Sequence record: PP496440.1 | Reading direction: 5' to 3' (one strand) | DNA length: 64,000 nucleotides | Shown here: one piece after another, positions 1 through 64,000 of the stretch | How the letters are laid out: every line of letters starts with the position of its first letter | Numbering within the stretch: the first letter of the stretch is position 1 | The notes under the pieces: generated by a model | What the model saw: the letters and a program-made list of their open reading frames with translations, nothing else | Told to the model about the DNA's origin: nothing | Databases searched by the model: none | Made by a program: the position numbers and the translations under genes

Positions 1-406
1 CCAGCAGGCTGAAATGCTGCATGAACTTCGCGTCACTGATGAACTTTAGCGCCTTCAGGTAATCGTCGGTAGCGAACTCCAGAACCATACCCATTGTAAC
101 CGGGATGATACTGATTGCGTACTCTCGATCCCCCTCGTTGATGGCAAAGCGATTAACAATCCCTCGCGCTGTCACATTGGGGCGGTGTCGATTGGAATCA
201 CCTACGGTGCCGTAAGTCAGATAAGCGAAAGGGAACGTGGGTGCCTTTTCCCTTTTCTGAACGAACACATCGTAAGCTTCTTCCCGCGTTCGAATCATGA
301 CGCTGCCTTTAGCTAGGTCCAGCCCTTCTTCGACACGACGGCATACACCCGCCAAGACGAACACCTCGATGGGCTTGATCCTTGTACTTGCTGAAGACTT
401 AGCCAT
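1..406 (-). CDS. Probable virion (neck/tail-completion-type) protein, 3' end runs off the window
   Basis: Manual translation from the ATG at 406 (MAKSSASTRIKPIEVFVLAGVCRRVEEGLDL...) stays open to position 1. It lies directly downstream of the capsid gene. Function is inferred from position only. Confidence 0.5.
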   Translation of the reverse strand, partial: MAKSSASTRIKPIEVFVLAGVCRRVEEGLDLAKGSVMIRTREEAYDVFVQKREKAPTFPFAYLTYGTVGDSNRHRPNVTARGIVNRFAINEGDREYAISIIPVTMGMVLEFATDDYLKALKFISDAKFMQHFSLL

Positions 407-417
407 TTTATACCTCG

Positions 418-454
418 AAAAAAGGGTGGGTGGGCGGTAACACCCACCCACCCT
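418..454 (-). terminator. Intrinsic terminator after the major capsid gene
   Basis: 12-bp perfect stem AGGGTGGGTGGG/CCCACCCACCCT (423-434/443-454) followed by a T-tract on the minus strand. Confidence 0.85.
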
Positions 455-475
455 ATATCACCTGACGTGCTGTGG

Positions 476-1564
476 TTACTGGCGGATAGCCTTGGTCACA
501 GTGCGAGAGTTGATGATGGACATCGCGGTCAGCTGGCTCATGGTCCAACCACGACCTGGGAAGCGCTCGGTGGTCTCGTCGATAGGGCGAGCCTCGATGC
601 CATCACGGTCGGAGTACACACCATGGTTCTCTGGCGAGGAAACCACGTACATCTCGCCACGGCCCAGCACCTTGTGCTGCGAATGACGGAACTGGTCAGT
701 GATCACTTCCAGGCCGTACACGTTGCCGATGTTGCCGGTTTGAATCAGCTCTTCGGCGTACGAGGTGGCGTTGAAAGTGTTGACCCAGCTTTCTTCGCTG
801 ATGATGTCGGTCAGGATGTCCGACGAGATCAACCAGAATGCCGCTGGCAGGCCCCACTGGGTGATGTTACTCACCATGTTGGCCAGAGCGCGGGTGGTCA
901 CTTGACCGGCGAGGATGGTCTGCTCGTTGGCTACGCCGACCGACGCATCGGCCAGACGTTTCCACAGGCGGTCTTCCGCAACCATGAACGCTTCCAGCGT
1001 GGAGATGTACGTACGGTCGAGCAGAGTGGCCGGGCCGCGAGCCAGGTCTTTCTGTTCGATGTACGGACGCGCTTGGAGGTAAAACTCTTGCGGGTAGTAC
1101 ACGTTGTCGCGAACCAGGTGGGTCGCAACTTGGGCAGGACCAGTCGAGAGGACAGCGACGGACTGCTTCATGTCCACGGTGACTTTCGGCTCTTGGCCTT
1201 GTTCCAGTTCCATGCGTTGCAGCAGACGACGTGCGAAGCCGTCACGGTTGCCGGTCACTTGCATCTCGGCGGCGAACACTTCGCCCAGTGCAACCAGCTC
1301 TTCCTTGCTGGCGAATGCGGCTTCAACCATCTCACGCTTGCGAGCGGCAGCAGCCGAAGCAGTTTCAACCTGCTTCTCGGTGGTCAGCTGGTGGCCGCTC
1401 TTGGCCGCAGCTGCGAGGGTCTGGAGCATGCCGAACAGCTCTTTGTTCGAACTGGCGTTGAACTCGCCGTTCTGGCCAACCAGCTTACCGCCGCCTGCCA
1501 TGGACAGTTCGGTGATGATGCTCGGACGGCTGACGGACAGCCCTTTAAGTTGCAATGCTTTCAT
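476..1564 (-). CDS. Major capsid protein (probable)
   Basis: 362 aa with strongly biased, high-expression codon use. It is the last gene of a scaffold-decoration-capsid series and is followed by a strong terminator. Size and composition fit an HK97-fold MCP. Confidence 0.75.
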   Translation of the reverse strand: MKALQLKGLSVSRPSIITELSMAGGGKLVGQNGEFNASSNKELFGMLQTLAAAAKSGHQLTTEKQVETASAAAARKREMVEAAFASKEELVALGEVFAAEMQVTGNRDGFARRLLQRMELEQGQEPKVTVDMKQSVAVLSTGPAQVATHLVRDNVYYPQEFYLQARPYIEQKDLARGPATLLDRTYISTLEAFMVAEDRLWKRLADASVGVANEQTILAGQVTTRALANMVSNITQWGLPAAFWLISSDILTDIISEESWVNTFNATSYAEELIQTGNIGNVYGLEVITDQFRHSQHKVLGRGEMYVVSSPENHGVYSDRDGIEARPIDETTERFPGRGWTMSQLTAMSIINSRTVTKAIRQ

Positions 1565-1627
1565 GAGGTTTTAATCCTGTGCAGGAAAATCAGAAGACCT
1601 TGTCTGTATTGATAAGGCTAACTAGCC

Positions 1628-2335
1628 TTACAGCAGGACCAGTTTCAGGAACGGATAGCCTTCATCCGGGCCTTTCAGAACAGCGACGCCTTGCAGCACG
1701 GTGCCGTTGCCACCGCTGGTGAACAGGCCGTTCGCGCCGAGGGTGACCACGGTCTCAGGGGACCAGTCAACGTTGGTGTCGAATTCGGAAGTCGCCAGTT
1801 CGCCTTTGGTAATGGCGGTGGTAATCCCGAGGAAAGCAGCGGCGGTGCGACCGGCAGACTGTTCGCCTTGCAGCGAAGCAGCTTCTACGACGGTCGGGGT
1901 GTAGCGATAGCCAGCCTGAATCGCTTGGTCTTTCTGTGCAGCGTTCAGCGTGACGGTCTTGCCGTCCGAAGCGAGGCTGAACTTGCCAGCGGTGGCAGCA
2001 TCACCAGCGGCCAGAGTGGTCTTGGTGCCGTTGGCAGCAGTAGCTACCAGACGCAGCGAACCGGCGTCGGCGACAGCCTTGTCCAGCACCAGAGTAGTGC
2101 TGTTACGGTTGGCTTCGAAACCTTGCAGCTTCGGCAGGAAGTCCGGGAACTGGGTCTGGTTGATGTTGATGCCGAAGAAGCGCTCACCGGCAACACCAGT
2201 GGAGGGCTTGACTGCCAACTCACCGTCAGCGCCGGTAGTGATAACCAGAGCGCAACCTTCGTTGGTCAATTCGATCCCTTCCGCCACTTGGACAGGTTGG
2301 GATTCGCGCAGATGAACGACGTCGAAACTGAGCAT
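1628..2335 (-). CDS. Capsid decoration / minor head protein (probable)
   Basis: 235 aa, rich in Ala/Gly/Thr and beta-strand-like segments, immediately upstream of the MCP, AGGAAC RBS. Confidence 0.55.
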   Translation of the reverse strand: MLSFDVVHLRESQPVQVAEGIELTNEGCALVITTGADGELAVKPSTGVAGERFFGININQTQFPDFLPKLQGFEANRNSTTLVLDKAVADAGSLRLVATAANGTKTTLAAGDAATAGKFSLASDGKTVTLNAAQKDQAIQAGYRYTPTVVEAASLQGEQSAGRTAAAFLGITTAITKGELATSEFDTNVDWSPETVVTLGANGLFTSGGNGTVLQGVAVLKGPDEGYPFLKLVLL

Positions 2336-2396
2336 GGTACGTTCCTCAAAGGAAGGATAGATAAAAACGGATGACTGTCTCGGGTTGAATCAACCC

Positions 2397-3926
2397 TTAA
2401 CTGATGCGGAACAGTCCGCCTTGAGCGAGTTCACGCACACGCGAGTTACCCTTCTGAACAGGTTCATTCAGGAAGGAAGCGGTGGTTACCTGGCGCAACG
2501 GGGTCTCGAGTTGGGTTTCCAACTGCGCAGTAGAAGCCTGACGGCCATTGCTGCGAGTCGAGGAACCTACCGGAGTAGTGGACGCGATGGTTTCCGCCAG
2601 ATCATTCAGGCTGCTCGGGTCACGGGCTGCCAGTGTCTGAGCCAGCGCGAGGACGTTTTGGTTATGTTCGTCTTCGGTTTCGGCCAAAGCGCTCTCAACC
2701 ATGGCTTGCGCGTTCTGTACACCAGCGGTGGTCAGATCGGCAATCAGGCGTTCCTTCACTTTGTGTGGGGTGTTGCGGAAGAACCCACGGGTCATACCAG
2801 CTGTCGCCAGCTGAAGGCCATGCAGCAGTCGTTCGGTCTGATCGCCAACGGTGTCGGCGACTTCGGCGGCAGCGACAGCCTTAGCCTTTTCTTGCACGAA
2901 TGCCATCGCCATCGCGGCAGGGGCCTTGAAGCTGTTACGCTGGAAGCCGTAGCTAGCCAGAGTTGCGTCCAAGCCGTCCTTGTTGAACGTCTGGGCGATT
3001 GCTTCCATGTAAGCTGGCTCGCCGAAGATATCGGCGTTGGCGGTTTCTGCGGTCTTGTGCAGGACAGCCACGGTCTGATCGTTGACGTTAGCCAAGATCT
3101 TGCCGTTCAGCGGGATGAATTCAGCAGTCGCATTTTCACTCAGGCCAACCGAGGACAGCGCTTCGAGAACGTCGATGTTCATATCTTCGGGCTCGTCACA
3201 TTGGTCGGGGTTCTGCGTGGACTGGATGACTTCGGCTTCTTCAACCGGTTCGTCGTCCGACTCCTCTTCTTCCTCGTCGTCAGCTTCGGCGGACGCAACC
3301 ACCGGCTTCTGCTTCGGCATGATGATCATCGGATTGTCCTCGGCGGAAGCTTCTTCCTCCAAGTCCTCGTCAGACTCATTCGATTCGTCGTCTTCCAGTT
3401 CTTCGTCGTCGGCGCTGGTGTCGTCATCGCTTAGATCCGAATCGTCTTCCGACTCTTCTTCATCATCGGCGCTGGCTTCTTCGGCGGGTTGATCGCCGTC
3501 CCATGCCCAATCGGCGTTCGCGTCTTCTTCGTCGGTAGCAGTGGTATCATCCTCTGCACCTGCGAGAGTTACGCTGGGGTTCAGTACCATCCCCGTACCG
3601 CATTCAACACAGCAGATCTCTACGTGGCCTTCTTTGTTCACCGGCATTTGCGCCAGCTCTTCATCGAACATCACGTTAGCCACGGTGCACTGACGGCACT
3701 GCGCGCTGGTAAGGCTATCTTCTTCCGACTGGTTAAAGACGGAAGCAGTGATTGCCTCAGCACGCTGTTTCATGGCTGGACTGCCGCAGTGACCGCAGAA
3801 CGGATCGCACCCCGCCAACGCTACCGTTTCCTCTTTGCAGTGACCGCACTGGTATGAAGCCAGTACAGCCTGCTTAAGGCTACGCATGGTTGGGGCGTGA
3901 GAAGCGATCATGGTGAGCTTCGGCAT
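2397..3926 (-). CDS. Prohead scaffold/core-like protein with N-terminal CxxC Zn motifs and a long acidic linker
   Basis: ATG at 3926 with GAGGAG RBS; four CxxC motifs (CGHC, CGHC, CRQC, CVEC), a D/E-rich tract and a helical C-terminus; upstream of the decoration and MCP genes. Confidence 0.55.
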   Translation of the reverse strand: MPKLTMIASHAPTMRSLKQAVLASYQCGHCKEETVALAGCDPFCGHCGSPAMKQRAEAITASVFNQSEEDSLTSAQCRQCTVANVMFDEELAQMPVNKEGHVEICCVECGTGMVLNPSVTLAGAEDDTTATDEEDANADWAWDGDQPAEEASADDEEESEDDSDLSDDDTSADDEELEDDESNESDEDLEEEASAEDNPMIIMPKQKPVVASAEADDEEEEESDDEPVEEAEVIQSTQNPDQCDEPEDMNIDVLEALSSVGLSENATAEFIPLNGKILANVNDQTVAVLHKTAETANADIFGEPAYMEAIAQTFNKDGLDATLASYGFQRNSFKAPAAMAMAFVQEKAKAVAAAEVADTVGDQTERLLHGLQLATAGMTRGFFRNTPHKVKERLIADLTTAGVQNAQAMVESALAETEDEHNQNVLALAQTLAARDPSSLNDLAETIASTTPVGSSTRSNGRQASTAQLETQLETPLRQVTTASFLNEPVQKGNSRVRELAQGGLFRIS

Positions 3927-4185
3927 GCGAAGTGCTCCTCTTGCTGTCAATGGGCTGCTACACACTATAAGCATGAGCAGATCTTCGAGCAGGCCACCTC
4001 GACGGCCCCTGCTACGGTAAACTCGGATTCACCCCTCCACGCGTATATAACGTTTTGGGAACAATTCAAATTACATACGACCAGAGTGCCATGGTGTCCA
4101 TACCTGCGTCAAAACGCCCGTTTGCCATCATGTCGGGATATGCCCAGCCATATGAGTGCTAAGTCATTGATTACCTTGACAATTT

Positions 4186-4210
4186 ATTAGGGGGTATGTG
4201 GCCCCCTAAT
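4186..4210. repeat. Perfect 9-bp inverted repeat in the divergent intergenic region
   Basis: ATTAGGGGG (4186-4194), 7-nt spacer, CCCCCTAAT (4202-4210). Confidence 0.7.
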
Positions 4211-4253
4211 TCATGGAAATTCAGGTATTTTGGCTATATCTGCGTCAAAGTGC

Positions 4254-4282
4254 TTGACAAACGCTGCCAGGCCCTGTATACT
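4254..4282 (+). promoter_or_regulatory. Sigma70-type early promoter
   Basis: TTGACA-17 nt-TATACT. Confidence 0.85.
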
Positions 4283-4345
4283 GCACGGGCGAGCTACTAT
4301 TCCAGCCCGCTACGTCCATGCCCACCGGGGCACGAAGGAACCAAC

Positions 4346-4822
4346 ATGAAGAGCATGATTCGCCGCAAAGATGGGTTTTACACGGAGTTGTTGGCCGGTG
4401 CTAAAGACCCTGTCGCCCTTTCCAAGACTGCATTCAACCGTGGACTGACCCGGATCGTTGCATCTATTACGAGCAGTGTTAAGCTGCGGTACGTAGTAGA
4501 TTCCGAAACCGGTGATGCGGAATACCGGGTGAGAGTGAAGTTTCAGAAAAGCCAGTTGACCCGCAAGGGTACTCCGGCTATCAAGGTGGGACGGGTACTG
4601 GTTCCTGTTGATCTCGACAGCATTGCAGTACATTGCACGTGTCAGGACTTTCGATTCACCTGGTACACCTATTTGAAGAACTCTGGGCACGCTGCCGGTT
4701 GGTTCAAGCAGGTGGAGTTGAAAGGATCTGGCCGCACTCGGGAAGCTGACCACGCAGGTTGCTGCAAACACGTCGCCGGTGTACTGGCAATGGTTGAGCA
4801 GAACGTTATCGTCAAGCTGTGA
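4346..4822 (+). CDS. SWIM zinc-finger protein
   Basis: ATG at 4346 with AAGGAA RBS; HCTCQDF...CCKHV matches the SWIM CxC-xn-CxH signature. Confidence 0.75.
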   Translation: MKSMIRRKDGFYTELLAGAKDPVALSKTAFNRGLTRIVASITSSVKLRYVVDSETGDAEYRVRVKFQKSQLTRKGTPAIKVGRVLVPVDLDSIAVHCTCQDFRFTWYTYLKNSGHAAGWFKQVELKGSGRTREADHAGCCKHVAGVLAMVEQNVIVKL

Positions 4823-4857
4823 CCCAGATGCAGTGAGTGTTACATGATAGAGAAAAT

Positions 4858-4892
4858 AAAACCCCACCGGTTCGCGCCGTGTGGGGTTTTTT
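4858..4892. terminator. Bidirectional intrinsic terminator
   Basis: AAAACCCCAC...GTGGGGTTTTTT between convergent genes. Confidence 0.85.
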
Positions 4893-4909
4893 ATGTCTGA
4901 AATTCAATC

Positions 4910-7696
4910 TTAGGTAAAGTCTTTCTGTGCCAGCACCAGTGGAACGCCGACAGTATCCAGTGCTATCTGTGTGAACTCCTTCAATTCTGATCTGGTAAGC
5001 TTCCGGCTCAGCATCACCCCATCGTGCTCTTGTGCTACCACGATGTCTTTGTGTCGCATGTTGAACTCTATCATCACCGCTTGCTCCATACCGCAGGTGA
5101 TGAAGTGCAGCAGCTTCGACTTCTCCTTTTGTGTCGTCCACCCATTCAGCATCTTGTCAGTATAGAAGAAGGCCACTGACCCCAGCGCATTGCGAACGCT
5201 CACTGCACTGGCGGTAGCATTGTCTGGATCAAGCCCAGCGTCCTTGATTGATCTGGACAGCGACTTGTACAGGAAGTAGTTATGCTTGGCGATCAGGTCT
5301 CGATTGACCGGCAGCTTGACGTGTTCAGTTACCTTGTAGTCCGGGTGTGCAAGGATCATGCTGGGCAGTGCCTGCATCGTCCTGATCACGGGGAAGATCA
5401 ACCGGTTGGTGGTGTAGATCAAAGCGATTGCCAGCTCCATCATCTTAATCTTGAGGGCTTGCACGTGGCTCTCATTCAACTCCAGTTCAATCGGTGCAAC
5501 CAGACCACGGATCAGTTTGTCTATGGTGTCGGGCACCACGGAAGATTTCAGGATGGACTCATGCGATGTCTTGAGGCTGGACCCGTACATGACAGAGAGG
5601 AACATCAGCTTACAGACTCCGTCGATAACCCGGATGAACTCCTTCTCCTTGCGCCACGTCTGGCCGAGCGTTTCCCCCGCGCTTTTCCATACCTGATGCA
5701 GCGCCAGTCGGTCATTCCATCTTGACTCACTTCCAGACCACTTCGGTGCTCCGTATACCCCAGCTCTCCATGGGTTCCGTACCATGACCAGCGCCGACTC
5801 CAGCAGGCCTTTGAATCCGGAGTCTTCCATCTCAGTCAGCACATGATCCGTCCACGTCTTGGATTCGTACATGCCGAAGATGGTCAACGCGCTGTCCACG
5901 TCCCGGTCCGTGAGAAACACCTTCCCGTATTCGTCTATCGTCTCGATCAGTTCCTTGCGATACCTCTTAACCAGCCCACCGATCAACATCGGGTGGCAAG
6001 ACTTGACATCGTAGTTGACGTATCCACTCTTGGTGAGGATCACCTGCTTGAGTTGGTTGGGCAGCGAACCAAAGCCCACCGGGGAGTTTATCCGGGGCGA
6101 GCGCAAGGTGGTGAAGTGATGTGCACGGTGCATGACGATCTGGTTGTGGCGGTCGCTGCTCCCTTGCTGGCAACCCAAGTTCTCCGGGTTGATCATGCGG
6201 GCCAGCGTGCGGAAGGCCCCGGAGGATATAGCGTCACCTGAGGTGTGGTGCATCCAGCTCAGCTCCGCAAGCAGGTCATTGACGGGTAGGCGTACGCTCT
6301 TGGTGGACAGCATGCGGATGTAGGCTTTTACGTTGACCGGGACAACGGGCCGGGTCGAAAGGTTTATGTTGTCGCTGATCTCCTTGTACGTCGGGTTGTT
6401 CACCACGCAAGACTGAACCATTGAAACCCGGCGTAACATCGTGCACGCCTTGATCGGCACGTTCTTATCATGGAACATGTACAGCTTGCCCGGCTGGCCG
6501 GTCAGGTTATCGTTCGCCACCAGAGACTCACCGTAGGGCAGCTGAGAACTGAATACCATAACAGCCTGCCCTCGTTCCGCGAACGCGTAGATCGCATTGG
6601 GCAGTACCCGGTTGCTACCCTTCAGATTGGTTAGCCAGCGGCCCAGCGGTTTCACGTCACGAGGCCGGCCCATCAAACGCCCATGTAGGTAGGCGTCAAC
6701 CTTATCCATGTACGAGTCAACGAACTGCGTGACCACGGGACCAGGTTCGAACGTGAATGTCTTGTGCTTCCAGTAGTCTGCCTCCGTGGTCACGGCCATC
6801 AGCCCCATGGTCTCCAGCACAGCGCGCACGGTGTCCCAGTGATACGTCATCTGACCTTTCTTCGATCCTTCGATGTTCCGCCAGTTGATCAGATTGTTGA
6901 ACCGTTTTTCACCTTGATGCGAGCCGAGCCCGTAGCCTTCCTTGACCTGATCCTTCTTGATCGCGAACTGGGTATCGTGGCTATGATCCAGATCAACGTG
7001 CAGGAACCGGGAAACAGACCGAGCGTGGTTCAGTTCCATGGGGAACGCCAGCTTGTTGGTCAGGTCCTTGGGGTTGAACGCAGGGTTCCATTGAAAGCCG
7101 TCCTTGGAGGTTCCCTTGTGCACGGCGGACACTAGATGCCGGGCCATTGAGTCGCGGGAGTCGAAGTGGCCTTTGTCGTTCACCTTATCCAGCAGCATGG
7201 GATATGCCACGACAAGGCGGGCGATCAGGAAGGCGAAGCAGTAGGCAGCAGACGGGCCGGGCGCACAGTTGCGCTCCGCCATCTTCTGGAGGAAGGTTTC
7301 GTACTGATCAAGTATGAAGTAGCCCAGACCGGGGGTGACGGCTACCGGCAGGCCAACGACGCGGCTGTCCAGCCAGCTCTTGCCACTGGGGTACAGGTTG
7401 TGCTTGGGGTTCAGCGAAGGTTCAACCACCATCATCCGCACATAGGGGACGTAGGACTGCACCCATTCAACGTTGGATTGATCTTTAGCTTCGGGGAAGT
7501 CACGGGTTACCTTTCCCACTTTGGCAATGAGATCAGTATTGAAGCGCCCTACATCCTTTACCTCAGGGGCCAGTGCGGGGTTTAGTCGAGCCGTAGCCTT
7601 GATGATGGGTACTTGGTCATACACGGGATACAAGTCTAGGGGCTTGGACAGTATGCCTGCATATTCCTTTTCCGAGAGTGGGGTGTAATCAGCCAT
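4910..7696 (-). CDS. Large protein with a C-terminal TV-Pol / family-A-related polymerase domain
   Basis: 928 aa; motif A-like NYDVKSCHP, motif B-like KLMFLSVMYG and motif C-like QEHDGVML in the correct order. Confidence 0.65.
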   Translation of the reverse strand: MADYTPLSEKEYAGILSKPLDLYPVYDQVPIIKATARLNPALAPEVKDVGRFNTDLIAKVGKVTRDFPEAKDQSNVEWVQSYVPYVRMMVVEPSLNPKHNLYPSGKSWLDSRVVGLPVAVTPGLGYFILDQYETFLQKMAERNCAPGPSAAYCFAFLIARLVVAYPMLLDKVNDKGHFDSRDSMARHLVSAVHKGTSKDGFQWNPAFNPKDLTNKLAFPMELNHARSVSRFLHVDLDHSHDTQFAIKKDQVKEGYGLGSHQGEKRFNNLINWRNIEGSKKGQMTYHWDTVRAVLETMGLMAVTTEADYWKHKTFTFEPGPVVTQFVDSYMDKVDAYLHGRLMGRPRDVKPLGRWLTNLKGSNRVLPNAIYAFAERGQAVMVFSSQLPYGESLVANDNLTGQPGKLYMFHDKNVPIKACTMLRRVSMVQSCVVNNPTYKEISDNINLSTRPVVPVNVKAYIRMLSTKSVRLPVNDLLAELSWMHHTSGDAISSGAFRTLARMINPENLGCQQGSSDRHNQIVMHRAHHFTTLRSPRINSPVGFGSLPNQLKQVILTKSGYVNYDVKSCHPMLIGGLVKRYRKELIETIDEYGKVFLTDRDVDSALTIFGMYESKTWTDHVLTEMEDSGFKGLLESALVMVRNPWRAGVYGAPKWSGSESRWNDRLALHQVWKSAGETLGQTWRKEKEFIRVIDGVCKLMFLSVMYGSSLKTSHESILKSSVVPDTIDKLIRGLVAPIELELNESHVQALKIKMMELAIALIYTTNRLIFPVIRTMQALPSMILAHPDYKVTEHVKLPVNRDLIAKHNYFLYKSLSRSIKDAGLDPDNATASAVSVRNALGSVAFFYTDKMLNGWTTQKEKSKLLHFITCGMEQAVMIEFNMRHKDIVVAQEHDGVMLSRKLTRSELKEFTQIALDTVGVPLVLAQKDFT

Positions 7697-7744
7697 TGGA
7701 TAGCTCGCGTATTACCGGAGTGAATGGAATTGAGCGTTATCAGC

Positions 7745-7753
7745 CCATTTACC
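7745..7753 (-). promoter_or_regulatory. GTAAAT-type phage promoter motif
   Basis: GGTAAATGG about 50 nt upstream of the 928-aa gene; the same motif precedes many other genes. Confidence 0.55.
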
Positions 7754-8193
7754 AGACTATATACAGAGTATCTTATGGGGGTTAAAAAGGACCATCTTGC
7801 AATTATTTGGGTCATTAATTCCCTTCCAGACCATAAACCTCTATCTGTGGATACGGGGGTAGTTAGCCCTAGATACATCCCTATTACCTGTGTATATTGC
7901 CCATGTAGACTCTATTCCCCTATCGGGAAGTATAACCTCGAAAAAGGTTCCTAGCTTGCATGGGCTGGCCCACCCACCCCCGTGGCCCACCCGACCGCCC
8001 GGTTAAGGCCATACCTAGGGATTCCTTTCTCCCAGAGGGACCCCCAGCCGCCCATCCTTCCCCTGCTCCTCCCTTTCCTTCATCATCTACACCCACCCAG
8101 CTATTGACTTACCATCTAGTGATCCTCCTTCCTCCAGCTTCTACATAGGCAGTTAGCTTCCCCATGCCTCTAAGCTCCTCCGCTTCATCATGC

Positions 8194-8258
8194 ACTTATG
8201 CTCTGTAGTACTGATTCCCCACATGCCCGTGACTTATGCTCTGGTGTCAGTATTCCCA
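8194..8258. repeat. Imperfect direct repeat with a 38-bp period
   Basis: ACTTATGCTCTG at 8194-8205 and 8232-8243, each followed by ATTCCC. Confidence 0.6.
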
Positions 8259-8469
8259 GCCTCCCAGGTGAAAGGGTGTCCATGCGCTGGGGAGTTGTCC
8301 GGGGAATAGCGCCCGTGGATAGGGCTTCCAGGCGTGCGATACGGGGAGTTTTCCGGGTATGGATGAGTCAGTATGGCGGGGAATGGGGATCGAAGCGCCT
8401 GCGAGCTTGTAGGAGCCCGTGGTTATTGGCTGGATACACGGGGCGGGGCGTGGGTTTCCTGCGGAGGTG

Positions 8470-8503
8470 AAAAAGCCCGCACGGCTTGGGACCGATACGG
8501 GCT
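8470..8503 (-). terminator. Intrinsic terminator ending the early minus-strand operon
   Basis: AGCCCG...CGGGCT stem followed by TTTT on the minus strand. Confidence 0.7.
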
Positions 8504-8509
8504 CTGGTA

Positions 8510-8653
8510 TTACTTGACGTACTCGGGATGCCTCACTTGTGGGTGACACACGAAGTCAACGGCCTGCACTGGTAAGATGAGTGGCACCGTGCCCTTGTAC
8601 TTGCGGATCAGCTGGGTGTATATCTCACCGTCCCACTTGCCCAGCTCGTTCAC
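8510..8653 (-). CDS. Possible small hypothetical protein (47 aa)
   Basis: GTG start with a weak RBS; fills the gap before the terminator; not in the ORF track. Confidence 0.3.
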   Translation of the reverse strand: MNELGKWDGEIYTQLIRKYKGTVPLILPVQAVDFVCHPQVRHPEYVK

Positions 8654-8704
8654 CTGACTAACTCTCTCATCTATAGAGAGCCTGATTGCCGCTGACCAGC
8701 AGTC

Positions 8705-8800
8705 TTACTTGGCAATGGGTCCGTCGAACGTCTGGATCGGCGTGTAGCCGTTGTGCAACGCGGTGTAGACCGCGAGCATCAGGAAGTAGCCCGTGTTCAT
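8705..8800 (-). CDS. Small hypothetical protein (31 aa)
   Basis: MNTGYFLMLAVYTALHNGYTPIQTFDGPIAK; its ATG overlaps the stop of the upstream gene (ATGA coupling). Confidence 0.5.
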   Translation of the reverse strand: MNTGYFLMLAVYTALHNGYTPIQTFDGPIAK

Positions 8801-9294
8801 TTGAGTATCTCGATAGGTGGCTTCTCAGCATCGAGACTCGGGTGGGGCTTCGGTGCTGCCGTCTGTGTGCTGCCCCTCCGCTGGCTCAGGATGATCTCGT
8901 ACAGCTCGCCGCCCGGTTTCAACGTGTCGGGGTTCTCAGTGTGCAGCACCGCGATCAGATCCATGATGTCCGTGTTGTGTCCCAGTTCCGCCGACGGGAT
9001 CATCTGGAATTCCTGACTCACGCCGGGGATCGGATCTTGCGGTCGGTACAGCGCGACCACCCTGCCTTTGCCCGGCTCGGCGCCCAGCTTGCTACCGTCT
9101 CGTCCCACCCACATCTCACGGGAGCCCGGCACACTAGCTGGCACGTATTCGATAGAACCTTCAGGGTAATGCGCGGAGAACGTGGCAACGAACCACCGCG
9201 AACTGCCCTTGTAGCAGCGGAACGGTTTGGTCTCTCTGGCGTGACGGGTCAGTGGGTTGTTCATAGGCGTAGAGTGTTCGACGATCAGTGACAT
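8797..9294 (-). CDS. Hypothetical protein
   Basis: 165-aa ORF with GAGGAA RBS and the conserved leader. Confidence 0.75.
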   Translation of the reverse strand: MSLIVEHSTPMNNPLTRHARETKPFRCYKGSSRWFVATFSAHYPEGSIEYVPASVPGSREMWVGRDGSKLGAEPGKGRVVALYRPQDPIPGVSQEFQMIPSAELGHNTDIMDLIAVLHTENPDTLKPGGELYEIILSQRRGSTQTAAPKPHPSLDAEKPPIEILK

Positions 9295-9328
9295 GGTGTA
9301 TTCCTCTTCGGGGTAGTGGGGGCTGCGG

Positions 9329-9655
9329 TTAGTCGTTGAATTCTTTGGGATCGAAGCCGTGCCGTTCGCACCAATCTCGGCGCTCCACGCTCAAGTCGCG
9401 GCCCTGATCTTTTTGCAATGCGCCCCGGCGGACCCACTCGACCAGGTCCCCCATACGCTCCCAGCGCTGGAAGCCTTGGTAGAAGTCCTCCAGATCCGCG
9501 GTGTTGTCCTTGATCAGTTGCGCGATGTGGACGGAAGGAGATGTCAGCGTCATCAGCTCGGCGTGGTCTTTCGCGAACTGGGCCAGCTTGTCGCCCACCC
9601 ACTTGTCAGCTTTGATCTGCAATTCGGTTGGGCCAAGTTCTGCTTCGTCGATCAT
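9329..9655 (-). CDS. Hypothetical protein
   Basis: 108-aa ORF, GAGGAA RBS, operon context. Confidence 0.75.
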   Translation of the reverse strand: MIDEAELGPTELQIKADKWVGDKLAQFAKDHAELMTLTSPSVHIAQLIKDNTADLEDFYQGFQRWERMGDLVEWVRRGALQKDQGRDLSVERRDWCERHGFDPKEFND

Positions 9656-9667
9656 GGTGTGTTCCTC

Positions 9668-10204
9668 TTAGTATTTCTTGATGTTCTGGCGTGCGGATGT
9701 GAGTGGTTCGTACGGCGGTGTCTCAAACCACGATACCGGATTTCCGCGTTGCAGCCCCTGCGACCACCCGGCATAGAAGTCTTCCTTAACCGAGGACTGG
9801 CGGCGGTTGGTGATCTCAATGCGTCCGGTTGTCATCAGAGTCTTGATGTCCACGAAACCCGCACGCTCAACCTCGATGTCAACTTTGCTCCAGTGCTCTT
9901 TCGTCTTGGCGAAGTCGGACACGGCTTTCGGCTTGAACAGTTTCTTGTCGGTGAAGTACACAGCGGGGTTGTTGATCTTTCCCAGTTTCCTGTCGGCTTT
10001 GCGGGTTTGGTACACGGCCTCTCTAACTACGCTGCCGATATCTGCTGCACCAATACGTGCACCCAGACATTGCCATACGGTCGGGGAGAAACACACGCGC
10101 AGCGTCTCGGCGCATTCATCGTGATTCCTCCCGGATGGCACCTTGGCTTTCAGGGTGACGTGCTTGCCAATGTCTTTTTCAGACACGTGATAAAAGCGTG
10201 GCAT
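9668..10204 (-). CDS. Putative ADP-ribosyltransferase-fold protein
   Basis: N-terminal FYHVS and RVCFS motifs resemble the ART-fold catalytic strands; AAGGAG RBS. Confidence 0.4.
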   Translation of the reverse strand: MPRFYHVSEKDIGKHVTLKAKVPSGRNHDECAETLRVCFSPTVWQCLGARIGAADIGSVVREAVYQTRKADRKLGKINNPAVYFTDKKLFKPKAVSDFAKTKEHWSKVDIEVERAGFVDIKTLMTTGRIEITNRRQSSVKEDFYAGWSQGLQRGNPVSWFETPPYEPLTSARQNIKKY

Positions 10205-10213
10205 GGGGACTCC

Positions 10214-10438
10214 TTACTCTTGGCGCAGTTTAGCGTTGAGTGTGGCGGTCCCTCTGCTGAGGATTTTCACTCGATCAACGTGGTCTAGACCTTGCTCCAC
10301 CCGACTGAGTGACTTGGGGTCTATGTCGATCAGGGTCGCTAACTGGCCGGAGCTTACGCCAGCCTTGATACGCAGCGCACGCAGTGCAGCACCATGGGCA
10401 ATCTGACGCATGCGGGCTGGGGTTTGGATAGATGGCAT
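10214..10438 (-). CDS. XRE/Cro-C1 family helix-turn-helix protein
   Basis: LRALRIKAGVSSGQLATLIDIDPKSLSRVEQG is a typical HTH_3 pattern. Confidence 0.8.
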   Translation of the reverse strand: MPSIQTPARMRQIAHGAALRALRIKAGVSSGQLATLIDIDPKSLSRVEQGLDHVDRVKILSRGTATLNAKLRQE

Positions 10439-10487
10439 ATTGCATTCCTCTTGGGATAGTGGTGCGCCGTCCGTGGCGCGTTGTCGC

Positions 10488-10649
10488 TTAGTTGATGGCC
10501 GGGAATTCGATCAGCAAATCCTTCACCTCTTGCACCGACAGCGGCAAGCCGGTGATGGGGTGAACTCTCTCGTCCCGGATGATGTCGCGCAGCCGCTGGC
10601 GCTGCTCACGGGGCGATTGGGCCTTACTGGGGGTTTTGCGTGCTGGCAT
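10488..10649 (-). CDS. Small basic hypothetical protein (53 aa)
   Basis: MPARKTPSKAQSPREQRQRLRDII...; first gene after a sigma70 promoter, with AGGAAG RBS; missing from the ORF track. Confidence 0.7.
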   Translation of the reverse strand: MPARKTPSKAQSPREQRQRLRDIIRDERVHPITGLPLSVQEVKDLLIEFPAIN

Positions 10650-10696
10650 GGTGGGGCTTCCTATTGGACAGTGGGGCGGCAGCGTGCCGCACGTGC

Positions 10697-10726
10697 ATGA
10701 TATCAGAGGGGAACCATGGGTGTCAA
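10697..10726 (-). promoter_or_regulatory. Sigma70-type early promoter
   Basis: TTGACA-18 nt-TATCAT on the minus strand. Confidence 0.75.
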
Positions 10727-10745
10727 CACCCGACCGACGCAGGTG

Positions 10746-10780
10746 AAAAAGCCCACGCAGCGGTTAGGCAGGTGGGCTTT
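10746..10780 (-). terminator. Intrinsic terminator
   Basis: AGCCCAC...GTGGGCT stem followed by TTTT on the minus strand. Confidence 0.75.
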
Positions 10781-10782
10781 GG

Positions 10783-11073
10783 TCAAACTAATCTCAATAC
10801 CGGCTTGGGTTTTTCACCTAAATCAACGGACGCGTGCAGTTCCAGATCAAGTGCGAGCCGTATCACGTCTGAGTAGGGTTCACGAGAATGCGCCCAAACG
10901 TCTGGCAGTGTCGTACGATAGATGTGGACAATCGTGTGAAGCTCTTCCTTGGCGTGAACACCTGCCCGCATCAACTGAGTAACCCGTGCACGCACCTTGG
11001 GTGTGATCCACGTGATCAGATCCTCATACGTTCCGGTCCAGATCATCACCTGATGATTAACGCGCTTCGCCAC
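10783..11073 (-). CDS. Hypothetical protein
   Basis: 96-aa ORF in a tightly packed operon. Confidence 0.7.
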   Translation of the reverse strand: MAKRVNHQVMIWTGTYEDLITWITPKVRARVTQLMRAGVHAKEELHTIVHIYRTTLPDVWAHSREPYSDVIRLALDLELHASVDLGEKPKPVLRLV

Positions 11074-11398
11074 TGGACACCTCTTTGTTGGTCAGTACCC
11101 AGCCGATGCTCAGGACCAGACGTGGCCCATGGCAAAGAACTCGGTGTCGGTTGATGTCCGGTCGGAACAAGTTGAAGCGCCCCTTGATCTTGGCTTCGGG
11201 ACATTGGAATGAGGACGTTGACCCCTTGAGCACGATGTTCAGACGCCAGTGCCGCTTGCCCTCTACAGGATCAACATGCCACGCGATGCCTTGCTTGTCC
11301 ATGTACCGGATAAGATAGCAGTCACCTGAACGCCATTGGAACAGCAGCATCTTGCGGTACTGCCCGGCCCGACCTTGAACCCACGTGAACCATTTCAT
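11057..11398 (-). CDS. Hypothetical protein
   Basis: 113-aa ORF overlapping its neighbours. Confidence 0.65.
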   Translation of the reverse strand: MKWFTWVQGRAGQYRKMLLFQWRSGDCYLIRYMDKQGIAWHVDPVEGKRHWRLNIVLKGSTSSFQCPEAKIKGRFNLFRPDINRHRVLCHGPRLVLSIGWVLTNKEVSSGEAR

Positions 11399-11727
11399 TT
11401 TGAAGACTCCGCCAGTGGCTTCCCTGATACAACAAACCAGAATCCGCTTTCCTCATCCACTTCGAACTCAGTCAGCGTGCCTTTGCTATTGGTCAGTAGA
11501 GAGACTCTACGAATAAGGTTAGTACGATCGAAGAACACCTTAAGATAAGGCCCGTTATTGTCCGTGATCAACATAGGCCTGTCATAGTCGAACGGGATTA
11601 TCACACCTGAAAGGGCGGAGCCTACATGAAGAGGGTAATGCTCAGGACCTTTATAGTCCTCGGGAGGATTGGTAGTTTCTTCAGGTACGTAGTAACCGAA
11701 TCTACCTTTAACTACCTTGATTGACAT
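11395..11727 (-). CDS. Hypothetical protein
   Basis: Start moved to ATG 11727 (MSIKVV), with GGAGG RBS. Confidence 0.7.
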   Translation of the reverse strand: MSIKVVKGRFGYYVPEETTNPPEDYKGPEHYPLHVGSALSGVIIPFDYDRPMLITDNNGPYLKVFFDRTNLIRRVSLLTNSKGTLTEFEVDEESGFWFVVSGKPLAESSK

Positions 11728-12046
11728 TACCGCCTCCGGATACTGACTCGATGGCAATTATCTCGGCACCTATGAGCAGGCTCTTCAGCCATTCCTCACC
11801 ACGCTCGTCTCCGTCTTCTACCCGAGTGTCTCCCATCATAATGAATGGGCAGTCGTTGTGCACCTCGAGCCGGTCGTAGACTATACCCACGGCAGAATCG
11901 ATGACATCCCAGCCAGTACAATTGCCGCCGATCTTCACTTCCATGACAGCGCGGAGCAACCCACATGCGAAGGTAAGCTGTACGGTCTGGAGGCAATTGC
12001 CCATAGTGTAGAACTTACCCATCTGTTCGTGATCATAGTTCAACAT
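11708..12046 (-). CDS. Hypothetical protein
   Basis: Start MLNYDH at 12046 overlaps the upstream stop; GAGGA RBS. Confidence 0.7.
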   Translation of the reverse strand: MLNYDHEQMGKFYTMGNCLQTVQLTFACGLLRAVMEVKIGGNCTGWDVIDSAVGIVYDRLEVHNDCPFIMMGDTRVEDGDERGEEWLKSLLIGAEIIAIESVSGGGNVNQGS

Positions 12047-12870
12047 TAGTCTGTCCTCTTGATGTTGCCGGGTAGGGTGTAGGACCACGGCTTGACGTAA
12101 TCTGCCGGGCGGGTGTAGCCTATCAGGTCGGTACCTTCGTACGGGCCGTGCTTCCACGGATCGGTAATCTCTGCGCGTTCAAACCCGATGGACTCGTACA
12201 GCTTGATCGCACCTTCGTTGTCCGGATCCACGTTGAGATGGTGTGGCAGTCCTTGGGTCAGTTCCCAAGACAGCAGGAAGTCCAGCATGCCGCTGGCGAC
12301 ACCGCGACGGCGGTAGTCTGGATCAACACTGATCTCCTTGACGAAGCACGCATCCACCTTCTCGCTGTCCTCGTCTTCCTTGAACATCACAACGTCCATC
12401 AGTCCGACGACCTTGTTGTGCGCGGTAACTGATACCCGTATCTCTTCCTGATCCGGTATATCACCGCTCCAGCCATTCCATCTGGCCATGGTCACGGTGT
12501 ACAGATTGTGTTGCCCGTCGTGCTTGGGACTGTGCACCTGATGCAGTGCCCGTGCATTCTTCAACTCCATCTTGTCGCCGGGCTTGATGACCGGGAATTC
12601 CAGATGCTTGATTTCCTTTTCAAGCATGATACCAATCTCGGAGTCTTTCGCTTTCTTGTCTTTGATGGTGGCTCGGTACACTGTGTCTGTGTCCGTGTTG
12701 TAAACATCCACCTTATCCGTCATCACCGTAATAGACGGCACAGCGGACCAGATGTACTCTTTGCAATGAGCTTTATCCGGGAATGCGAAGCCAACGGACT
12801 CGCCGTCTACAATGACCAGCCACGGGCAATGGCCGGGATGCGGAAACCGAAGGATCTTTTGTGTGGGCAT
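12046..12870 (-). CDS. GNAT (RimI-like) acetyltransferase with an N-terminal extension
   Basis: ISVDPDYRRRGVAS (acetyl-CoA R/QxxGxG/A motif) and LNVDPDNEGAIKLYESIGF. Confidence 0.85.
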   Translation of the reverse strand: MPTQKILRFPHPGHCPWLVIVDGESVGFAFPDKAHCKEYIWSAVPSITVMTDKVDVYNTDTDTVYRATIKDKKAKDSEIGIMLEKEIKHLEFPVIKPGDKMELKNARALHQVHSPKHDGQHNLYTVTMARWNGWSGDIPDQEEIRVSVTAHNKVVGLMDVVMFKEDEDSEKVDACFVKEISVDPDYRRRGVASGMLDFLLSWELTQGLPHHLNVDPDNEGAIKLYESIGFERAEITDPWKHGPYEGTDLIGYTRPADYVKPWSYTLPGNIKRTD

Positions 12871-12875
12871 GACAC

Positions 12876-13208
12876 TTACCTCGAAGGGGCAGGGGATTTG
12901 ATTGGTGTCACCAGCTTAAGACCGGGCGAACTGGCATTCAGACGTGGGACCGGGTTGATGGTCATCTTGGTCAACGGTGTCAATCCCAGCACACGGACTA
13001 CTTCTTCCGGCAGCTCGGCACGCGTCCACACAACTACGTCTGGAGACACAGTGGACATCACGTAGATGGGCAAGTCATTGATCGCCCGTGCTTCCACTCG
13101 GTGCACGGTCTTCAGCCGGTCCAGTGCTTCCTTGGTCAGAAAGGTGGTGAGTGACTCGACGCTACCCATCCAGGTCATGATGGGGATGTTGCGACTAGTA
13201 GAATTCAT
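12876..13208 (-). CDS. Hypothetical protein
   Basis: 110-aa ORF, operon context. Confidence 0.65.
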   Translation of the reverse strand: MNSTSRNIPIMTWMGSVESLTTFLTKEALDRLKTVHRVEARAINDLPIYVMSTVSPDVVVWTRAELPEEVVRVLGLTPLTKMTINPVPRLNASSPGLKLVTPIKSPAPSR

Positions 13209-13414
13209 TGTTCAATCCCTTGATCGAGTGGGGTTTCAAGTCTGGAGATAACCGAGTTCAACCAGATGATGCGGTTGTTGTAGCGCTGTTTCAGACGGCC
13301 TACCGGTGGATTATTCCCTTGCAGCACCCCGCACATTCTTTGCAGCTCAAGGCGAAGGGAAGCAATAGCCTGCTCGACGTGATTGCGGTCAGGATTAGAG
13401 TTCTCAGTGCTCAT
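13205..13414 (-). CDS. Hypothetical protein
   Basis: 69-aa helical ORF with AAAGGA RBS. Confidence 0.65.
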   Translation of the reverse strand: MSTENSNPDRNHVEQAIASLRLELQRMCGVLQGNNPPVGRLKQRYNNRIIWLNSVISRLETPLDQGIEQ

Positions 13415-13428
13415 GTATCTTTCCTTTA

Positions 13429-13755
13429 TTACGGTTGGGTCAATGCAGATTCAAGTTTCTTGTAGCATGCTGCGACGATTCCTCTGGACATGCGGTCAGC
13501 CGCCCAAGAGTTTTGTAGCAGCAAGTGACTGTAGTGGAACAGATCACCTTGGAGCAACAAGTCGGACAGTTCCATCCGGTTAGCCAGATGAATAGAATAG
13601 TCCTCGTCTGCCAGATCTGCCACCTTCGGACCCCACGTGGCAATCACAGCATCGAGATTGGTTGGAACGACGGCCAGTGTCAGCACCGTCTCTCCCTTCA
13701 CAACACGCAGCCCCGCCAGCGTCTTGCTCACATACCGTTCAATGGTGATGCTCAT
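13429..13755 (-). CDS. Hypothetical protein
   Basis: Start MSITIE at 13755, immediately after the upstream stop. Confidence 0.65.
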   Translation of the reverse strand: MSITIERYVSKTLAGLRVVKGETVLTLAVVPTNLDAVIATWGPKVADLADEDYSIHLANRMELSDLLLQGDLFHYSHLLLQNSWAADRMSRGIVAACYKKLESALTQP

Positions 13756-13756
13756 A

Positions 13757-14395
13757 TCAGATGTCCGCAATGATCTTCAGGATGAACGAACGTGCTGCTT
13801 CGTTCAGTGTCTCGATACCCTCCAGTGCTTTCTTCTTGGCTGGCTTATACGGTGACAGACGTTGCTCGTCTACGTGTTCTATTGCACCGTCATAGTCGAA
13901 GTCGATGAACTCTGCTGACAGCAACCAATAGGCGCACGCACGAGACGCAGCGAAGTGGAACTCCAAGAGTCCAGCGGGGTATTCTCTCATAACACCCTGA
14001 CCCTCATCATCGTGAAGACAGTACAGGGTGTTGTAATCTTTGGGGCCGCCAGTGGTGAACTGGTAAGTGCGTTCGCCGATGTCCATCTTCTCGAACTCAG
14101 CAAAGTCTGCTTCGTTGAACGGCCAGTCAACAGCCTCGATGGATTGAACGACGCCACCAATCGTCCAGGTGTAGGTGATTATTGGCGAGTCACCCATCTT
14201 ATTTATGCTGCCCTTGGAAACGGTCAGGACAGATACGTCTGGGTGCTGCATGGTCAGGAACAGGTTGCCGGTTTGCACATGAGATGGAACAAGTCCGATC
14301 TGCATGGCACGCTGATATTCGTGGCGGCAGTCCAACCTGATGTGCAGTTTCGGTTTGGGTTTGCTTACGGTTGACCTGGATAACTTTGTGGGCAT
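13757..14395 (-). CDS. Hypothetical protein
   Basis: 212-aa ORF, GAGGAA RBS, first gene after the promoter. Confidence 0.75.
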   Translation of the reverse strand: MPTKLSRSTVSKPKPKLHIRLDCRHEYQRAMQIGLVPSHVQTGNLFLTMQHPDVSVLTVSKGSINKMGDSPIITYTWTIGGVVQSIEAVDWPFNEADFAEFEKMDIGERTYQFTTGGPKDYNTLYCLHDDEGQGVMREYPAGLLEFHFAASRACAYWLLSAEFIDFDYDGAIEHVDEQRLSPYKPAKKKALEGIETLNEAARSFILKIIADI

Positions 14396-14447
14396 GGTGT
14401 CTTCCTCATTGGGTCAGTGGGCGGCGGCTTAGTGGCGCCGTGCTACC

Positions 14448-14476
14448 AGTATGGACTCATTTACCCAGCCTGTCAA
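14448..14476 (-). promoter_or_regulatory. Sigma70-type promoter with a GGGTAAATG motif in its spacer
   Basis: TTGACA-17 nt-CATACT; the spacer contains GGGTAAATG (14458-14466). Confidence 0.75.
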
Positions 14477-14483
14477 GCCCAAC

Positions 14484-14517
14484 AAAAAAGCCCACCGCCG
14501 GTTAGGGTCAGTGGGCT
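14484..14517 (-). terminator. Intrinsic terminator after rnhA
   Basis: AGCCCAC...GTGGGCT stem followed by a T-tract. Confidence 0.75.
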
Positions 14518-14521
14518 CAGG

Positions 14522-15184
14522 TCAAAACAAACTGTTCTTCGGTACACGTTGCGTCAATGCCTGCAATTCATCAAACGTAAATTGGAACCATTCATGATCT
14601 CCGGATACCAGACTATCCGTGGGCTTGGCCTTCTTAGCCTGCTTCAAGATCAGCTTTCGCTGTTCCCCGGCCAGCACGTCTGCCCGCTCATTTCCCACGT
14701 TGCCTTTGTGACCTCTTACCCATGACACCTTGGCGTTGGTTTTCTCTTTCAACGCTTTGGCGCATAACCACAAATCGAAGTTGGCGACTGCTTCCCCGTT
14801 AGCCTTGAGTCCACCTCGACGCATCCAGCCATCCAGATGCTCGGTGAATCCCTTCTGCACGTATTGGCTGTCGGTGATCACCTGAACGGGTCGTGGCACT
14901 TGCCCGAAGATCTGTCGGTGCAACATGTTGTAGCGGAAGGCGTCAGCCATGGCTGCGATAACACCTGACAGTTCCATGCGTGAGATCGTGGTGTCGTTGT
15001 ATCCGGCGGCACGGTGACTGACCTCCAGTACATTGGTCAGGTCATTGAACTGTGCACGCAGTGGAGAGAACACGGAGGCATTCAGATCCACCATGCGGAC
15101 AGCAGCCCAACCGCCGATACGATCTTTCGATCCGCAAGACCCATCGGTGTAGTACGTCAACGGTATGTTCTTCTTGCCACGCAT
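14522..15184 (-). CDS. rnhA: Ribonuclease HI
   Basis: YTDGSC, RMEL, ITDSQY, NFDLW and WVRGHKGNVGNERAD give the complete RNase H catalytic motif set. Confidence 0.95.
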   Translation of the reverse strand: MRGKKNIPLTYYTDGSCGSKDRIGGWAAVRMVDLNASVFSPLRAQFNDLTNVLEVSHRAAGYNDTTISRMELSGVIAAMADAFRYNMLHRQIFGQVPRPVQVITDSQYVQKGFTEHLDGWMRRGGLKANGEAVANFDLWLCAKALKEKTNAKVSWVRGHKGNVGNERADVLAGEQRKLILKQAKKAKPTDSLVSGDHEWFQFTFDELQALTQRVPKNSLF

Positions 15185-15193
15185 GGTAGGACC

Positions 15194-15928
15194 TTACTTG
15201 GTGATTATCTTGTAGGTGAACAACGCATCGGACAAGATGCGGTGAACCCTGTCGGCTTTGGTTACGAACAGGTCGGAAATAGCTTCCGCGTTGAGTGCGG
15301 GGTCGATCTGCCGAACGGCGCCGTCACCCATTACGTAGCCTTGATCCTGATCGCGAGTGCGTTCCTTGTCTTTCAGGATCGACAGGTGTATTGTGCTGCC
15401 GTACCGGAACATGATCTGTGCACGTCCGTGTGTGGTGCTCTGGATACGATCAACGCTGTCCACTACCACCTGGCCGTACGTTTGTGCAGCTTCCATGACG
15501 TGGGCGATCATCGGAGACGCATAACCGGGAGTGCACGCATAGCTAGAACATTTCTGCCCCAAGGTATGTTTCAGTGGATTGAACAACTGGAGGACTGGCA
15601 CGGTCTTGCTCATCGAGTGTAGACCGTTGTGGACATCAGTCTTGTCCGCCATCACATGCCAGTTGCGCAGGAAAATCTGGCTACTGGAATGGACAAGATA
15701 CGGTAGTCGCATCAAGTCCTCCATCTGATCCACGAACAGGTGAATATCTATGAGGAACTTGTTCTCAATCTTAGTCCACCGACCGGGATTGGTACGCTCG
15801 ATCTCGAGGAACCCGGTTAGGGTCAGGGCCTCTAGGATTACACCCTTGGCAAGCAGTGCGTCCCGGTCGGTCAGGTTGAACAAGGATTCGGAATGATCCC
15901 TGTCGGTGATTAAGGTAATGTAATTCAT
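15194..15928 (-). CDS. Hypothetical protein
   Basis: 244-aa ORF. Confidence 0.75.
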   Translation of the reverse strand: MNYITLITDRDHSESLFNLTDRDALLAKGVILEALTLTGFLEIERTNPGRWTKIENKFLIDIHLFVDQMEDLMRLPYLVHSSSQIFLRNWHVMADKTDVHNGLHSMSKTVPVLQLFNPLKHTLGQKCSSYACTPGYASPMIAHVMEAAQTYGQVVVDSVDRIQSTTHGRAQIMFRYGSTIHLSILKDKERTRDQDQGYVMGDGAVRQIDPALNAEAISDLFVTKADRVHRILSDALFTYKIITK

Positions 15929-15946
15929 GGTAGGGTACCTGGGTGC

Positions 15947-16255
15947 TTACAACTTCTGGGGGCTGACAGTGACAACGCGGATGTCGGCCACGCCCGCACT
16001 TATCTGCAGCTCGACTTTGATGAACAGGCTCTTGTCTTCGTTGGCATAGTAGAAGACCCCGTTGGTGCGCTTGAGGAAGAACTTGCCTTTGTTTTCACTG
16101 CGGTACACAGTGAAGTCTTCCATGTTGTCTTTCTTGAACCGGGTGTAGATCATCTCACTAGTGATCTTGGCGACGGCTTTGGTGCCGAGGTCATCCAAGT
16201 CCCACTTGATGCCTACACCGGCGGACTGTTGCACGAAACTTGCGAGGGTAGTCAT
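15947..16255 (-). CDS. Hypothetical protein
   Basis: Start MTTLAS at 16255 with GGAG RBS. Confidence 0.7.
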   Translation of the reverse strand: MTTLASFVQQSAGVGIKWDLDDLGTKAVAKITSEMIYTRFKKDNMEDFTVYRSENKGKFFLKRTNGVFYYANEDKSLFIKVELQISAGVADIRVVTVSPQKL

Positions 16256-16287
16256 TTGGTCTCCAATGGATCTTGGTTGGGAAGTGG

Positions 16288-16440
16288 TTAGCGAACCAAC
16301 ATCCACAGGCATGTTGAAAAGCTGAAGGTATCTCGGCATTCAGCCCACGTGAAGTACTCCCAGGTGAAGGCGGCGATGATGATCACGGCAATTGCGAGTA
16401 ACCCGAGATTAGTATTTAGCGCGGTACCTTTCTTACTCAT
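16288..16440 (-). CDS. Small membrane protein (50 aa)
   Basis: MSKKGTALNTNLGLLAIAVIIIAAFTWEYFTW...; ATG overlaps the upstream stop; not in the ORF track. Confidence 0.6.
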   Translation of the reverse strand: MSKKGTALNTNLGLLAIAVIIIAAFTWEYFTWAECRDTFSFSTCLWMLVR

Positions 16441-16643
16441 GGTTGACTCTCCACGCATTGGTTGAATGTTTCCTTACCTGTGTATTGAATGGCGGACCTT
16501 CCCTTGTTCTTAACAATGCGCTGCATTGCCTTGTCGATGGCTCGGTTGAAGAGTGCATAGGTTATACGCTGCCTCATCTCGGCCCGCAACTTGGGAGTGG
16601 CCCGCACAGGTAGTGTCAACGTGTATCTGTCTGCCAGTTTCAT
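16437..16643 (-). CDS. Hypothetical protein
   Basis: 68-aa basic ORF, coupled to its neighbours. Confidence 0.6.
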   Translation of the reverse strand: MKLADRYTLTLPVRATPKLRAEMRQRITYALFNRAIDKAMQRIVKNKGRSAIQYTGKETFNQCVESQP

Positions 16644-16858
16644 GGTCTATTTCCAGTCATGGGCGTGACCCCAAGATAACGACCGAGTGCCGGGATGAAC
16701 AATGGGCAAGCGCTGACACAGACCCAAGCAACGGACATGGGAAGTGATACCTCGTTTAGCATCTGCCAACCACATGCGAACAGGATGATCAGGCTGAGTA
16801 TTGCGTAGTACGCGGACCAGATGATCAACCACCAAGCCTTACGGGACACGTTCTTCAT
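16640..16858 (-). CDS. Small two-TM membrane protein
   Basis: Start MKNVSRKAWW at 16858 overlaps the helicase stop; two hydrophobic stretches. Confidence 0.65.
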   Translation of the reverse strand: MKNVSRKAWWLIIWSAYYAILSLIILFACGWQMLNEVSLPMSVAWVCVSACPLFIPALGRYLGVTPMTGNRP

Positions 16859-18462
16859 TTGTTCCACTCCTTGCGAGCCTTCAATTGGGCCTCGGTAGGG
16901 GCCACCCGGAACCGTGTGTTCTGGGGTGACAAGTTCTTGAGCAGTGTGGTGGTCACGCATTCGTGCGGCGTGATATGCAGCAGCAGGTCACTGGCTCGGG
17001 TGTACGAAACGTATTGCACGTGGGGTAGCTGACCGTCTTCACAGTCGAACCAGTCATCGATCACCGCAACCCGTTCGCTCTCCATACCCTTCGCACCCCA
17101 TGAGGTGTTCAGCTCCACACCTTTGCCGTGGTCGTTGGCAATGATCTTGGTGATGAACGTCTTCACTTCGGCGGCGCTACCCAGGTCCCAGTTGGTGACG
17201 ATGTACAGCGCAGCGTCTGCGGCATCCTTGATCAGCGGCTCCTTGGCCTCCTTGCGCAAATCATCCAAGGCCTTAACGAAGTCAAGAGTGGACTTGCGGC
17301 CACAGCGCATGGCGACACCGATCACTTGTTCCAGCACCTTGGCTTTCTTGAAGGTAACCTCCAGCCCCCGATCCATGTACTCCAGTGCGATACGGATCAG
17401 ATGCTTGTTGCGAGCGCTGACCACACGTTGCACGTCGAACTTTATCATGCTCTTGATACGGTACGGATCCTTCTTGGTGTGCGCCGTCAGCATCTTGACT
17501 TGCCCACCTTCGGCGAATGCTTCAAGCGGCACATTGGGGAAGCGACCTTTGACGAACTCAACGATCTTAGACTTAGACCGGTACGTGGTGGTCGAAGGTA
17601 GTCGCTTGGCGTTGAACTCCTTGAACATGTCAGCCATGCCCGCACTCAACCCGCCTCGGAACGCATAGATGGCCTGCCATGGATCACCGACGAAGACGAA
17701 CAACATGCCCGGCTTCAATCGGCGGAATAGGCGAAGCGTGTCGTGCTGCACAAGGTTGAAGTCTTGGAACTCATCGACGAACAACACGTCCGGCAGGATC
17801 TTCGCCAGCTTGGCGTACTGCGTGCGTATAAAGCTGTTGGCCAGAACCATGCGGCTCATATCGTTGAAGTCTACCGACGACGTGGTCTCGTCACTGGCTT
17901 CCAACGCTTCACAGATTTCAGGAAGCAGCGGCACCACCTTCTCATGCGGAATCAGGAAGCGATACTTGCCGGTGATCAGTTCCCTGATCTGCTTCTCGTT
18001 GCTGTAGGGGATACCCAATTCACGGATGCGCTCTCCGTGCCAGCGGATGTCCTTGTTCTTCCGGGGTCCATCTTGGGGGAACAGCGCATCCACCACCTGG
18101 AACCACTTGTCGAACATGATCGGTACGGCCTTGGAACCCGTCAAGGTCTTGAACAACTCCAAACCATAGCTGTGCATGGTGGAACTGGAGACTGCCCGAT
18201 CCTTAATACGCTGATCGAACACCTTGGCGTTGTCCGTGTTGAACACGATGGCGCGCATGGTCAGCTTCGGGCACTCTTTACGAATGCGGCGGATAGTCTC
18301 GATGATCAGGGTGGTCTTACCCGATCCGGCACCGGCATCGATACCCACTGCGTCTTGTGGCTTGCCGGTGTACAAGTCTTTAGGCATCGACTTGGCTTTC
18401 TTCAAGATCTCGTTGAAGATGTCATTCTGTTGCTTGGACCAAACTCTTTCAGTAGTGGACAT
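16855..18462 (-). CDS. UvrD/Rep-like SF1 helicase
   Basis: AGAGSGKTT (Walker A), VDEFQD, VGDPWQAIYAFRG, TYRS, and GAKGME...YVSYTRA. Confidence 0.9.
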   Translation of the reverse strand: MSTTERVWSKQQNDIFNEILKKAKSMPKDLYTGKPQDAVGIDAGAGSGKTTLIIETIRRIRKECPKLTMRAIVFNTDNAKVFDQRIKDRAVSSSTMHSYGLELFKTLTGSKAVPIMFDKWFQVVDALFPQDGPRKNKDIRWHGERIRELGIPYSNEKQIRELITGKYRFLIPHEKVVPLLPEICEALEASDETTSSVDFNDMSRMVLANSFIRTQYAKLAKILPDVLFVDEFQDFNLVQHDTLRLFRRLKPGMLFVFVGDPWQAIYAFRGGLSAGMADMFKEFNAKRLPSTTTYRSKSKIVEFVKGRFPNVPLEAFAEGGQVKMLTAHTKKDPYRIKSMIKFDVQRVVSARNKHLIRIALEYMDRGLEVTFKKAKVLEQVIGVAMRCGRKSTLDFVKALDDLRKEAKEPLIKDAADAALYIVTNWDLGSAAEVKTFITKIIANDHGKGVELNTSWGAKGMESERVAVIDDWFDCEDGQLPHVQYVSYTRASDLLLHITPHECVTTTLLKNLSPQNTRFRVAPTEAQLKARKEWNK

Positions 18463-18493
18463 TGGTTTACCTTAACGCTTCACGGTTTCCATC

Positions 18494-18527
18494 CATTTAC
18501 ACGAGGCCTATGCGCGTGGGGTAAATG
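18494..18527. promoter_or_regulatory. Back-to-back GTAAAT promoter motifs
   Basis: TGTAAATGG on the minus strand (18502-18494) and GGGTAAATG on the plus strand (18519-18527), between divergent genes. Confidence 0.65.
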
Positions 18528-18589
18528 AGCGTATAGCAATCGAATGCGTGGAATTAGCCCTTAACGGCGTCCCCACTAGTGGAGAACAC

Positions 18590-20068
18590 ATGAAATCTGT
18601 AGCCGTTGACTACCAAAAGATAGCCAAGGAATGCCAGTGCACCGAGCTGCCTTCCAAGGTAAGAGTTACTCGTGCACGGGTCTATCCAAACTTGAGGACG
18701 TGCCTACTCTTCCTCAAGTACGATGCCAAAGGTGAACTGGTACAAGCCGAGATCACTGCGCCGTACGACACGTCCACTGAGCCAAAGGTGAGGGTGCTCA
18801 AACATCCTGACAAGAAGTCAGACTTCCTTTCATTATATAGGGCGCTGATCCGCCACCAGATCATACCCGAGTCTATTCCGAAGAAAGGTAACGGGATTGC
18901 ACCAACGCTGGAGGTCATCGGCACACTGGTTAGCCTGCTGCCGGAACGGGATGTCGAAACCTTCCGAACCCTTACCCCGGCCATCCAGACTGGCAGCGTT
19001 ATGTACGTCCCTCTGGTTACGTCCCGGCCAATGCCCATGGTGCAACACTGGATACCTGTTGACCAGCATTCAGAGCTGGGCATGATCGAGCTGGTCGATA
19101 CGGATAGCAAGCCTTTCCTGAATCAGTGGGTCAACAGGTTGAGCAACACCGCCACCGGTTATGTGATCTACACCCCGGAAGGCTCACACGGTCAGGAACT
19201 CGCCTGCTTCCGGGTGCCCAATGTACAAGGGGAGGAACTGTGTGTGGTCAAGAAGGTTGACTTCACCCTGACTGTTGCTCGCACACTCAAGCCGGTACTG
19301 ACTGTATCCACCAAGAGTACTCGGGCAGTGTCCCGCATTCCCCTACCCCACTATCTGATGCTGCGCAATCACCACATCAAGGTGGGCACGGTTATTTCCC
19401 TGCGTCGTAACGACCGAGGTGGGTTGGTGTACCATGAGACGGTGGCCGAGGAAGGCATGACGCCCCTGCCGCTGTGTCCACACTGCCACAGTGGTTCTGT
19501 GCTGCGAGGTAGTAGCAATGACGTGTACTGCAATAACGATTCATGCCGAGGCCTAGCCATCGTGCGACTTCGTTATGTCTTGAACAACAAGCTGGACGTC
19601 AAGTACCTGAGCGACAATAAGGTAACGGCGCTGATCAATGACAAGCAGGACCTGTTCAGCTTGCTTAAGACACCGACGCACCAGTTACGGCATAGACCTG
19701 GCTTTGGTGCACGTACCGTGGACGCACTGGAGGAGAAGCTTAACACTATTGCCGGTCTTCCACTGCACACACTGGCCGAGATGTCCTGCGCTTTCTACAA
19801 CGTGGGCGTGCCCCCACTGGATGAGATGGTGTTCAAGAAGATCTTTTCCGTTATGTCGATTGACTACCTGAAAGCGCTGCCGTCTACCGGCAAGATGTAC
19901 AGTCAGCTGCTCGACATCGAAGGTATCCGCAACAACCGCGCAGTGGCTTTCCTTGCTGGCTGGCCTGCATTTCAACAGTGGATGATAGACCTGAACGCTG
20001 CCCTACAGTCTCGCAGCGCAATCTCCACCACGGTAAATAGCCCAAAACAAATTCGAGGTGTTAAATGA
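18590..20068 (+). CDS. NAD+-dependent DNA ligase-like protein with degenerate catalytic motifs
   Basis: LigA architecture: NTase-like region, OB fold (IKVGTVISLRR), Zn finger CPHC...YCNNDSC, HhH (RPGFGART). The KxDG motif is replaced by NLRT, and there is no BRCT domain. Confidence 0.75.
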   Translation: MKSVAVDYQKIAKECQCTELPSKVRVTRARVYPNLRTCLLFLKYDAKGELVQAEITAPYDTSTEPKVRVLKHPDKKSDFLSLYRALIRHQIIPESIPKKGNGIAPTLEVIGTLVSLLPERDVETFRTLTPAIQTGSVMYVPLVTSRPMPMVQHWIPVDQHSELGMIELVDTDSKPFLNQWVNRLSNTATGYVIYTPEGSHGQELACFRVPNVQGEELCVVKKVDFTLTVARTLKPVLTVSTKSTRAVSRIPLPHYLMLRNHHIKVGTVISLRRNDRGGLVYHETVAEEGMTPLPLCPHCHSGSVLRGSSNDVYCNNDSCRGLAIVRLRYVLNNKLDVKYLSDNKVTALINDKQDLFSLLKTPTHQLRHRPGFGARTVDALEEKLNTIAGLPLHTLAEMSCAFYNVGVPPLDEMVFKKIFSVMSIDYLKALPSTGKMYSQLLDIEGIRNNRAVAFLAGWPAFQQWMIDLNAALQSRSAISTTVNSPKQIRGVK

Positions 20069-20829
20069 ACGTTCAAAACAGAACTCGTATCGCTGTGCTT
20101 GTCGGCGGCGGTCTGGACTCCCACGCCTACATGGTGTTGAAAGCCGACCAGCCACAGACGGACTTCATTCATGTGGACTACGGCCAGCGGGTTGCAGTAG
20201 CCGAGAGAAACGCCGTGTTGCAAATGGCTGAGAAGCTGGGCATTGCCCGCAGTCGCGTGTACACGCTGATCTGCAACAAGAAGAATCACATGCGCAAGGT
20301 CAATGACGGTGTGGGTGTGTTGTTTGGCACCGGCCCGGTCGAGATGGACAATGCGTTTGTTAAGGGGCGTAACCTGTTCCTGATTCAGAAGGCCATCGAG
20401 CTGGGCTACGGTCACGTGCACTTGACGCTGACCCAAGAGCGTGGCCGGATGTTCCCCGATGCCGATCTGGCATTCGTCCAGCTGGTTGACAACCTGATGC
20501 ACCGCAGTTATGACGTGAGGGTATCCGCCCCCTACATCATGGAAGACAAGCATCGGGTGATGTTCAAGGCGTATCGGCATTGCCCCGAGTTCCTCGATAT
20601 GTCTTTCACGTGCTGGGTAGGTCCTTATGTGGAATGTGGCACGTGCCCGCACTGCGTCAAGAAGGAAAAGATTCGAGCCGAGATGATCGTTGAGAAAGCC
20701 GACTACGATCTCAACAAGGATGAACGTGAGGCGCAGTGGAAGCAAGTCAAGGCAGGCTACGGCGACGCGTTGAAGCCCGCTGAGACCATCAACGCGACGG
20801 TATCTGTTGCTAAGGGGGAATTTAAATGA
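20065..20829 (+). CDS. queC: QueC-like PP-loop ATPase (paralogue 1)
   Basis: VLVGGGLDS, VDYGQR, FVKGRN, FPDAD and TCW...CGTCPHC Zn motif. Confidence 0.8.
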   Translation: MNVQNRTRIAVLVGGGLDSHAYMVLKADQPQTDFIHVDYGQRVAVAERNAVLQMAEKLGIARSRVYTLICNKKNHMRKVNDGVGVLFGTGPVEMDNAFVKGRNLFLIQKAIELGYGHVHLTLTQERGRMFPDADLAFVQLVDNLMHRSYDVRVSAPYIMEDKHRVMFKAYRHCPEFLDMSFTCWVGPYVECGTCPHCVKKEKIRAEMIVEKADYDLNKDEREAQWKQVKAGYGDALKPAETINATVSVAKGEFK

Positions 20830-21548
20830 ACAAGTTCTTAGGTTGGTTCAAGCGTCTGCTGGATAAGAAACAAAAGTCAGTCACGATGACGTTGACCGAC
20901 GCCGAAGGTAAGTTGGTCACCATTCACATACCGCAAGGTGCGGGTGTCGAATACACGCTCTCGAAGTCGGGCACCCACTTGAACATCTCAGTTAAAGACG
21001 ACGTGTTCATGTTGCGCACGAATGGCGCAGGAGGCAACGGAGGTGGCGGTGGCCGTGGAAGTTCCAAACCCGGTCTCAACGGTGGCCCCGGCCATACACC
21101 TATCCCCCGGTCCCCAAGCTTCACGGGCGCTGGTACGCCGAACTACGGTCACGCAGGCGACCCGCCTGTTGGTGCTCAAGCTTCGTTCCCTATCGGCGCC
21201 CGAGCAACTGTTTCTGGTGGTGGGCGCGTTGGTGGCCTGTCAGGTGGAAGCGCAAACGGCACAATGGCTGGTGGTGGAGATGGCTTAGTTCCCTCTCCAA
21301 TCCGTAGCTCTGATCGAGCTTACCTGATTAGAGGTTTGTATTACGTCATCACGACGAAGAAGATAACGGGAGAGCAATACCCGATCCATGAGCTTCTGCA
21401 TTGGGGTAAGAAGTCAATCGAACTCATGGGCAAGTTCTCCACCGTCCGAGACGCTATCGACGAACTCAAATTGAAGACGGGTATCCCATTCGAAGACCTG
21501 ACGGACTATCAGGTTGATTCCCTTCCCAAACGACTGTGCAAGCCTTGA
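20826..21548 (+). CDS. Glycine-rich protein
   Basis: 240 aa with a central G/P/S low-complexity tract; located between the two QueC paralogues. Confidence 0.7.
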   Translation: MNKFLGWFKRLLDKKQKSVTMTLTDAEGKLVTIHIPQGAGVEYTLSKSGTHLNISVKDDVFMLRTNGAGGNGGGGGRGSSKPGLNGGPGHTPIPRSPSFTGAGTPNYGHAGDPPVGAQASFPIGARATVSGGGRVGGLSGGSANGTMAGGGDGLVPSPIRSSDRAYLIRGLYYVITTKKITGEQYPIHELLHWGKKSIELMGKFSTVRDAIDELKLKTGIPFEDLTDYQVDSLPKRLCKP

Positions 21549-21550
21549 TC

Positions 21551-21559
21551 GGGTAAATG
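21551..21559 (+). promoter_or_regulatory. GTAAAT-type promoter motif
   Basis: GGGTAAATG about 28 nt upstream of QueC-like paralogue 2. Confidence 0.55.
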
Positions 21560-21586
21560 GCCCGTAACTAATCCGGAGACACCAGC

Positions 21587-22405
21587 ATGACCACTGCGCC
21601 CCCAAAGATTATCGTTGCATTCAGCGCCGGTACAGATTCAACTACAGCGGCCTACTACTATCGCAAGCTCGGCTATCAGGTAACGCTGGCCGTGTTCGAT
21701 GACGGCGCATGCAACGATCCACTTGGCCCTCTGTACGATCCGAACAAGCCGAAGGACTTGACCAACTTCTCGGATGAGTTCTACGATTACGTACGGATTC
21801 ACCAAGAGCACACGGAAGGCCATCTTCAGTTCGACTTCGTGGAGATTCGTTATCCGCAACTCGCATTGCTGGAAGCCAACAAGACAGCCAAGCCCGGTCG
21901 GGACAATGCAGCAGCAGCAGAGGCTGACGGCTTGGGCTTCTGGGTCGGCTTCAAGGGCCTGATGGCAATGTTGCTGATGAGCCACGGCGCCGCCAATGGT
22001 TACGAGGCAGTAGTCTTCGGCCACATGCCGTACAACAACCATTACGAAGATGAGCTGCCCCAGAACTTCGAGCTGCTGCGTCAGTACATGGTTACGGCCT
22101 ATGGCAGCCGAGTGGAAATTCCTCAGATCTACCACCCATTCTATCGACCGAATTTCGATACCAAGGAAAAGGTTATTGAGCTGGCGCAGGCAATCGGCGT
22201 GCCCTTGCGAGATACCTATTCGTGCCGCCGAGGTGAAGTAGAAACCCGAGGTATCCTCCTGCCACTTCTGCGTGGCGGTAACTCCAACTACGTGAGCCCC
22301 ACCTACCGTTGGAAGCATTGTGGTACGTGTGAGAACTGTGTCGAACGCAAGCGAGCCTTCGCGGCGCTGGGCATGAAAGATCCTGCCCCTTATATGGAAC
22401 ATTGA
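21587..22405 (+). CDS. queC: QueC-like PP-loop ATPase (paralogue 2)
   Basis: VAFSAGTDS, TKEKVIELA..IGVPLRDTYSC, HCGTCENCVERKRAF. Confidence 0.8.
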   Translation: MTTAPPKIIVAFSAGTDSTTAAYYYRKLGYQVTLAVFDDGACNDPLGPLYDPNKPKDLTNFSDEFYDYVRIHQEHTEGHLQFDFVEIRYPQLALLEANKTAKPGRDNAAAAEADGLGFWVGFKGLMAMLLMSHGAANGYEAVVFGHMPYNNHYEDELPQNFELLRQYMVTAYGSRVEIPQIYHPFYRPNFDTKEKVIELAQAIGVPLRDTYSCRRGEVETRGILLPLLRGGNSNYVSPTYRWKHCGTCENCVERKRAFAALGMKDPAPYMEH

Positions 22406-22406
22406 T

Positions 22407-23423
22407 ATGGCCCTTTCAATCTGGCCGCTGACCGAAGGTGAACTCGGTCAGGGCCTCGTCAACGAACTGAATCGTACCAGCAAGGCGCTGGTGAACCGGA
22501 GTATGTGGTCTTTGCCATTGCTCCGGCGTTTGTTTTATCGGCGCACCGAGATTGGTGTCCCGGAGCTACTCCACGTCTGTACCAGCATTCATCGGGGCAA
22601 GACTTACTTCTGCCTGTTGGTGAACTTCCGAGATGTGGTGATGGGCAACCCCGAGCAATACGGATGGGACCTAGCTGGCCGGTGGTTGTTCTACGATGTG
22701 GATCTGCTGGATACCCCGGAGTTTAAACAGGTAAACGCGGCTATTCGTAAGGTGGCTACGGTCAACACGGTTACCTACGGTCAAGCATTCGTTCCGGATG
22801 AAGGTGGTATGGGGGAGGAGCACTGGATCAAGAAACTGAAAGGTAACTACCGCCCCCACATCTTCGGCGAAAAGTCAAAACAGGTTATCGTCAGTCAGAC
22901 CTGCGGACACGCGGCTACTCACGTTCTGACCGAGGCAGTGATGTCATTCGGTATCCAGCGCGCTGAGAGATTTCTCGCGGAAGGTCAGTCGGATGTCATG
23001 CCGGAGTTGTATGACCTACCCATGCAGCTAGCCGGTCTAGGCTCGATCCCTGGAACCCGGATTGGCACCGTGTCGCTCACCTGCCGGGATACCCGTGCGC
23101 TGATCGGTACCCTGTCGTTCTACGTTGTGGCAGGCTTGGGTCACAGTGATATCTTGTATATGCACGAGATGCTGATTGATCCGGATCCGAAGTGGAAGCC
23201 TCTATCGGTGGCCGTCAACTTGCACATTCAGGCAATCATGTATGTGCGCTATCTAAACAGCCGATCTGATCGGGCTTCGGACTTGGTTATCAACCTCGGA
23301 TTCAACTTGGACGAGAAGTACAACACATACAAAGAGGTGTTCCGTCCGAACAAGTCCGAAATGGAAATCTATACCGGCATGCACACCGAGCCCGGCGTCC
23401 CACTGTCCTGTTTCAAGGGGTAA
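22407..23423 (+). CDS. FemAB/GNAT-like transferase (paralogue 1)
   Basis: WIKKLKGNYR helix and C-terminal INLG...YKEVF, the pattern of FemAB/Acetyltransf_6-like proteins. Confidence 0.45.
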   Translation: MALSIWPLTEGELGQGLVNELNRTSKALVNRSMWSLPLLRRLFYRRTEIGVPELLHVCTSIHRGKTYFCLLVNFRDVVMGNPEQYGWDLAGRWLFYDVDLLDTPEFKQVNAAIRKVATVNTVTYGQAFVPDEGGMGEEHWIKKLKGNYRPHIFGEKSKQVIVSQTCGHAATHVLTEAVMSFGIQRAERFLAEGQSDVMPELYDLPMQLAGLGSIPGTRIGTVSLTCRDTRALIGTLSFYVVAGLGHSDILYMHEMLIDPDPKWKPLSVAVNLHIQAIMYVRYLNSRSDRASDLVINLGFNLDEKYNTYKEVFRPNKSEMEIYTGMHTEPGVPLSCFKG

Positions 23424-23426
23424 GAC

Positions 23427-24428
23427 ATGTACACTCCGTATTCCCAAAACAGTCTGATGCAATCGATCCCGTTGGATGACCAAGGTACATTCGCCCATCC
23501 GCCGTATACGATGGAAGGAGAGTTAACCGACGTGTGGACGAATCCAAACCTATATGGGTTCGTCAGCCTGTTGAACGGCCAGAGCAATAGCCGGGCCTAT
23601 CGAGACTGGATGACCACCCACAATCTTCCAGCCCTGTTCCTCGGTCCGCACCATGAAGACAACTTCTGGTTTGAATTCAGCACTGGTCTTGTCCCCAACT
23701 GCACGCTGGACTACAACGAGATCAACGTCCAAGGCAACCTGCAGGACTTCCTTGGGAGATTGACGTCATCTCGCCGTCGCTCCGTGCTCAAGGCAAAAGA
23801 AACGGATACGACGATCCACAAGGCAGGCTCGGTAGCCAACTTCAACCTGTATCATCCGGTAGAGGGTAGGCTGTATAGTCTGACCGTGATTCACGAACGC
23901 CGGGTGATGAAAGACATTTCAGAGTTTATCGAATCTAAACTCTGGAGTATGAAGCATACGCCTACTGACCTCACGTACGGTGCATTCACCACCCTGATGG
24001 ATTACATCCGGTTGAAGCAGCGAGATGACACGCCGCTGGGCCACCGGTTGCGCAACGTACAGCTCTTGGTTATCCGAGATGAACGCTCCGGGTTTATCGT
24101 GTCGGTACACCTGGTGGCGATCAACACGTTGAAAGATGATTCCATGAACCCCACCAAGACGTACATGCACTCCTTTGCGCGCATCACTGTTCTCCCTGCA
24201 CGTATCGCCTTACTTGCGTTGATCAAGTCGGTTCAAGAGTTAAACGTCACCAGTCAGTATGCGTCCCGTGCACTGGCGAAGATTGACTATCTTGACGTGA
24301 GCAACGTGGTGCTGTCCGAGCGAGAGCAGTACAAGTCGGACTTCTTCACCGGCAAATGCCAAGTGCGTGCGTGGGCATCCCCGGCGCTGCTGGAACGACA
24401 GTTACCTTTCGTTACGCCGATCCCGTAA
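23427..24428 (+). CDS. FemAB/GNAT-like transferase (paralogue 2)
   Basis: FLGRLTSSRRRSVLKA and YLDVS...QYKSDF. Confidence 0.5.
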   Translation: MYTPYSQNSLMQSIPLDDQGTFAHPPYTMEGELTDVWTNPNLYGFVSLLNGQSNSRAYRDWMTTHNLPALFLGPHHEDNFWFEFSTGLVPNCTLDYNEINVQGNLQDFLGRLTSSRRRSVLKAKETDTTIHKAGSVANFNLYHPVEGRLYSLTVIHERRVMKDISEFIESKLWSMKHTPTDLTYGAFTTLMDYIRLKQRDDTPLGHRLRNVQLLVIRDERSGFIVSVHLVAINTLKDDSMNPTKTYMHSFARITVLPARIALLALIKSVQELNVTSQYASRALAKIDYLDVSNVVLSEREQYKSDFFTGKCQVRAWASPALLERQLPFVTPIP

Positions 24429-24430
24429 CT

Positions 24431-24439
24431 CTGTAAATG
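24431..24439 (+). promoter_or_regulatory. GTAAAT-type promoter motif
   Basis: CTGTAAATG in the intergenic gap upstream of 24483. Confidence 0.5.
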
Positions 24440-24482
24440 ATGGGAACAGCCCCACCATCACTTCATCTCTAGGGTAGTTCCC

Positions 24483-25535
24483 ATGCAAGACTTCGATAAG
24501 ATAATGATCGATAGTAGTTTGACATCCAATCTGGTGTACGCAGGGTTGGGTAACTTGATCACGCCCCGCGCACTTGACCTGCTGATCGAACATCAGGCTG
24601 CACTGGAAAACGTATACGCCAATCTGGAAACGGCCTATCAGATTACCCCACCCTTCCCTTGTGAAGCTGCATTCAATTCCCCTGACAAAGATCCTGTGCT
24701 GGTCGCCGACTATCTGAATGCTACTCCCGCCATCCGTTGCGGAGAGCTGGCTGGATTCGAGGCAAAGCCCGGCAGTTACTACCACGCCCCCGCTGCTGGC
24801 ATTTGCCCGGAACATCGCATCGATGTACGAGGTATGTCTTTGCGTGAGTTCGACCACTATCTGGTTGAGCGTAAGGAGGTGTCACGGATCACTACCAATC
24901 TGGTGGCCGACAAGTTCCGCTGTGAGACGCATGTGTACAAAGTGGATGAAGATCATATCCTGATCCATGACGCCGAACGAGTTGGGATCAGCCAGACGGA
25001 CTTCCGCCGCATGTGGGCGCAGACCCGCCGCCGGGAAATCGCTGAAAACTATCTGCAGTACATGCCCATCGAAGATTCCGCCAAGGATGATCAGGTGGTG
25101 CGACTGATCAACGAAGACGTAGCACGGGTGTTCGCCCAGAACGTCGACTACGACCGCATGATTCCGCCCGAGCTGATCTTCGATGGTCAGGGCAAGCCGG
25201 TGCTGACCGTGCTGAAAGATTGCAACGCCAAGGTATTGGGCATTGGTGTGTACGTCATCTACAAGTCAGCTGACCCAGAGCATGACAGCGAACTGCACTG
25301 GCGTGGCGCTTTCTACGATCACGAAGATCCTCGCGTAGCATCCATGGGCATTGAACACGCTCTGGTTGCCAGCGCACTGCACACAGCGTACGCCTGCAAC
25401 GCGGTCCTCTATCTGACCAAGGCACCTAAGTCCGTGTGCGACGCATGGAAGACGGAAGTGCACCAAGGTTACGGTCTGGTCCGTAATGCGATGCCGGAAC
25501 TGTCTGACACCCCTTACATTCTGGCTATCCAGTAA
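24483..25535 (+). CDS. GNAT-like transferase resembling ATE/Fem aminoacyl-transferases (paralogue 3)
   Basis: C-terminal AFYDHEDPRVASMG...VLYLTKAP...AWK resembles the ATE_C/Fem FYDP..SLG...YLG...YK pattern. Confidence 0.4.
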   Translation: MQDFDKIMIDSSLTSNLVYAGLGNLITPRALDLLIEHQAALENVYANLETAYQITPPFPCEAAFNSPDKDPVLVADYLNATPAIRCGELAGFEAKPGSYYHAPAAGICPEHRIDVRGMSLREFDHYLVERKEVSRITTNLVADKFRCETHVYKVDEDHILIHDAERVGISQTDFRRMWAQTRRREIAENYLQYMPIEDSAKDDQVVRLINEDVARVFAQNVDYDRMIPPELIFDGQGKPVLTVLKDCNAKVLGIGVYVIYKSADPEHDSELHWRGAFYDHEDPRVASMGIEHALVASALHTAYACNAVLYLTKAPKSVCDAWKTEVHQGYGLVRNAMPELSDTPYILAIQ

Positions 25536-25540
25536 ATAGC
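25531..25540 (+). promoter_or_regulatory. GTAAAT-type promoter motif
   Basis: AGTAAATAGC overlapping the upstream stop codon, about 29 nt before the ATP-grasp gene. Confidence 0.45.
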
Positions 25541-25568
25541 CGGTAACTCCATCCATTGAGGTACTTCC

Positions 25569-27653
25569 ATGAAATCCGTGAACCCCATCTTCAAGCACGT
25601 TCCCCAGTTCGACTGGCCTGTCATCCCGCGTGCACAGTGGGAAGAGATCATCAAAGGCAAAGAGCATGTGATGTTCGACTCCTTCTCGCAGCTCGCTCAG
25701 GTGCTGGCTATCCCGGTGAGCAGTTACCAGTTCTACTTCGAAGATGGGTCCACGTTGTTCGCCGGTCCCGAAGCAACCTTCACCGCCGCGCCGTACCCGC
25801 TGTATCAGGACCTTGAATTCGTCCTGACCCCTGACGAGACGTTGGTGCCGGGTCTTGCACTGGATACCAAACCGTGGGGCCTGTACACCGACGAATGGGT
25901 GGACAACTACGAAGGTGCGGACAAGGAAGACATCGGCAACAAGACCGGGTTCGAATTCATTCCGCTGTCGGACGCCTTGAAACTGGTGGTCCTCAACACG
26001 GAGACCATGCAGCTCCAGTACACTGCAATCGAGAGCTTCACGTACGACGGCGTGACTTACGTATACCTGCTGGCTGATGGCGTGTGCTGGGTACTGGCGG
26101 GCAAGTCAGGTGGTCTGGTTGCCAGCGAGCATGACAAAGGTGCGGCGTTCATCATGGTGTCCCATCCCGAGTTCGCCGGGTGCAGCGTAGACAACATGTA
26201 TCCAAGTGAGTTCGGTGAAGCGGAAGCGACGTTCTACGTTCAAGACGAGGAACACAACTACCTGGACGCGGCTAACCGCATCTTCGAAGAAGCCAAGGAC
26301 GTAGGCGCGGGCACATTCCTGACCATTGAGACCGGGGATGGACTGCCGACCGCGCTGGCGTACAACCTGCGGTACAGTGATGTGGCCCACGTTAACCTGC
26401 CGATGCACAACATCCACCAGTTCACTTCTCTGCACGTACGACTGGGTGAGACTCCTAACTTTTCCGAGGCCCCGGAAGCGTGCCGCATGAAAGAGGTTAT
26501 GGAGTATCTGGCGGACCCTGAGTCCCCGGTAGATCATTACTGGTCGGCCATCATGGTACTGGAGAAGAACTTCCCCGGTTTCGCCGACGCCCTGAAAGAC
26601 TCCAGTGTCCCGACCCGTGACATCGTGCACTCCAAACAGGCGTTCAGCTTGGAGATCGATCGCCAGTTCGGCAAGGAAGTGGCAAGCAAGATCGGGCTGA
26701 ACACTGGCGTATTCGCTCAAGTGAAAGACCGTGATGAATGGCTGGTACGCAAACACGAGTTCCCTACCGATAAGGTGGCCGTCAAGTACAACACCAAACA
26801 CTTCATCGGAATCTTCGATAAGGACGAGGTATCGAATTCCATCAACATGTGGCTGGCCGGTCAACCCGGAGAGTCGCTGATGATCGAAGAGTACTTCGGT
26901 GAGGGCAATCAGGAATTCAACCTGTGCTATGTGATCAACGAAGAGTTCGTGCAGCCGACGCTGTTCCTGTGCGAAGTCAACAAGATCCTAGGTAATGACA
27001 CCGGCGGCAAAGGTGGCAACACGCTGGCCTGCCATGATGCTCGTATTAACAAGTACCCTGAGTTCTTCGAGCCGGTCAATGCTGCGCTTGCTAACCTGCA
27101 TGAGCACGTGGAAGGTGTGAAGGGCTGGGTTGACCTGAGCTTCATGGTCCGCGACGGAATCCCTTACTTCACAGAGTGGTGCATTCGAATTGGCTGCTCC
27201 AACAACGCCACCATCGTGCGCCAGATGGAGACCCCGCTCGACGTTCTGCTGACCAACGTGGTTAACAAGGTGCATACCGAGCTGTCTTGGAAGCACTCCA
27301 TGTCTGTCAGCGTGGACATCTACAGCATGCCGCTGTCCGCAGGCAATGATGCCAACATGCAGTTCACCGAGTCGCTGACCACGCCGGTCGAGATGGTGTC
27401 CCCGCTCAATCTGGAACTGGCGGCGGAGAGTTTCTTCGACCCGATTGATTCGGCCTGGAACGCGGTGTACGACGGCTACATTGTCGAGGCGTACAACCGA
27501 TATGGCACCGTCTCGGGGTATTCCACCAACTGGAACTTCGCCTGCAATGCGGCGTACAATCACTTGAAAGATCAGTCGGTGTTGTACGGGGCATACCGCG
27601 AAGCGCCTGCCCACCACGACCCACTGACTCTGTTCCCTTTCCTCAAGGCGTAA
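25569..27653 (+). CDS. PurD/GARS-like ATP-grasp amide ligase with an N-terminal extension
   Basis: LEIDRQFGKEV, VAVKY, MIEEYF.E..EF, NDTGGKGGNT and DLSFMVRDGIPYFTEWCIRIG parallel the PurD ATP-grasp motifs. Confidence 0.75.
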   Translation: MKSVNPIFKHVPQFDWPVIPRAQWEEIIKGKEHVMFDSFSQLAQVLAIPVSSYQFYFEDGSTLFAGPEATFTAAPYPLYQDLEFVLTPDETLVPGLALDTKPWGLYTDEWVDNYEGADKEDIGNKTGFEFIPLSDALKLVVLNTETMQLQYTAIESFTYDGVTYVYLLADGVCWVLAGKSGGLVASEHDKGAAFIMVSHPEFAGCSVDNMYPSEFGEAEATFYVQDEEHNYLDAANRIFEEAKDVGAGTFLTIETGDGLPTALAYNLRYSDVAHVNLPMHNIHQFTSLHVRLGETPNFSEAPEACRMKEVMEYLADPESPVDHYWSAIMVLEKNFPGFADALKDSSVPTRDIVHSKQAFSLEIDRQFGKEVASKIGLNTGVFAQVKDRDEWLVRKHEFPTDKVAVKYNTKHFIGIFDKDEVSNSINMWLAGQPGESLMIEEYFGEGNQEFNLCYVINEEFVQPTLFLCEVNKILGNDTGGKGGNTLACHDARINKYPEFFEPVNAALANLHEHVEGVKGWVDLSFMVRDGIPYFTEWCIRIGCSNNATIVRQMETPLDVLLTNVVNKVHTELSWKHSMSVSVDIYSMPLSAGNDANMQFTESLTTPVEMVSPLNLELAAESFFDPIDSAWNAVYDGYIVEAYNRYGTVSGYSTNWNFACNAAYNHLKDQSVLYGAYREAPAHHDPLTLFPFLKA

Positions 27654-27656
27654 TCC

Positions 27657-28820
27657 ATGAGCACTCCATTCCAAGAGTTCACCCTAGAAGGGTGGATTCG
27701 CTACATGAGAGATGAAAGCATCATCTGGCGCGCGTACGCTGATGGTCATCCGGATAAGGTCGAGTTCAGCCCGGAGTGGCGTGACGAGATGTATCGGTTG
27801 ATGGTGCAGTTCAAAGATCTGCTGCCGATGTCGTTTTCCAATCCGGTGTACGGCTTCACTGAAGGTTGGCTGGAAGGGCTCGGACTCCAGCCCTTTTATG
27901 GCGATGATCCGTTCAATCCGATGGTGCAACCGCTTAGCCACCCTCTGGTGCATGTGGGGCTTCCGTTTACTCTGAGCGAGCTGACGGCGGGCGTATGGGA
28001 CTGTCAGTCCCTGAGCGCTCACCTGGAGCGTCCGCTGCTGGTCGATACATTCGAACCGATCCCAGTGCCATCTATTAGCCTGGACGCTTACAAAGCCGTC
28101 CTGACCGTACGGGACCGGGAAGAGATCGTGATGAGTGCGGGAACCCCGGTGAACTACTTCCTCTGGTTGAATAGTCCGATCACCGAACTCAAAGACGACT
28201 TCGACGTTTATCTGGCCAGCCTGACCAAGAAGCGCCGCTACAAAGTGAAGCAGGCACTGGCGACAGTGGGCACCGAAGAGAACCCGGCTATCAGCGTCAG
28301 TACTGGATCTCGTTTCGGCGAAGGGTTGTTGTCCGATCAGGTGAACAGCATCCTCGCGACTTTCGAAGATCCGGTGGACATCGAGTGCATGCTTCTTCAG
28401 CTGCTGTTCGGGGTGGCAACCTGCAATACCCATCCGCATCTTGTCGATCTGGTTTGTGCAGACCATCAGTTGGGGATCTTCATCAGGCGCAACGGCCACA
28501 CGATGAATTTCCTCTACAACCGTGACCCGGACAACCGCGCTGACTCAGGCATCAACCTGCTGACCCAGTACGTGCGCCATCTGCACATGAACCGCCCGGA
28601 AGGTGTGATGTACGTGGACCCGACATGTCGATATCGGCCTGACGAGGACAGTATGAACACCTACAAGCGGGTGATCACCAACGAGAACCGGTATCACCCA
28701 ATGCCGTTCGTCTCGGCTGACCCTGCGCATATCGAAGGTGTGATTACCCCGGCGTTCATTGCAGGTCATTGGCAGATGTCGGCGTCCAATGGCCCGGCCA
28801 ATCCTGAGATGATGGAGTAA
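27657..28820 (+). CDS. FemAB/GNAT-like transferase (paralogue 4)
   Basis: FDVYLASLTKKRRYKVKQAL, a hallmark Acetyltransf_6/FemAB helix, and YVDP...TYKRV. Confidence 0.65.
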   Translation: MSTPFQEFTLEGWIRYMRDESIIWRAYADGHPDKVEFSPEWRDEMYRLMVQFKDLLPMSFSNPVYGFTEGWLEGLGLQPFYGDDPFNPMVQPLSHPLVHVGLPFTLSELTAGVWDCQSLSAHLERPLLVDTFEPIPVPSISLDAYKAVLTVRDREEIVMSAGTPVNYFLWLNSPITELKDDFDVYLASLTKKRRYKVKQALATVGTEENPAISVSTGSRFGEGLLSDQVNSILATFEDPVDIECMLLQLLFGVATCNTHPHLVDLVCADHQLGIFIRRNGHTMNFLYNRDPDNRADSGINLLTQYVRHLHMNRPEGVMYVDPTCRYRPDEDSMNTYKRVITNENRYHPMPFVSADPAHIEGVITPAFIAGHWQMSASNGPANPEMME

Positions 28821-28822
28821 CC

Positions 28823-29770
28823 ATGGCAAAGCACAAGGTCAAAAGGTTGGAAATCAACCACATCTACGACTTCTACCCGTTGTATCAGGTGATGTACGGG
28901 CGTGGCATGGAGACCAAAGCGTTCGAGGTCTCCAAGTTCGCCAAGATGGTGCTGGACTTCGAAGCATCAACCAGTACTCGCCGGAAGTGGGACGTGCTGG
29001 AACCTTTCAGCGGTATCAGCGAGCATGAACACTTCTTCGCTGCTACTGGCCTGAACATCGAGCACTACACCGGCATGGACATCGTGGTTCCAGATGGGGC
29101 CAAAAACGTCATTCAAGGTGACATCATCACCGACACCCTTCCGTTTCACGTCAACGCGGTGTTCGCCTTCTACTACAGCTTGCAGAATGTACGGGACGCC
29201 AAGACTGGCATGCACACGCGGGAAAAGCTGGTGGAGTTCTTCGACAACATCCTCGGCCATCTGCAAGTCAATGCGAACAAGAGCCGTATGCCCGCAGTGT
29301 TCGCTTTCCACCTTGACCAGCCTGAAGACCCTAATTACTATCTGACGTCCCGTGCCGACGTTGGAGGTGAACAGTCATGGACCGCACCCGCGTGTGGTCT
29401 GCTGGGGCAGTGGGTCAAGTGCAAGCCTACTGATACTCTGGAAGTGAAGTGCAATCTGGACACCTGGTACAACCGTGTGCAGTGCACCGCGTACGATCAG
29501 GCGGAGGATATCCAGATTCTGGTAAATGGGCGAGTAGTGGCTACCGTTGAGATCGAACAGCCGTTCACCCATCGGGTCTGGACCGAGCATGAGGTGATCG
29601 ATATCCTGCGGGGTCTGGACTACAATCTGCACTTCCACATGTACAACGGCACCATCTCCAATTACGACTTCTTGATGACCCGTTTGGAAGACAAGCCCGT
29701 TCCCGGCGATGAAGAGGCTAATACTAATCAGATGACAACTGATATGCTGGTTGTCGTTAATCCGAGGTAA
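28823..29770 (+). CDS. Class I SAM-dependent methyltransferase-like protein (paralogue 1)
   Basis: VLEPFSG, YTGMDI, IQGDI and VNAVFAFYYSL. Confidence 0.65.
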   Translation: MAKHKVKRLEINHIYDFYPLYQVMYGRGMETKAFEVSKFAKMVLDFEASTSTRRKWDVLEPFSGISEHEHFFAATGLNIEHYTGMDIVVPDGAKNVIQGDIITDTLPFHVNAVFAFYYSLQNVRDAKTGMHTREKLVEFFDNILGHLQVNANKSRMPAVFAFHLDQPEDPNYYLTSRADVGGEQSWTAPACGLLGQWVKCKPTDTLEVKCNLDTWYNRVQCTAYDQAEDIQILVNGRVVATVEIEQPFTHRVWTEHEVIDILRGLDYNLHFHMYNGTISNYDFLMTRLEDKPVPGDEEANTNQMTTDMLVVVNPR

Positions 29771-29772
29771 GA

Positions 29773-30690
29773 ATGGCTAAGCCCAAGATCCCTACACGAA
29801 CCATCCCCACGTTGTACCAAGACTGGGGATTGTACAGCGCCATCTGCGAACTGCCGCAGGAGACGATGCTGATGATGTCGCGCTTCGTGGCAGACCGGAC
29901 TATAGAGCATGCTAATAGGCATGACATAGATCGTGTGTCGATCATGGAACCTTTCAGTGGTCCTATCCCGTATTACGAACCTGATATCGACAGTTTCCTT
30001 ACTAGAGCTGGCATAGGTTTAGACACGTATGATCATGTGGAATACCTAGATCACGGTGAGCTGACCAAAAAGAACAATATCATCATCGGGGACATCACCA
30101 CCATAGATCTTAAGCAAAAGTACGATGTCATCTACGGTAGTTACGGTAGCTTGGCCTGCCTGTTGCTGGATCAGACGCATAACAAAGCGTACGAGAAATC
30201 TCACGCGGCGTTGGTCAACATTCGCGAGCACCTGAAACCCGGCGGCATCTTCGTGCTAAACGCCAATGGGTCAAGCGAGAGTCTGCTGAATAACCTGTTG
30301 AACTCTGATGAGCCGGATCAAGAGATTCGCGTCCGTCCGGGATCGCAGTTAGGTAAGGCGTTCCGAATCAAACCAGACAGTAACGCGCTGCTTCGCTTCA
30401 CCTATCATGTGGAGTACGACCGGCGCACCACCTGCACCATGTGCCACTACAGCGATATGGTGCTGTCTGTAAATGGAGTTGACATCCAGCGCTGGGAGGT
30501 GGAATCCCCGACGTATCTTGCGCCGCTGGATGAACCCGAACTAATTCGAATGGCAGGTATGGCTGGTTTCAATCTGGACAACACTGAGTTCTACGGATTG
30601 GACACCACCGGTTATCCTGCCTTCTTCAAAATGGATACGGTCTGCGACGGGTCATGGTCACCCGCCGAGTTCGTAGTCTTTCGCACCTAA
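29773..30690 (+). CDS. Class I SAM-dependent methyltransferase-like protein (paralogue 2)
   Basis: IMEPFSG, IIGDITTIDLKQKYDVI and HLKPGGIFVL. Confidence 0.8.
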   Translation: MAKPKIPTRTIPTLYQDWGLYSAICELPQETMLMMSRFVADRTIEHANRHDIDRVSIMEPFSGPIPYYEPDIDSFLTRAGIGLDTYDHVEYLDHGELTKKNNIIIGDITTIDLKQKYDVIYGSYGSLACLLLDQTHNKAYEKSHAALVNIREHLKPGGIFVLNANGSSESLLNNLLNSDEPDQEIRVRPGSQLGKAFRIKPDSNALLRFTYHVEYDRRTTCTMCHYSDMVLSVNGVDIQRWEVESPTYLAPLDEPELIRMAGMAGFNLDNTEFYGLDTTGYPAFFKMDTVCDGSWSPAEFVVFRT

Positions 30691-30700
30691 CGAGGTTCCT

Positions 30701-31906
30701 ATGAGCGTTATCATCCCCACCGTAGCGATGGAGAGTGGTCAGCCAGACATGATCATTCCGGGTTGTGCGACACCTACCCCGGTCAAGTCTTCCAAGAAGC
30801 TGTACGAACGTGAAGACTTGATGGCGTACGACAGCGAGTCGGAGCATTGGCAGAAGCAGCTGGCCCGCCGCTACGCTCACCATGGTGAGATGGTCGGTGT
30901 GTTGAACAACGTCGAGGTGGTGCCGGAAGCCACCTATCAGAACTTCGACATGAAGATCACCCCGTACACCGCGCAGTTGATGGACCAGAACGACCCCAAC
31001 TGCCCGATCCGTCTGCAGTACATGCCGACCAACAAAGAGCTGGAGTCGATTCAGCGTGAAGAGACCATGCACAACGAGCTGGGCGAGGAAGAGGACACCA
31101 TCCCCGGTACCTCGGTCGTGCACCGCTACCCGCGTCGCGTCTTGTTCCTGACCACTACCCAATGCGCCAGCTTCTGCCGTTACTGCACCCGTGCACGCAT
31201 CGTCTCCCACGGCGGCGAAGCGGCGATCACCAAGAAGCACCTTGACGCCAGCATCGACTACATCGCTGGGAACAAGGACATCGAAGACGTGCTGCTGTCC
31301 GGCGGTGACCCGTTCATCCTGCCAGACAACAAGCTCGACGAGATTCTCGGTCGTATCCGCGCCGAGGCACCTCACGTTCGCTTCCTGCGTATCGGTAGCC
31401 GACTGCCGGTACAGATGCCGACCCGTATCACTCCAGAGCTGTGCGAGATTCTGGAACGCCACAACGTCAACATGGTCAACATCCATGTGAACCATCCGAA
31501 AGAAGTGACCCCTCTGCTGGCCTCCCGGATGAAGATGTTGCGCAAAGCGGGAGTCATGCTGGGCAATCAGGCGGTCCTGCTGAAAGGCGTGAACGACTCC
31601 ATCGAGGTGATGACCGAGCTGTGCTTGCGCATGGTCGAGATGGGTGTGCGTCCGTACTACGTCTACTCCAACGATCCGGTGGCCCAGGCCGCACACTTCA
31701 CCGTGTCGCTGAAAGAGATGCTGAATATCAACGAGGGTATGCGTGGCTTCCTGTCTGGCCCGGCTATGCCAACCTTCGTGGTAGACGGCGTGGGTGGCTT
31801 GGGCAAGATGCCGGTGCAGAAAGAGTACGTCGGCTTCGATAAGAACGGCGGTATCTTCGCCCAGAACTTCGAAGGGAAAACGGCCCGCATGCCCCATCTG
31901 GAATAA
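30701..31906 (+). CDS. kamA: Lysine 2,3-aminomutase family radical SAM/PLP enzyme (KamA/EpmB)
   Basis: HRYP.RVL, CASFCRYCTR (CxxxCxxC), LSGGDP, RIGSR.P..P.RIT, NQ.VLLKGVND, PYY, and GGLGK (PLP lysine). Confidence 0.95.
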   Translation: MSVIIPTVAMESGQPDMIIPGCATPTPVKSSKKLYEREDLMAYDSESEHWQKQLARRYAHHGEMVGVLNNVEVVPEATYQNFDMKITPYTAQLMDQNDPNCPIRLQYMPTNKELESIQREETMHNELGEEEDTIPGTSVVHRYPRRVLFLTTTQCASFCRYCTRARIVSHGGEAAITKKHLDASIDYIAGNKDIEDVLLSGGDPFILPDNKLDEILGRIRAEAPHVRFLRIGSRLPVQMPTRITPELCEILERHNVNMVNIHVNHPKEVTPLLASRMKMLRKAGVMLGNQAVLLKGVNDSIEVMTELCLRMVEMGVRPYYVYSNDPVAQAAHFTVSLKEMLNINEGMRGFLSGPAMPTFVVDGVGGLGKMPVQKEYVGFDKNGGIFAQNFEGKTARMPHLE

Positions 31907-31969
31907 GCGTTCCCAGACACTCCCTAGTTCCATTGTACAAGCTTCAAATGCCCCATTTGCGCTAGGTCC

Positions 31970-31978
31970 TGTAAATGG
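31970..31978 (+). promoter_or_regulatory. GTAAAT-type promoter motif inside an inverted repeat
   Basis: TGTAAATGG; CCCCATTT (31951-31958) pairs with AAATGGGG (31973-31980). Confidence 0.55.
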
Positions 31979-32057
31979 GGTTGCTTATCAGCGTTGCAAT
32001 GTGTTACGCTGGATTGGACCCATTTTATTCCGATAACCGAAACCCCGAGGTATCACC

Positions 32058-32489
32058 ATGAGCTTCACAGTAACCGTAGCTGCACAGACCATCGCTGCCC
32101 CTGAGTCGCTGGGTAGCCCGAAAGGCATCAGCGTCCTCGAAGCCAACGAAGGCTTTGCTGTCATCGAATTCCAACGTCCTCGCGCCTCGAAGCGTGACCA
32201 GATTGCCGTCCCTCGCGTCCAGATCCTTTCCCTGAGCCACGGCAGCGCCGACGGCGACAGCGGTTACCTGATCGCTCAAGGCATGGCCGGTGTGGCCGAC
32301 GAATTCGAAGCCGCAAGCTTCACCATCGAAGGCAACGTTGCCACGTTCGTGACCGCTGAAGGCGCCACTATCGAAACCGACGCACGTCTGACCCGTATCC
32401 TCGCTTACGGCGTGGAAGAGGGCGAAAACAGCCTGCTGGGTAAGCCGGAAAAGAAAGTAAAACCGAAAGCAAGCACCAAGAAGAAGTAA
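32058..32489 (+). CDS. Hypothetical protein, probably highly expressed
   Basis: 143 aa, strongly biased codons, GAGG RBS, own terminator, Lys-rich tail. Confidence 0.8.
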   Translation: MSFTVTVAAQTIAAPESLGSPKGISVLEANEGFAVIEFQRPRASKRDQIAVPRVQILSLSHGSADGDSGYLIAQGMAGVADEFEAASFTIEGNVATFVTAEGATIETDARLTRILAYGVEEGENSLLGKPEKKVKPKASTKKK

Positions 32490-32518
32490 TCAACACGGCC
32501 CGCGCCGGTTGAACTAAG

Positions 32519-32550
32519 AAAAAGCCCCTTCCGTTTGGTTGGGGCTTTTT
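32519..32550 (+). terminator. Intrinsic terminator
   Basis: AAAAAGCCCC...GGGGCTTTTT. Confidence 0.85.
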
Positions 32551-32569
32551 CGTTATACCGAGGTGTCCC

Positions 32570-32890
32570 ATGGCTAAAGACAGATTCCTGATCTACTCCA
32601 AAAACTGCTTAGGGTGTAAACACCTCGTTGATGGAGCCAAGAAGACCTACACTGCGTGTCACTACAGTGAAGGCAACGAACGCTGCCCCGCGCAGTACGT
32701 CCAGATTATTACGGGTGTGGATATCCATGCCTTGGCTACTGAGTTGGCAGACGCCATCAGGGCTAACAATTCCAAGAAGTACGATCGGGTGAATGCCAAG
32801 ATCGGTAAATTGGACACTGTGATTGCCAGTAGTGTGAAGCTGGCCGCAGACAACCTAATAGCAGGGGCCGGTGATGGCGAAGGTAAATAG
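32570..32890 (+). CDS. Small Cys-rich hypothetical protein
   Basis: CLGCKH...CHY...RCP; GAGG RBS. Confidence 0.7.
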   Translation: MAKDRFLIYSKNCLGCKHLVDGAKKTYTACHYSEGNERCPAQYVQIITGVDIHALATELADAIRANNSKKYDRVNAKIGKLDTVIASSVKLAADNLIAGAGDGEGK

Positions 32891-34844
32891 TAAGCAGGAA
32901 GGTTACAGCGCCGACAGCGTTCGGGCATTGACCGGTCTGGAAGTAATCCGCAACAACATCTCTATGTACATCGGGTCCACTGACTCTGACGCACTGTTCA
33001 CTCTGGCTCGCGAACCGTTGGATAACGCGGTGGATGAGGCGCTGGCTGGTCGTAACGATGAAGTGTTCTTCCGTGCACACGGCACATGGAAAGGTTCAGC
33101 GTTCACGCCGACCGTCATGCTGATCGCAGACAACGGCACCGGCATCCCGATTGAGAAGCCGAAGGGTGAGACGCGTTCCGCACTGGAGATCGTGACCAGT
33201 CACGTGCACGGTGGCGGCAAGTTCAAAGACGCAGGCGCATACGCTGCATCGATTGGTACGCACGGCGTTGGTATCAAGGCAACCAACGCCCTGTCCTCCT
33301 CGTTCTCGGCGTACACGTTCCGCAACAAGAAGTGGCACGTGATTCACTACAAAGATTCCAAGTTGGTCAAGCCGCCAGCGGAAGCCAGCGCACTAGAACT
33401 GAAGTCGCTGTGGGGTGAGCTGGGTGAGACCCGGAAGCGCGGCACCGTCATTCGCTTCTCTCCAGACTACAGCTTCTTCGACAAGGGCTCGTTCCTGTCC
33501 ATTGCGGACCTGACCCACTGGTTCGAGCTGCGCGCCTACTTCAACTCAGGCATCAAGTTCCGCATGGAGTATTCCCAGTCCAAGAAGGAAGACTTCAAGG
33601 TACTGGAGTTCTACCACGATGATGGTCTGAACGACTACATGAAGATGCGCTTGAAGGAACTCAAGTGTGAGCTGATGACCGACAACCACTTCTCGGTCCA
33701 CACGCCGCATCTTGACGTGATCCTCGCATTCAGTGACGCCGATGGCTGCAAGGTGGACAGCTACACCAACACCATGTACAACTCTGTAGGCGGCAACCAC
33801 CAGCGCTCCACGTTCAACATGATCTCCGACGCGCTGGCGCCGTACGCAGGCAAGCACGACTTCCACAAGGACGACATTCGGGAAGGTGTGGTCGGCCTGA
33901 TCAACTTCAAGATCGACACGCCGAAGTTCGCCAGTCAGACCAAGGAACGTTTGGCTGACCCCCGCTTTGAGATCCTGTGCACCGAGGAACTGGAGCAAGC
34001 ACTCGCCAAGTTCTTCAAGAAGAACAAGGAGCTGGCACAGCAACTCTGTGAGCGTGCGGCTCGACTGCGTAGTCTCAAGGAGCAGTTCAGCCTGACCAAG
34101 AAGGCAGCTGGCGCCCTCAAGAAGATGCGCACTGGTTCCAACCTCCTGCCGGGTAAGCTGACCGAGGTGAAGGAATGCCCGGTAGCTGAACGTGAACTGT
34201 TCACAGTGGAAGGTGACTCCGCTGCAGGTACTGCCAAGTCCGCCCGGATGAAGAGCCCGTATCGCTATCAGGAGACGTTGGCCCTCAAGGGTAAGATCCT
34301 GAACGTGATCAAGGAAGTCCAGAAGGGTAAGGGTGACGCTATCTGGGATTCCGTGGAGGTGCAGTGCATCTTGGTGTCCATGGGCTACAAGCCGGAATCC
34401 AAAGATCCTCTCAAGGACTTGCGCATCGGCAAGTTCATCATCATGGCAGACGCCGACGATGACGGTGCCCACATCGCCATGCTGCAGATCGCCCTGATCG
34501 CCAAGTTCTTGCCCGCCATGTTCGACATGGGCATGGTGTACATCGCTGACCTGCCGAAGCGCATGGTGACAATCAAGGAGAAGGGTCGGGACAAGATGTA
34601 CTTCGGCAACACGGTCGATGAAATCCAAAAGCAGATCCCTCATATCAAGAACCCACCTATAGTGTACCTGAAAGGGCTGGGTGAGATGAGTGAAAACGCT
34701 TTGCGTGAGACGGCGTTCGACCCGGCCACCCGCAAGCTGATAAAGATCATGCCCGCGTCTGCCAGTGAACTGCTGGACATCGACCGACTCATGGGCGTAG
34801 ATACGAGCGAGCGTAAGCGCTTGCTGGGCATCGAGTCGGAATAA
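32874..34844 (+). CDS. gyrB: Type IIA DNA topoisomerase ATPase/TOPRIM subunit (GyrB/ParE-like)
   Basis: EPLDNAVDE, DNGTGIP, GTHGVG, EGDSA, PLKG-like ALKGKILN, DADDDG, and YLKGLGEM. Confidence 0.95.
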   Translation: MAKVNSKQEGYSADSVRALTGLEVIRNNISMYIGSTDSDALFTLAREPLDNAVDEALAGRNDEVFFRAHGTWKGSAFTPTVMLIADNGTGIPIEKPKGETRSALEIVTSHVHGGGKFKDAGAYAASIGTHGVGIKATNALSSSFSAYTFRNKKWHVIHYKDSKLVKPPAEASALELKSLWGELGETRKRGTVIRFSPDYSFFDKGSFLSIADLTHWFELRAYFNSGIKFRMEYSQSKKEDFKVLEFYHDDGLNDYMKMRLKELKCELMTDNHFSVHTPHLDVILAFSDADGCKVDSYTNTMYNSVGGNHQRSTFNMISDALAPYAGKHDFHKDDIREGVVGLINFKIDTPKFASQTKERLADPRFEILCTEELEQALAKFFKKNKELAQQLCERAARLRSLKEQFSLTKKAAGALKKMRTGSNLLPGKLTEVKECPVAERELFTVEGDSAAGTAKSARMKSPYRYQETLALKGKILNVIKEVQKGKGDAIWDSVEVQCILVSMGYKPESKDPLKDLRIGKFIIMADADDDGAHIAMLQIALIAKFLPAMFDMGMVYIADLPKRMVTIKEKGRDKMYFGNTVDEIQKQIPHIKNPPIVYLKGLGEMSENALRETAFDPATRKLIKIMPASASELLDIDRLMGVDTSERKRLLGIESE

Positions 34845-34901
34845 TCCGCCCCATTGCATACCCCGATCCGTTGCGCCCCGCCTGGAGCGTTATACGCGGT
34901 C

Positions 34902-34910
34902 GGGTAAATG
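34902..34910 (+). promoter_or_regulatory. GTAAAT-type promoter motif
   Basis: GGGTAAATG 20 nt upstream of 34930. Confidence 0.55.
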
Positions 34911-34929
34911 CGGGGTAGTGAGGTGAGTC

Positions 34930-35145
34930 ATGCGCAATACAACGATGAAGTCGGTCAAGTGCACGACGTGCAAAGGTGAGGGATTCACGGTGGACACGTC
35001 TCGGTCCAAAGGATCGATGGATGAACAGATCAACAAGTGCTACACGTGCAAAGGTGAGAAAGTAGTAATCGTCAAGATTGTTGATCCGTCCCCGGAAGAT
35101 CAAGTCAATCCGTACGCTGCCCTATACGAACAGGATAAGAAGTAA
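34930..35145 (+). CDS. Small DnaJ-type Zn-ribbon protein
   Basis: CTTCKGEG and CYTCKGEK (CxxCxGxG repeats). Confidence 0.75.
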   Translation: MRNTTMKSVKCTTCKGEGFTVDTSRSKGSMDEQINKCYTCKGEKVVIVKIVDPSPEDQVNPYAALYEQDKK

Positions 35146-36653
35146 TGGCGAAGGTAATCAGCAAAACGAAACTGGCCAAGGCTAAAAGTGGTATCGCGGC
35201 TGACCTGAACATTCGGGAAGTACCTCTTCTGGAATGGTCCATTGATGCCTACATCGGCACGTACGCCACTATGACGTTGGCAGACCGAGCCATCCCGGAC
35301 ATGTACGATGGCCTGATGCCGTCCGAGCGTCGAGCCATCTGGGCTGCTCACGTAGTAGGGGCTACCCCGGACAAGAAGTTCATGAAGTCGGCCCGTGTGG
35401 TAGGTGACATGATCGGTAAGTTCCACCCCCACGGTGATACCTCAGCGTACGGCACCGTGGTTAAGAGCGTGAAGCACGTGAGCAATCCGTACTTCCTCGG
35501 CCAAGGTAACTGGGGTACGTTCGAAGATCCGAAGGGTTTCGCAGCAATGCGATACACCGAGACGAAGTTGTCCAAGTACGCCATGCAGGTGTTGCTGGAC
35601 AGTGATTACCTCGCGGTCACCGAGATGATCCCCAACTATGACGGATCGCTGGAAGAACCCTTCATCCTGCCCGCACTGCTCCCCAACCTGCTGCTCAATG
35701 GTTCCTATGGTGTGGCGACAGGTGCCACCACCTACTGCCCCTCATTTGAAGCGGAAGGCGTAATCACGCTGATCCAGAAGCTGCTGAAAGGTCGTAAGCT
35801 GAAAGCCCGCGACTGCATGGCTAGCCTGGTGTTCGACAATCCGTACGGCGGCTACGCGGTCATTGATGAAGACGATGAAGAGAGTACGGAGGAACTGGTC
35901 GCCCTATTCGAAGGTGGGCAAGGCCGGGTCTACTACTCTTGCGATTACGAGCTGCTGGAAGATGAGCATGCCGCGTACATCCGAGGCTTCGTCCCCTATC
36001 AGTCGATCCTCAAGGGTGTTGAGAAGATCGCGGAGGACGAACGGGTCGCCAGCATTATTGATGACTCAGATATTGATGACGATGGAAAAGGGTTCATTGC
36101 CTACAAGATCATTTTCAAGCGCAGCGTCAGCAAGATGATGTTGCAGGAAGTGGCGGATGATGTTCTGAGTGTCTTCGACAAGATGCAGAACTTCAAGATG
36201 AACGTCAACGAACGGGCCTGGAACGAGTACGAAGGAAAGGCCGACTGTAAATTCGGGATGATGGGCGTCGTCGGTATCCTCGAGAAGTGGGTCGCATGGC
36301 GACTGGCGTTGGAACAACGCTATCTGGAGTACAAGACCACAAGGCTGGAACAACGTAACTGGTCGCTTGACCTGTTGATCCTCGCGGGCAACTCCATTGA
36401 CATCATCGCTGCTGGCCTGAAGCGTGACGACACCGAAGACTACATCAAGTCCAAGTTGAAGATCGATGACGATCAGGTGGCCTACATCCTTGAACGTAAG
36501 GTGGCCCAACTCAAGAAGCTTAATCAGGACAAGTTGAAGGCAGAGCACAAAGCCAACTTGGCCCAGATGAAGCTGAACAAGGAGTGGATCAAGACTCCAG
36601 AGGTTCCTGTGGCGGCACAACTAAAAGACTTCGCCAAGACACTGGCTGAGTAA
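35145..36653 (+). CDS. gyrA: Type IIA DNA topoisomerase breakage-reunion subunit (GyrA/ParC-like, no CTD)
   Basis: RAIPDMYDGL.P..RR, KSARVVG, GKFHPHGD, AAMRYTE (catalytic Tyr), and PNLLLNG. Confidence 0.95.
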   Translation: MAKVISKTKLAKAKSGIAADLNIREVPLLEWSIDAYIGTYATMTLADRAIPDMYDGLMPSERRAIWAAHVVGATPDKKFMKSARVVGDMIGKFHPHGDTSAYGTVVKSVKHVSNPYFLGQGNWGTFEDPKGFAAMRYTETKLSKYAMQVLLDSDYLAVTEMIPNYDGSLEEPFILPALLPNLLLNGSYGVATGATTYCPSFEAEGVITLIQKLLKGRKLKARDCMASLVFDNPYGGYAVIDEDDEESTEELVALFEGGQGRVYYSCDYELLEDEHAAYIRGFVPYQSILKGVEKIAEDERVASIIDDSDIDDDGKGFIAYKIIFKRSVSKMMLQEVADDVLSVFDKMQNFKMNVNERAWNEYEGKADCKFGMMGVVGILEKWVAWRLALEQRYLEYKTTRLEQRNWSLDLLILAGNSIDIIAAGLKRDDTEDYIKSKLKIDDDQVAYILERKVAQLKKLNQDKLKAEHKANLAQMKLNKEWIKTPEVPVAAQLKDFAKTLAE

Positions 36654-36680
36654 CCCAATCCGAAACATGAGGCACATCCC

Positions 36681-37373
36681 ATGGCGAGCACGATGGGCAT
36701 TAAAGAAGCACAAGAGATACTGGGGCTGGAACCGGGCGCTGACCTTGCCGATGTCAAAAAGGCCGTACGCAAGCTGTGTCAGAAGTTCCACCCGGACAAG
36801 GAAGGCGGCGACCCTGAGATGTTCCGGCGTGTACGGGAAGCTGGGGAGGTGCTGGAAGAAATTCTGGCGGATCACGACATCATCCCGAACGAGGAATATC
36901 TGGACGCGCTCAACTACGTCATCACCATGCTCGGCCAGAAGTACGTGGCGGCTGAGATGAACGGGATGAATGCCCGGCGTCGTGTCGCGATCAAGATGAC
37001 CAACGACGTGTTCAGCTTCCACAACCTGCAGCAAGCGGCTTTCGCAGCGGCAGCACCACCCAGTGCAGAGTCCTACGTGTTGAACGAACTCGAACAAGAG
37101 ATCAAAGTCAACATCGATGAGTTCGACGCCTCAATCGAACGGCACTCCGTTCAGGGTAAAGGGCTACGAATGCTGATGCAGAACATGCGGGCGCCTAAGA
37201 TGGCGTACTCCGTGTGGCAAGACGCTCGGGACTCCTTGGCGCAGGCCATTCGCCAGCAACGCAACAACATCCGCATGGCTAAGCTCAGGTTGCAAGCACT
37301 GGAAGAGTTCGAAGCCATCCAGCACAAGCGTAAGCAGGAAGCCATTCGTCTGGCCCATGGGGTGCGCTCATGA
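36681..37373 (+). CDS. J-domain (DnaJ-like) co-chaperone
   Basis: N-terminal ILGL...VKKAVRKLCQKFHPDK (HPD motif); helical C-terminus. Confidence 0.85.
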   Translation: MASTMGIKEAQEILGLEPGADLADVKKAVRKLCQKFHPDKEGGDPEMFRRVREAGEVLEEILADHDIIPNEEYLDALNYVITMLGQKYVAAEMNGMNARRRVAIKMTNDVFSFHNLQQAAFAAAAPPSAESYVLNELEQEIKVNIDEFDASIERHSVQGKGLRMLMQNMRAPKMAYSVWQDARDSLAQAIRQQRNNIRMAKLRLQALEEFEAIQHKRKQEAIRLAHGVRS

Positions 37374-37981
37374 TCTCGGAGCAAATGTTGCACTGGTTGA
37401 AGACCTCCGCCCCGTGGAAGCCCGTGCTGATCGTGGACATCGACGGTGTGATCTTGAACAACGAACATCGCCTGCATCACATCGTGCACACGGTGGACGG
37501 CGTTCAGGTGAACCGTACGGATGCGGACTGGGAGGCCTTCCATGCCAAAGGCTCCATGGATACGCCGGGCGCGGCAGCAGCGTTCATTGAGGCATCTTAC
37601 AACACGTTCACCCCGATCTTCGTTACGGCCCGTGTGGCCTTTGGTGAGCAGCGCAAGCACGTGCACGATATGCTGGTTAAGACGTTGCCCAAGGTCAAGG
37701 ACATCAACTGGCGTACAGGTTGCCCGTCCAAGGATGAGATCTTCCCGTTGTTCATGCGCGCGCCCAACGAGAACTGGGACACACAGAAGGTGGGCGGTGG
37801 GGACGCCATCGTGCACCACTCTGATTACAAGCGAGTGGCAATCCAGTGGCTTCGGGCTCAAGGTATAAATCCCATGGCGGGTCTGGATGACTCCCTTACC
37901 ATTTGCAAGATGTTCGCGGAGGAAGGCCTCCTGAGCTTGCGAGTTCACAACCACGTAGCAGACGCGGCGCTGATGCGCTGA
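37370..37981 (+). CDS. HAD-superfamily phosphatase (PNK 3'-phosphatase-like)
   Basis: IVDIDGVI (motif I), FVTAR, LFMR, DYK, and GLDD. Confidence 0.8.
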   Translation: MISEQMLHWLKTSAPWKPVLIVDIDGVILNNEHRLHHIVHTVDGVQVNRTDADWEAFHAKGSMDTPGAAAAFIEASYNTFTPIFVTARVAFGEQRKHVHDMLVKTLPKVKDINWRTGCPSKDEIFPLFMRAPNENWDTQKVGGGDAIVHHSDYKRVAIQWLRAQGINPMAGLDDSLTICKMFAEEGLLSLRVHNHVADAALMR

Positions 37982-37991
37982 GGATAAGAAC

Positions 37992-38264
37992 ATGAAGACT
38001 GAACAAGAAATGCAGCGCGCCAAGGTTTCCCACTCGATGGCCGCGCTTCTTAACGATGCCGTCGGTGGATCGATAGGACCTTCGTTGCGTGACCTGGGCA
38101 ATGCGGTCATGGGTAAACCGAAACACAAGCGCAAGGTGATGAACCGATCGATCAAGCGGGTCAACGCCATCGTCTCCAAACACGGCGTGTGTCCAAAGGT
38201 GCTGGCGCCGGTCCGCTTCGTGTCGTCCAAGAAGGACGTGTTCAAACTGGCTAAGATCAAATAG
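37992..38264 (+). CDS. Hypothetical basic protein
   Basis: 90-aa ORF with GAGG RBS. Confidence 0.65.
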   Translation: MKTEQEMQRAKVSHSMAALLNDAVGGSIGPSLRDLGNAVMGKPKHKRKVMNRSIKRVNAIVSKHGVCPKVLAPVRFVSSKKDVFKLAKIK

Positions 38265-38287
38265 ATCTGCTAATCGAGGGCAAGACC

Positions 38288-38428
38288 ATGAATGACTATC
38301 CCGTGTATCCGTACCACTCTGCACAGGCCATTGACTTCCGCAAGAACTTCGCAGAGGCGCGTGCCGCTGGACTCCCTGAGTTCACGTGGGAAGGTCGACG
38401 CTATACCACCAAGCGCGCAGACGATTAA
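38288..38428 (+). CDS. Small protein (46 aa) with an F..AR..G..F.W.G..Y.T motif
   Basis: MNDYPVYPYHSAQAIDFRKNFAEARAAGLPEFTWEGRRYTTKRADD; GAGG RBS; absent from the ORF track. Confidence 0.7.
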   Translation: MNDYPVYPYHSAQAIDFRKNFAEARAAGLPEFTWEGRRYTTKRADD

Positions 38429-38465
38429 ACCAATGCCCGGCCTAACCGTCGGGCATTGTTGCCTG

Positions 38466-38495
38466 TTGACATCCCGCTTCGACGTGTGGCATACT
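38466..38495 (+). promoter_or_regulatory. Sigma70-type early promoter
   Basis: TTGACA-18 nt-CATACT followed by the conserved leader. Confidence 0.75.
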
Positions 38496-38564
38496 GGCAC
38501 CATGGGGCTACCATGGCCCCGGAAATGCTGGACCGACCAGCCACTGTCCTAAGAGGAATGCACC

Positions 38565-38987
38565 ATGTCCAAGCCCGTACCGACCCTGTTCATGAAGGCC
38601 CCGTTCGAACTCATCTGGGGCAAGCCGGAAGCCGACTACGAACTGCCTGGCTCTCCGTTTGACGGCATCAACGTCAAAGGCAATGACTACGCTGCCAGCG
38701 CACAAGATCTGATGCTGCTGCACACGATGGTCGATGACTGGGCCTTCGTTCGCTTCACCGTGTTCGGCTTCGAGTTGACTCTGGATCAGATGCTGATGCT
38801 TTGCTGGTGGGAAGACAAGTGCCCGGCACACTGGTCAATGGCAGAGCATGTGGACAATCCCCAGGTTAATACTGCCAGTCATAATGAGGCAACTCTCGCC
38901 CAGCGCTGTGCCCAGATTCTTTCAGTGGCATTGGGTAGCGCGGGAAATTGCATTCTTGATATCGAGTCAAATCCCAGCAAGGTCTAA
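38565..38987 (+). CDS. Hypothetical protein
   Basis: 140 aa, GAGGAA RBS. Confidence 0.75.
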   Translation: MSKPVPTLFMKAPFELIWGKPEADYELPGSPFDGINVKGNDYAASAQDLMLLHTMVDDWAFVRFTVFGFELTLDQMLMLCWWEDKCPAHWSMAEHVDNPQVNTASHNEATLAQRCAQILSVALGSAGNCILDIESNPSKV

Positions 38988-39043
38988 TTCACACACGGAC
39001 CTTTCGGGGTCCGTTCACTTTCTGTCCCAAAGAGGAATGCAAC

Positions 39044-39397
39044 ATGAGCAGAGCACCCGTCCGCAATAAGGTCTACACGTATGGCGAAATCATCGACGAT
39101 CTGTTCCTGCGTGACACCCCGTGTCTGATGGTGTACGTCGGTGATGGGGGTAGCCCGATCAAGAGCTACTATCCCGTCAACTCTGATCTCACTTACGAGG
39201 AACTGCGTAAGCTGCCGGGCTGGGAAGATAGCCGCTGGACGTTCGTTCGTGAGACCAGTGAATGGATTCCAGTCTTCCACTGGGACAATGATCAAGGTAG
39301 CCCGACGCAACTGGTGCAGGTGAACCGTAGTGAGTACTACGATCTGGAGCACACGTCCATGGATCGTCTTATCGTAACACCGAAAGAGGTAGTCTGA
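39044..39397 (+). CDS. Hypothetical protein
   Basis: 117 aa, GAGGAA RBS. Confidence 0.75.
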   Translation: MSRAPVRNKVYTYGEIIDDLFLRDTPCLMVYVGDGGSPIKSYYPVNSDLTYEELRKLPGWEDSRWTFVRETSEWIPVFHWDNDQGSPTQLVQVNRSEYYDLEHTSMDRLIVTPKEVV

Positions 39398-39398
39398 A

Positions 39399-39863
39399 AT
39401 GATCCAGATGGCACGTGACATTGACTTTTCCCTTCCGCACTCCAGCTCCAACTCGGTCAATTTTATCTTGCGTGTGGGCAAGATAAAGAACGGTGAGCGT
39501 GTGGATTCCTTCGCGTCAGACGAGTTGAAGCTTACACTCGAATCCACCAATCTAGAAGGGGTGCTTATCAGCCTGTTGGCTAAAGCGTCCAACTTAGAGC
39601 TACCTACCGTTGCGTGGGCCGGACTTGAGTATCTTATCGAGCGTGTCCAGCGGCAGTACGATTATGCTGTTATCGAGAACAGCTTCTACCGAACCATTCA
39701 AGGCTCTGATAGTAAGGGTACGGGTATTCGCCGTAATAAGCAGGTGACCGGCAACCGGGAGTACACGTTGAAAGAGTGGGCAGCGTGCTTCCTCCGGGGC
39801 CAAGGTGCCTACCCTGAGTACGAGCGTGAGTTCTTGTCGAGCCCTTGCCCACCCCAATTCTGA
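39399..39863 (+). CDS. Hypothetical protein
   Basis: 154 aa, operon context. Confidence 0.65.
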   Translation: MIQMARDIDFSLPHSSSNSVNFILRVGKIKNGERVDSFASDELKLTLESTNLEGVLISLLAKASNLELPTVAWAGLEYLIERVQRQYDYAVIENSFYRTIQGSDSKGTGIRRNKQVTGNREYTLKEWAACFLRGQGAYPEYEREFLSSPCPPQF

Positions 39864-39872
39864 GTAACCGAT

Positions 39873-40367
39873 ATGAAGATCCAACGGATTGAAAAGACCA
39901 CGATAACTGATCTGATGCTTCGGGCATTGAGTCAGGGCTTCTTAGTCAACGCGTACCACGACAATAAGAAAAGACCAGTGGTCATGGTGGTGCGTATCCA
40001 TGAAGACAAGGTGAAGCTGGTCAGCCATACGACCGGTAAGAAGTACGTCCACATGCTGGCTCAATCTCTTGCCGATGCCCACGCATTGTTCCCCGGAGTT
40101 CGTGCCGTAGACGAACCAGTGGCAAAGAAAGACCTTACTCCCTTGCTAGTGCAGGCAATGGAACGCGGGTTCCGTATCCATGGAAGCGGGCCAAGAGAGA
40201 AGGGAGAGACTACTCACTCGGTGATGATCTCAAAGGACACCGACACTGAAATACTGGTGCTGGGCGCAGCCACCGAAGAAGATCACTGTGATGCACTGGA
40301 GAAGGTGTTGAAACTGGCGCTGGAGCGCTTCGGCCAGGTAGTCCCGATCACCAAAAATAAAGTTTGA
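39873..40367 (+). CDS. Hypothetical protein, possibly with an internal tandem duplication
   Basis: 164 aa; LMLRALSQGFLVN and LLVQAMERGFRIH look like two similar units. Confidence 0.65.
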   Translation: MKIQRIEKTTITDLMLRALSQGFLVNAYHDNKKRPVVMVVRIHEDKVKLVSHTTGKKYVHMLAQSLADAHALFPGVRAVDEPVAKKDLTPLLVQAMERGFRIHGSGPREKGETTHSVMISKDTDTEILVLGAATEEDHCDALEKVLKLALERFGQVVPITKNKV

Positions 40368-40392
40368 CAGCCAAAACTGGCTCTGATACAAT
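40364..40392 (+). promoter_or_regulatory. Sigma70-type early promoter
   Basis: TTGACA-17 nt-TACAAT. Confidence 0.85.
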
Positions 40393-40443
40393 GTATGTGC
40401 CGCGCCGTAAAGCGGCACACTACCCGAAGTGAAAGGAACCGAG

Positions 40444-41346
40444 ATGACCAAAACATTAGCGCTGGCTCCTATGGAGAAAGCAAACCTGATACAGGACGCT
40501 GAGTTCGCCGCGACCGCCATCAAAGAGTTGCTGACCCTGCTGATCGAGACCACTACTGAGTTGAAGAAAGAGCACGAAGACCCAATGTCTGCGGCCAAAG
40601 CTCGGTGTGATGAGTTGAATAAGACGGTGACCAAGATTGTGTCGTCGCACAACGCCAAGAACCCTGAATTCATGTTGGCTATCGAGTCTGTGACCCGAGT
40701 GATCAACCATACCGTCTCAATCATGGACTTGACCAAACGTCGAGGATTGAGAGTCGGTAAACCCTATCTCCTAAGCTACAAGAAAGAGCTGGCTGACAAG
40801 CTGGTTCAACTCGTAGACTTTCATCAGTTCTCAAAAGGACTGCCTGTAAAAGGGACGAAAGACGCCTTGTCTGATACCGTGGTAGCACTCGCCGCCGATG
40901 CCGACAGCATCGATGCAAAGGTGAAAGCTAGCTCGGACAACTCCAAGAACCCTGTGTTCATGATGGAGATGAATATCGTCCCGCCGTTCAACTACTTCTA
41001 CGTACAACCCCGCAAGTTCCTGCTCCACAAGCTCGCCTTCGACCGCATCGGCAAAGGTGACAACAGCGACTTCATCGTGCTGAAGAAGCAAAAGGTTCTG
41101 GTGGTGGACAACGTTGCCGCCGAGAACTACAAGATGGAACCGCTGGAGCTGGCCGCTACGCTGATCGAAGCCATCAATCTGAAACGCCCCGCTGGCACAT
41201 CAGAGCTGGCGATGGTGATGGAAGAGCATGCGTCACTCAAAGGCAGTTCAGGCTACACGTTCTACTGGGTGGTTCCTCTGCCCACGCTTCACGTGCTGCA
41301 ACCCATAATCGGCCAAGGTACCCTCGCTTGGGGCTTGGCAGTCTAA
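40444..41346 (+). CDS. Hypothetical protein
   Basis: About 300 aa, ATG 40444 after AAAGGA RBS. Confidence 0.8.
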   Translation: MTKTLALAPMEKANLIQDAEFAATAIKELLTLLIETTTELKKEHEDPMSAAKARCDELNKTVTKIVSSHNAKNPEFMLAIESVTRVINHTVSIMDLTKRRGLRVGKPYLLSYKKELADKLVQLVDFHQFSKGLPVKGTKDALSDTVVALAADADSIDAKVKASSDNSKNPVFMMEMNIVPPFNYFYVQPRKFLLHKLAFDRIGKGDNSDFIVLKKQKVLVVDNVAAENYKMEPLELAATLIEAINLKRPAGTSELAMVMEEHASLKGSSGYTFYWVVPLPTLHVLQPIIGQGTLAWGLAV

Positions 41347-41376
41347 TCCGTTCACCCACCATAAAGAGTAATTGAA

Positions 41377-41853
41377 ATGGCAAAAGGTAAAACCCCGCTG
41401 TATCTGAGCTACGTTGACACCATCAATGGTCTGCTCAACTCCATCAAGTTCTCCGCAGAACTGCCGGTGCACAAGAAGTCCATCGACCGCTCGGGCCGTA
41501 ACGTCGAGTGGTTGCGCAAGGGGATCAAGCGTGGTAAGCTGACCATCCCCGGCGTCGATATCGGCAACGAGTTCTGGAAGTTGGCCCAATTGCTGGAGGT
41601 GGAAGCTCCGGTCTACGGTACTGATGTCGTCCCCGTGATGACCGCAGTTGACCTCGGCAAGAAAGAGAGTGGTGGGTTGAAGCCTGATGAAGTTGCCACC
41701 GTCTCGGCAACCACGGACCCGTCCAAGTCTGAAGCTCGTATTCCTGCGCATAAGCGTTCGATCAGCAAGAGCCGTCACTTCGCCGAGAACTACGGCACCA
41801 ATGCAGACGTGACGGCCAGCACCAAGACGCTCGACAAGTATGAAACCCGCTAA
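41377..41853 (+). CDS. Hypothetical protein
   Basis: 158 aa. Confidence 0.75.
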   Translation: MAKGKTPLYLSYVDTINGLLNSIKFSAELPVHKKSIDRSGRNVEWLRKGIKRGKLTIPGVDIGNEFWKLAQLLEVEAPVYGTDVVPVMTAVDLGKKESGGLKPDEVATVSATTDPSKSEARIPAHKRSISKSRHFAENYGTNADVTASTKTLDKYETR

Positions 41854-42331
41854 TCTCAAAGCTCTCGGGATCGACACCAAACCCGGAGCGATGAACATTC
41901 CAGATGGAAGGTGCTGGGTGTGCCCGGCGGTAGCGGGGCTGGAAGACCATCACATCATTCCGCGACACTGCGGTGGTGAAGGTGGGCCACAAGTCAGACT
42001 GTGCGGCGTGTGCCATACGTCGATCCACAATCTGGCCAACAACAAGAAAGTGCTGGCGCAAGAGATTGAACCGCTGGAGATCCATGAGTACAACAAGGCT
42101 TGGTCCGACGCGCTGATGTTGCGTAAAGGTCATGCACTGGCGTATGTCATCGCTAAGTCCAACAAGGTGACGAAGGGGGACGCCAACAGGAAGGTTAAGT
42201 TCGCCACCACGTTCGACGGACTCACCAGCAGGCAGTTGAAGCAACTCAAGAAGAGCATGGGCTGCACAAGCCTTGACCAAACAATAGTGACGTTGATAAA
42301 ACAGGCCCACGGGCGACTGTTTAGGGGATAG
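41840..42331 (+). CDS. HNH endonuclease with a possible C-terminal ribbon-helix-helix
   Basis: CWVC...EDHHIIP..CGG....VRLCGVCHTSIH. Confidence 0.85.
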   Translation: MKPANLKALGIDTKPGAMNIPDGRCWVCPAVAGLEDHHIIPRHCGGEGGPQVRLCGVCHTSIHNLANNKKVLAQEIEPLEIHEYNKAWSDALMLRKGHALAYVIAKSNKVTKGDANRKVKFATTFDGLTSRQLKQLKKSMGCTSLDQTIVTLIKQAHGRLFRG

Positions 42332-42333
42332 AG

Positions 42334-43257
42334 ATGACCAAAAGTACTTCAGCTAACCAGAAGCAATTGAAAGACGTAGTTAGCTCACCGAAGCCATTCA
42401 ATACAAAGCTAGAGCTGTATGTAGAAGATCATTTGTATTTCGATACGAAGAAGCCGTCGATCAAGGCGTCTTTCTCCGAGCTGGGGTTACAGCCGTTCGC
42501 CAAGGCACCATCCAAAGGGTTCATCCCTAATCTGTCCAAGCTGGCCCGCTCCACCAACGGACCCGAACTGTTCCAGCATCTGGGCTCCCTCACCCAGAAC
42601 CTAGATGCCAGCCAACTACGGCTGCTGTCCGTGGTGTTCAACAACATGGCGAAGATGGAAGCCCATGGCTTGAATTTCGGCCAGAAGGTTTACGTCAACG
42701 TCTCAAGCCCGCGCATCGAGTTCGTCGAGTGCTACGTCGAGGCCATCGTGATCGGCGTCGAGTCGGAACATCCAGAGTCCCCGGTGTTCCTGAGCGTAGC
42801 CTTCGAGAAGATGGCGGCAGATGCTCCGATGTGTTGGTCAATGCCCACCAGTTCTTTCCTGACCGAACGCCAGTTCCGGCTGCTGCGTAAGAGGCTGCGT
42901 GCGGAAGGCAAGACCAGTGTACCGGACAAGATTCGCAAGGAACACTTGTGCTGGGAACGCGAGAACTTCGGTAAGCCGTCGAACCGGTTGTCCGTTGACG
43001 AGACTGTTCAAACCATCGACACCGTCTCGGAGGACTGGCTCAACAGCAACGTCCTCTCACTGCTCGATCCGTATGTGGATCCGACAGCACTGGAAGAGAC
43101 CGAAGTGGCCGATGTCGAAGTGGTTGAAGAGAAGAAGACGCGAACCCGTGGTCCACGGAATCGTCGTGCAGAAGATAAGCAGACGCTTAGCCAAACTAAG
43201 GTCAAGTCGTCTGGTTCAGTGAAGATGAGCAACAACAGCATCTCCATCGTTCACTGA
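42334..43257 (+). CDS. Hypothetical protein
   Basis: 307 aa. Confidence 0.75.
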   Translation: MTKSTSANQKQLKDVVSSPKPFNTKLELYVEDHLYFDTKKPSIKASFSELGLQPFAKAPSKGFIPNLSKLARSTNGPELFQHLGSLTQNLDASQLRLLSVVFNNMAKMEAHGLNFGQKVYVNVSSPRIEFVECYVEAIVIGVESEHPESPVFLSVAFEKMAADAPMCWSMPTSSFLTERQFRLLRKRLRAEGKTSVPDKIRKEHLCWERENFGKPSNRLSVDETVQTIDTVSEDWLNSNVLSLLDPYVDPTALEETEVADVEVVEEKKTRTRGPRNRRAEDKQTLSQTKVKSSGSVKMSNNSISIVH

Positions 43258-43321
43258 TACCGATCCGCTGTATACCTTAAGTTGCTTATACCTTCAATAC
43301 AACGAACCGAGATTCTGATAC

Positions 43322-44401
43322 ATGAAGATTACAAATGTGCATTCCACCCTACTCAATCTTGGAGTTAACCGATCACTGCTGGAGCAAGCGGTTCAGGTTA
43401 CATTGAGTGCGTTGATGCGACTGATCTCAGTTGACGCATACTGTAAGAAGATGAAGAAAGACTTCGGCATCGTGATGAACACTCAAGTGTTCAACGACAC
43501 CTTCGACAACGGCTACTATCTGAAACATGTCAAGCTTTATCTGGCGTGGTGTGTCGGCAAGAAGCTGACGGACAGCATCGACATCCGCCGGGCAGGTCGC
43601 CAGTTCGAACTGGACGCCAAAGATCGTCAGCTGGTCAACCTGATGAAACCCGCCGACCGCAAGATGGTACTGAGCAAGATCAATCCGGAAGTCGAACTGT
43701 ACGCGTCACCCAAGGTGATGGACATCAAGATTGGTGCGGCCATCGACTCGCTGACAGATCACATCGGCAAGTTCACCAACAAGAAGTTGACCTTCACCAC
43801 GAAGGGTACTGGCCGGGATAAGGATGACGTGCACAGTGATCTTCGTATCGCCGCGTTGCGTGCCGCCTACAAGACCTACCCGTTCCAGCTGTGTGACTTG
43901 CATCTCATCAACTCGATGAAGTCTGCCATCCACAACGTCGGCATCAACCTGATCCAGTCCGCCACGACCAAGAGTCGTCAAGTGATGGTCAAGGAAGATG
44001 ATGAGTTCATCATGCTGCGCGAGAACTTCGACTTCTACGGCAGCCATAACGACGTGGCGTCGGTCGTGAGCAGTTGCGGGCTGGACGGGGGCGCCGCTAT
44101 GGGCTCAGGCGGGTGTTCCACCACTGACAGCATTACGTATCAGCAGTTGGTGTCCCAAGTCAAAGGCCGGGCAGCACAGTTCCTCGTAATGCTGGCCGGT
44201 CACTACTCGGAAAGGTTCTCCGCGTACTTGCGACAGATCGGCATCAACAAAGACAATGATGAATGGTCCCAAGCAGTTCTCACCGGTCGGCGCACGTCCA
44301 TCCAGCGCTACTGTGAGATCATCGCAGACTATTGCAAAGTCCCCCACGAGATTGCCAACAAACTGCTAGCAGGTTATCGCCAGCAGATGGCCGTAATGTA
44401 A
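43322..44401 (+). CDS. Putative phage RNA polymerase sigma factor (sigma70-family region 2-like)
   Basis: DKDDVHSDLRIAALRAAYKTYP...LINSMKSAIHNVGINLI resembles sigma region 2; HTH-like C-terminus. Confidence 0.5.
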   Translation: MKITNVHSTLLNLGVNRSLLEQAVQVTLSALMRLISVDAYCKKMKKDFGIVMNTQVFNDTFDNGYYLKHVKLYLAWCVGKKLTDSIDIRRAGRQFELDAKDRQLVNLMKPADRKMVLSKINPEVELYASPKVMDIKIGAAIDSLTDHIGKFTNKKLTFTTKGTGRDKDDVHSDLRIAALRAAYKTYPFQLCDLHLINSMKSAIHNVGINLIQSATTKSRQVMVKEDDEFIMLRENFDFYGSHNDVASVVSSCGLDGGAAMGSGGCSTTDSITYQQLVSQVKGRAAQFLVMLAGHYSERFSAYLRQIGINKDNDEWSQAVLTGRRTSIQRYCEIIADYCKVPHEIANKLLAGYRQQMAVM

Positions 44402-44412
44402 GGAGAGCTGTC

Positions 44413-44628
44413 ATGCCCCGTATCGTAGTCCATCCCTCTGAGAGTCACTGGTTCAGGGGGTTAAAGTTCGCCGAGAAGTTGTATCTAAAAGATGGACTCA
44501 CTTTAGAAGAAGTTGAGACGTGTCTGAATATCAACCGACGCGCCCTTCTCCGAGATGAAGAATACCTACGGGGCGTTGATGACTATCTGGGGTATGCCCG
44601 TGAGAAGCTCCGGGCTGTCCATCACTAA
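44413..44628 (+). CDS. Hypothetical protein
   Basis: Start MPRIVV at 44413 with AGGAG RBS. Confidence 0.7.
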   Translation: MPRIVVHPSESHWFRGLKFAEKLYLKDGLTLEEVETCLNINRRALLRDEEYLRGVDDYLGYAREKLRAVHH

Positions 44629-44645
44629 TAAAAGAGGAAACGACC

Positions 44646-44783
44646 ATGCGTCGAGCCCAACGTACATCGCAAGGTTTCAAGAATGGTTCCCACAATCGTA
44701 AGATGAAGGACCACCGTAAACAACTCAACCAACCTCAGACCGAAGTACCGAAGGTTTGGGAAGCACTGGCGGAACTGGCATGA
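44646..44783 (+). CDS. Small basic hypothetical protein (45 aa)
   Basis: MRRAQRTSQGFKNGSHNRK...; GAGGAA RBS; stop overlaps the next ATG; not in the ORF track. Confidence 0.6.
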   Translation: MRRAQRTSQGFKNGSHNRKMKDHRKQLNQPQTEVPKVWEALAELA

Positions 44784-45469
44784 AAGACTACACACTGATC
44801 GTAATCTCCGGCACGCATCGCACCGGTAAGACCACCATGATGCAGGAGTTCGTCAAACAGAACCCTGAGTTCCAGATACTGCCGTTCACTGTGACCAACA
44901 TCTGGCACAATGTGTTCGGCGACCGTCCGTACACCATGGATCTGGAACCCTATGATCGTCTGCTGCTCCAGTTCGGTCTGCTTAATGCGTGGATTATGTG
45001 TGTTACAGATCACGTTGCCAAAGGTGGAAAGTGGATCGTTGATCGAGGTCCACTTGACTTCGCCACATACATGCGTCTCGGATTGATCGACTGCATGAAC
45101 CACGATGTCAATCTGCAAGCCGAACAGTTCGTGCTCAACTGCATCCAGGCCACGGCGGGGCTTGTCAGTTACGAAATCTTGGTCAGTCCTGTTCTGCACC
45201 GGATCAACGGTGATATGGTAGAAGATGATGTCACGAAGCTCACCGGCAAGGTGGGGCTGATGAATCAGACGGTGTTCCATTCCATCCTGCGTGACGTGGC
45301 CCAAGACACCCTCCGGTCCAGCATCTGCAGCGGGTACTCGGTCGGGCAACTGATCAACTTGCAAGAGTTGCCTACCGAGATCATTCATCTTGGGGATCGT
45401 GTCAATTGGCTGCGGGAGGTGATCGATGCCAAACAGAAAGGAAAGGCCCGCCTACAGCCAACCCGCTAA
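44780..45469 (+). CDS. P-loop nucleoside/nucleotide kinase-like protein
   Basis: ISGTHRTGKTT (Walker A) and IVDRGPLD. Confidence 0.75.
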   Translation: MKDYTLIVISGTHRTGKTTMMQEFVKQNPEFQILPFTVTNIWHNVFGDRPYTMDLEPYDRLLLQFGLLNAWIMCVTDHVAKGGKWIVDRGPLDFATYMRLGLIDCMNHDVNLQAEQFVLNCIQATAGLVSYEILVSPVLHRINGDMVEDDVTKLTGKVGLMNQTVFHSILRDVAQDTLRSSICSGYSVGQLINLQELPTEIIHLGDRVNWLREVIDAKQKGKARLQPTR

Positions 45470-46958
45470 GGCGTTCTCCGTCGGCGTACGGTTACTGGGG
45501 CGCCTGTGGTGGGAGCCTGCCAGCGGCAAGCATCGGCGGTTCGCCACGGTCAATCTGCCTCACGCCGCGCTCACGCTGTACATGGCAGATAGTGCGGGTG
45601 GTACGCAACTGAGCGTGACCACTCGTCTGAGCCGCCGCACATCCAAGAAAGATAAGAAGCCCAAGTCCGCATACATCAATCTTGGCCACTATCTCGACTA
45701 CCAACATGCCAGCAAGGTAGCGCTCGGGAAGCTCAAAGAGTTTCTCGACAATAATCCGGAGCACTGTGTCATGCCTGAAGTCAACACCGCAACAAAGCTG
45801 GACATCACGCTGGATCAGATGAAGTCGTTACTCGACGCTGCCGGGGTGAAAGAACATACTGCTGACACCCTGTGCCGCGTGTTCATGCCGGTCCCAATCA
45901 AAGGTGATCCTACCGATGGTCAGTCCAAACTCTCCATTGCGCTGGCAAAGCTGACCGACGACATCGACGCGATCTCCGGGATGTTCGACGCGGCAGAAGG
46001 TTTTACCGCCATGGACTTCTGTCAGGCGGACGTGGCCTTCCAGAAGTTAATGCGACTGATCAACATCAAACCCCATGACCTGGACTCGGGTGGCGAAGAG
46101 ATCAGCAAGTCGATCAATCGTTTGGTCACCAGCATGTGGCGGTTCAAGATTGATCCGGCACCCTATCTGCTGGAACTGGGTTTGGACCCAGATCAGTCCA
46201 CTGTGCTTGCCATGGAGAAGAAGCTGGTGGAAGTGTACGATGTTGAACCTGAGTTCACGCAGATGATGGAGTCCCAGTTGTCTAAGGCAGACATAGTTCG
46301 GGCTAACCAGCTTCGGTGGGGTTCAACAGACCTGAAACGTTACTTGCGAGACAACGGGTTACATATCCGTATGATCTTTAGCGACCCCGACAAAACCCCC
46401 TACGTAAAACGGTCCGTGTTCGTGTGCGATCTTGATGTCGTCAGCGTGGACGCGTTGGTAGATTCAGGTATTCTTTCGGCTAGTACCACTGAGCCTGATC
46501 TCATGTACCGAGCTTTCAACAGTCAGACGTGGAACCGTAAGCAAGCTCGTTACCTAGTCATCCAGAAAGAGACGTGGGATTTCCTTGATGCCAAAGGGTT
46601 AGAGTCCTTGGAAATTGAGGTAGCAGGATTACAACCGCATGTACTGGAAGGGTATGTTACACCGGAAAATGGAGAGTGGCCGGAAGATGTTGCCAACTAT
46701 TTGGTAGACCTGGGATTCCGGAAACACGGGCATGCAGGTAGTGAATGTTACGTCATGCGACAACCATCTGGGATTAGCAAGAACGATTTCATTCGTAATC
46801 TGATCGACGCCCGTGTACTTCGGGTCGACGGTACAGGGCACTATGCCAAAGTACGAGCCTTCACCGACGGTTTCAAGTCGAAGATTTACAAGTCCGACAT
46901 CGATGAGTATCTGATCCTCCACGTTGACAACTGGCAGACGTCGTCCACGGCGCGCTGA
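45426..46958 (+). CDS. Hypothetical protein
   Basis: 510-aa ORF with no motif I recognise. Confidence 0.8.
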   Translation: MPNRKERPAYSQPAKAFSVGVRLLGRLWWEPASGKHRRFATVNLPHAALTLYMADSAGGTQLSVTTRLSRRTSKKDKKPKSAYINLGHYLDYQHASKVALGKLKEFLDNNPEHCVMPEVNTATKLDITLDQMKSLLDAAGVKEHTADTLCRVFMPVPIKGDPTDGQSKLSIALAKLTDDIDAISGMFDAAEGFTAMDFCQADVAFQKLMRLINIKPHDLDSGGEEISKSINRLVTSMWRFKIDPAPYLLELGLDPDQSTVLAMEKKLVEVYDVEPEFTQMMESQLSKADIVRANQLRWGSTDLKRYLRDNGLHIRMIFSDPDKTPYVKRSVFVCDLDVVSVDALVDSGILSASTTEPDLMYRAFNSQTWNRKQARYLVIQKETWDFLDAKGLESLEIEVAGLQPHVLEGYVTPENGEWPEDVANYLVDLGFRKHGHAGSECYVMRQPSGISKNDFIRNLIDARVLRVDGTGHYAKVRAFTDGFKSKIYKSDIDEYLILHVDNWQTSSTAR

Positions 46959-46971
46959 CCGAGTGACCAAG

Positions 46972-47001
46972 AGCCCTGTGCCAGTACGGACGGGGCTTTT
47001 T
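46972..47001 (+). terminator. Intrinsic terminator
   Basis: AGCCCTGT...ACGGGGCT followed by TTTT. Confidence 0.75.
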
Positions 47002-47018
47002 GCATCTGAAAATAAATG

Positions 47019-47048
47019 TTGCACGCCGTAATGCCCATGTGCTATACT
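47019..47048 (+). promoter_or_regulatory. Sigma70-type early promoter (extended -10)
   Basis: TTGCAC-18 nt-TATACT with TG at the extended -10 position. Confidence 0.65.
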
Positions 47049-47093
47049 GGAATCACGGGAACTCCCCGCCACTATCCCACTGAGGAAAACGCC

Positions 47094-47357
47094 ATGACTA
47101 CTACCCAGATGAAAGCCCCAGCCCGCCCGGTCCAGTATCAGGTCGCTGTCGCCATTTTCATTACGTGCACCGCAATCTCCGTCGTGATCGGTTTGCACCA
47201 CTTGTTCTGGATGATGGTGTTCGGCTTCACCCCGGCAGGTGTGGTTGACTTTTATTCACCGATCATCTTCGGCCATGCCAACGTCACCGCCCCACTCCTG
47301 ATCGTCACGGCTCTGGTTGCCGTGTTCACTTGGCAGCTCGTTGACGTGGAGGCTTGA
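47094..47357 (+). CDS. Small membrane protein
   Basis: Start MTTTQM at 47094, GAGGAA RBS, two hydrophobic segments. Confidence 0.75.
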   Translation: MTTTQMKAPARPVQYQVAVAIFITCTAISVVIGLHHLFWMMVFGFTPAGVVDFYSPIIFGHANVTAPLLIVTALVAVFTWQLVDVEA

Positions 47358-47359
47358 TC

Positions 47360-47701
47360 ATGGGCCATCGCAGCAAGTTCCCATCGCTGGACAAGCAGGC
47401 CCGTGAACTGGAAGCCATGCGCAAGTATCTGGGCTTGGGTACATCGGTCGTCACCCCGCTAGTCGAACAGAATCTAGTTCCAGTCACCACCGTCAAGCGG
47501 GCAGGTTGGAACGTGAGCATGTGGATCATGCCGAAAGATGGATACGTCCCCGAGTTTCTGGAAGTGTTCATCACCCTCATGGACAGACAGCTCGCTTGGG
47601 ACTCGGCGATTCAGTCGATCCCTAAGACCCACAAGCTGCACTTCATCGTTGACTGCATCTACGTTTACGAAGTCAAAGAATGGCACCCGGAGAACAACTG
47701 A
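47360..47701 (+). CDS. Hypothetical protein
   Basis: ATG 47360 with GGAGG RBS. Confidence 0.7.
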   Translation: MGHRSKFPSLDKQARELEAMRKYLGLGTSVVTPLVEQNLVPVTTVKRAGWNVSMWIMPKDGYVPEFLEVFITLMDRQLAWDSAIQSIPKTHKLHFIVDCIYVYEVKEWHPENN

Positions 47702-47958
47702 TGAATGCCCAAGAAAGAGCTGCACCTAAGTTCGTGATCAAGAAAGACGGCAAGTATCACGCCGGTTCTTCTTACGCCACGGGGTACGGCTACCGCAACA
47801 GCTGGAGCAAGACGATCGAGGGTGCAAGAATCTTCGTCCCGGCGAACTCCCGTGTTAACAGTGACGCCGGTGCGCTTGAGAACATCGCCGCCCGGCTGAA
47901 AGGCAAGATAATTCAAGTTACCCTCAATGCAGCTAACCGATACGTAGAGGTACTCTGA
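47701..47958 (+). CDS. Hypothetical protein
   Basis: ATG overlaps the upstream TGA. Confidence 0.7.
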   Translation: MNAQERAAPKFVIKKDGKYHAGSSYATGYGYRNSWSKTIEGARIFVPANSRVNSDAGALENIAARLKGKIIQVTLNAANRYVEVL

Positions 47959-47959
47959 C

Positions 47960-48388
47960 ATGCAACTGACCAATCAGCAACTGACCGCCCGTGAAAAAGA
48001 GTACTGTGTGAACCGCTTGAAAGGTTACCGCAATGAGATCAAGACGCTGCGCAACTGGGAGCATCGGGACAAGGTCAAGCGGCCGCATCGCGTCCCTAGT
48101 CTTCGTGCACAGCGCATCAATGACATCCGCCGGGCGGTGTTCTACCGAGGCATCCTGCGCGGCACCGTTGAACTGCCGCTTGCCAATCTGGGCCACAACC
48201 GATTCATCACGCCCGCCGTGCCACTCGGATACACCATCACCCAGAACCGAGACGGCGTGTGGGGATGGGAGTCCGCCACTGCCCCCGAGTCGCATCGCAA
48301 GTCTGGCTTCGATATGTATCTAGTGGCGCTGATGGATTGCGTCCGGGCACAAGGTCCAACCTACGCGGCTGCTGCCGTATCGTACTAA
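47960..48388 (+). CDS. Hypothetical basic protein
   Basis: 142 aa, GAGG RBS. Confidence 0.7.
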   Translation: MQLTNQQLTAREKEYCVNRLKGYRNEIKTLRNWEHRDKVKRPHRVPSLRAQRINDIRRAVFYRGILRGTVELPLANLGHNRFITPAVPLGYTITQNRDGVWGWESATAPESHRKSGFDMYLVALMDCVRAQGPTYAAAAVSY

Positions 48389-48393
48389 CAGAC

Positions 48394-48424
48394 AGCCCAT
48401 GTGGTTTCGGCCCATGGGCTTTTT
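48394..48424 (+). terminator. Intrinsic terminator
   Basis: AGCCCATG...CATGGGCT followed by TTTT. Confidence 0.85.
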
Positions 48425-48430
48425 CCTCTT

Positions 48431-48439
48431 TGTAAATAG
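48431..48439 (+). promoter_or_regulatory. GTAAAT-type promoter motif
   Basis: TGTAAATAG directly after a terminator, 28 nt before a start codon. Confidence 0.55.
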
Positions 48440-48466
48440 TCCGTATAAATCAACGAGGTAACTGCT

Positions 48467-48943
48467 ATGAACTCTTTAACCGAACTGCTGACTGCATCCC
48501 CGTGGTATCTTATGATCCCTGCATGGGTGGTCGTTCTGGCCATTGGATGGGTTGCCATGTGGATCGTCTGGAATGTGGTGCTCCGCTTTCTCAAGTGCTA
48601 CGCCCGTGGGTTCAGCTTGGGTCTGATGACTACCTACGTGGCCCTACGTGCCGGGGCTCCAATCCAGTACTTCCTATTCTATCTCTTAGTTGAGACGATC
48701 TTCCTTGCTCCGTTCCATATGATCAAGGATGAGATGTTCTCCAGCATCCATTACTCCAGTGTGACTCTGGCCAACGGCGGCACTTGGTCCGGGACCTTCC
48801 AGTGGTACATCCGTAAGGAGATAACCCGCAAAAGCTGGAACCAATGGGAAGCAGAGATGCTGGAGGAAAAAGCCAAGCGGGCAGAGATCGCTAAGCGTAA
48901 CCGTGAAGACTATCTGCGTGACCCTGACAACTTCGACGTGTGA
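48467..48943 (+). CDS. Membrane protein
   Basis: 158 aa with hydrophobic N-terminal helices. Confidence 0.75.
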   Translation: MNSLTELLTASPWYLMIPAWVVVLAIGWVAMWIVWNVVLRFLKCYARGFSLGLMTTYVALRAGAPIQYFLFYLLVETIFLAPFHMIKDEMFSSIHYSSVTLANGGTWSGTFQWYIRKEITRKSWNQWEAEMLEEKAKRAEIAKRNREDYLRDPDNFDV

Positions 48944-48952
48944 GATCCCCGA

Positions 48953-49615
48953 GTGAATATATTCTTCGTCCACGCTGATCCTGTTATTGCCGCAAGCATG
49001 CTCTGCGACCAGCATGTGACTAAGATGATAACCGAGTCGATCCAGATGCTGTGCACGGCGCACCGGTTCTTCGGTAACGAAGATATGCCGTACGAATCGA
49101 TGAACCCGAACCATCGGTGCAACATCTGGGTCCGGGAGTCCACTGAGAACTATCGGTGGTTATGGCGGCACGCCCATGCGCTGGCGCTGGTGGCAGCGTC
49201 CCGATACGGGGCTGTACGCTCGCAGGCGGTGACTTTGTTGTCCCGACTGATCGATGCCCCGGCTGGCGTCGAACGTGGCGCCTTGACGATCCCAGCGGCT
49301 GCTATTAGTGAGCCGCCCGGTTCCCCAATCCCACCGGAGTACTTTCAAGCATGGCGGGAGAGTGTGGTGTGCTTCGAATCTGCCGTCGTTGCTTATCGCC
49401 AATTCTATGTTCAACAGAAGTCGGTGTTTGCTCGTTGGTCTGGTTCGGCACCCGCATGGTATATCCAAGGTTTGCGGCAGTACAGACTCATGCACCGACT
49501 TCGTGAACGAGACCCTAAACGACCGTGGCCGCGAGGCATGACCAAACCTGATACCTCAGTGCAATTTCGGTCGCACCCTACCCTAAGTGATTGGAGGCAC
49601 TTCCCTAATGAATAA
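48953..49615 (+). CDS. Pyrimidine-dimer DNA glycosylase (DenV-like family)
   Basis: MNIFFV..DP..AA..LCDQHVTKMITESIQML.TAH and NHRCNIWVRES..NYRWL match the family pattern. Confidence 0.75.
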   Translation: MNIFFVHADPVIAASMLCDQHVTKMITESIQMLCTAHRFFGNEDMPYESMNPNHRCNIWVRESTENYRWLWRHAHALALVAASRYGAVRSQAVTLLSRLIDAPAGVERGALTIPAAAISEPPGSPIPPEYFQAWRESVVCFESAVVAYRQFYVQQKSVFARWSGSAPAWYIQGLRQYRLMHRLRERDPKRPWPRGMTKPDTSVQFRSHPTLSDWRHFPNE

Positions 49616-49626
49616 GAGGATCTTGT

Positions 49627-49902
49627 ATGACGACCCCATTGACTGACTCTGAACTTCAGATGCTGGTTACGGCTGCACGTGATCAGATGGCTGACGTGAT
49701 CACCCGACACTTGCGCACCGTACTGCTGCCCCAGCATACCGGAACAGAGGCGGAACAAGCTCGTATCGTGGCAGAGGATTCCGGGATCGATCTGATCCAA
49801 CTGGTGTTCCTGCTGAATGGAGATTCGGCCAAGCTGTCCACGCACAAGCTGCTTGAGATTGCCATCCGCCTGCGGCTGCGCCCCGTGTTCACCCTGACCT
49901 GA
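49627..49902 (+). CDS. XRE-like HTH protein
   Basis: VAEDSGIDLIQLVFLLNG...LSTHKLLEIAIRL. Confidence 0.5.
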   Translation: MTTPLTDSELQMLVTAARDQMADVITRHLRTVLLPQHTGTEAEQARIVAEDSGIDLIQLVFLLNGDSAKLSTHKLLEIAIRLRLRPVFTLT

Positions 49903-49916
49903 TCTAGCGTCACCCT

Positions 49917-49950
49917 AACCCCGCCCGGCCATTGTGCTGCGCGGGGTTTT
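49917..49950 (+). terminator. Intrinsic terminator
   Basis: AACCCCGC...GCGGGGTT followed by TT. Confidence 0.7.
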
Positions 49951-50008
49951 CTTGCCTCTAATCGCCTAATTATGGATACACTCAGGTAAGTTTACTAGGA
50001 GTTTAATT

Positions 50009-51643
50009 ATGGCAACCCTTGGATTCAAAAGGACAGTGTCTGCCCCCGTAGGACTGGAACTTTCAGGCAACAAACTCAGTTACACCTGGTATTATCCGGA
50101 TGAAGATTATATCCGGGCTAATTTCCGTAGTCTGCAGGATATCGTGAAGAAAGGTTGGGCAGTTTGTTCCAATGCTGACCTAGTAAACTTCCCTTCGTTC
50201 GGGGAACTGGATGCGTACCATCCTACCTTGGGTGTATCTACAACACCCGTAGTGTCTATGGTAGAACTTACCACCACCCATCTGGCTGGGGATCATAAGT
50301 ACCTGCAAGCCGTCCTGCTAGGTAATATCCCGGTTCTTCTCCTTAGCGATGGCGTGAACTGGCGTAACATCTCGGCCAACAACGCCATTGTCGCCACGGA
50401 CCCCGGCGGTGAAGTAACCCCGCCAGCCCCGTTGAACGCACTCAAGATGGCAACCCAGTGGAATGCTATTCACTGGTACGTCGAGACACCTACTGATATC
50501 GTTCCAGGTGCAACCGAAGCAAGGTACGTGTCCAACATGGTCCACTTCGTCGGCGGCGGCGCCCTGAAGACCATTGCACTGAGTTTCCCTAACTGGTATC
50601 TGTACACGGGTGACGGTCCGGTTGCTAACGGAGGCAGCGCGTTGCCACTGGACAAGGCAGTTATCGAATACAACAGCATCGTTGTCCCCGTAACCTTCAA
50701 CGGTGCGCGGTCGAAGCTGATTCCAGACGGAGCTAGTGACGTAGTGTGCGATGAGATTCCTGCCAGTGCATTCGGCTTGGAAGAGATTCCTAACCTGTCC
50801 AAGTTGCTGGTGCGAACACAGTTCACCTTTGCGGCGGGCGGAAAGATTGTATTCTCGGATCGGAAAGTAAGCGCGGTACCGGGAACTCAGGTAATGGTCG
50901 GCAATACGGCCAATACCCAGTTCTCTGATATTGATTTGCCGGGTCAGATTACTTATAGTGGTACCTACCCCGAGATGAGGGTCTCAGGTTACTGTCCTTT
51001 CGTTATCGGACGGCATACCGATCCAGACGCAGTTGCCATCGCGGCCATTGGCGATTCGATCACCGTAGGCGTAGGTGATTATGAGGCCAACCCTTCCGGG
51101 ACAGGCTGGTTCCAACGTGTCATTGGCAAGTTGCCGGGCAAACCCGCAGCAATCAACCTGTCAGTGGCCGGTACTATCTCACTGGCGGGCAGCACGGATG
51201 ATCGCCTTCAGGATTACTTCAAATACTGCAACAAGGGTATCGCGTTCTACGGGACCAACGATATGTCCTTTGGTGCAACCCCTGACGGAACCCGTGACCG
51301 TCTGAAGAATCGTGTACTGCAGATGAAATCTAAGGGCATTCAGACCGTAGGGGTTGCCAAGTGCCTGATGAAAACCACGTCTACCGACGCGTGGGCTACC
51401 GAGGATAACCAGACGCTGGAATCAGCTATCTGGGGTGCGGGTAACACCATCGAACAGTTCAATGACCTGTTGCCGTTGTCTGGCTTCGACTTCGTTATCC
51501 CTTTCCTCAGCGTTCGAGGTGTAACCGACAAATATAAATGGAGACCAATGGGCACCGCTGATGGTATTCACCCCGCGGTTCAAGCGAACAAAGACATGTG
51601 CGACGAAGCGCTTCCCCTTATGCAGTCAGCCTTCTATCCGTAA
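50009..51643 (+). CDS. Virion/tail-associated protein with a C-terminal SGNH/GDSL esterase
   Basis: IGDSITVG (block I), GTND (block III) and DGIHP (block V); N-terminal part looks like a structural adaptor. Confidence 0.75.
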   Translation: MATLGFKRTVSAPVGLELSGNKLSYTWYYPDEDYIRANFRSLQDIVKKGWAVCSNADLVNFPSFGELDAYHPTLGVSTTPVVSMVELTTTHLAGDHKYLQAVLLGNIPVLLLSDGVNWRNISANNAIVATDPGGEVTPPAPLNALKMATQWNAIHWYVETPTDIVPGATEARYVSNMVHFVGGGALKTIALSFPNWYLYTGDGPVANGGSALPLDKAVIEYNSIVVPVTFNGARSKLIPDGASDVVCDEIPASAFGLEEIPNLSKLLVRTQFTFAAGGKIVFSDRKVSAVPGTQVMVGNTANTQFSDIDLPGQITYSGTYPEMRVSGYCPFVIGRHTDPDAVAIAAIGDSITVGVGDYEANPSGTGWFQRVIGKLPGKPAAINLSVAGTISLAGSTDDRLQDYFKYCNKGIAFYGTNDMSFGATPDGTRDRLKNRVLQMKSKGIQTVGVAKCLMKTTSTDAWATEDNQTLESAIWGAGNTIEQFNDLLPLSGFDFVIPFLSVRGVTDKYKWRPMGTADGIHPAVQANKDMCDEALPLMQSAFYP

Positions 51644-51647
51644 AACC

Positions 51648-51680
51648 AACCCACTTCGGCTTCGGCTGGGGTGGGTTTTT
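51648..51680 (+). terminator. Intrinsic terminator with a UUCG loop
   Basis: AACCCACTTCGGC-TTCG-GCTGGGGTGGGTT followed by TTT. Confidence 0.85.
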
Positions 51681-51705
51681 CATCTTCGTCATTCGCTTTC
51701 GCTCT

Positions 51706-51714
51706 GGTAAATAG
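51706..51714 (+). promoter_or_regulatory. GTAAAT-type promoter motif
   Basis: GGTAAATAG upstream of the DNA polymerase gene. Confidence 0.55.
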
Positions 51715-51735
51715 CACGCATGAAAGTCCCCGTTT

Positions 51736-54700
51736 TTGAAGAGGGTAACCTGTGTGTTAATATCCAGAGCGTCATTAGAGAAGTTTGATTTCGGAAGTCT
51801 GTTTGATGATCACGTCAACAACGTCGGCAAACCGTACAAGGTACAGTCAGTAAGATCCACCGATTGGTTCCAGTCCAAGGAACGTCTGCTGGTGATCATG
51901 GGTCGTCCCAACTACCGGGATGCCAAAGACGAAGTGCGCTGCATGATGGGCGCAGATGAAACCCGCATGGTGTTCGATAACCTGCTGGACTTGGCTGCGT
52001 CCAACGCTGAGGTTTATGCGAAGAAGGCAGGAATCAAGCTACGGTCCCGTAACAAGCACGCGATCATGGTCACCAACTTCCAGATTGCTGACCTGAGTTC
52101 AGCGTCGGAGGAAACAGAGTCCATCGCCAACCACGCGGCAGCTAACCGCGTCTCCATGCTGATCCATGTGACCAAACCCACCAAGGTACTGATCGTCGGG
52201 CTGTACGCCGAGTCGTACCTGATGGAACGCTCGGGCATCGAGTACCCGGCCAAGAAGCGCGGCAACCCGCATCAGGTTGAGTTCAAGGTTGAGTTCAAGC
52301 CCAACGAGAAAGAACTCAAGCGCATGCAGTCACTGGAAAAGATGCGCTCTAAGGCTTTGGTACGGGAACTGGAGAGCAACGAGTATCACCCATGGGTAAA
52401 CTTCTTCCTTGAGGAAGTGGCGCACGAAGGTGCCAAGCTGGCTGACTTCGCCAAGAAGGGTGGCACGTACTCGCTGAGCAACACGGTCCAGACGTTCTCC
52501 ACTATCGACTATGACCGGGCGTTCACCAGTGGTTCCGGCGAGAGCGACCTCGATGATGACGCGGTGGTAGAAGCCAACCTGCTCGGGTACGTGAGCCGGA
52601 ACATCGCTAACTGCCTGCTGGGCTGCAATCCATTCAGCCTGCGTCATCTGTTCAGTGAGAAGCAACCGTCCGGGCCAAAGGGTAAGCCCACGATTCAGTG
52701 CCACTATGTCGATACGCTGAAGAAGTTCGACACCCTGTGGGATAAAGTGATGGAAGCGGACCTGGTGTCCCTCGACGTTGAGACGACCGGCTTCTACCCG
52801 CACACTAACCGGTTGCTGTCACTTCAGGTAGCCACTCGTAAGGAGGAAGGTTTCTTCGTTCCGCTCTATCACAAGGACACCCCGTTCACCAAGAAGGAAC
52901 TGGAGCACATCCGTCTGCGCGTCAAAGCGTTGCTGGAACTCAAGGTTACCTATCACAAGAACCAGCGCCGCAAGCGCATGATGCTCGGCCAGAACTTCGG
53001 CTTCGACAAGAAGTGGCTGATGCACTGGTGCGACGTACGCTATCTGTACTGGCCGGTGTGGGACACTATCGCCGGTGAGTTCTGCCTCGACGACAACCTC
53101 AAGGGTCTGGTGGGTAAAGCCCTCGGCTACAAGTACACCCCGTTCTCGTTGGACTCCATTGTGGCGTCGTACGAGAACTACCACTATTTGGAATCGGAGT
53201 TCGGTAAGGAAGATCGGACGACCATTGAACATGTCAAGTTCGGTCCAGGTGAACCAGTGGTAACCTATGGTTGCATGGACGTTGTCTTCCCCATCGCCGC
53301 CATGGAACAGCAACTGAACCGTGCAGAGTGTGAGCACTGGCCGACCGGTAACTACCGGGACACTCTGTTCAACTTCATGTTGGCTCAGATGTCGAACATG
53401 ATCAAGGTGCAGTCGGGTATGTCGCACCGAGGCATCATGATGGACCAAGGTTACATGGAGTTCCAGCTGAGCGAAGAGGGTGTGTTCGCCAAGGACGTGG
53501 AACGCCTGACCCGCGAGTTGTACGCATCCAAGAATGTGAAGAAAGCGTCCGAGATGCTACGGGGCAAGAAGGGTATCCCCCAAGGTTCCCTATTCGGCAA
53601 TGCGGGCGGCGGTGGTGACGCTGCAGGTTTCAACCATGCCAAGCAGGAACACTTGGAGATACTGTTCTTCGACGTGCTCAAGCTGGCACCGGTCAACGTC
53701 AAGAAGGAGACCGATAAGCGCTCGCTGGACGATGACTTCAAGAAGGCGTACAAAGCCGTACCAGAGGTTGCGTGCTGGGCGCAGATGGGTAAGATGCAGC
53801 GGTTGCTCGATACGTTCATTCGCGCCATCTACAACCACATGAACAACGACCCAGACTATTCGGTGCACAACAGGCTCCATCCCGGCTACGGGTTCAAGGA
53901 GGTTGTGACCGGTCGATCCAACAGTAGCAAGCCGTCGCTCCAGCAGATCCCGGTGCACAGTGCCGAGGCCAAGTACGTCAAGCGGCAGTTCGTGGCCCCG
54001 ATGTGGACCTTGTTCGATGACGCTGACTATAGCTCTCACGAGGTTCGCTGCGCGGGTATCACGGCGTTCGACGAAGCTTCATGCTCGGGCTTCCGCAAGA
54101 TTCACAACATCGTACTGGATCACAGGCTGTATCCATCGAAGGACAACAAGATCGTCCTGCTCACGGCGGGCGACAGCCACAAGCAGAACTACTCCCGCTT
54201 CACCGGTCTGGATATCAAGGAATGGATCACCTTCGACTTGACCGAGGAAGGCAAGAAGAAGGCAAAGGCACTGCGACAAATCGCCAAGACCATCGTGTTC
54301 GGTGCGATCTATGGTAAGTCGGCACCCTCGCTGGCTGCAGAGCTGGGTATCAGCGTCGAGGAAGCAGAAGAGCTGCTGTTCAACTTCTTCAAGGAGTTCG
54401 CGGATCTCAAGGACTGGCTGGAGTGGACCAAAGACTATTCCAACAAGCACTTGTACACCTTCGGCCCACACGGTCGCAAGCGTCGTCTGTTCGGCTACAT
54501 CACCGGTATCAAGCGTACTCAGTCTGCGATGGAACGTCGTGCGCAGAACTCGCCAATTCAAGGCTTCGCATCGGACGTTATGTTCGACGCCGCCGAGATG
54601 TATGCGCAAAAGCAGCATGAGGTGTACGCACTGATCGAAGCCAACCGTAGCCTGCGCAAGATGCTGAGCAAGGAGCTGGAGATTGTCAATCAGTTCCCTA

Positions 54701-55161
54701 CTGGCGCCAACGTTCTGGTTCACGACTCCAGCAAGTCAGAGTCGCCGTTCAACTTCCTGCTGATGAACATGCACATCAAAGAGTGGTGTATGACCACGGG
54801 CGTCCAGAACTATCTTGAGTCCAACTTTGATATGCAGTTCTTGACCCCGTTCGGTATCGACTTCGACATCGGCGCATCGTGGGCAGACATGGAAGGCTGG
54901 GACTTCAACCCGACCACCCTGATCGGACCTCAGCCCACGGACAAAGATGGTAAGCCGGGTATGGGCATCATTGAGACGGCACTGGAGAACAGCCAGAAGA
55001 TTCACAACTACTCGTTCAACACCGACAAGGTAGCGCAAGGTATGTTCACCAGCTACCACATGCTGCGAGACGAGCTGAAGCTGGATGAACTCTTCCCGTT
55101 GAACATGAAGTATTGCGTGGACAAGGACTGGCAGGTGCCTACTCCGAAACTTCCAAAGTGA
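51736..55161 (+). CDS. polA: Family A DNA polymerase with 3'-5' exonuclease and an N-terminal accessory domain
   Basis: Exonuclease motifs LDVETTG, QNFGFD and YGCMD; polymerase motifs DADYSSHEVR, R.IAKTIVFGAIYG and VHDS. The exact start (TTG 51736 or GTG 51754) is uncertain. Confidence 0.95.
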   Translation: MKRVTCVLISRASLEKFDFGSLFDDHVNNVGKPYKVQSVRSTDWFQSKERLLVIMGRPNYRDAKDEVRCMMGADETRMVFDNLLDLAASNAEVYAKKAGIKLRSRNKHAIMVTNFQIADLSSASEETESIANHAAANRVSMLIHVTKPTKVLIVGLYAESYLMERSGIEYPAKKRGNPHQVEFKVEFKPNEKELKRMQSLEKMRSKALVRELESNEYHPWVNFFLEEVAHEGAKLADFAKKGGTYSLSNTVQTFSTIDYDRAFTSGSGESDLDDDAVVEANLLGYVSRNIANCLLGCNPFSLRHLFSEKQPSGPKGKPTIQCHYVDTLKKFDTLWDKVMEADLVSLDVETTGFYPHTNRLLSLQVATRKEEGFFVPLYHKDTPFTKKELEHIRLRVKALLELKVTYHKNQRRKRMMLGQNFGFDKKWLMHWCDVRYLYWPVWDTIAGEFCLDDNLKGLVGKALGYKYTPFSLDSIVASYENYHYLESEFGKEDRTTIEHVKFGPGEPVVTYGCMDVVFPIAAMEQQLNRAECEHWPTGNYRDTLFNFMLAQMSNMIKVQSGMSHRGIMMDQGYMEFQLSEEGVFAKDVERLTRELYASKNVKKASEMLRGKKGIPQGSLFGNAGGGGDAAGFNHAKQEHLEILFFDVLKLAPVNVKKETDKRSLDDDFKKAYKAVPEVACWAQMGKMQRLLDTFIRAIYNHMNNDPDYSVHNRLHPGYGFKEVVTGRSNSSKPSLQQIPVHSAEAKYVKRQFVAPMWTLFDDADYSSHEVRCAGITAFDEASCSGFRKIHNIVLDHRLYPSKDNKIVLLTAGDSHKQNYSRFTGLDIKEWITFDLTEEGKKKAKALRQIAKTIVFGAIYGKSAPSLAAELGISVEEAEELLFNFFKEFADLKDWLEWTKDYSNKHLYTFGPHGRKRRLFGYITGIKRTQSAMERRAQNSPIQGFASDVMFDAAEMYAQKQHEVYALIEANRSLRKMLSKELEIVNQFPTGANVLVHDSSKSESPFNFLLMNMHIKEWCMTTGVQNYLESNFDMQFLTPFGIDFDIGASWADMEGWDFNPTTLIGPQPTDKDGKPGMGIIETALENSQKIHNYSFNTDKVAQGMFTSYHMLRDELKLDELFPLNMKYCVDKDWQVPTPKLPK

Positions 55162-55168
55162 GACAACC

Positions 55169-55420
55169 ATGACTCAGATTACCAAGACGGACTTCGAGCA
55201 GGATCTGCTGCTGCTCTACGATTTCGTCAAGACAACGCAGGACAGCGAAAGCGCGTCTTCCGTATGGGACAGCTTCCGTTACGCCTATCTTCGTCTAATC
55301 CTCCTGAAGGGTATGACATTGCCACCGGCCACGAACTGGACCGAGCAGGGGATCGACAGCGCAGTTGATCTGCAGCTGGAAAGGATCCTCGGCGTGTACC
55401 GGCCACCAAAGGAGGCGTGA
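55169..55420 (+). CDS. Hypothetical protein
   Basis: 83 aa. Confidence 0.65.
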   Translation: MTQITKTDFEQDLLLLYDFVKTTQDSESASSVWDSFRYAYLRLILLKGMTLPPATNWTEQGIDSAVDLQLERILGVYRPPKEA

Positions 55421-55424
55421 CGCC

Positions 55425-55751
55425 ATGATAGGTAACGGACAAGCCTTCAATGTAAGTCAGGAACTTAAAGACGCTACTTCCAAGTACCTAGCTAGCCGGG
55501 GTCACGGCACGTCGCAAGACTGTGAGACTTCGTGGGGTGTGATGCGCTACGAGTTCCTCAAGGCTCAAGTAAAGTTCGAAGGGGAGGCACTAATAACGGA
55601 GATTACCCCGAATACCCGGATGCATCGGGGTGCCAACTTCTGGTACGACTTGACGATGCGTATTCCCGCAGCTCACCCCGGTGAGACGATTGATGACGCT
55701 ATTGACCTGTGGCTGGAAACGCTGCTAGACGTCAAGCGACCGGGTAAATAG
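55425..55751 (+). CDS. Hypothetical protein
   Basis: Start MIGNGQ at 55425 with GGAGG RBS. Confidence 0.65.
   Translation: MIGNGQAFNVSQELKDATSKYLASRGHGTSQDCETSWGVMRYEFLKAQVKFEGEALITEITPNTRMHRGANFWYDLTMRIPAAHPGETIDDAIDLWLETLLDVKRPGK
55742..55751 (+). promoter_or_regulatory. GTAAAT-type promoter motif
   Basis: GGGTAAATAG about 39 nt upstream of queE; the following GCCGGTGACT is nearly identical to the 25531 copy (GCCGGTAACT). Confidence 0.55.
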
Positions 55752-55789
55752 CCGGTGACTAACTACGTATCTATAGGGATACCGCAAAC

Positions 55790-56761
55790 ATGAAAGATAT
55801 GCGCTATACCGAACTGTTCTATTCCCTCCAAGGTGAGGGGTTGCGCGTTGGGGTGCCTTCGGTATTCTTCCGCATGTTCGGTTGCAACTTCGAGTGCAAG
55901 GGATTCTCCAATCCTGAAATGAAAGATCCCAACGTGATCCCGGCCATCAATCTGCTGGCGATCAACGACGCCGATCTGGAACTGGGCTGTGACTCTCGTT
56001 ACAGCTGGCACAAGGACTATCGCAACCTGGCCATCAAAGCTGCTCCCCATGAGGTGGCCAACACTTTGATCGACTTCACGAAAGAGAAGCACTTGGCGGC
56101 GGTGGCTCGCTGGCCCAAGCGCAATCGAGCAGGTAATGTCGTCCGCTTGATCCCCGGACTTCCTATAGATGGAGTCCTTCAGATTGCTACGCTGGCGCAC
56201 ATACCAGACTGGGTGTTCACCGGCGGCGAACCGTTCATGCAGCAAGAGCAGCTGGAAGGTCTGCTGCGTCACGCCATGTACGTTGTGGAAGAGGAGGACG
56301 TTAACTTTGGCCTGCTTGGCCTGCCGATGCTGACTTTCGAGACCAACGCCAGTATTTCGATGAGAGACTCCATGCTGGATTGTCTCAAAGATTACAACGA
56401 TGGCTTCGGCGACGTGCACTTCTCTAACAGCCCCAAGCTGTCATTCACGGGAGAGCATCGCAACGCGGCTCTGAAGCCCTACGTTATCGAGCAACAATGC
56501 TCTATCGGGGGCTCCAGTTCGTTCAAATTCGTGGTGCGCCCTGCTCGCGAAGACTTCGATGAGCTGATGGAGTTCATGCAAGAGTATCAACCCTACATGG
56601 ATGAAGGTAGTATCGAGAACATATACGTCATGCCGGTCGGCGCCAGCTTGCACCAGCAACAAGCCATCGCCACGCAGGTTGCGGAGCTGGCACTGGAATA
56701 CGGACTGTCCTACAGCCCACGGCTCCAGTGTGACCTGTGGGCCAACAAGATAGGGACGTAA
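55790..56761 (+). CDS. queE: 7-carboxy-7-deazaguanine synthase (radical SAM)
   Basis: ELFYSLQGEG...PSVFFRMFGCNFEC...CDS, VFTGGEPF, FETN, SPKL, FKFVV, and PRLQ. Confidence 0.9.
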   Translation: MKDMRYTELFYSLQGEGLRVGVPSVFFRMFGCNFECKGFSNPEMKDPNVIPAINLLAINDADLELGCDSRYSWHKDYRNLAIKAAPHEVANTLIDFTKEKHLAAVARWPKRNRAGNVVRLIPGLPIDGVLQIATLAHIPDWVFTGGEPFMQQEQLEGLLRHAMYVVEEEDVNFGLLGLPMLTFETNASISMRDSMLDCLKDYNDGFGDVHFSNSPKLSFTGEHRNAALKPYVIEQQCSIGGSSSFKFVVRPAREDFDELMEFMQEYQPYMDEGSIENIYVMPVGASLHQQQAIATQVAELALEYGLSYSPRLQCDLWANKIGT

Positions 56762-56763
56762 CC

Positions 56764-57108
56764 ATGGATTCCTTTCAAGAGTGGTTCGTTTACGACGTGA
56801 TGTTCTGGGTGACGATAGGCTTTATGCTGCTAGTTGTCTTGATCATCATGCTGGTGACGATTGTGTTGATTAAGGTGGATCAGCACATGGTAAATAAAGG
56901 TTACTGGAGTGTGCCACGACATCGAGGTGACTCGGCCTTCCTGTGGTTCCACATCACCATGACAGCAACCTTCTTTAGCCTTGTCATCACTTCTATCCTC
57001 GACTCCAAGCCCCTACTCATTATCGGAACCTTAGTGTACTGCGCTATCTCGATATACGCGCTTATCATCAGGTTCCCCACGAATACCAACAAGGACACCC
57101 CGCAATGA
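56764..57108 (+). CDS. Membrane protein
   Basis: Three hydrophobic helices; ATG 56764. Confidence 0.7.
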   Translation: MDSFQEWFVYDVMFWVTIGFMLLVVLIIMLVTIVLIKVDQHMVNKGYWSVPRHRGDSAFLWFHITMTATFFSLVITSILDSKPLLIIGTLVYCAISIYALIIRFPTNTNKDTPQ

Positions 57109-58331
57109 CGATCAAAGACCGTAAACGCCGTGAGAAGCGCAGCAACCGCGACAGCCGACTGGTTAAGTCTGCCAAGTCCCGCACCTCCAGCTGGAAATTG
57201 CACATCAACCCCGGCACGCTGGTCAAGAGCATGCAGAACGCCCTGACCATGACCAAGAGTGAGCACGTGCTGCTGACCGTCGAGACGTCGCCGGAGGGTA
57301 ATGCCCAGATCGTCATCGTCGCCACGGGTAACGACGTGCAATTCAAGCAGGTGGTAGTTGGCACCATCGATCAGCTCGGCCCAGAGCCGGGGCTGGGGCT
57401 GGACGTCAATGTTCTTACCGGTATCGCCCGTGGCCGGAAAGAGATGTGCCTGTTTACCGAGCCAGATGACACCCGCATCCACTTCTCGTCGAAGGGCGCC
57501 AATGGCCGGGCCTACTCCGGAGATGTGTGTTCGGTCCCTGATATCGCCTTCGCCGTGGACAGCATCGCCCCGAGTAAAGACGATGTGATCCTCGATCAGA
57601 GCATCCGTACCGCGCTACAGACGGCCGTAAACCGTGTGGGACTGACCGACGTGGTGGAAGGCAAGGAACTAGACCTGTGGGTACAAGCCAACATGAAGGG
57701 CTTGACCGTGGCGTGCTTCGACACTCTGCACGTAGCAACCCTGCATTTCTCCGAACTCAAGGTTAAGCGTGACTTCAACCTTAACTTGCCGCTGTCCACG
57801 TTCACTACCATTCAAGGCCTTACCGAGAGCGGTGAGTTCACCATCGGCATTGCAGACAACACCATCACGGCGTATAGCGACGAGTTCTTCGTGAGCATGC
57901 CACTGCTGCAAGAGACGGCGCGTACCCAATCGCTGGCCGACGTGTTGAGCCTGCTGCAAACCATCACCAGCAACGGCAGTCCGGAAGCCAGCTTCACGTG
58001 TTCGGTGGAAGATCTGAACACCGCGCTAGGCTCGACCAACGCGGTCTTTGAAACGGGTGCCAAGACCCGACTGACCGTCGAGAAGAAAACCGGGGTAACG
58101 ATCAACATCAAGACCAGCTACGGTCAAGTAAATGACCAAGTGGCGAACGACAACTTCACAGGCAGCGGCGAGTTTGTAATCTCGCAACCGTTGCTGGAAG
58201 ATATCCTGCGGGTGTACAGCGACGACAAGATCACCCTCAAGCTGTATAACGATAAGCCGGCCTCGCTGCTGTCGGCCACGGGTAAGGTAAAGGACTATAC
58301 CTATACCTACATCGCACTGTTGATGGATTGA
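57105..58331 (+). CDS. dnaN: DNA polymerase sliding clamp (beta-clamp-like)
   Basis: 408 aa with a three-domain alternating beta/alpha pattern (for example VVATGNDV, VACFDTLHVA); located in the replication operon. Confidence 0.6.
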   Translation: MTIKDRKRREKRSNRDSRLVKSAKSRTSSWKLHINPGTLVKSMQNALTMTKSEHVLLTVETSPEGNAQIVIVATGNDVQFKQVVVGTIDQLGPEPGLGLDVNVLTGIARGRKEMCLFTEPDDTRIHFSSKGANGRAYSGDVCSVPDIAFAVDSIAPSKDDVILDQSIRTALQTAVNRVGLTDVVEGKELDLWVQANMKGLTVACFDTLHVATLHFSELKVKRDFNLNLPLSTFTTIQGLTESGEFTIGIADNTITAYSDEFFVSMPLLQETARTQSLADVLSLLQTITSNGSPEASFTCSVEDLNTALGSTNAVFETGAKTRLTVEKKTGVTINIKTSYGQVNDQVANDNFTGSGEFVISQPLLEDILRVYSDDKITLKLYNDKPASLLSATGKVKDYTYTYIALLMD

Positions 58332-58720
58332 TGAAACCCTCGGACATCAAGCACATACCGTTGCATACGTTCGTCAAGGTGGGAGTGGCCGAATACCTGT
58401 TCCTGAACCGCAGCGCAGTTTCAGGTATCAAGCTGACCACCACCAAGATGGCGTTGGATGAGATTCCGAGCATCCATGTCCACGAGATTACCATGGGTAA
58501 AGACGGCATCCACGTAGGGTATCTGTTCAAGACACCCAAGCGAGTTGCCCACTCGGCGAAGTCGCTGATCTTCGCCCCCGCTATTTCCATAGATGCAGCC
58601 AAGCGGTGTGAGGCTGTGTTCCAAGAATTCTTTGTCGGCTTAGACTGCTGGGTGACTTCCGAAGGGGGTACGTTGTTCAACGCCCAGAAGTACGATGCCT
58701 CATTACTCAAACCATTATAA
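58331..58720 (+). CDS. Hypothetical protein
   Basis: ATG overlaps the upstream TGA. Confidence 0.7.
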   Translation: MKPSDIKHIPLHTFVKVGVAEYLFLNRSAVSGIKLTTTKMALDEIPSIHVHEITMGKDGIHVGYLFKTPKRVAHSAKSLIFAPAISIDAAKRCEAVFQEFFVGLDCWVTSEGGTLFNAQKYDASLLKPL

Positions 58721-58729
58721 GGGCCTACC

Positions 58730-59470
58730 ATGGCTATTGATGCACATAAGTATCCGTTGTTGGCGGCGGCTCAAGACCGACTCATCGAGTCTGGTCAGCG
58801 CTATTTTGCGAATGACAATATCCATCCGGTATTTGAATACCTGGACAACATGGCATTGCCTATGCCAGTCGGGGCTCAGACACTGGAGCAGATGAAGGAG
58901 GCTGTTCAAGAGAAGTACGGCGAGCTGCTGGAACTCCTCTTGATCGATTGGGCTGCGGATCATAACTCCGAAGGTACCCCGCGCCGTGTCGCCAAGATGC
59001 TGGTAGAGGAAACCTACAAGGGTCGCTATCAGCCGACGCCGAAGATCACCGCGTTCCCCAACGACAGCAAGCGTACCCAGATGATCGTGATCGGGCCGCT
59101 GCGCGTTGAGAGCCAGTGCAGCCATCACCATCAGAACATCCGGGGATGGGCATGGGTCGGTGTTATGCCGTCGGAAGATGGTACACTGATCGGTCTGTCG
59201 AAGTTCAGCCGCCTACTTGATCATATCTGCCGCCGTCCTCAGATCCAAGAGGAAATGGTTGCTCAGGTGTGTCACCAGTTGAACGATCTGGTCAAGGACA
59301 ACCTCGGTGTCGCGGTCGTGATCAACGCAGAGCACCAGTGCATGGCCGTTCGGGGCGTGCAAGAGCCGTGTGCCCAAACCGTTACGTCGGAGATGCTGGG
59401 TGCGTTCCTCGAACCTGGTGTTCGTCAGGAGTTCCTGACCTACGTGCAAATGAACCCAGCTCCATGCTAA
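58730..59470 (+). CDS. folE: GTP cyclohydrolase I
   Basis: TPRRVAKM, SQCSHH, IGLSKF.R....RRPQIQE, and AEHQCM..RGV. Confidence 0.95.
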   Translation: MAIDAHKYPLLAAAQDRLIESGQRYFANDNIHPVFEYLDNMALPMPVGAQTLEQMKEAVQEKYGELLELLLIDWAADHNSEGTPRRVAKMLVEETYKGRYQPTPKITAFPNDSKRTQMIVIGPLRVESQCSHHHQNIRGWAWVGVMPSEDGTLIGLSKFSRLLDHICRRPQIQEEMVAQVCHQLNDLVKDNLGVAVVINAEHQCMAVRGVQEPCAQTVTSEMLGAFLEPGVRQEFLTYVQMNPAPC

Positions 59471-59479
59471 GGTGACATC

Positions 59480-60061
59480 ATGGCAGTCAAGTCCACACCA
59501 AAGAAACCGGAGAAGCCACCCAAGACGGATCGGGTAGCTCGGGGCTTCTCCGCAAAGACTGAAGATCCATACAAGGATATCAACTACGTATCCCTTGGCA
59601 AGATCATGAAGTCAGTGCGTATCGATCCCGATAAGATGAAGGTGGAAATCCGCCGCATCCACAAGGATCGAAGCTCTCGCAAGCTGACCAGTATCAACGT
59701 GACAGGTGATGAGCTGTCCACAACGGGACGCCGGGATAACTCTCGCCGGTCCCGACTGGTGGAGATTGCCAGTGACTGCCGTGAAGCGCGCAACGAAGTG
59801 GCTAAGGCCTACGACGCCGTGCACATGCACATCGCGGTCACCTACGGCAAGACGTACTTCACGGAGTTCAAGGCCATCGCATCGCTCAACTCGGCGGTGT
59901 ACAACATGGAGAACTTCGTGAAGGCAGCTGACCTGCTGGGGACGCTGGACTCGGTTATCCAGATGGCAACCTTCGCCATCGAGGACATCGACAAGTCTGG
60001 TATGAACCTGACCATGGCATTGAAAGCGCTTGAACTTAAAGCGCGAGGGAAGGACTTCTAA
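59480..60061 (+). CDS. Hypothetical helical protein upstream of the helicase
   Basis: 193 aa; its position would fit a recombination mediator, but this is unproven. Confidence 0.7.
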   Translation: MAVKSTPKKPEKPPKTDRVARGFSAKTEDPYKDINYVSLGKIMKSVRIDPDKMKVEIRRIHKDRSSRKLTSINVTGDELSTTGRRDNSRRSRLVEIASDCREARNEVAKAYDAVHMHIAVTYGKTYFTEFKAIASLNSAVYNMENFVKAADLLGTLDSVIQMATFAIEDIDKSGMNLTMALKALELKARGKDF

Positions 60062-61650
60062 TGAGGCGTACTCGGCGGCGGGTGTTCAAGCCGTTCATTG
60101 AGTGCAATGCCATCTGGCTGCCGAAAAGCCAGGTGTACATGAGCACCGTGAAGCGGCTCTTCACGTTGGAGCTGGAGGACAAGCAAGTCAAGTCCAAGAA
60201 GCGTGAAGACCGGATGTACGAAGTGCAGGTGTTCCGTACGAGGAACTGGCACGGGGAGGAGATCGTCGGCCTGCCACTGGGTGACAAGAAGCGTGTGCGT
60301 CAATGTCTGATGGACAAGCACGCGGTCAACGACGCGATAGATATGCGTCCGAAGTTCGACGATGTAAGAATCAAGGCGTGCTCAACCAGTATCGTGCTGC
60401 GGGACTACCAAGATCCCGCCGTTCGCACCTTCACGACAAAGGAAATGGTCAGCGGCGTACTGCGTGCACGCCCTCGTTCCGGCAAGACGGTGATGGGTGT
60501 CGAGATCGCCATCCGTAACCGGGTGAAGACTCTGGTGCTGGTTCACCAGTCCGATCTGCTCAAGCAGTTCAAGCGTGACACCTTCGACGCACTGACTGCT
60601 GCGGGTATGCGTTCCAAGATCTGCAAGACGTGGAAAGACTTTCGGGAAACCGATTTCTGTCTGGCCACGTATCAGTCGTTCCTGAGTCCCGGCGGCAAGA
60701 AGCTGCTGCGCCGGATCGCGAACATGTTCGGCCTCGTCCTGACCGACGAGATTCACCGGGCGGCGTCCAAGGAATACAACAACGTTCTCTGCCAGCTGAA
60801 CGCACTCCAGTACATCGGTCTGACCGGTACACCGGATCGTAAAGACGGCAAGTACGACATGATCAACGTGTGCGTAGGTCCTATTCGGATCACGTGCAAG
60901 GCTCCGGCACTCAAGCCGAAAGTCCAGATGGTGTACACCGATCTTCCACAGCGGCACTTCGGCGGCAACGGCTGGACCTACATGGTCAAGTATATCGCCA
61001 CCAACAAGGCTCGCAACGAACTGATCGCAGACCATGCGGTCCGGGATATGCTGGCAGGTCATCACGTGGTTATTCCGATCACCATGATCGAACATGGCAA
61101 CCTGTTGGAAGCGCTGATCAGCAAGAAATGGGAGGCTCTTGGCAAGCACTTGCCTGTGGCTGCACGCTTCGATGGACGACTGCAAGGCAACAAGCGTGAC
61201 GCCGTGCTGGACGACATCCGAGACGGTAAATATGGTTGCACCATTGCCATGCGTTCGATGCTCACAGGCGTAAACGTTCCGCGCTGGTCTATGATCTATA
61301 CGGTCATCCCTATTGCCAATGCCCCGACGTACACTCAGGAGGTAACCCGAGTCGGTACTCCAATGGAAGGTAAGAACCGTCCAGTGGTCAAGTGCTTCCT
61401 CGATACCGAGATGACTGCGTGCGTGGCGTGCTTCCGCAAGATGTTCTTTGCGGTCCTCAACATTCGGTCTGACTTCACCGTGTCGTACGGTGTTCTCAAG
61501 TACTTTCACATGTCCGGTCGCACGATTGAGCAGGTGGCGTCAACCCCGGCGTCCAGTGCCCGTGACCCAAGCTATACCAGAAGCTCGCAGGCCATTACCC
61601 GGACAGCCACTGCTCGGGGTGGGAAGATGCGTGGCTTCGGTGGGAGATAG
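60061..61650 (+). CDS. SF2 DEAH-box helicase (UvsW-like)
   Basis: LRDYQ, ARPRSGKT, DEIH, GLTGTPDRKDG, and TGVNVP. Confidence 0.9.
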   Translation: MRRTRRRVFKPFIECNAIWLPKSQVYMSTVKRLFTLELEDKQVKSKKREDRMYEVQVFRTRNWHGEEIVGLPLGDKKRVRQCLMDKHAVNDAIDMRPKFDDVRIKACSTSIVLRDYQDPAVRTFTTKEMVSGVLRARPRSGKTVMGVEIAIRNRVKTLVLVHQSDLLKQFKRDTFDALTAAGMRSKICKTWKDFRETDFCLATYQSFLSPGGKKLLRRIANMFGLVLTDEIHRAASKEYNNVLCQLNALQYIGLTGTPDRKDGKYDMINVCVGPIRITCKAPALKPKVQMVYTDLPQRHFGGNGWTYMVKYIATNKARNELIADHAVRDMLAGHHVVIPITMIEHGNLLEALISKKWEALGKHLPVAARFDGRLQGNKRDAVLDDIRDGKYGCTIAMRSMLTGVNVPRWSMIYTVIPIANAPTYTQEVTRVGTPMEGKNRPVVKCFLDTEMTACVACFRKMFFAVLNIRSDFTVSYGVLKYFHMSGRTIEQVASTPASSARDPSYTRSSQAITRTATARGGKMRGFGGR

Positions 61651-61652
61651 TT

Positions 61653-61916
61653 ATGCGTATGCTCGTTGTCAAAGGTTACAAGGTTGAACGTGACTTAGTG
61701 CAGGTGGGACCCGTTGGTCAAGAGTTCGGAGCTAACGACGTATACGCCTATTCGTCGGGTCATCCCGGAGATAGCAATATCGAAGCCACGATAAAGGCGG
61801 CCGTTGAGACCCTTGGCTTGACCGAAGCCGACATCATCTCGATCAGCATGGTGCCATGGCAGGTTAACGGACGTGATCGCGGCAGCAACGACTATCACAT
61901 CTTCCTTCGGGGATAA
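61653..61916 (+). CDS. Hypothetical protein
   Basis: 87 aa. Confidence 0.65.
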   Translation: MRMLVVKGYKVERDLVQVGPVGQEFGANDVYAYSSGHPGDSNIEATIKAAVETLGLTEADIISISMVPWQVNGRDRGSNDYHIFLRG

Positions 61917-61928
61917 GGAAAGCAGGCC

Positions 61929-62576
61929 ATGGCTGTCAATAGCAGTATGATCAAACTCCCCAAGATGGGGAGTGTCACGTTCAAGAAGATGCAAGCGGTT
62001 AACGTGCCGATCCATCGTCTGGCCCAGTCCCACATTCAGTTTAACCTGCGAGAGAACTTGCAGGAAGATGTGTTCGTTGAACGAAACAAGGCCAAGGAAG
62101 TAAAAGACATCGTTCGACACACTGCTGCGTCTCAACTCCGGGCGTGGCAGTTGTTGATGCAAGAACCATTTGGTGAGCCGTACAGCATGTGCGTGTCCAC
62201 CTACGAGTCCGATTTCCTGCCCAAGATGGTAGCCGCCACACTGGTTGCTGCTGCCTTCGATCAGGGCGCCACCGTCAATCAGGTGGCTTGGCACACGATC
62301 ACCGGAGACGCGGTTGACTACATGCTGGTAGATCATCATGCACGGAAGAAAGACCTGAAGCTGATCGTGCTTGCCAACCTGCCAACGTCCTACGACCACA
62401 CGACCCGGATGGACAGCTCTTTGCTGAAGTATGAGAAGGTGCGGGACATCATCGAGGTGTTCCCCAATGCGGCGGTGTGCGTGGTGTCAACAGGCACCAG
62501 CCCGTCGGACCTGTTCCATAAACTTCAACTTCCTCTGGACATCGCCATCCGCCTGATGGATAAGAGACAACTATGA
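61929..62576 (+). CDS. Possible degenerate DnaC/IstB-like helicase loader
   Basis: P-loop-like alpha/beta order without an intact Walker A; overlaps the start of the DnaB-like gene. Confidence 0.35.
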   Translation: MAVNSSMIKLPKMGSVTFKKMQAVNVPIHRLAQSHIQFNLRENLQEDVFVERNKAKEVKDIVRHTAASQLRAWQLLMQEPFGEPYSMCVSTYESDFLPKMVAATLVAAAFDQGATVNQVAWHTITGDAVDYMLVDHHARKKDLKLIVLANLPTSYDHTTRMDSSLLKYEKVRDIIEVFPNAAVCVVSTGTSPSDLFHKLQLPLDIAIRLMDKRQL

Positions 62577-64000
62577 AACTGGTTAACCAACCCGCAGAAG
62601 TACGTGCAGTTGTGTCCATCTGTAAGAGCCCAACAAAGCTTCGCTACAAGCTGTTGGCTAACCTCAATGAAACTCACTTCGACTCAGACATCGCCAGCCG
62701 GGCATTCAGTCGTATCTCCACACTGGCCCGGAAGCGCGCCACACTGGTGAGCTGGGAAGACCTGTGTGAAGATCCTACGCTTCCGGACGCCACCAAGGCT
62801 GCGCTGCGCAATGCCAAAGTCAGGCCGATCAAGACCGATAAGGATATGTCCTCGCTGGTAGAGAACCTGACCTACTATCGCAAGTGCCGACTGACCTTCG
62901 AAGCAGCGCAAGCGGCCATTACCTCTTTTCAGACTGATGCGCCGAACGTAGACAACATCGTGGTAAGTCTGGCCAACGCTGTGACTGCTGCGAACACCTC
63001 CATGGCCGTGGACAGCGAACTGCTCGTCTTTGGTAAGGGTTCCAACTCCAAGGAGATGATCGACGAACTGCTGGACGGTGAAGCACCCGAGGTTATTCCG
63101 TTGGGCTTCTCCGGGTTCGATGACCGCAACGGTGGCCTGTTCCCCGGCTCGCTGGTAATCGTGGCCGGTCCATCTGGTGGGGGTAAGTCGCTGACGGCTG
63201 GTCAGATGGCGATCAACTTCACGGAAGGTGGGTATTCAACCGCTATCGTGCCGTTGGAGATGACCAAGCGTGAGCAGACTGCGCGTATCGTCGCCAACCT
63301 TGCGGACATCCCGGTCAACAAGATTCTCACGGGCAAGCTGACGCTCAACGAGAAGAAAAAGATTCGCAAGGCGATGAAGGACTACGAGCGCCGCTGCAAG
63401 AAGCTCGGTTCCTCGTACGCCATCTACGAGCCGGAAGAAGACGTCACCATCGAAAACGTGTTGGGCAACCTTCGCCCGTTCGGCCATCGCGTTGTTATCA
63501 TCGACTACGTGGGTCTGCTGGATGGTGTCGACGGCGATGACTCTTGGAGACAGCTGGGTAAAGCGGCACGCTACGCCAAGATCTGGGCCAAGCAGAACAA
63601 CGTGCTGGTCATCCTGCTGGCGCAAGCGGCAGAAGATGGTACGCTGCGTTACTCCAAGGTAATGACCGACCATGCCAACAACGCCTTCGTGTGGGTGACC
63701 ACGGAAGAGATGAAGGATCACGGCATCATTCGTGTCATGCAGCCTAAGGCACGTAACCATGATCCGGCGCCGTTCTACATCAAGATGCATTGGGGCAGTA
63801 TGAAGTGCGTCGGCCTCACGGATCAGGAAGCCGAGGAACAGATGTCGGCCAGCGGGCATCGCAACGTGGTCAATACGGAACGGCGAGGTGCACGACAAGG
63901 CGGGGATAATTCCGGGAAAGCTGGACGGACCAATAACTTGCGCCGTGAACTGCAAAACCGCAGGCAGCAAATGGGCGGCGGACAGAGACGCGCCGCGTAA
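62573..64000 (+). CDS. dnaB: DnaB-like replicative helicase
   Basis: LVIVAGPSGGGKS, PLEM, IIDYVGLL, LLAQ, and KAR. Confidence 0.9.
   Translation: MKLVNQPAEVRAVVSICKSPTKLRYKLLANLNETHFDSDIASRAFSRISTLARKRATLVSWEDLCEDPTLPDATKAALRNAKVRPIKTDKDMSSLVENLTYYRKCRLTFEAAQAAITSFQTDAPNVDNIVVSLANAVTAANTSMAVDSELLVFGKGSNSKEMIDELLDGEAPEVIPLGFSGFDDRNGGLFPGSLVIVAGPSGGGKSLTAGQMAINFTEGGYSTAIVPLEMTKREQTARIVANLADIPVNKILTGKLTLNEKKKIRKAMKDYERRCKKLGSSYAIYEPEEDVTIENVLGNLRPFGHRVVIIDYVGLLDGVDGDDSWRQLGKAARYAKIWAKQNNVLVILLAQAAEDGTLRYSKVMTDHANNAFVWVTTEEMKDHGIIRVMQPKARNHDPAPFYIKMHWGSMKCVGLTDQEAEEQMSASGHRNVVNTERRGARQGGDNSGKAGRTNNLRRELQNRRQQMGGGQRRAA

Follow-up and report, generated by a model that had tools for sequence, protein, structure and literature searches.

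A probable second, highly divergent polymerase of the TV-Pol family beside PolA in the Pseudomonas putida jumbo phage vB_PpuM-KoPa-5

The window, the whole 64,000-nucleotide stretch of record PP496440.1 that was analysed, comes from the Pseudomonas putida jumbo phage vB_PpuM-KoPa-5. On its minus strand, at positions 4910–7696, lies KoPa5_00165, an unannotated gene ("hypothetical protein") that is a single ATG-to-stop open reading frame of 928 amino acids plus stop, as read from the sequence and from the record annotation. Residues 1–445 (6362–7696, minus strand) have no detectable relative or domain and are distinct from the TV-PolN part of the relatives described below. Residues 446–928 (4913–6361, minus strand) appear to form a TV-Pol-like polymerase region, delimited by hhalign, HMMER and shared invariant columns.

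The original prediction had quoted four strings as polymerase motifs, and all of them occur in the quoted order within this one reading frame: PRINSPVGFGSLP (residues 534–546), NYDVKSCHP (561–569), KLMFLSVMYG (696–705) and EHDG (890–893). The segment preceding motif A, from Arg532-Ser-Pro-Arg535 to Leu545-Pro546 (6059–6103; this and the following motifs are on the minus strand), is the putative counterpart of TGRlsS..PNLQnIP in family A polymerases; Arg535 falls in an invariant arginine column of the alignment, 28 residues ahead of Asp563. Motif A, NYDVKSCHP (5990–6016), was placed by BLASTP to the phage protein MAP_030 and by column mapping. It contains Asp563, the predicted first catalytic aspartate, and His568, which occupies the column of the PolA steric-gate glutamate. 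After an insertion of residues 570–694 (5615–5989), recognised from the Asp-to-Lys spacing, comes motif B, CKLMFLSVMYG (695–705; 5582–5614), whose Lys, Tyr and Gly columns are invariant in both PolA and TV-Pol-like proteins. Cys868-Gly-Met-Glu871 (5084–5095) would correspond to lQGvE in the relatives and to piQGsAaD in family A. Motif C, QEHDG (889–893; 5018–5032), was placed from alignment columns and holds Asp892, the predicted second catalytic aspartate. Near the carboxy-terminus, VPLVL (918–922; 4931–4945) resembles the final Pol I palm strand "VPL.V", a similarity judged only by eye in the alignment.

The order of these motifs exceeds chance. Shuffling the protein 20,000 times reproduced the simple pattern K-x7-YG ... 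HD[EGSAN] in 1% of cases; of the 139 phage ORFs with 300 amino acids or more that were examined, only T7 RNA polymerase, T7 DNA polymerase, the phage PolA, KoPa5_00165 and its Peetri counterpart contain it. A fuller collinear pattern, composed after seeing the sequence, was found in one of 20,000 shuffles.

TV-Pols are minimal relatives of family A polymerases without proofreading, present in transposons, plasmids and viruses; in 2008 they were proposed to be a near-minimal form of the Pol I/T7 RNA polymerase superfamily and a third kind of primase (PMC2579912). A profile of residues 500–928 matches one ORF of Microcystis phage Ma-LMM01, MAP_030 (E 3.2e-4), which adjoins IS605-type transposases, and BLASTP of the KoPa-5 and Peetri alleles to MAP_030 gave E-values of 2e-4 and 4e-5, respectively. 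The reference family comprises MAP_030, the Polaromonas plasmid proteins WP_181374945 and WP_181377809, a Calothrix plasmid ORF and 21 metagenome ORFs. Its genes adjoin resolvase, recombinase, IS605-type transposase or RepA genes, some on small plasmids, and such gene contexts have been described for TV-Pols by Iyer, Abhiman and Aravind (2008; PMC2579912). The set is called TV-Pol here on the basis of the naming of Ma-LMM01 in that paper, the gene contexts and the link to PolA, rather than from the paper's own sequence list. Two other Ma-LMM01 proteins were considered as TV-Pol candidates and rejected: its PF00476 match is the phage's own split PolA, and the "putative DNA primase" adjoining a resolvase is a primase of the DnaG type.

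A hidden Markov model of 22 plasmid and metagenome TV-Pol-like sequences, built without KoPa5_00165, recognises the protein in HMMER with an E-value of 2.9e-9 and the Peetri allele with 7e-11, the best decoy among 496 phage ORFs and 2,000 shuffles having an E-value of 2.3. The HMMER matches span residues 523–579 and 842–908. With hhalign, KoPa5_00165 aligns to the 22-sequence family with a probability of 92% (P 5.5e-7; 0.24 for the reversed decoy), and of the 32 window ORFs with 300 amino acids or more, KoPa5_00165 alone gives a P below 0.07. The result depends on alignment depth: a three-sequence family alignment gives a probability of only 11% (P 0.0028), and a three-sequence TV-Pol profile finds no match in the phage's own record. 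In phage Yoloswag, neither this profile nor that of KoPa5_00165 gave a match, although a blank in this kind of search carries no weight. The single-sequence hhalign match begins at residue 453, and homology may start about there, since a "VPVN" segment near residue 452 also occurs in the relatives; the confidently aligned blocks amount to about 120 residues only. Together with the collinear connection to PolA given below, these values support the original prediction of a second, highly divergent TV-Pol-like polymerase beside PolA, and we regard this family assignment as very probable.

TV-Pols are characterised by a beta-hairpin ahead of motif A that bears an absolutely conserved Arg, by two metal-binding Asp in the palm, by fingers with an RxxxK motif and by a thumb made of an antiparallel coiled coil of two helices. 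Judged from the alignments, residues 446 (approximately) to 928 are homologous to TV-Pol-like proteins, with every invariant family residue kept. In an unguided alignment, the columns conserved in the family contain Arg535, Lys550, Asp563, Cys567, His568, Lys696, Tyr704, Gly705, Gly869, Glu871, His891, Asp892 and Gly893. The signature given in the original prediction (D..S/N.HP, K...YG, HDG) agrees with that of the family itself, whose members share with KoPa5_00165 the arginine segment before motif A, (N/D)YDxxxCH, K..L..(I/M)YG, QG.E and QHDG. The Arg-to-Asp spacing of 28 residues lies within the family range of 27–29, and the QG-to-Asp spacing of 23 equals that of the family. Asp and Lys are 133 residues apart in KoPa5_00165, against 49 in the relatives and 196 in Peetri. 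The fingers are interrupted by two insertions of about 80 residues each, one between motifs A and B and the other between motif B and the QG segment. Lys696 is present but the arginine of the RxxxK finger motif is absent, position K-4 being Asp692 (Gln in Peetri); since this arginine is also missing in 22 of the 22 TV-Pol-like relatives, its absence characterises the branch as a whole and is not peculiar to KoPa5_00165.

The relatives, like KoPa5_00165, have no exonuclease domain, but they are about 500 amino acids long and their amino-terminal domains are unrelated to that of the 928-residue phage protein (hhalign P 0.73 for residues 1–445 against the amino-terminal part of TV-Pol-like proteins). 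Residues 1–445 gave no match in Pfam, PHROGs, NCBIfam or the PDB; this region and the two insertions are new relative to the TV-Pol-like relatives. KoPa5_00165 also departs from typical TV-Pol architecture, which is 400–600 amino acids, alone or with TV-PolN or a D5-like helicase. Resolvase, integrase and transposase genes, the typical TV-Pol neighbours, are not annotated beside it; its neighbours are phage genes without such functions. It further differs from these relatives in residing in a lytic phage of 201 kb with a full replisome.

The only link to family A is transitive, via the TV-Pol-like family. That family aligns collinearly to a profile of 105 PolA sequences (hhalign P 5.9e-5), an alignment that takes in the TGR/LQ segment, motifs A and B, the QG segment and the His-Asp of motif C. 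KoPa5_00165 itself has no match to Pfam PF00476 at E-values up to 10, and its scores against the 105-sequence profile (hhalign P 0.06–0.1; hmmsearch --max E 0.1) and in direct comparison with T7 DNA polymerase, the phage's own PolA and relatives of T7 RNA polymerase (hhalign, hmmsearch) are not significant. In an unguided MAFFT alignment, Lys696, Tyr704, Gly705, His891 and Asp892 fall in invariant PolA columns. Compared with the PolA motifs, the Asp, Lys, Tyr-Gly and His-Asp are present and aligned; His stands in for the steric-gate Glu and Gly for the motif C Glu, and motif B lacks its Arg. KoPa5_00165 shares the motif order of Pol I, T7 DNA polymerase and the phage PolA but lacks their exonuclease domain. 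AlphaFold2 models of the full protein and of residues 500–928 had pLDDT values of 33 and 47.5, respectively, both below usable confidence; PolA sequences were kept out of the folding alignment, since seeding it with them would force the fold. Foldseek against the PDB and VIA-align with these low-confidence models returned generic helical bundles only (best E 0.46, Z below 8), which we count neither for nor against a polymerase fold.

No relatives at the level of the whole gene turned up beyond the phage's own eight-phage cluster and one 37%-identical allele in Peetri, either in a word search or when 1.84 billion proteins were scanned in full with HMMER; a scan with a two-sequence alignment revealed no further ones in IMG/VR, JGI metagenomes or GTDB genomes. 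With the whole protein, each of its halves, the Peetri allele or a nine-sequence profile as query, Pfam, PHROGs, NCBIfam and PDB sequences yielded nothing meaningful. The sole library outputs for KoPa5_00165 were a sub-threshold YycE-like match and chance calpain matches. The gene is intact at the same locus in all nine known phages of the genus. Between KoPa-5 and SKa-4, dN/dS is 0.049 in both halves of the gene at a dS of 0.25; KoPa5_00165 is under strong purifying selection.

The gene is additional to a complete phage replisome. The main family A DNA polymerase, with its exonuclease region, is encoded at 51898–55161 on the plus strand (PF00476 E 3e-38, with a weak 3'-5' exonuclease match), and the KoPa-5 genome also encodes a DnaB-like helicase. 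The original prediction had argued for a primase role from the lack of a DnaG-type primase in the window; this lack is true of the window annotation, but the genome carries a Toprim-domain primase, KoPa5_00110, outside the window (record positions 86293–87411), and the argument therefore fails. A large set of base-modification genes, of the 7-deazaguanine type, is present in the same window. Beside KoPa5_00165, no resolvase, integrase, transposase, D5-like helicase or small partner gene is annotated. A neighbouring "ATPase" (window 2397–3926) was considered as a D5-like helicase partner and rejected, having no Pfam or PDB support.

Upstream of KoPa5_00165 is a non-coding stretch of about 770 nucleotides (7697–8469, minus strand), explored by sequence scans. 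It contains a sigma-70-like site at 7785–7756 and, on the coding strand, a purine- and G-rich tract at 8220–8021, with two G4-like runs at 8073–8041 and 8000–7977; Rfam gave nothing above chance over 4000–9500. A GC hairpin followed by a T-run (8470–8503, minus strand), read from the sequence and not listed by a consensus scan, ends the upstream operon, making KoPa5_00165 its own transcription unit. Comparison of the KoPa-5 and Peetri DNA reveals no similarity within 5110–8133, while the flanks are 89–92% identical. This interval encompasses residues 1 to about 862 and 437 nucleotides of upstream non-coding DNA, and no repeats were found flanking it; the gene and these 437 nucleotides have been exchanged as a cassette. 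Because motif C and the final 66 residues are encoded by DNA with 89% identity to Peetri, the agreement of the two alleles there does not count as separate evidence.

On balance, we favour the reading that KoPa5_00165 encodes a TV-Pol-family nucleic-acid polymerase that is still catalytically intact and whose most likely task would be to initiate DNA synthesis at a special site. The specific job of priming or initiation, argued by analogy, is put forward more tentatively. The protein would polymerise DNA on a template without proofreading and, acting as a primase-polymerase or initiator, would begin chains at that site, like CcPol-MP of SCCmec, with the 445-residue amino-terminal region supplying recognition of the site or of a partner. 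CcPol, which Iyer et al. assigned to the TV-Pols (PMC2579912), forms with MP a primer-independent DNA polymerase (Bebel et al. 2020, PMC7581432); CcPol alone only extends primers, priming needing its partner MP (PMC7581432, PMC10061031). The resemblance, drawn from the published description of that system, is that of a proofreading-less family-A-type polymerase in place of a primase. CcPol differs in being a bare polymerase domain with a small OB-fold partner, MP, and in being encoded with a helicase; neither is annotated beside KoPa5_00165. The Toprim primase and DnaB-like helicase already in the genome count against a priming role, as does the lack of an annotated D5-like helicase, resolvase or small partner gene beside KoPa5_00165; a look for expression data on the gene returned no sequencing runs.

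The evidence for a TV-Pol core would equally fit a specialised DNA polymerase that extends primers without making its own, in repair, gap filling, translesion synthesis or the copying of DNA with 7-deazaguanine-type modifications. CcPol behaves in this way without MP, and no partner gene is annotated here; the large base-modification gene set in the same window and the invariant His in the steric-gate Glu column are also in keeping with it. However, nothing ties the gene to the modification operon: KoPa5_00165 is a transcription unit of its own, on the opposite strand and over 10 kb distant. The TV-Pol relatives occupy replication slots of small plasmids and elements, and primer extension leaves the co-swapping with upstream non-coding DNA unexplained; we consider this alternative rather unlikely. 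A protein derived from a polymerase that no longer polymerises, having become structural, regulatory or DNA-binding, or a mobile-element passenger useless to the phage, is improbable. The missing RxxxK finger Arg and the breaking up of the fingers by two insertions of about 80 residues would suit such a protein, and TV-Pols are typical of selfish elements, the Ma-LMM01 copy being beside transposases and the present gene behaving as a swappable cassette. Against this, two alleles with only 37% identity retain the full set of invariant residues, among them the two catalytic Asp and the Lys and Tyr of motif B, dN/dS is 0.049 across the whole length, the gene is intact at the same locus in nine of nine known phages of the genus, and no transposase, resolvase or flanking repeats were found.

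Kinship with T7-like RNA polymerases, also part of the original prediction, found no support in sequence similarity: there is no PF00940 or PF14700 match, hhalign against a T7 RNA polymerase alignment gives P 0.63, and a search of the T7 genome with the KoPa5_00165 profile was blank. That the gene encodes a T7- or N4-type single-subunit DNA-dependent RNA polymerase, transcribing part of the phage genome, is very improbable, despite some general similarities. T7 RNA polymerase has 883 amino acids and its two Asp at 537 and 812, comparable to the 928 amino acids and Asp563 and Asp892 of KoPa5_00165; the T7-like enzymes also have K-x7-YG and HD motifs and a large amino-terminal domain, and KoPa5_00165 has no Glu at the steric-gate column. 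In T7 RNA polymerase, however, the Arg-to-Asp spacing is about 110, whereas the short spacing of 28 fits DNA polymerases and TV-Pols, the signature residues are those of TV-Pol, and the host RNA polymerase is served by a phage-encoded sigma factor. It is extremely improbable that the motifs resemble those of polymerases by chance and that the protein is something else altogether. The protein goes unrecognised by curated libraries, PDB sequences and structure search, and PolA profiles score it at chance level; but E-values of 3e-9 and 7e-11 were obtained in HMMER against a profile built without it, with decoys above 2, the spacings match exactly and all invariant columns are shared.

For the favoured site-specific initiating polymerase, the exchange with upstream DNA allows a further, speculative extension that we hold to be unlikely as it stands: gene and upstream non-coding DNA may be a self-contained initiation cassette, giving each lineage a private replication start beside the T4-like replisome. 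The leader immediately upstream, G-rich and strand-asymmetric, would contain a site recognised by the amino-terminal domain, at which the TV-Pol core would then lay the first DNA chain; polymerase and site would be exchanged together between phages.

To our knowledge, CcPol-MP is the only TV-Pol member tested biochemically, and we know of no member of the N-terminally extended branch tested at the bench. KoPa5_00165 is intact and strongly constrained, and occurs in lytic phages that plate on P. putida KT2440, making genetics and biochemistry straightforward; an easily grown phage could thus serve to test what TV-Pol-type enzymes do. Such polymerases wholly escape standard annotation, Pfam, PHROGs and even AlphaFold2, and the "hypothetical" giants of jumbo phages may therefore conceal further replication enzymes. 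A feature search of the ESM Atlas returned PF00476 clusters among the named clusters, with scores of 0.77 and 0.86, which we take as a lead only.

KoPa5_00165 is a single open reading frame of 928 amino acids on the minus strand (window positions 4910-7696; adding 137,088 gives the coordinate in the 201,088-bp record PP496440.1), annotated as 'hypothetical protein'. By tblastn its product matches Pseudomonas phage vB_PpuM-KoPa-5 at 100% identity; KoPa-5 is counted among the nine Estonian jumbo myophages of P. putida called 'G3' (bioRxiv 10.1101/2024.03.26.586772). All the motifs of the original prediction are indeed present in this one frame: PRINSPVGFGSLP at residues 534-546, NYDVKSCHP at 561-569, KLMFLSVMYG at 696-705 and EHDG at 890-893. 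A loose motif B-plus-C pattern, which occurs by chance in 1% of shuffles, was found among 139 long open reading frames only in T7 RNA polymerase, T7 DNA polymerase, phage PolA and KoPa5_00165.

Searches of KoPa5_00165 against Pfam, PHROGs, NCBIfam and the PDB sequences gave no match. Among 1.84 billion representatives, a word search and a complete HMMER run retrieved only its own cluster (eight phages, 97.5-100% identity) and one protein of 1,010 amino acids from phage Peetri, 37% identical in a MAFFT alignment; scans of IMG/VR, the JGI metagenomes and GTDB genomes revealed no further relatives. AlphaFold2 confidence was low (pLDDT 33.4 for the full protein, 47.5 for residues 500-928), and searches with these models were uninformative: the best Foldseek E-value was 0.46, and VIA-align returned helical bundles with Z below 8. 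PF00476, run over the whole KoPa-5 record, recognises the main PolA only, and direct comparison of KoPa5_00165 with PolA and T7 polymerases by hhalign and HMMER stays at chance level. Its motif B and C residues fall in invariant PolA columns, both on a near-global path and in an unguided MAFFT alignment.

The connection to the TV-Pol family is provided by the cyanophage Ma-LMM01, named among the carriers of these polymerases by Iyer et al. 2008 (PMC2579912). Searched with a profile of residues 500-928, the 162-kb genome of this phage yields a single match, MAP_030 (E = 3.2e-4), a 'hypothetical' protein of 506 amino acids adjoining two IS605-type transposase genes. BLASTP also finds MAP_030, with E = 2e-4 from KoPa-5 and 4e-5 from Peetri, and the aligned segment ends in NYDVKSCH against NYDVVKCH of MAP_030. 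Distant relatives of MAP_030 are carried by small plasmids, with resolvase or recombinase genes nearby on Polaromonas pH8NP1 and Calothrix plasmid6 and with repA adjoining on Polaromonas pW9NP1; 21 more come from metagenome contigs. The same contexts are given for those TV-Pols that carry an N-terminal helical domain (PMC2579912).

An HMM of 22 TV-Pol-like sequences, built with KoPa5_00165 left out, was searched against 2,498 sequences (KoPa5_00165, its Peetri allele, 496 phage ORFs and 2,000 shuffles). The Peetri allele scored E = 7e-11 and KoPa5_00165 E = 2.9e-9, the runner-up being at 2.3. In hhalign, KoPa5_00165 matched the 22-sequence family with 92% probability (P = 5.5e-7; reversed decoy, 0.24). 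With only four family sequences P was 8.7e-6, and no other ORF of the window fell below 0.07; with a three-sequence alignment the match was weaker (probability 11%, P = 0.0028), and the profile of that alignment had no match in the KoPa-5 record. Neither it nor the KoPa5_00165 profile gave a match in phage Yoloswag, although a blank from such a scan is no evidence of absence. Together with the conserved columns described below, these scores uphold the proposed highly divergent TV-Pol-like identity.

The 22-sequence family itself aligns collinearly with a 105-sequence PolA profile (P = 5.9e-5), pairing SGRLY..LQ with TGRlsS.PNLQ of PolA, DYDIeNCH with aDYSq.EvR, K..LlAviYG with aK.IvFG.iYG, LLQGvE with PIQG.AsD and QHDG with VHDs. 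When the two alleles and the 22 relatives were aligned without guidance, KoPa5_00165 had R535, K550, D563, C567, H568, K696, Y704, G705, G869, E871, H891, D892 and G893 in the family's conserved columns. The Arg-to-Asp (28) and QG-to-Asp (23) spacings equal those of the family, whereas Asp-to-Lys (133 against 49) and Lys-to-QG (173 against about 90) are longer, implying two inserted segments, each of about 80 residues. KoPa5_00165 and all 22 relatives lack the Arg of the RxxxK motif, and where PolA has its steric-gate Glu the column holds an invariant His (H568), which leaves no basis for predicting sugar selectivity. For residues 1-445 no relative is detectable, in keeping with the earlier view of the N-terminal part as unrecognisable, and they do not match the N-terminal domain of the TV-Pol-like relatives. 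Judged from its sequence, KoPa5_00165 is thus very probably a TV-Pol-family polymerase with an intact set of active-site residues, a new 445-residue N-terminal region and the two insertions.

The Polaromonas pH8NP1 relative, WP_181374945 (positions 2287-3792 of the plasmid stretch), is annotated 'Clp protease N-terminal domain-containing protein'. Pfam recognises neither this protein nor MAP_030 (805-2325 of its stretch), so that this polymerase family is missed by public annotation. A TV-Pol-like hit for the Polaromonas protein (26% identity, E = 2e-9) also lies in a 142-kb Desulfovibrio (Nitratidesulfovibrio) phage, PV062637.1 / OR395405.1, at record positions 63588-64442 on the minus strand; the record carries no annotation.

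As predicted, KoPa5_00165 is a second polymerase besides Pol A: the main replicase, a family A polymerase, is encoded separately at 51898-55161 on the plus strand (PF00476, E = 3e-38). The genome encodes this polymerase with its exonuclease region, a DnaB-like helicase, a Toprim primase, a clamp-loader homologue, SSB, a UvsX-like recombinase, topoisomerase II, ligase, RNase H and a sigma factor. This full set indicates that KoPa5_00165 is an extra polymerase rather than one making up for the lack of a primase or RNA polymerase. Analogy with CcPol-MP, the SCCmec primase-polymerase (PMC7581432), and the replication-slot position of the plasmid relatives suggest, tentatively, that starting or restarting DNA synthesis is its likeliest role. 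A role as a primer-extending repair polymerase appears rather unlikely, and a loss of activity, to be set against the retained active-site residues, is more doubtful still. That it is an RNA polymerase is the least probable reading, given the chance-level comparison with the T7 polymerases.

Outside the genus, the main PolA is closest to those of the Vibrio jumbo phages vB_VcorM_GR7B and GR11A (49% identical); no close relative turned up in IMG/VR. KoPa5_00239 (61929-62576, plus strand, 215 amino acids), between a helicase and the DnaB-like helicase, is annotated 'DNA polymerase' and matches PHROG 20094 of that name (E = 5e-20), with no Pfam family. KoPa5_00163 (2397-3926, minus strand), annotated 'ATPase', has PHROG 20988 as its sole match; as it lacks Pfam or PDB support and heads the capsid gene block, the name looks weak.

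The products of the neighbouring genes share 73-98% identity between KoPa-5 and Peetri, that of KoPa5_00165 32% (tblastn). DNA similarity ends at window position 8133, 437 nt upstream of the ATG, and restarts at 5109, near residue 863; KoPa5_00165 was thus exchanged as a cassette together with part of its leader. Motif C falls beyond this boundary, so its presence in both alleles does not count as independent evidence. The divergence is not due to fast evolution; between KoPa-5 and phage SKa-4, dN/dS is 0.049 in both halves of the gene (dS 0.25). The same gene row has a second mosaic spot, the acetyltransferase KoPa5_00175 (12046-12870, minus strand, 274 amino acids), which aligns to Peetri for only 94 residues, the Peetri gene (L002:4728-5354) being shorter. 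Within the region compared, Peetri lacks counterparts of KoPa5_00166, 168, 170 and 173.

KoPa5_00165 is monocistronic. The upstream operon terminates at a hairpin and T-run read from the sequence at about 8503-8470, followed by a non-coding stretch of about 770 nt; downstream of KoPa5_00165 lies a convergent gene. This neighbour, KoPa5_00164 (4346-4822, plus strand, 158 amino acids), is 96% conserved in Peetri and has no family match save a sub-threshold SWIM zinc-finger at its C-terminus (E = 0.013). On the coding strand, the leader (7697-8520, minus strand; L007:330-1000 in Peetri) contains 39-42% C at 8520-8321 and 69-73% purine at 8220-8021, with up to 45% G (at 8120-8021). This switch from C-rich to purine- and G-rich sequence is common to both phages, though the Peetri leader is partly unalignable. 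Two G-quadruplex-like runs lie at 8073-8041 and 8000-7977 in KoPa-5. The leader may represent an R-loop or origin-like element, or else a long 5' UTR. Its part conserved between KoPa-5 and Peetri also contains a 26-nt direct repeat (8194-8219 and 8232-8257), the copies being 77% identical and 38 nt apart.

Follow-up and report, generated by a model that had tools for sequence, protein, structure and literature searches.

The reading frame at positions 18590-20068 of the DNA analysed here (the window, 64,000 nucleotides of record PP496440.1) raises the question of what a protein built like an NAD+-dependent DNA ligase may do directly ahead of QueC-like genes in a phage genome, once its active site has been lost. 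The sequence-only reading of this locus had regarded the product as a catalytically dead ligase and had proposed a role as clamp, nick sensor, scaffold or decoy.

Gene and product

The frame corresponds to KoPa5_00187 of Pseudomonas phage vB_PpuM-KoPa-5 (PP496440.1), a Pseudomonas jumbo phage; the 492 aa product, here termed pseudo-ligase, is deposited as "hypothetical protein" and is basic (pI 9.3). The gene extends from ATG 18590 to the stop codon TGA at 20066-20068 (Table 1). ATG 18590 is preferred over GTG 18548, since it aligns with the conserved Met of the LigA MxSL motif, with which the start of the protein coincides exactly. The overlap of the stop codon with the start of the first QueC-like gene (ATGA) was correctly described before, the ATG of the latter being located at 20065. 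As judged from the nucleotide sequence, translational coupling of the pseudo-ligase to the first QueC-like gene is supported.

Table 1 Features of the pseudo-ligase locus (window positions)
Feature	Position	Strand	Remarks
UvrD/Rep-like helicase	16855..18462	-	Pfam UvrD-helicase 1e-17; divergent; adjoins pseudo-ligase in all lineages
Shine-Dalgarno GGAGAA	18581..18586	+	3 nt 5' of ATG; read from sequence
LigA-derived pseudo-ligase CDS	18590..20068	+	492 aa, KoPa5_00187
Degenerate LigA nucleotidyltransferase (adenylation) domain, residues 1-212	18590..19225	+	no domain Ia in front; hhalign
Motif I remnant N34-L35-R36-T37 for K-x-D-G	18689..18700	+	adenylatable Lys and Asp lost
Motif III remnant I110-G111-T112 for R-G-E	18917..18925	+	Gly retained, Glu lost; hhalign and family alignment
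Motif IV remnant T189-G190-Y-V-I-Y194 for D-G-x-V-x-K	19154..19171	+	alignments
Motif V position, R208 for Lys	19211..19213	+	alignments
LigA-type OB-fold domain, residues 213-290	19226..19459	+	pLDDT ~90; structural alignment; Pfam matches in relatives
Cys4 zinc finger, residues 296-319 (C296, C299, C314, C319)	19475..19546	+	Cys conservation
Helix-hairpin-helix (HhH) domain, residues 323-476	19556..20017	+	pLDDT ~90; Foldseek and VIA matches to LigA; no BRCT after
ATGA overlap, pseudo-ligase stop / QueC-like gene 1 start	20065..20068	+	
QueC-like PP-loop protein 1	20065..20829	+	Pfam QueC 7e-19; PP-loop degenerate (VGGGLDS); C-terminal Cys cluster
QueC-like PP-loop protein 2	21587..22405	+	Pfam QueC 3e-12; PP-loop SAGTDS

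LigA ancestry and domain architecture

Among 1.84 billion representative proteins searched, only 20 matched the pseudo-ligase: (i) three belong to the pseudo-ligase family itself, and (ii) 17 are proteins of 560-780 aa that align to residues ~210-480. Pfam scanning of eight of these 17 yielded LigA adenylation, OB and BRCT domains in seven, and adenylation and OB domains only in P0004. Pfam and PHROGs scans of the pseudo-ligase protein gave no match, and, apart from a few LigAs, a word-indexed homologue search recovered nothing beyond the cluster of the phage itself.

Profile comparison by hhalign aligned the whole-length pseudo-ligase with a profile of 22 LigAs (E 7e-32, residues 1-473 to 72-552) and the N-terminal profile of the family with that of the LigA nucleotidyltransferase (NTase) domain (score 29.5, colinear from 1-174 to 69-271). 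In the controls for the latter score, 150 column shuffles reached 11.9 +/- 2.2 (maximum 19.0; none attained 29.5) and the reversed profile 12.5. Thus, the colinearity with LigA noted previously is genuine and above chance. ESM features of residues 1-212 retrieved PF01653 in 94 of the 100 nearest clusters, but with a low score (0.72), and an HMM of the N-terminal part searched against PDB sequences gave no match. AlphaFold models residues 1-213 with low confidence (pLDDT <50 over most of residues 1-212), so that profile comparison, not structure, is the basis for the N-terminal fold; by this measure a very diverged nucleotidyltransferase domain homologous to that of LigA is present.

In case of the C-terminal part, the alignment-based AlphaFold model shows OB fold, zinc finger and HhH at pLDDT ~90 (single-sequence prediction of the pseudo-ligase: pLDDT 34). 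Structural alignment with VIA, a kind of check proposed earlier, superposes residues 212-485 on residues 316-586 of E. coli LigA (Z 19.8, rmsd 3.1 A), and residues 213-476 can be confidently assigned, on the basis of the model, to the LigA OB, Cys4 zinc-finger and HhH module, parts which wrap LigA around duplex DNA. The four zinc-finger cysteines (C296/C299/C314/C319) are invariant or nearly so across the family and LigA, and the hairpin glycines of the HhH domain are, according to the alignment, kept only in part. All three modules are retained, as had been stated.

Two further losses were absent from the sequence-only reading. Domain Ia, the NMN-binding domain needed for the reaction of LigA with NAD+, is missing: residue 1 aligns to LigA template positions 69-72 (hhalign), and residue 12 of the model to residue 83 of the E. 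coli enzyme (VIA). The BRCT domain is missing as well, the protein ending 16 residues past the HhH domain where the aligned true LigAs run on into BRCT.

Loss of catalytic residues

The reference set for the motif comparison comprised 22 true LigAs, all of which possess KxDG and the other catalytic residues. The four substitutions reported before were all recovered: motif I KxDG is replaced by N34-L35-R36-T37 with loss of the adenylated Lys and the Asp (KxDG in 22/22 true LigAs), motif III RGE by I110-G111-T112 (Glu invariant in 22/22), motif IV DG by T189-G190 (Asp invariant in 22/22) and the motif V Lys by R208 (Lys invariant in 22/22). To these can be added motif Ia (TRGDG), the Arg of which, present in all 22, is Thr in the pseudo-ligase. 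In the relatives, motif I reads GLLG, GLSG and NFGG, the position of the motif III Glu is occupied by Val, Ile or Val, and the motif V Lys is retained in the Vibrio and Logan members. Across the pseudo-ligase family and LigA, G190 and V192 are nearly invariant, and K174 is the only invariant lysine in the N-terminal domain of the family. Considering that motif V is still basic and that motifs III and IV keep their glycines, binding of a ligand or phosphate of some kind may persist.

Thus, the protein represents a LigA derivative that has lost the adenylatable Lys together with four or more further residues, each of them invariant among the 22 true LigAs. Its designation as a catalytically dead derivative is well supported at the level of sequence, and the pseudo-ligase would accordingly be expected to be unable to ligate.

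Relatives, selection and phylogeny

Beyond the Pseudomonas phages, relatives were detected only in two Vibrio coralliilyticus jumbo phages and one assembled (Logan) contig, and a scan of IMG/VR with the family alignment yielded no relatives. The reading frame is intact in nine Pseudomonas phages, the two Vibrio phages and the contig. The motif I lysine is missing in all four lineages. These group as a single clade (SH-aLRT 97), the branches of which exceed those of the canonical LigAs two- to threefold in length. The split between KoPa-5 and Vibrio copies in this clade matches that between the canonical LigAs of the same phages, the Logan copy being without a canonical counterpart in the tree. 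A canonical LigA with KxDG is encoded elsewhere in the genomes of KoPa-5 (KoPa5_00143) and both Vibrio phages. Origin of the dead copy as a recent duplicate of the phage's own LigA was considered and rejected, with BLASTP between the two reaching only E 0.037 and the dead clade not being sister to the canonical LigAs of these phages (its deep placement is weak). Comparison with the Peetri orthologue yielded a dN/dS of 0.06 at a dS of 0.66, with 0.06 in both halves of the protein; as estimated from these sequences, the pseudo-ligase is under strong purifying selection.

The Vibrio homologues carry the database label "ligA: DNA ligase", those of the Pseudomonas phages the label "hypothetical protein"; Pfam DNA_ligase_OB is matched by the Vibrio and Logan homologues. 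The ligase label of the former is very probably wrong, which is of practical relevance for users of these annotations.

In the Vibrio and Logan lineages, an ORF of 147-161 aa overlaps the start of the pseudo-ligase gene. These ORFs are related to each other; none of them matched a family in Pfam or PHROGs, and a domain Ia motif is not obvious in their products. A split (two-subunit) ligase was rejected for KoPa-5, which has no homologue of the small upstream ORF; KoPa5_00045 (160 aa, annotated "DNA ligase") matches just a PHROG of 67 positions and is unrelated to the 147-161 aa ORFs.

Genomic neighbourhood

The order helicase, pseudo-ligase, QueC-like genes is common to all lineages. In the Vibrio phages one inserted gene separates the pseudo-ligase from the QueC-like gene; in KoPa-5 and the Logan contig the two are direct neighbours. 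Of the downstream products, two are divergent PP-loop proteins of QueC-like type and one is a radical SAM enzyme similar to lysine-2,3-aminomutase; several others are unknowns. A DpdA/TGT-type transglycosylase was not found among the genes scanned; in the course of this search, a DUF5591 protein of the Vibrio phages proved to be without counterpart in KoPa-5, and a 408-aa candidate resembled a sliding clamp instead. KoPa-5 appears to have its own beta-clamp, and a conventional sliding clamp with clamp loader is probably present in the phage.

The pseudo-ligase gene is located in a replication module, with genes for RNase H, helicase, topoisomerase II, polynucleotide kinase and DNA polymerase nearby. 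Since the whole helicase-to-topoisomerase block is syntenic and conservation of this arrangement is confined to a single phage clade, gene order does not separate functional linkage from shared ancestry, and the linkage between the pseudo-ligase and the QueC-like genes could be merely historical. Likewise, co-occurrence with the cluster proteins carries no information, since these are confined to the same clade as the pseudo-ligase.

Proposed function

We consider it slightly more probable than not that the KoPa5_00187 product, a LigA-derived pseudoenzyme, serves as a non-catalytic DNA-binding or targeting subunit for the products of the QueC-like cluster and/or the helicase. An ancestral phage NAD+-dependent DNA ligase would have lost domain Ia, BRCT and the residues for adenylation and nick sealing, i.e., motif I Lys and Asp, motif Ia Arg, motif III Glu and motif IV Asp, and would have kept the shell of the NTase domain together with an intact OB/zinc-finger/HhH module. 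The resulting protein may bind duplex or nicked DNA of the phage without any catalysis and may in this way serve its partner proteins as a DNA-binding or targeting subunit; the likeliest partners are the translationally coupled QueC-like cluster products and/or the neighbouring helicase. Such an arrangement would resemble that of poxvirus A20, an inactivated NAD-ligase bridging the replisome. The beta-clamp that the phage appears to own speaks against it in so far as an A20-like processivity factor would be less needed. Nick recognition by ligases probably requires the Lys-AMP adduct; if so, a protein lacking this lysine may be unable to sense nicks.

Considerably less probable, but to be taken seriously, is an accessory function in replication or repair that is non-catalytic and unrelated to the QueC-like genes, with the UvrD-like helicase as partner or as an A20-like bridge in the replisome, the position of the QueC-like genes being accidental. 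Location within the replication module and the A20 precedent would fit such a function, as would the constancy of pseudo-ligase and adjoining helicase in all lineages while the content of the downstream cluster varies. However, the stop/start overlap with QueC-like gene 1 suggests co-translation, QueC-like genes follow the pseudo-ligase in every lineage, and the probable presence of a conventional sliding clamp and clamp loader also speaks against it.

Returning to a targeting subunit, one may speculate, with little confidence, that several enzymes form a machine for DNA hypermodification in which the dead ligase is the subunit that recognises DNA. Seated on phage DNA that is nicked or has just been replicated, the LigA clamp would bring in the enzymes encoded downstream (QueC-like, ATP-grasp-like and radical-SAM), thereby coupling base modification to replication.

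It is improbable that the protein is still an enzyme, i.e., a ligase or nucleotidyltransferase with a non-canonical nucleophile (K174, K43), with a partner in trans or with a late step only (sealing of pre-adenylated nicks, AMP removal). The unique invariance of K174 in the N-terminal domain of the family, the persisting basic motif V residue and motif III/IV glycines, and a constraint on the N-terminal half equal to that on the C-terminal half (dN/dS 0.06) would be compatible with residual activity, and the small overlapping upstream ORF of the Vibrio and Logan lineages could encode a partner. However, five residues invariant in 22/22 LigAs are replaced by chemically unrelated ones that differ between lineages, pointing to relaxed catalytic constraint rather than to a new active site. 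Moreover, domain Ia is absent, KoPa-5 has no counterpart of the small ORF, and a canonical LigA is at hand in KoPa-5 and both Vibrio phages.

A function as decoy, which the sequence-only reading had listed among its proposals, is hardly to be expected. The protein would cover nicks or ends against host nucleases or ligase, or would mimic LigA and thereby titrate a host factor or defence sensor. The retained DNA-binding modules would suit this role, and G3 jumbo phages are strongly restricted by prophage-encoded functions of the host (10.1101/2024.03.26.586772), so that the genome can be expected to include counter-defence genes. Nothing specific favours this particular gene, however: the locus is a conserved block of replication and metabolism genes rather than a variable accessory region, and vertical inheritance across Pseudomonas and Vibrio hosts is unusual for host-specific counter-defence genes. 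A functionless, decaying remnant of a duplicated ligase gene, as loss of all catalytic motifs and the two- to threefold longer branches might imply, can practically be dismissed in view of a frame that is intact throughout (nine Pseudomonas and two Vibrio phages, one contig), the invariant zinc-finger cysteines and the contradicting selection analysis (dN/dS 0.06 at dS 0.66).

Conversion of enzymes to non-catalytic proteins is well documented in poxviruses, including one case derived from an NAD-dependent ligase. For bacteriophages, no description of an inactivated NAD-ligase was found in the literature searched; paper searches on these Pseudomonas and Vibrio phages, on heterodimeric ligases and on ligase combined with 7-deazaguanine yielded nothing on the pseudo-ligase, and the paper on the CEPEST phage collection makes no mention of it. 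The present case is unusually clean, with active and inactivated LigA in the same genomes, clade-wide inactivation in Pseudomonas and Vibrio phages, strong selection, and a laboratory host (P. putida) at hand. If the pseudo-ligase indeed tethers the QueC-like and radical-SAM enzymes, it would show how a phage routes hypermodification to its own genome; a role as hypermodification subunit would then constitute an undescribed way of targeting modification enzymes to DNA.

Comparison with known systems

LigA of E. coli (PDB 2owo, 4glx) and the pseudo-ligase share common ancestry and the module order NTase, OB, Cys4 zinc finger and HhH, and the C-terminal 270 residues of the latter superpose on the E. 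coli enzyme. In contrast to LigA, the pseudo-ligase lacks domain Ia, BRCT and the catalytic residues of motifs I, Ia, III and IV, and carries Arg in motif V.

E. coli LigB, the minimal NAD+ ligase of Enterobacteriaceae, still has the lysine of KxDG, ligates weakly and is missing two of the four zinc cysteines. Like the pseudo-ligase, LigB accompanies a main ligase as a second paralogue of the LigA family and is devoid of BRCT, but the situation is reversed in the phage protein, which has four cysteines and no catalytic lysine.

The heterodimeric DNA ligase of phage PR1 (PDB 9hu3, 9i5i) is likewise a phage relative of LigA with unusual architecture; its chain A matches residues 14-287 (NTase and OB) of the pseudo-ligase model (Z 8.9), and the small upstream ORF of the Vibrio and Logan lineages first hinted at a comparable two-subunit arrangement. 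Judging from the titles of the PDB entries, the PR1 protein is a ligase in complex with nicked DNA, whereas the KoPa-5 protein is a single polypeptide.

Poxvirus A20 (OPG148), the closest precedent, is an inactivated bacterial-type NAD-dependent DNA ligase with disrupted catalytic site, exapted as DNA polymerase processivity factor and diverged past sequence recognition (10.1101/2022.11.22.517515). The two proteins have in common a LigA-derived fold with disrupted catalytic site, a non-enzymatic role on DNA (proposed here for the phage protein) and their occurrence in large dsDNA viruses. However, A20 bridges polymerase and uracil-DNA glycosylase, partners of a kind not known for the pseudo-ligase, and in the phage protein zinc finger and HhH domain are still recognisable. 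The pseudo-ligase model weakly matches MPXV A22, the A20 of that virus, in 8k8u (chain C), with a Foldseek E of 9e-4 and a VIA Z of 7.7 over 143 residues at 5% identity. Since this match is far weaker than those to LigA itself, pseudo-ligase and A20 were most likely inactivated independently, in unrelated virus lineages.

LigA ancestry of KoPa5_00187

The ORF is carried at 100 % identity (tblastn) by Pseudomonas phage vB_PpuM-KoPa-5 (PP496440.1, 201,088 bp), a P. putida jumbo myovirus of the CEPEST collection in Estonia (10.1101/2024.03.26.586772), and its product (KoPa5_00187, 492 aa) is deposited as "hypothetical protein". The window represents 137,089-201,088 of this record and stops exactly at the right-hand terminus of the linear genome as deposited (position 201,088). 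For these G3 jumbo phages, DNA that is difficult to purify with a standard kit and a >1000-fold restriction by host prophages were reported (10.1101/2024.03.26.586772).

KoPa5_00187 is basic (predicted pI 9.3) and has no match in Pfam or PHROGs. An exhaustive phmmer search among 1.84 billion representative proteins yielded 20 matches: (i) three forming its own family, i.e., the cluster of the phage itself, a Vibrio phage protein of 437 aa and one of 440 aa encoded on an assembled contig, and (ii) 17 proteins of 560-780 aa aligning to residues ~210-480. Seven of the eight long matches scanned contain the LigA adenylation, OB and BRCT domains of Pfam (most also HhH), the eighth (P0004) only adenylation and OB. 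Colinearity with LigA, as proposed in the sequence-only reading, was recovered by aligning the family profile with that of 22 true LigAs (residues 1-473 onto 72-552, E 7e-32).

Residues 214-476 were modelled by AlphaFold (25-sequence alignment) at pLDDT ~90, and the top PDB matches of the model are all LigA (Foldseek; 4glx, 2owo, 8ak4 and 1dgs, E 1e-15 to 1e-13). Residues 212-485 superimpose on E. coli LigA 316-586 (VIA-align; 255 residues, 3.1 A, Z 19.8). Top-ranked in a viral structure library is a 440-aa protein, presumably a homologue from the Vibrio phages, with ~25 viral NAD+ ligases next. Structural alignment and the four zinc cysteines conserved with LigA (C296, C299, C314, C319) agree with the earlier view that OB fold, zinc finger and HhH remain, and all three modules can be classed as LigA-type. 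A BRCT domain is absent, with 16 residues between the end of HhH and the chain end in the alignment of the family with the 22 LigAs.

The N-terminal third, on which the reading hinges, gives a far weaker sequence signal. It was modelled at pLDDT < 50, and its HMM found no match among PDB sequences. Its family profile is nevertheless colinear with that of the LigA nucleotidyltransferase domain (1-174 onto 69-271), scoring 29.5 versus 11.9 +/- 2.2 (maximum 19.0) for 150 column-shuffled controls and 12.5 for the reversed alignment. Judged from these profiles, homology to this domain can be regarded as established, and the corresponding fold is probable. Language-model features of residues 1-215 fall mostly into adenylation-domain clusters, a score serving only as a lead. 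Since the first residue coincides exactly with the conserved MxSL motif of LigA, domain Ia is entirely missing.

Loss of catalytic motifs

Invariant in the 22 true LigAs, which include very divergent phage LigAs and that of KoPa-5 itself, are Lys, Asp and Gly of motif I, Arg of TRGDG, Glu of motif III, Asp and Gly of motif IV and Lys of motif V. In KoPa5_00187, K-x-D-G of motif I is replaced by N34-L35-R36-T37, R-G-E of motif III by I110-G111-T112, D-G of motif IV by T189-G190 and Lys of motif V by R208, as the sequence-only reading had it for all four; losses beyond its list are the motif Ia Arg (here Thr), domain Ia and the BRCT domain. In the relatives, motif I is GLLG, GLSG and NFGG, the motif III Glu is replaced by Val, Ile and Val, and the motif IV Asp by Lys, Lys and Glu; the motif V Lys is retained. 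These lineage-to-lineage differences point to loss of catalytic constraint rather than a new active site. By known chemistry, KoPa5_00187 would be incapable of the ligase reaction. A caveat is K174, the sole lysine invariant across the family's N-terminal domain, the part modelled at pLDDT < 50.

Second ligase and descent

KoPa-5 also encodes a canonical LigA (KoPa5_00143). The Vibrio coralliilyticus phages GR7B and GR11A likewise each possess a canonical LigA (KEDG; 37-38 % identity to KoPa5_00143) at a locus apart from the dead copy. Maximum-likelihood analysis of the OB-Zn-HhH region groups the five dead copies, with much longer branches, in one clade (SH-aLRT 97) and the three canonical copies in another (99); the tree contains no canonical LigA of the Logan contig. 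KoPa-5 and the Vibrio phages are split identically in both clades. Inactivation was therefore a single event predating the divergence of these phage lineages, with co-inheritance of both genes since. Support for the deep position of the dead clade is weak, so that no LigA is claimed as its parent.

Neither of the Vibrio homologues, GR11A_00055 and GR7B_00120, has domain Ia or the lysine of motif I; as each genome encodes a canonical LigA at another locus, their deposited name is probably wrong. In KoPa-5, KoPa5_00045, which adjoins DHFR, owes its name to a PHROG of 67 positions that it matches (phrog_13916); Pfam detects no ligase domain in it, and it resembles neither LigA nor the small Vibrio-phage ORFs.

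Features of the dead-ligase locus and related genes (window positions unless stated; L002, GR11A locus; L003, Logan contig; L004, KoPa-5 record; L008, GR7B locus)
Feature	Position	Strand	Remarks
KoPa5_00187	ATG 18590 to TGA 20066-20068	+	GGAGAA at 18581-18586
QueC-like 1	20065-20829	+	Pfam E 7e-19; degenerate PP-loop, VGGGLDS instead of SGGxDS
Unknown, 240 aa	between QueC-like 1 and 2
QueC-like 2	21587-22405	+	Pfam E 3e-12
694-aa protein	25569-27653	+	faint ATP-grasp signal (GARS_A, E 0.09); annotated hypothetical
Two ~310-aa paralogues	28823-30690	+	23 % mutual identity, E 1e-7; annotated hypothetical
KoPa5_00198	30701-31906	+	lysine-2,3-aminomutase-like radical SAM; Radical_SAM 3e-11, LAM_C 1e-7
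KoPa5_00233, 408 aa	57105-58331	+	"hypothetical protein"; between QueE-like gene and GTP cyclohydrolase I
KoPa5_00143, 659 aa	record 121,096-123,075 (outside window)		KLDG; Pfam adenylation and OB
KoPa5_00045, 160 aa	L004:39285-39767 (outside window)		annotated "DNA ligase"
GR11A_00055	L002:5812-7125		deposited "ligA: DNA ligase"
GR7B_00120	L008:8917-10239		deposited "ligA: DNA ligase"
GR11A_00054, 320 aa	L002:7158-8120		DUF5591
147-161 aa ORFs	L002:5382-5825; L008:8478-8933; L003:2813-3298		overlap dead-ligase start

Gene neighbourhood

In all lineages, the dead-ligase gene adjoins a divergently transcribed UvrD/Rep-like helicase gene; downstream of the dead-ligase gene, in its own orientation, lie two QueC-like PP-loop genes and a tightly packed run that ends at topoisomerase II. 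The ATGA overlap of the dead-ligase stop with the first QueC-like gene, noted earlier from sequence, is real. Both KoPa-5 QueC-like proteins are far from canonical (Pfam QueC E 5e-59 for one Vibrio phage copy), keep the C-terminal CxxCxxC cluster and may not be makers of preQ0. Beyond QueC-like 2 lie several unknowns; the 694-aa protein has 38 % identity to a protein of a Vibrio phage, and the second ~310-aa paralogue (29773-30690) gives faint methyltransferase signals. KoPa5_00198, at the end of the run, shares 52 % identity with a GR7B gene product annotated as lysine 2,3-aminomutase; the presence of an aminomutase beside genes of QueC type is a hint of a modification derived from an amino acid.

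Elsewhere, the window encodes GTP cyclohydrolase I and, according to annotation, a QueE-like protein (weak Fe-S match only), so that the first steps of 7-deazapurine synthesis are plausibly encoded. A DpdA/TGT-type enzyme was searched for among the KoPa-5 genes scanned and not found, and "modification operon" is therefore a reasonable guess for the genes behind the dead ligase, not a finding. The cluster proteins are confined to the same phage clade as the dead ligase, and co-occurrence is therefore uninformative on functional linkage. KoPa5_00233 has no match in Pfam or PDB sequences; as its language-model features match phage beta sliding-clamp clusters (0.95, 193 shared features), it probably represents the sliding clamp of KoPa-5 rather than a DpdA.

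The Vibrio phages encode a DUF5591 protein (GR11A_00054) directly behind the dead ligase and ahead of the QueC genes; KoPa-5 and the Logan contig have no counterpart. DUF5591 occurs in archaeosine tRNA-guanine transglycosylase and in archaeosine synthase. The Vibrio phages and the contig also have small ORFs at the dead-ligase start, with DHFR just 5' on the opposite strand. The three are mutually related (GR7B to the contig only via GR11A), belong to no Pfam or PHROG family and lack a homologue in KoPa-5; their products may be a lineage-specific partner.

Proposed role

KoPa5_00187 derives from LigA, retains the modules that encircle DNA, is under selection and occurs alongside a real LigA. 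We suggest that it binds DNA without catalysis and would act as DNA-binding or targeting subunit for partner proteins, candidates being proteins encoded by the coupled QueC-like cluster or the adjacent helicase. This general model, with cluster and/or helicase as partners, is modestly favoured. A purely replication or repair role, unconnected with the QueC-like genes, appears rather unlikely. Residual or altered enzymatic activity is improbable. Action as a decoy or counter-defence protein, already contemplated in the sequence-only reading, is given equally little credence, if not less. That the protein is functionless can practically be dismissed: relative to the 92 %-identical orthologue of phage Peetri, dN/dS is 0.06 (dS 0.66, dN 0.041), equally so in the N- and C-terminal halves, and nine Pseudomonas phages, two Vibrio phages and one contig all carry an unbroken frame; it is no decaying remnant.

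Comparison with known systems

A search of the accessible literature yielded no description of a phage protein of the inactivated NAD-ligase type. Lacking domain Ia, KxDG, the motif III Glu, the motif IV Asp and BRCT, KoPa5_00187 cannot be classed as a functional LigA. LigB retains the catalytic lysine; KoPa5_00187 has lost it and is thus not LigB-like. Identity with the split phage ligase (PDB 9hu3, 9i5i) was rejected, since KoPa-5 encodes a single polypeptide without the small partner ORF. Poxvirus A20/OPG148 provides the best precedent, being described as a bacterial-type NAD-ligase that has been inactivated and bridges components of the viral replisome as one of its subunits (10.1101/2022.11.22.517515). 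The model of KoPa5_00187 weakly matches the A20 orthologue A22 of monkeypox (8k8u chain C), most likely through shared LigA descent and not direct kinship. Both are inactivated NAD-ligases exapted by a large DNA virus; KoPa5_00187 most likely arose independently, retains far more of the parent ligase and is readily testable in P. putida.

Follow-up and report, generated by a model that had tools for sequence, protein, structure and literature searches.

Two QueC-family genes in the KoPa-5 operon

The window that we analyzed is a 64-kb stretch forming the right end of phage vB_PpuM-KoPa-5 (sequence record PP496440.1). It holds two QueC-family genes, QueC1 and QueC2, both of which are annotated CDSs of the record (Table 1). 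KoPa-5 is a cultured Pseudomonas putida jumbo phage (host P. putida KT2440), and many relatives with the pair are uncultured large phages.

Table 1. Positions of the genes discussed, numbered from the first letter of the window
Feature	Coordinates	Strand	Remarks
First operon gene	18548..20068	+	Stop overlaps QueC1 start; no Pfam match of its own
QueC1	20065..20829	+	Q1-type QueC-family PP-loop ATPase, 254 aa
Gly-rich protein, 240 aa	20826..21548	+	Between QueC1 and QueC2; no family match
QueC2	21587..22405	+	Q2-type QueC-family protein, 272 aa
Five downstream genes	22407..28820	+	338, 333, 350, 694 (weak ATP-grasp match) and 387 aa
Two paralogous methyltransferase-fold proteins, 315 and 305 aa	28823..30690	+	Weak Methyltransf_31
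Lysine 2,3-aminomutase-family radical SAM protein	30701..31906	+	CxxxCxxC, LAM_C; last enzyme gene of the operon
QueE-like radical SAM protein, divergent	55790..56761	+	Candidate 7-carboxy-7-deazaguanine (CDG) synthase; annotated hypothetical
GTP cyclohydrolase I (FolE)	58730..59470	+	First step of the 7-deazaguanine pathway

The PP-loops described in the original prediction, GGGLDS in QueC1 and SAGTDS in QueC2, were both present in the two reading frames. QueC1 (G14-G-G-L-D18-S19) also contains the motifs YGQx5E, GRN and FPDAD, reads YGQRVAVAE without the His of the canonical YxQxHxxE, and has cysteines C183, C191, C194 and C197 in the spacing Cx7CxxCxxC. QueC2 (S13-A-G-T-D17-S18) also contains FDDG, WVGFK, GHxxYNxxYxDExP and YSCRRG...CGTCENC, and its cysteines C213, C245, C248 and C251 are spaced Cx31CxxCxxC. 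The Pfam QueC model (PF06508, gathering cut-off 22 bits) matched QueC1 with 68.6 bits and QueC2 with 47 bits. A four-cysteine zinc site in both proteins, with an insert of about 25 residues in QueC2, had likewise been predicted; each protein has the four cysteines, and the 31-residue zinc-ribbon loop of QueC2 is ~23 residues longer than the canonical Cx8C, exceeding that of its relatives (spacing 10–19) by 12–21 residues. Residues 219–238 of this insert were modeled by AlphaFold2 with pLDDT <50. The AlphaFold2 models of QueC1 and QueC2 had pLDDT values of 85.5 and 86.6, and their top Foldseek matches were QueC (3bl5/2pg3) and Cap9 (9nto_B). On these models, both proteins have the QueC fold.

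Both PP-loops had been called non-canonical. The description fits QueC1, which has lost the first Ser, but not QueC2, which stays within SxGxDS; as judged by sequence, only QueC1 breaks this general motif. A word search with QueC1 gave no relative beyond the KoPa-5 genus, whereas a full HMMER search found wider relatives. Among the best 143 relatives, the first PP-loop position was Gly in 91 and Ser in 50, and residues R102 and D132 of QueC1 were invariant. GGGxDS proved to be the signature of an extensive family of mainly viral proteins, the Q1-type, with about 4800 matches. In the Q2-type family, M, A, Q or G occupies the second PP-loop position, S, G and S never vary, and D almost never does (Glu replaces it in two proteins); basal members have the canonical SGGxDS and ~30% identity to ordinary phage QueC. 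The odd PP-loops thus appear to be conserved family traits, not the outcome of chance or decay. A double mutant of Cap9 (S18A/S23A) is dead; with its first PP-loop Ser missing, QueC1 might therefore be a weak ATP binder.

Other genes of the operon recur unevenly beside the pair. The product of the first gene is homologous to a protein of locus L013 with a Pfam OB_DNA_ligase domain, and it may be read as resembling the C-terminal part of an NAD-dependent ligase, with a Zn finger and HhH and without an adenylation domain. The Gly-rich protein, which begins MNKF, is confined to the KoPa-5 genus; we rejected it as a conserved partner, as it is missing from every other locus. Relatives of the 338-aa protein also follow the pair in L013, L017, L021 and L023, and an obligatory trio with this protein was rejected because the family HMM finds it at only 5 of 11 loci. 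Loci L014, L019 and L021 also have members of the ATP-grasp family, and L013, L014 and L019 members of the methyltransferase-fold family; the lysine 2,3-aminomutase family also adjoins the pair in L023.

Lineages and pairing of the Q1-type and Q2-type proteins

A phylogeny against QueC and Cap9 had been suggested as a check on the two proteins. It placed QueC1 and QueC2 in clades of their own, apart from canonical QueC and from the Cap9 reference (P0191), which fell outside both the Q1-type (SH-aLRT 92) and the Q2-type clade (SH-aLRT 99); the tree contained no QatC reference, and for QatC the comparison was made by HMM score alone. By this sequence comparison, QueC1 and QueC2 are two old and distinct lineages, not decayed duplicates or redundant copies of a preQ0 synthase.

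The two lineages travel together. The Q1-type gene adjoined a Q2-type gene in 11 of 11 loci whose Q1 neighbor was read as sequence (the window, L013, L014, L017/G001, L019, L021, L023, L025, L026, G002 and G003), and the two genes were often translationally overlapped. Protein P0094 is a natural Q1-Q2 fusion, in which the N-terminal half scored 127 bits with the Q1 HMM and the C-terminal half 119 bits with the Q2 HMM. The adjacency, the overlap and the fusion fit joint action of the two proteins, either as a complex or in consecutive steps. An exception was Achromobacter phage Motura, whose Q1-type gene is partnered by an AsnB-like amidotransferase instead of a Q2-type protein, indicating that the Q2-type partner is not obligatory. 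In the literature searched there was no description of a pair of QueC-like enzymes, and neither a 2023 survey nor a 2026 survey of PF06508 mentions a two-QueC system.

Pathway context and proposed role

The KoPa-5 genome contains DpdA-like, tandem QueD-like, QueE-like and FolE genes. Its DpdA/TGT-like protein (533 aa) has DSGGFQ and CNCPVC motifs, and the QueE-like gene was detected by tblastn, having been missed by PF04055. The original prediction had overlooked this DNA-modification context because folE and queE lie 34–38 kb from the pair and dpdA and queD lie beyond the window. A search for related loci with single proteins as queries yielded none; a six-sequence alignment retrieved three IMG/VR genomes that were 94–100% complete (G001–G003). 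In each of these jumbo phages the pair were the only PF06508 matches, and each genome also carries GCH-I, PTPS, a QueE-like radical SAM protein and a homologue of the KoPa-5 TGT-like protein, the last matched by the KoPa-5 protein as query and not by Pfam TGT. In L017 and L023, Q1 is immediately preceded by a DpdA-like gene, and the gene order in L025 is Q2-Q1-QueD-x-QueE. No QueF was found in the four genomes searched, and a preQ1 route was rejected on this ground. By gene content, the KoPa-5 set matches a DpdA-dependent phage pathway for 7-deazaguanine DNA modification.

Given this context, we consider it likely that the pair acts jointly on CDG or its amide within the DpdA pathway. With somewhat less assurance, the gene data favor the view that the pair is a conserved two-protein replacement for QueC, found mostly in jumbo phages, that processes CDG for DpdA-type DNA modification, in which a 7-deazaguanine, probably decorated and so far undescribed, would take the place of guanine. 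Genes that could supply or attach an amine are recurrent neighbors. Amine-making enzymes include lysine 2,3-aminomutase (window, L023), B12 lysine aminomutase (L021), and AdoMet decarboxylase with spermidine synthase (L017, L021). Amide-forming enzymes include ATP-grasp proteins (window, L014, L019, L021), Amidoligase_2 (L023) and a Fem/ATE-like GNAT (L025), the only neighbor to reach Pfam Acetyltransf_6. The Cap9-like contacts of QueC1, its missing His and these recurrent neighbors make a CDG amide ligase, as originally suggested, a reasonable reading; the heterodimer offered beside it is likewise plausible.

The neighbors vary, and in G002 and G003 the pair is present with no recognizable amine-making enzyme nearby, so that the basic product could be an ordinary base such as ADG, preQ0 or G+. 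The pair could be an ordinary QueC split in two, its members sharing the half-reactions from CDG to ADG (with ammonia) and from ADG to preQ0 or the amidine G+, the product being a known base and the neighboring ligases acting elsewhere or later. We regard this explanation as possible but somewhat unlikely. It agrees with accessory-poor loci that hold the pair with QueD, QueE and FolE and without other QueC, with the canonical PP-loop of basal Q2-type proteins and their likeness to ordinary phage QueC, and with the glutamine-dependent AsnB-like partner in Motura, which suggests ammonia chemistry. However, a single QueC performs both steps everywhere else, leaving the reason for a conserved split unclear, and enzymes of amide and amine chemistry neighbor the pair too frequently for chance. 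Moreover, Fem-like or ATP-grasp enzymes would find no group to build on in a nitrile, and QueF is missing from the four genomes searched.

Less probable again, and in our view doubtful, is a heterodimer resembling the QueC and Cap9 homodimers, in which one member is catalytic and the other a pseudo-enzyme serving as a structural or specificity subunit. QueC and Cap9 are published to work as dimers, the P0094 fusion would suit such an arrangement, and each lineage departs from the usual active site: QueC1 lacks the first PP-loop Ser, QueC2 lacks YxQ and RN, and two Q2-type proteins have Glu for the PP-loop Asp. But the PP-loop Asp and Ser, the Asp and the aromatic residue that contact the base, and the four cysteines are strongly conserved in both families, which would be unexpected for a mere scaffold.

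For two active partners, the following sequence of steps may be proposed. CDG would be made by the phage's own FolE, tandem QueD-like and QueE-like proteins. QueC1 would bind CDG, adenylate its carboxyl and hand it to a nitrogen nucleophile, giving an amide; this role is suggested by its Cap9-like Arg, aromatic and Asp contacts, the retained Asp-Ser of the PP-loop and the loss of the canonical His. QueC2, which retains the SxGxDS PP-loop, Tyr-x-Asp base contacts and the Zn site and has an aromatic residue and Lys at the RN position, would run a second ATP-dependent step (dehydration, amidine formation or a second ligation), probably in complex with QueC1. In KoPa-5 the nucleophile would probably be beta-lysine or a related amine from the operon's lysine 2,3-aminomutase, not ammonia, and the ATP-grasp, Fem-like and methyltransferase-like proteins would then lengthen the side chain. 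The DpdA-like enzyme would incorporate the base in the DNA, either still undecorated or already decorated.

On this scheme the KoPa-5 pair probably begins an amino-acid side chain. That the KoPa-5 product bears an amine other than NH3 has, in our estimation, a little short of an even chance. More tentatively still, we suggest that KoPa-5 and its uncultured relatives may carry in their DNA an undescribed 7-deazaguanine, in which the pair would have formed an N-substituted carboxamide or amidine between the 7-carboxyl and beta-lysine, a polyamine or a short peptide. If this were true, the Q1/Q2 pair would be a general CDG-amine ligase, whose amine would differ from phage to phage according to the accessory genes present.

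To our knowledge, phage DNA has eight known 7-deazaguanine bases, each made via one QueC-type enzyme. A conserved two-enzyme version, which goes with a divergent DpdA and a varying complement of enzymes for amine and amide formation, would point to further and larger anti-restriction 7-deazaguanine bases. It would also show amine-ligase chemistry of the kind lately discovered in the Cap9 and QatC defense proteins in use by phages, on the opposite side of the conflict. The GGGxDS variant marks a large viral enzyme family that is now annotated plainly as "QueC".

Comparison with known QueC-family systems

Canonical QueC is characterized by SGGxDS, YxQxHxxE, VPxRN, YPDC and Cx8CxxCxxC (PMC13329287). 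The corresponding segments differ in QueC1 (GGGLDS, YGQRVAVAE, VKGRN, FPDA, Cx7C) and in QueC2 (SAGTDS, FDDG, VGFKG, YEDE, Cx31C), and scores on the TIGR00364 equivalog model (61.9 bits for QueC1, 23.7 for QueC2) were far below its cut-off of 150.3 bits. The pair shares with canonical QueC the fold, the four-Cys Zn site, the PP-loop ATP-pyrophosphatase and the FolE/QueD/QueE context, and QueC1 retains the RN and aromatic-x-Asp substrate motifs. In contrast, QueC2 has FDDG in place of YxQ, FK in place of RN, and a long Zn loop; and these phages carry two proteins where one is normally enough.

Cap9 of type IV CBASS (PDB 9NTO) is the best PDB sequence match of QueC1 (E 2e-8, versus 2e-4 for B. 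subtilis QueC), and its structure also matches the QueC1 model closely (rmsd 3.1 Å, TM 0.79 by target). The two have in common YxQx5E without the His, RN, aromatic-x-Asp and Cx7C, and the deazaguanine contacts R86, Y115 and D117 of Cap9 align with R102, F130 and D132 of QueC1, which we take as likeness of the active sites, not as membership. The chemistry shown for Cap9, amine attack on the CDG adenylate, is the same as that proposed here for QueC1. Unlike Cap9, QueC1 is phage-encoded within a DNA-modification pathway and has Gly for the first PP-loop Ser. The PADLOC Cap9 model (PDLC00911) gave QueC1 62.8 bits and QueC2 30.3, versus 215.4 for the true Cap9 P0191. There was no CD-NTase, Cap10 or QatA/B/D in the operon annotation or among the Pfam matches of the operon genes, and none of the operon proteins has an M-G/S-G-rich N-terminus (they begin MN, MA, MS and the like). 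Orthology to Cap9 was rejected on HMM scores, tree and gene context.

QatC resembles QueC2 in its lengthened Zn-site loop (Cx19C in QatC), but the N- and C-terminal extensions of QatC and its QatA/B/D neighbors are missing here. The NCBIfam QatC model (NF041925, cut-off 280 bits) gave no match to QueC1 and 13 bits for QueC2, and orthology was rejected on this score and on context. A role in protein deazaguanylation, in which one paralogue would put CDG on a protein N-terminus (for example, that of a phage protein or of a type IV CBASS/Qat decoy), is highly improbable: the likeness of QueC1 to Cap9 and the Gly-rich protein encoded between the two genes speak for it, but the Cap9 and QatC scores, the separate clade, the missing defense genes, the restriction of the Gly-rich protein to one genus and its MNKF start in place of M-G/S-G, and the company of DpdA and the CDG pathway all speak against it. 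Nor was anything found for the earlier idea that the pair might counter CBASS or Qat defenses, the context being that of DpdA-type DNA modification. The original interpretation is thus partly supported: the pair is not redundant and a CDG amide ligase is a reasonable reading, but nothing points to the suggested counter-defense role.

Two further close systems are phage QueC variants, QueC* from Campylobacter phage CP220 and Gat-QueC from phage 9g, which have been proposed to make ADG and G+. Campylobacter phages were absent from the tblastn matches of QueC1, QueC2 and P0058, and assignment to Gat-QueC was rejected because QueC1 and QueC2 are single-domain proteins without a class-II glutamine amidotransferase domain. 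Each of these variants is one protein instead of two, and Gat-QueC has a glutamine amidotransferase fused to it. Like the pair, they are phage-encoded members of the QueC family that stop at the amide or go past it and supply DpdA.

Two QueC-like families

QueC1 and QueC2 were read from the sequence with the ORFs, PP-loops and Cys4 sites that the original prediction had described (Table). That description was correct. The SAGTDS of QueC2 matches the general SxGxDS motif given for Cap9 in the Cap9-CdnD structure paper; therefore, the only true departure is in QueC1, which has lost the first Ser. Both proteins exceeded the Pfam QueC gathering score (QueC1, 68.6 bits; QueC2, 47 bits), and both fell far short of the NCBI preQ0-synthase equivalog cut-off of 150.3 bits (61.9 and 23.7 bits). 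AlphaFold2 models of QueC1 and QueC2 were confident (pLDDT 85.5 and 86.6), and their best structural matches were QueC (3bl5, 2pg3) and Cap9 (9nto_B). The Zn loop of QueC2 spans 31 residues versus 10–19 in relatives; this long form is peculiar to the KoPa-5 genus and was modeled with low confidence.

The odd PP-loops are family traits, and loss of the first Ser in QueC1 is strongly conserved. Searching 1.84 billion representative proteins with a profile built from QueC1 and its orthologues gave 4834 matches at E <= 0.001; we call the family of QueC1 relatives Q1-type. Of the best 150 matches, 143 were aligned: 91 begin the PP-loop with Gly and 50 with Ser, and Y39, Q41 and E47 (YGQx5E), R102, N103, D132 and the four Cys were also conserved. 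The QueC2 profile search returned 16 proteins (E 4e-124 to 2e-83), followed by ordinary QueCs at E 4e-20. When distant partners from the loci were included, the Q2-type PP-loop was invariant as S-x-G-x-(D/E)-S, its second residue being M, A, Q or G; further motifs were FDDG, V-G-[FYW]-K, G-H-x(6)-Y-x-D-E-x-P and YSC...C-G-x-C-x-x-C. When the Q1 and Q2 profiles were compared with each other, the probability of homology was 97.9%, at an identity of only 18%.

A maximum-likelihood tree of 68 sequences kept the two paralogues apart from QueC and Cap9. The 23 Q1-type rows grouped in a single clade (SH-aLRT 92), and the 18 Q2-type rows in a second (SH-aLRT 99); neither clade included E. coli QueC, the ordinary QueCs or the Cap9 reference protein P0191 (215 bits on the PADLOC model). 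Neither a paired QueC system nor a GGGxDS family is described in the 2023 survey of phage 7-deazaguanines (which lists QueC, QueC* and Gat-QueC), the 2026 PF06508 survey (ten clusters) or the 2021 jumbo-phage overview (which mentions the Motura deazaguanine system in general terms only), a limited library by which novelty is not proven.

The pair and its pathway

Over the 8 kb surrounding the pair, the sequence matched that of Pseudomonas phage vB_PpuM-KoPa-5 (PP496440.1, 201,088 bp) at 100% identity. Across this stretch, eight sister phages that infect P. putida KT2440/PaW85 showed 86–99.5% identity. These phages make up the "G3 jumbo" cluster in the CEPEST collection, and the paper on that collection mentions neither QueC nor DNA modification. 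The pair lies in one plus-strand operon (window 18548 to about 31906) whose stops and starts overlap or abut. Outside this operon, the KoPa-5 record also annotates a complete NAD-dependent ligase (121096-123075). The Gly-rich protein had no family match, and its counterpart was absent from every other Q1/Q2 locus.

Features of the QueC pair, its operon and the associated pathway genes (window positions unless a record is named; window coordinate = PP496440.1 coordinate − 137,088)
Feature	Position	Strand	Characteristics
First operon gene	18548-20068	+	resembles C-terminal half of NAD-dependent DNA ligase (Zn finger, HhH), without adenylation domain
QueC1	20065-20829		254 aa; ...VLVGGGLDSH...; C183-x7-C191-x2-C194-x2-C197
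Gly-rich protein between QueC1 and QueC2	20826-21548	+	240 aa; start and stop overlap operon neighbors
QueC2	21587-22405		272 aa; ...AFSAGTDST...; C213-x31-C245-x2-C248-x2-C251
Divergent QueE-like radical SAM protein	55790-56761	+	QGEG..GCNFEC, about 30-residue insert, CDS, TGGEP; 2 kb upstream of FolE
GTP cyclohydrolase I (FolE, GCH-I)	58730-59470		
Tandem QueD-like protein	PP496440.1 17352-18554, outside window (L005 577-1800)	+	407 aa; two PTPS/QueD-like halves, acidic insert, CxxxHGH-like motif
TGT/DpdA-like protein	PP496440.1 80011-81609, outside window (L003 646-2247)	-	533 aa; DSGGFQ and CNCPVC motifs
Motura cluster	L035 (NC_049849) 7983-14201		compact; QueD, Q1-type QueC (GGGIDS), AsnB-like amidotransferase, TGT, unknown, QueE, unknown, GCH-I

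A Q1-type gene stood beside a Q2-type gene in 11/11 distinct loci where the Q1 neighbor was read as sequence: the window, metagenomic contigs L013, L014, L019, L021, L023, L025 and L026, and the IMG/VR jumbo-phage genomes G001 (which holds both L017 and L027), G002 and G003. The two genes were usually adjacent, often overlapping by about 10–25 bases. Q1 and Q2 are naturally fused in protein P0094 (557 aa; residues 9-250, 127 bits on the Q1 HMM; 274-552, 119 bits on the Q2 HMM), and P0086 (434 aa) joins a Q1-type domain to another SGG QueC-like domain. The 2.5-kb contig of L026 (GCA_015232735.1, JADFZC010000695.1, 451-2390) carries three QueC-family genes in tandem, of which two are Q1-type and one is Q2-type. 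Among cultured phages, only the nine P. putida phages and Achromobacter phage Motura had Q1-type genes. In Motura the neighbor is the AsnB-like amidotransferase, not a Q2-type protein, and this phage offers a Q1-type enzyme with a different partner for study.

The four pathway proteins of KoPa-5 (TGT/DpdA-like, GCH-I, QueD-like, QueE-like) are all annotated as hypothetical, and the annotation covers only part of the TGT/DpdA-like protein. Jumbo phages of Vibrio (GR7B, GR11A), Xanthomonas, Erwinia, Burkholderia (BCSR5) and Achromobacter (Motura) encode homologues of it at 22–52% identity, as does phage NCTB; Motura alone among these records was also one of the QueC1-type tblastn matches. The 407-aa protein looks like a tandem T-fold QueD. 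Pfam Radical_SAM did not match the QueE-like protein. Two genes downstream of FolE, after a 193-aa ORF, lies a 529-aa XPB/Rad25-like superfamily-2 helicase (window 60061-61650, +).

In the near-complete genomes G001, G002 and G003, the Q1/Q2 pair comprises the only PF06508 genes, and each genome also has GCH-I, PTPS and radical-SAM genes and a homologue of the KoPa-5 DpdA-like protein (27–30% identity). The DpdA-like gene is directly upstream of Q1 in L017/G001 and L023, and L025 has the order Q2-Q1-QueD-x-QueE, with FolE 6 kb further on. That the pair travels with CDG-pathway and DpdA-like genes in KoPa-5 and its relatives argues that it acts at the QueC level of a pathway for DpdA-type DNA modification and is no stray duplicate. 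QueF was absent from all four genomes searched (KoPa-5 and G001–G003).

Accessory enzymes and the nitrogen donor

The set of amine-making and amide-forming enzymes beside the pair differed from locus to locus. We found lysine 2,3-aminomutase in the window (a Pfam match of the operon's radical SAM protein) and L023, B12-dependent lysine 5,6-aminomutase subunits in L021, and AdoMet decarboxylase and spermidine-synthase-like proteins in L017 and L021. Members of an ATP-grasp family occurred in the window, L014, L019 and L021, Amidoligase_2 in L023, a Fem/ATE-like GNAT in L025, and methyltransferase-fold proteins in the window, L013, L014 and L019; a 335-338-aa family follows Q2 in five loci. Among the genes scanned in G002 and G003, no such amine-making or amide-forming enzyme adjoined the pair. 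A UvrD-type helicase lies beside the pair in L021 (4173-7415) and harbors an intein containing a LAGLIDADG endonuclease, according to its Pfam matches.

Because the Q1/Q2 core, the CDG pathway and DpdA are constant and the amine/ligase accessories variable, the reading that fits best is that the pair activates the 7-carboxyl of CDG. QueC1 would form the first C-N bond on this carboxyl, and QueC2 would carry out a second ATP-dependent step. For KoPa-5 we slightly prefer an amine such as beta-lysine as the nitrogen source, giving a new base, since the operon's four candidate aminoacyl-transferases, ATP-grasp protein and aminomutase require a point of attachment on the base, and the lack of QueF leaves them no aminomethyl group for this. 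Ammonia has roughly equal odds; the pair would then be an ordinary QueC split in two, yielding ADG, preQ0 or G+. Protein deazaguanylation and anti-CBASS action, the latter raised by the original prediction, found no support.

Comparison with QueC and Cap9

In the Cap9-CdnD structure paper, the conjugated deazaguanine is contacted by R86 and Y115 (stacking), D117 (hydrogen bond) and the L83 backbone, and the PP motif comprises S18, D22 and S23. HMMER alignment to 9nto_B placed QueC1 R102, F130, D132 and V99 at the four contact positions, and G14, D18 and S19 at the PP motif. The 2026 PF06508 survey (PMC13329287) defines canonical QueC by SGGxDS, YxQxHxxE, VPxRN, YPDC and Cx8CxxCxxC, and Cap9 by Y/FxQx5E, RN, YxDC and CEx6C. 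With YGQx5E, GRN, FPDA and Cx7C, QueC1 resembles Cap9, whose chemistry is the first QueC half-reaction only, with an amine in place of ammonia. In QueC2 the Tyr-x-Asp motif is retained (Y153, D155), with an aromatic residue and Lys in place of RN, and FDD in place of YxQ.
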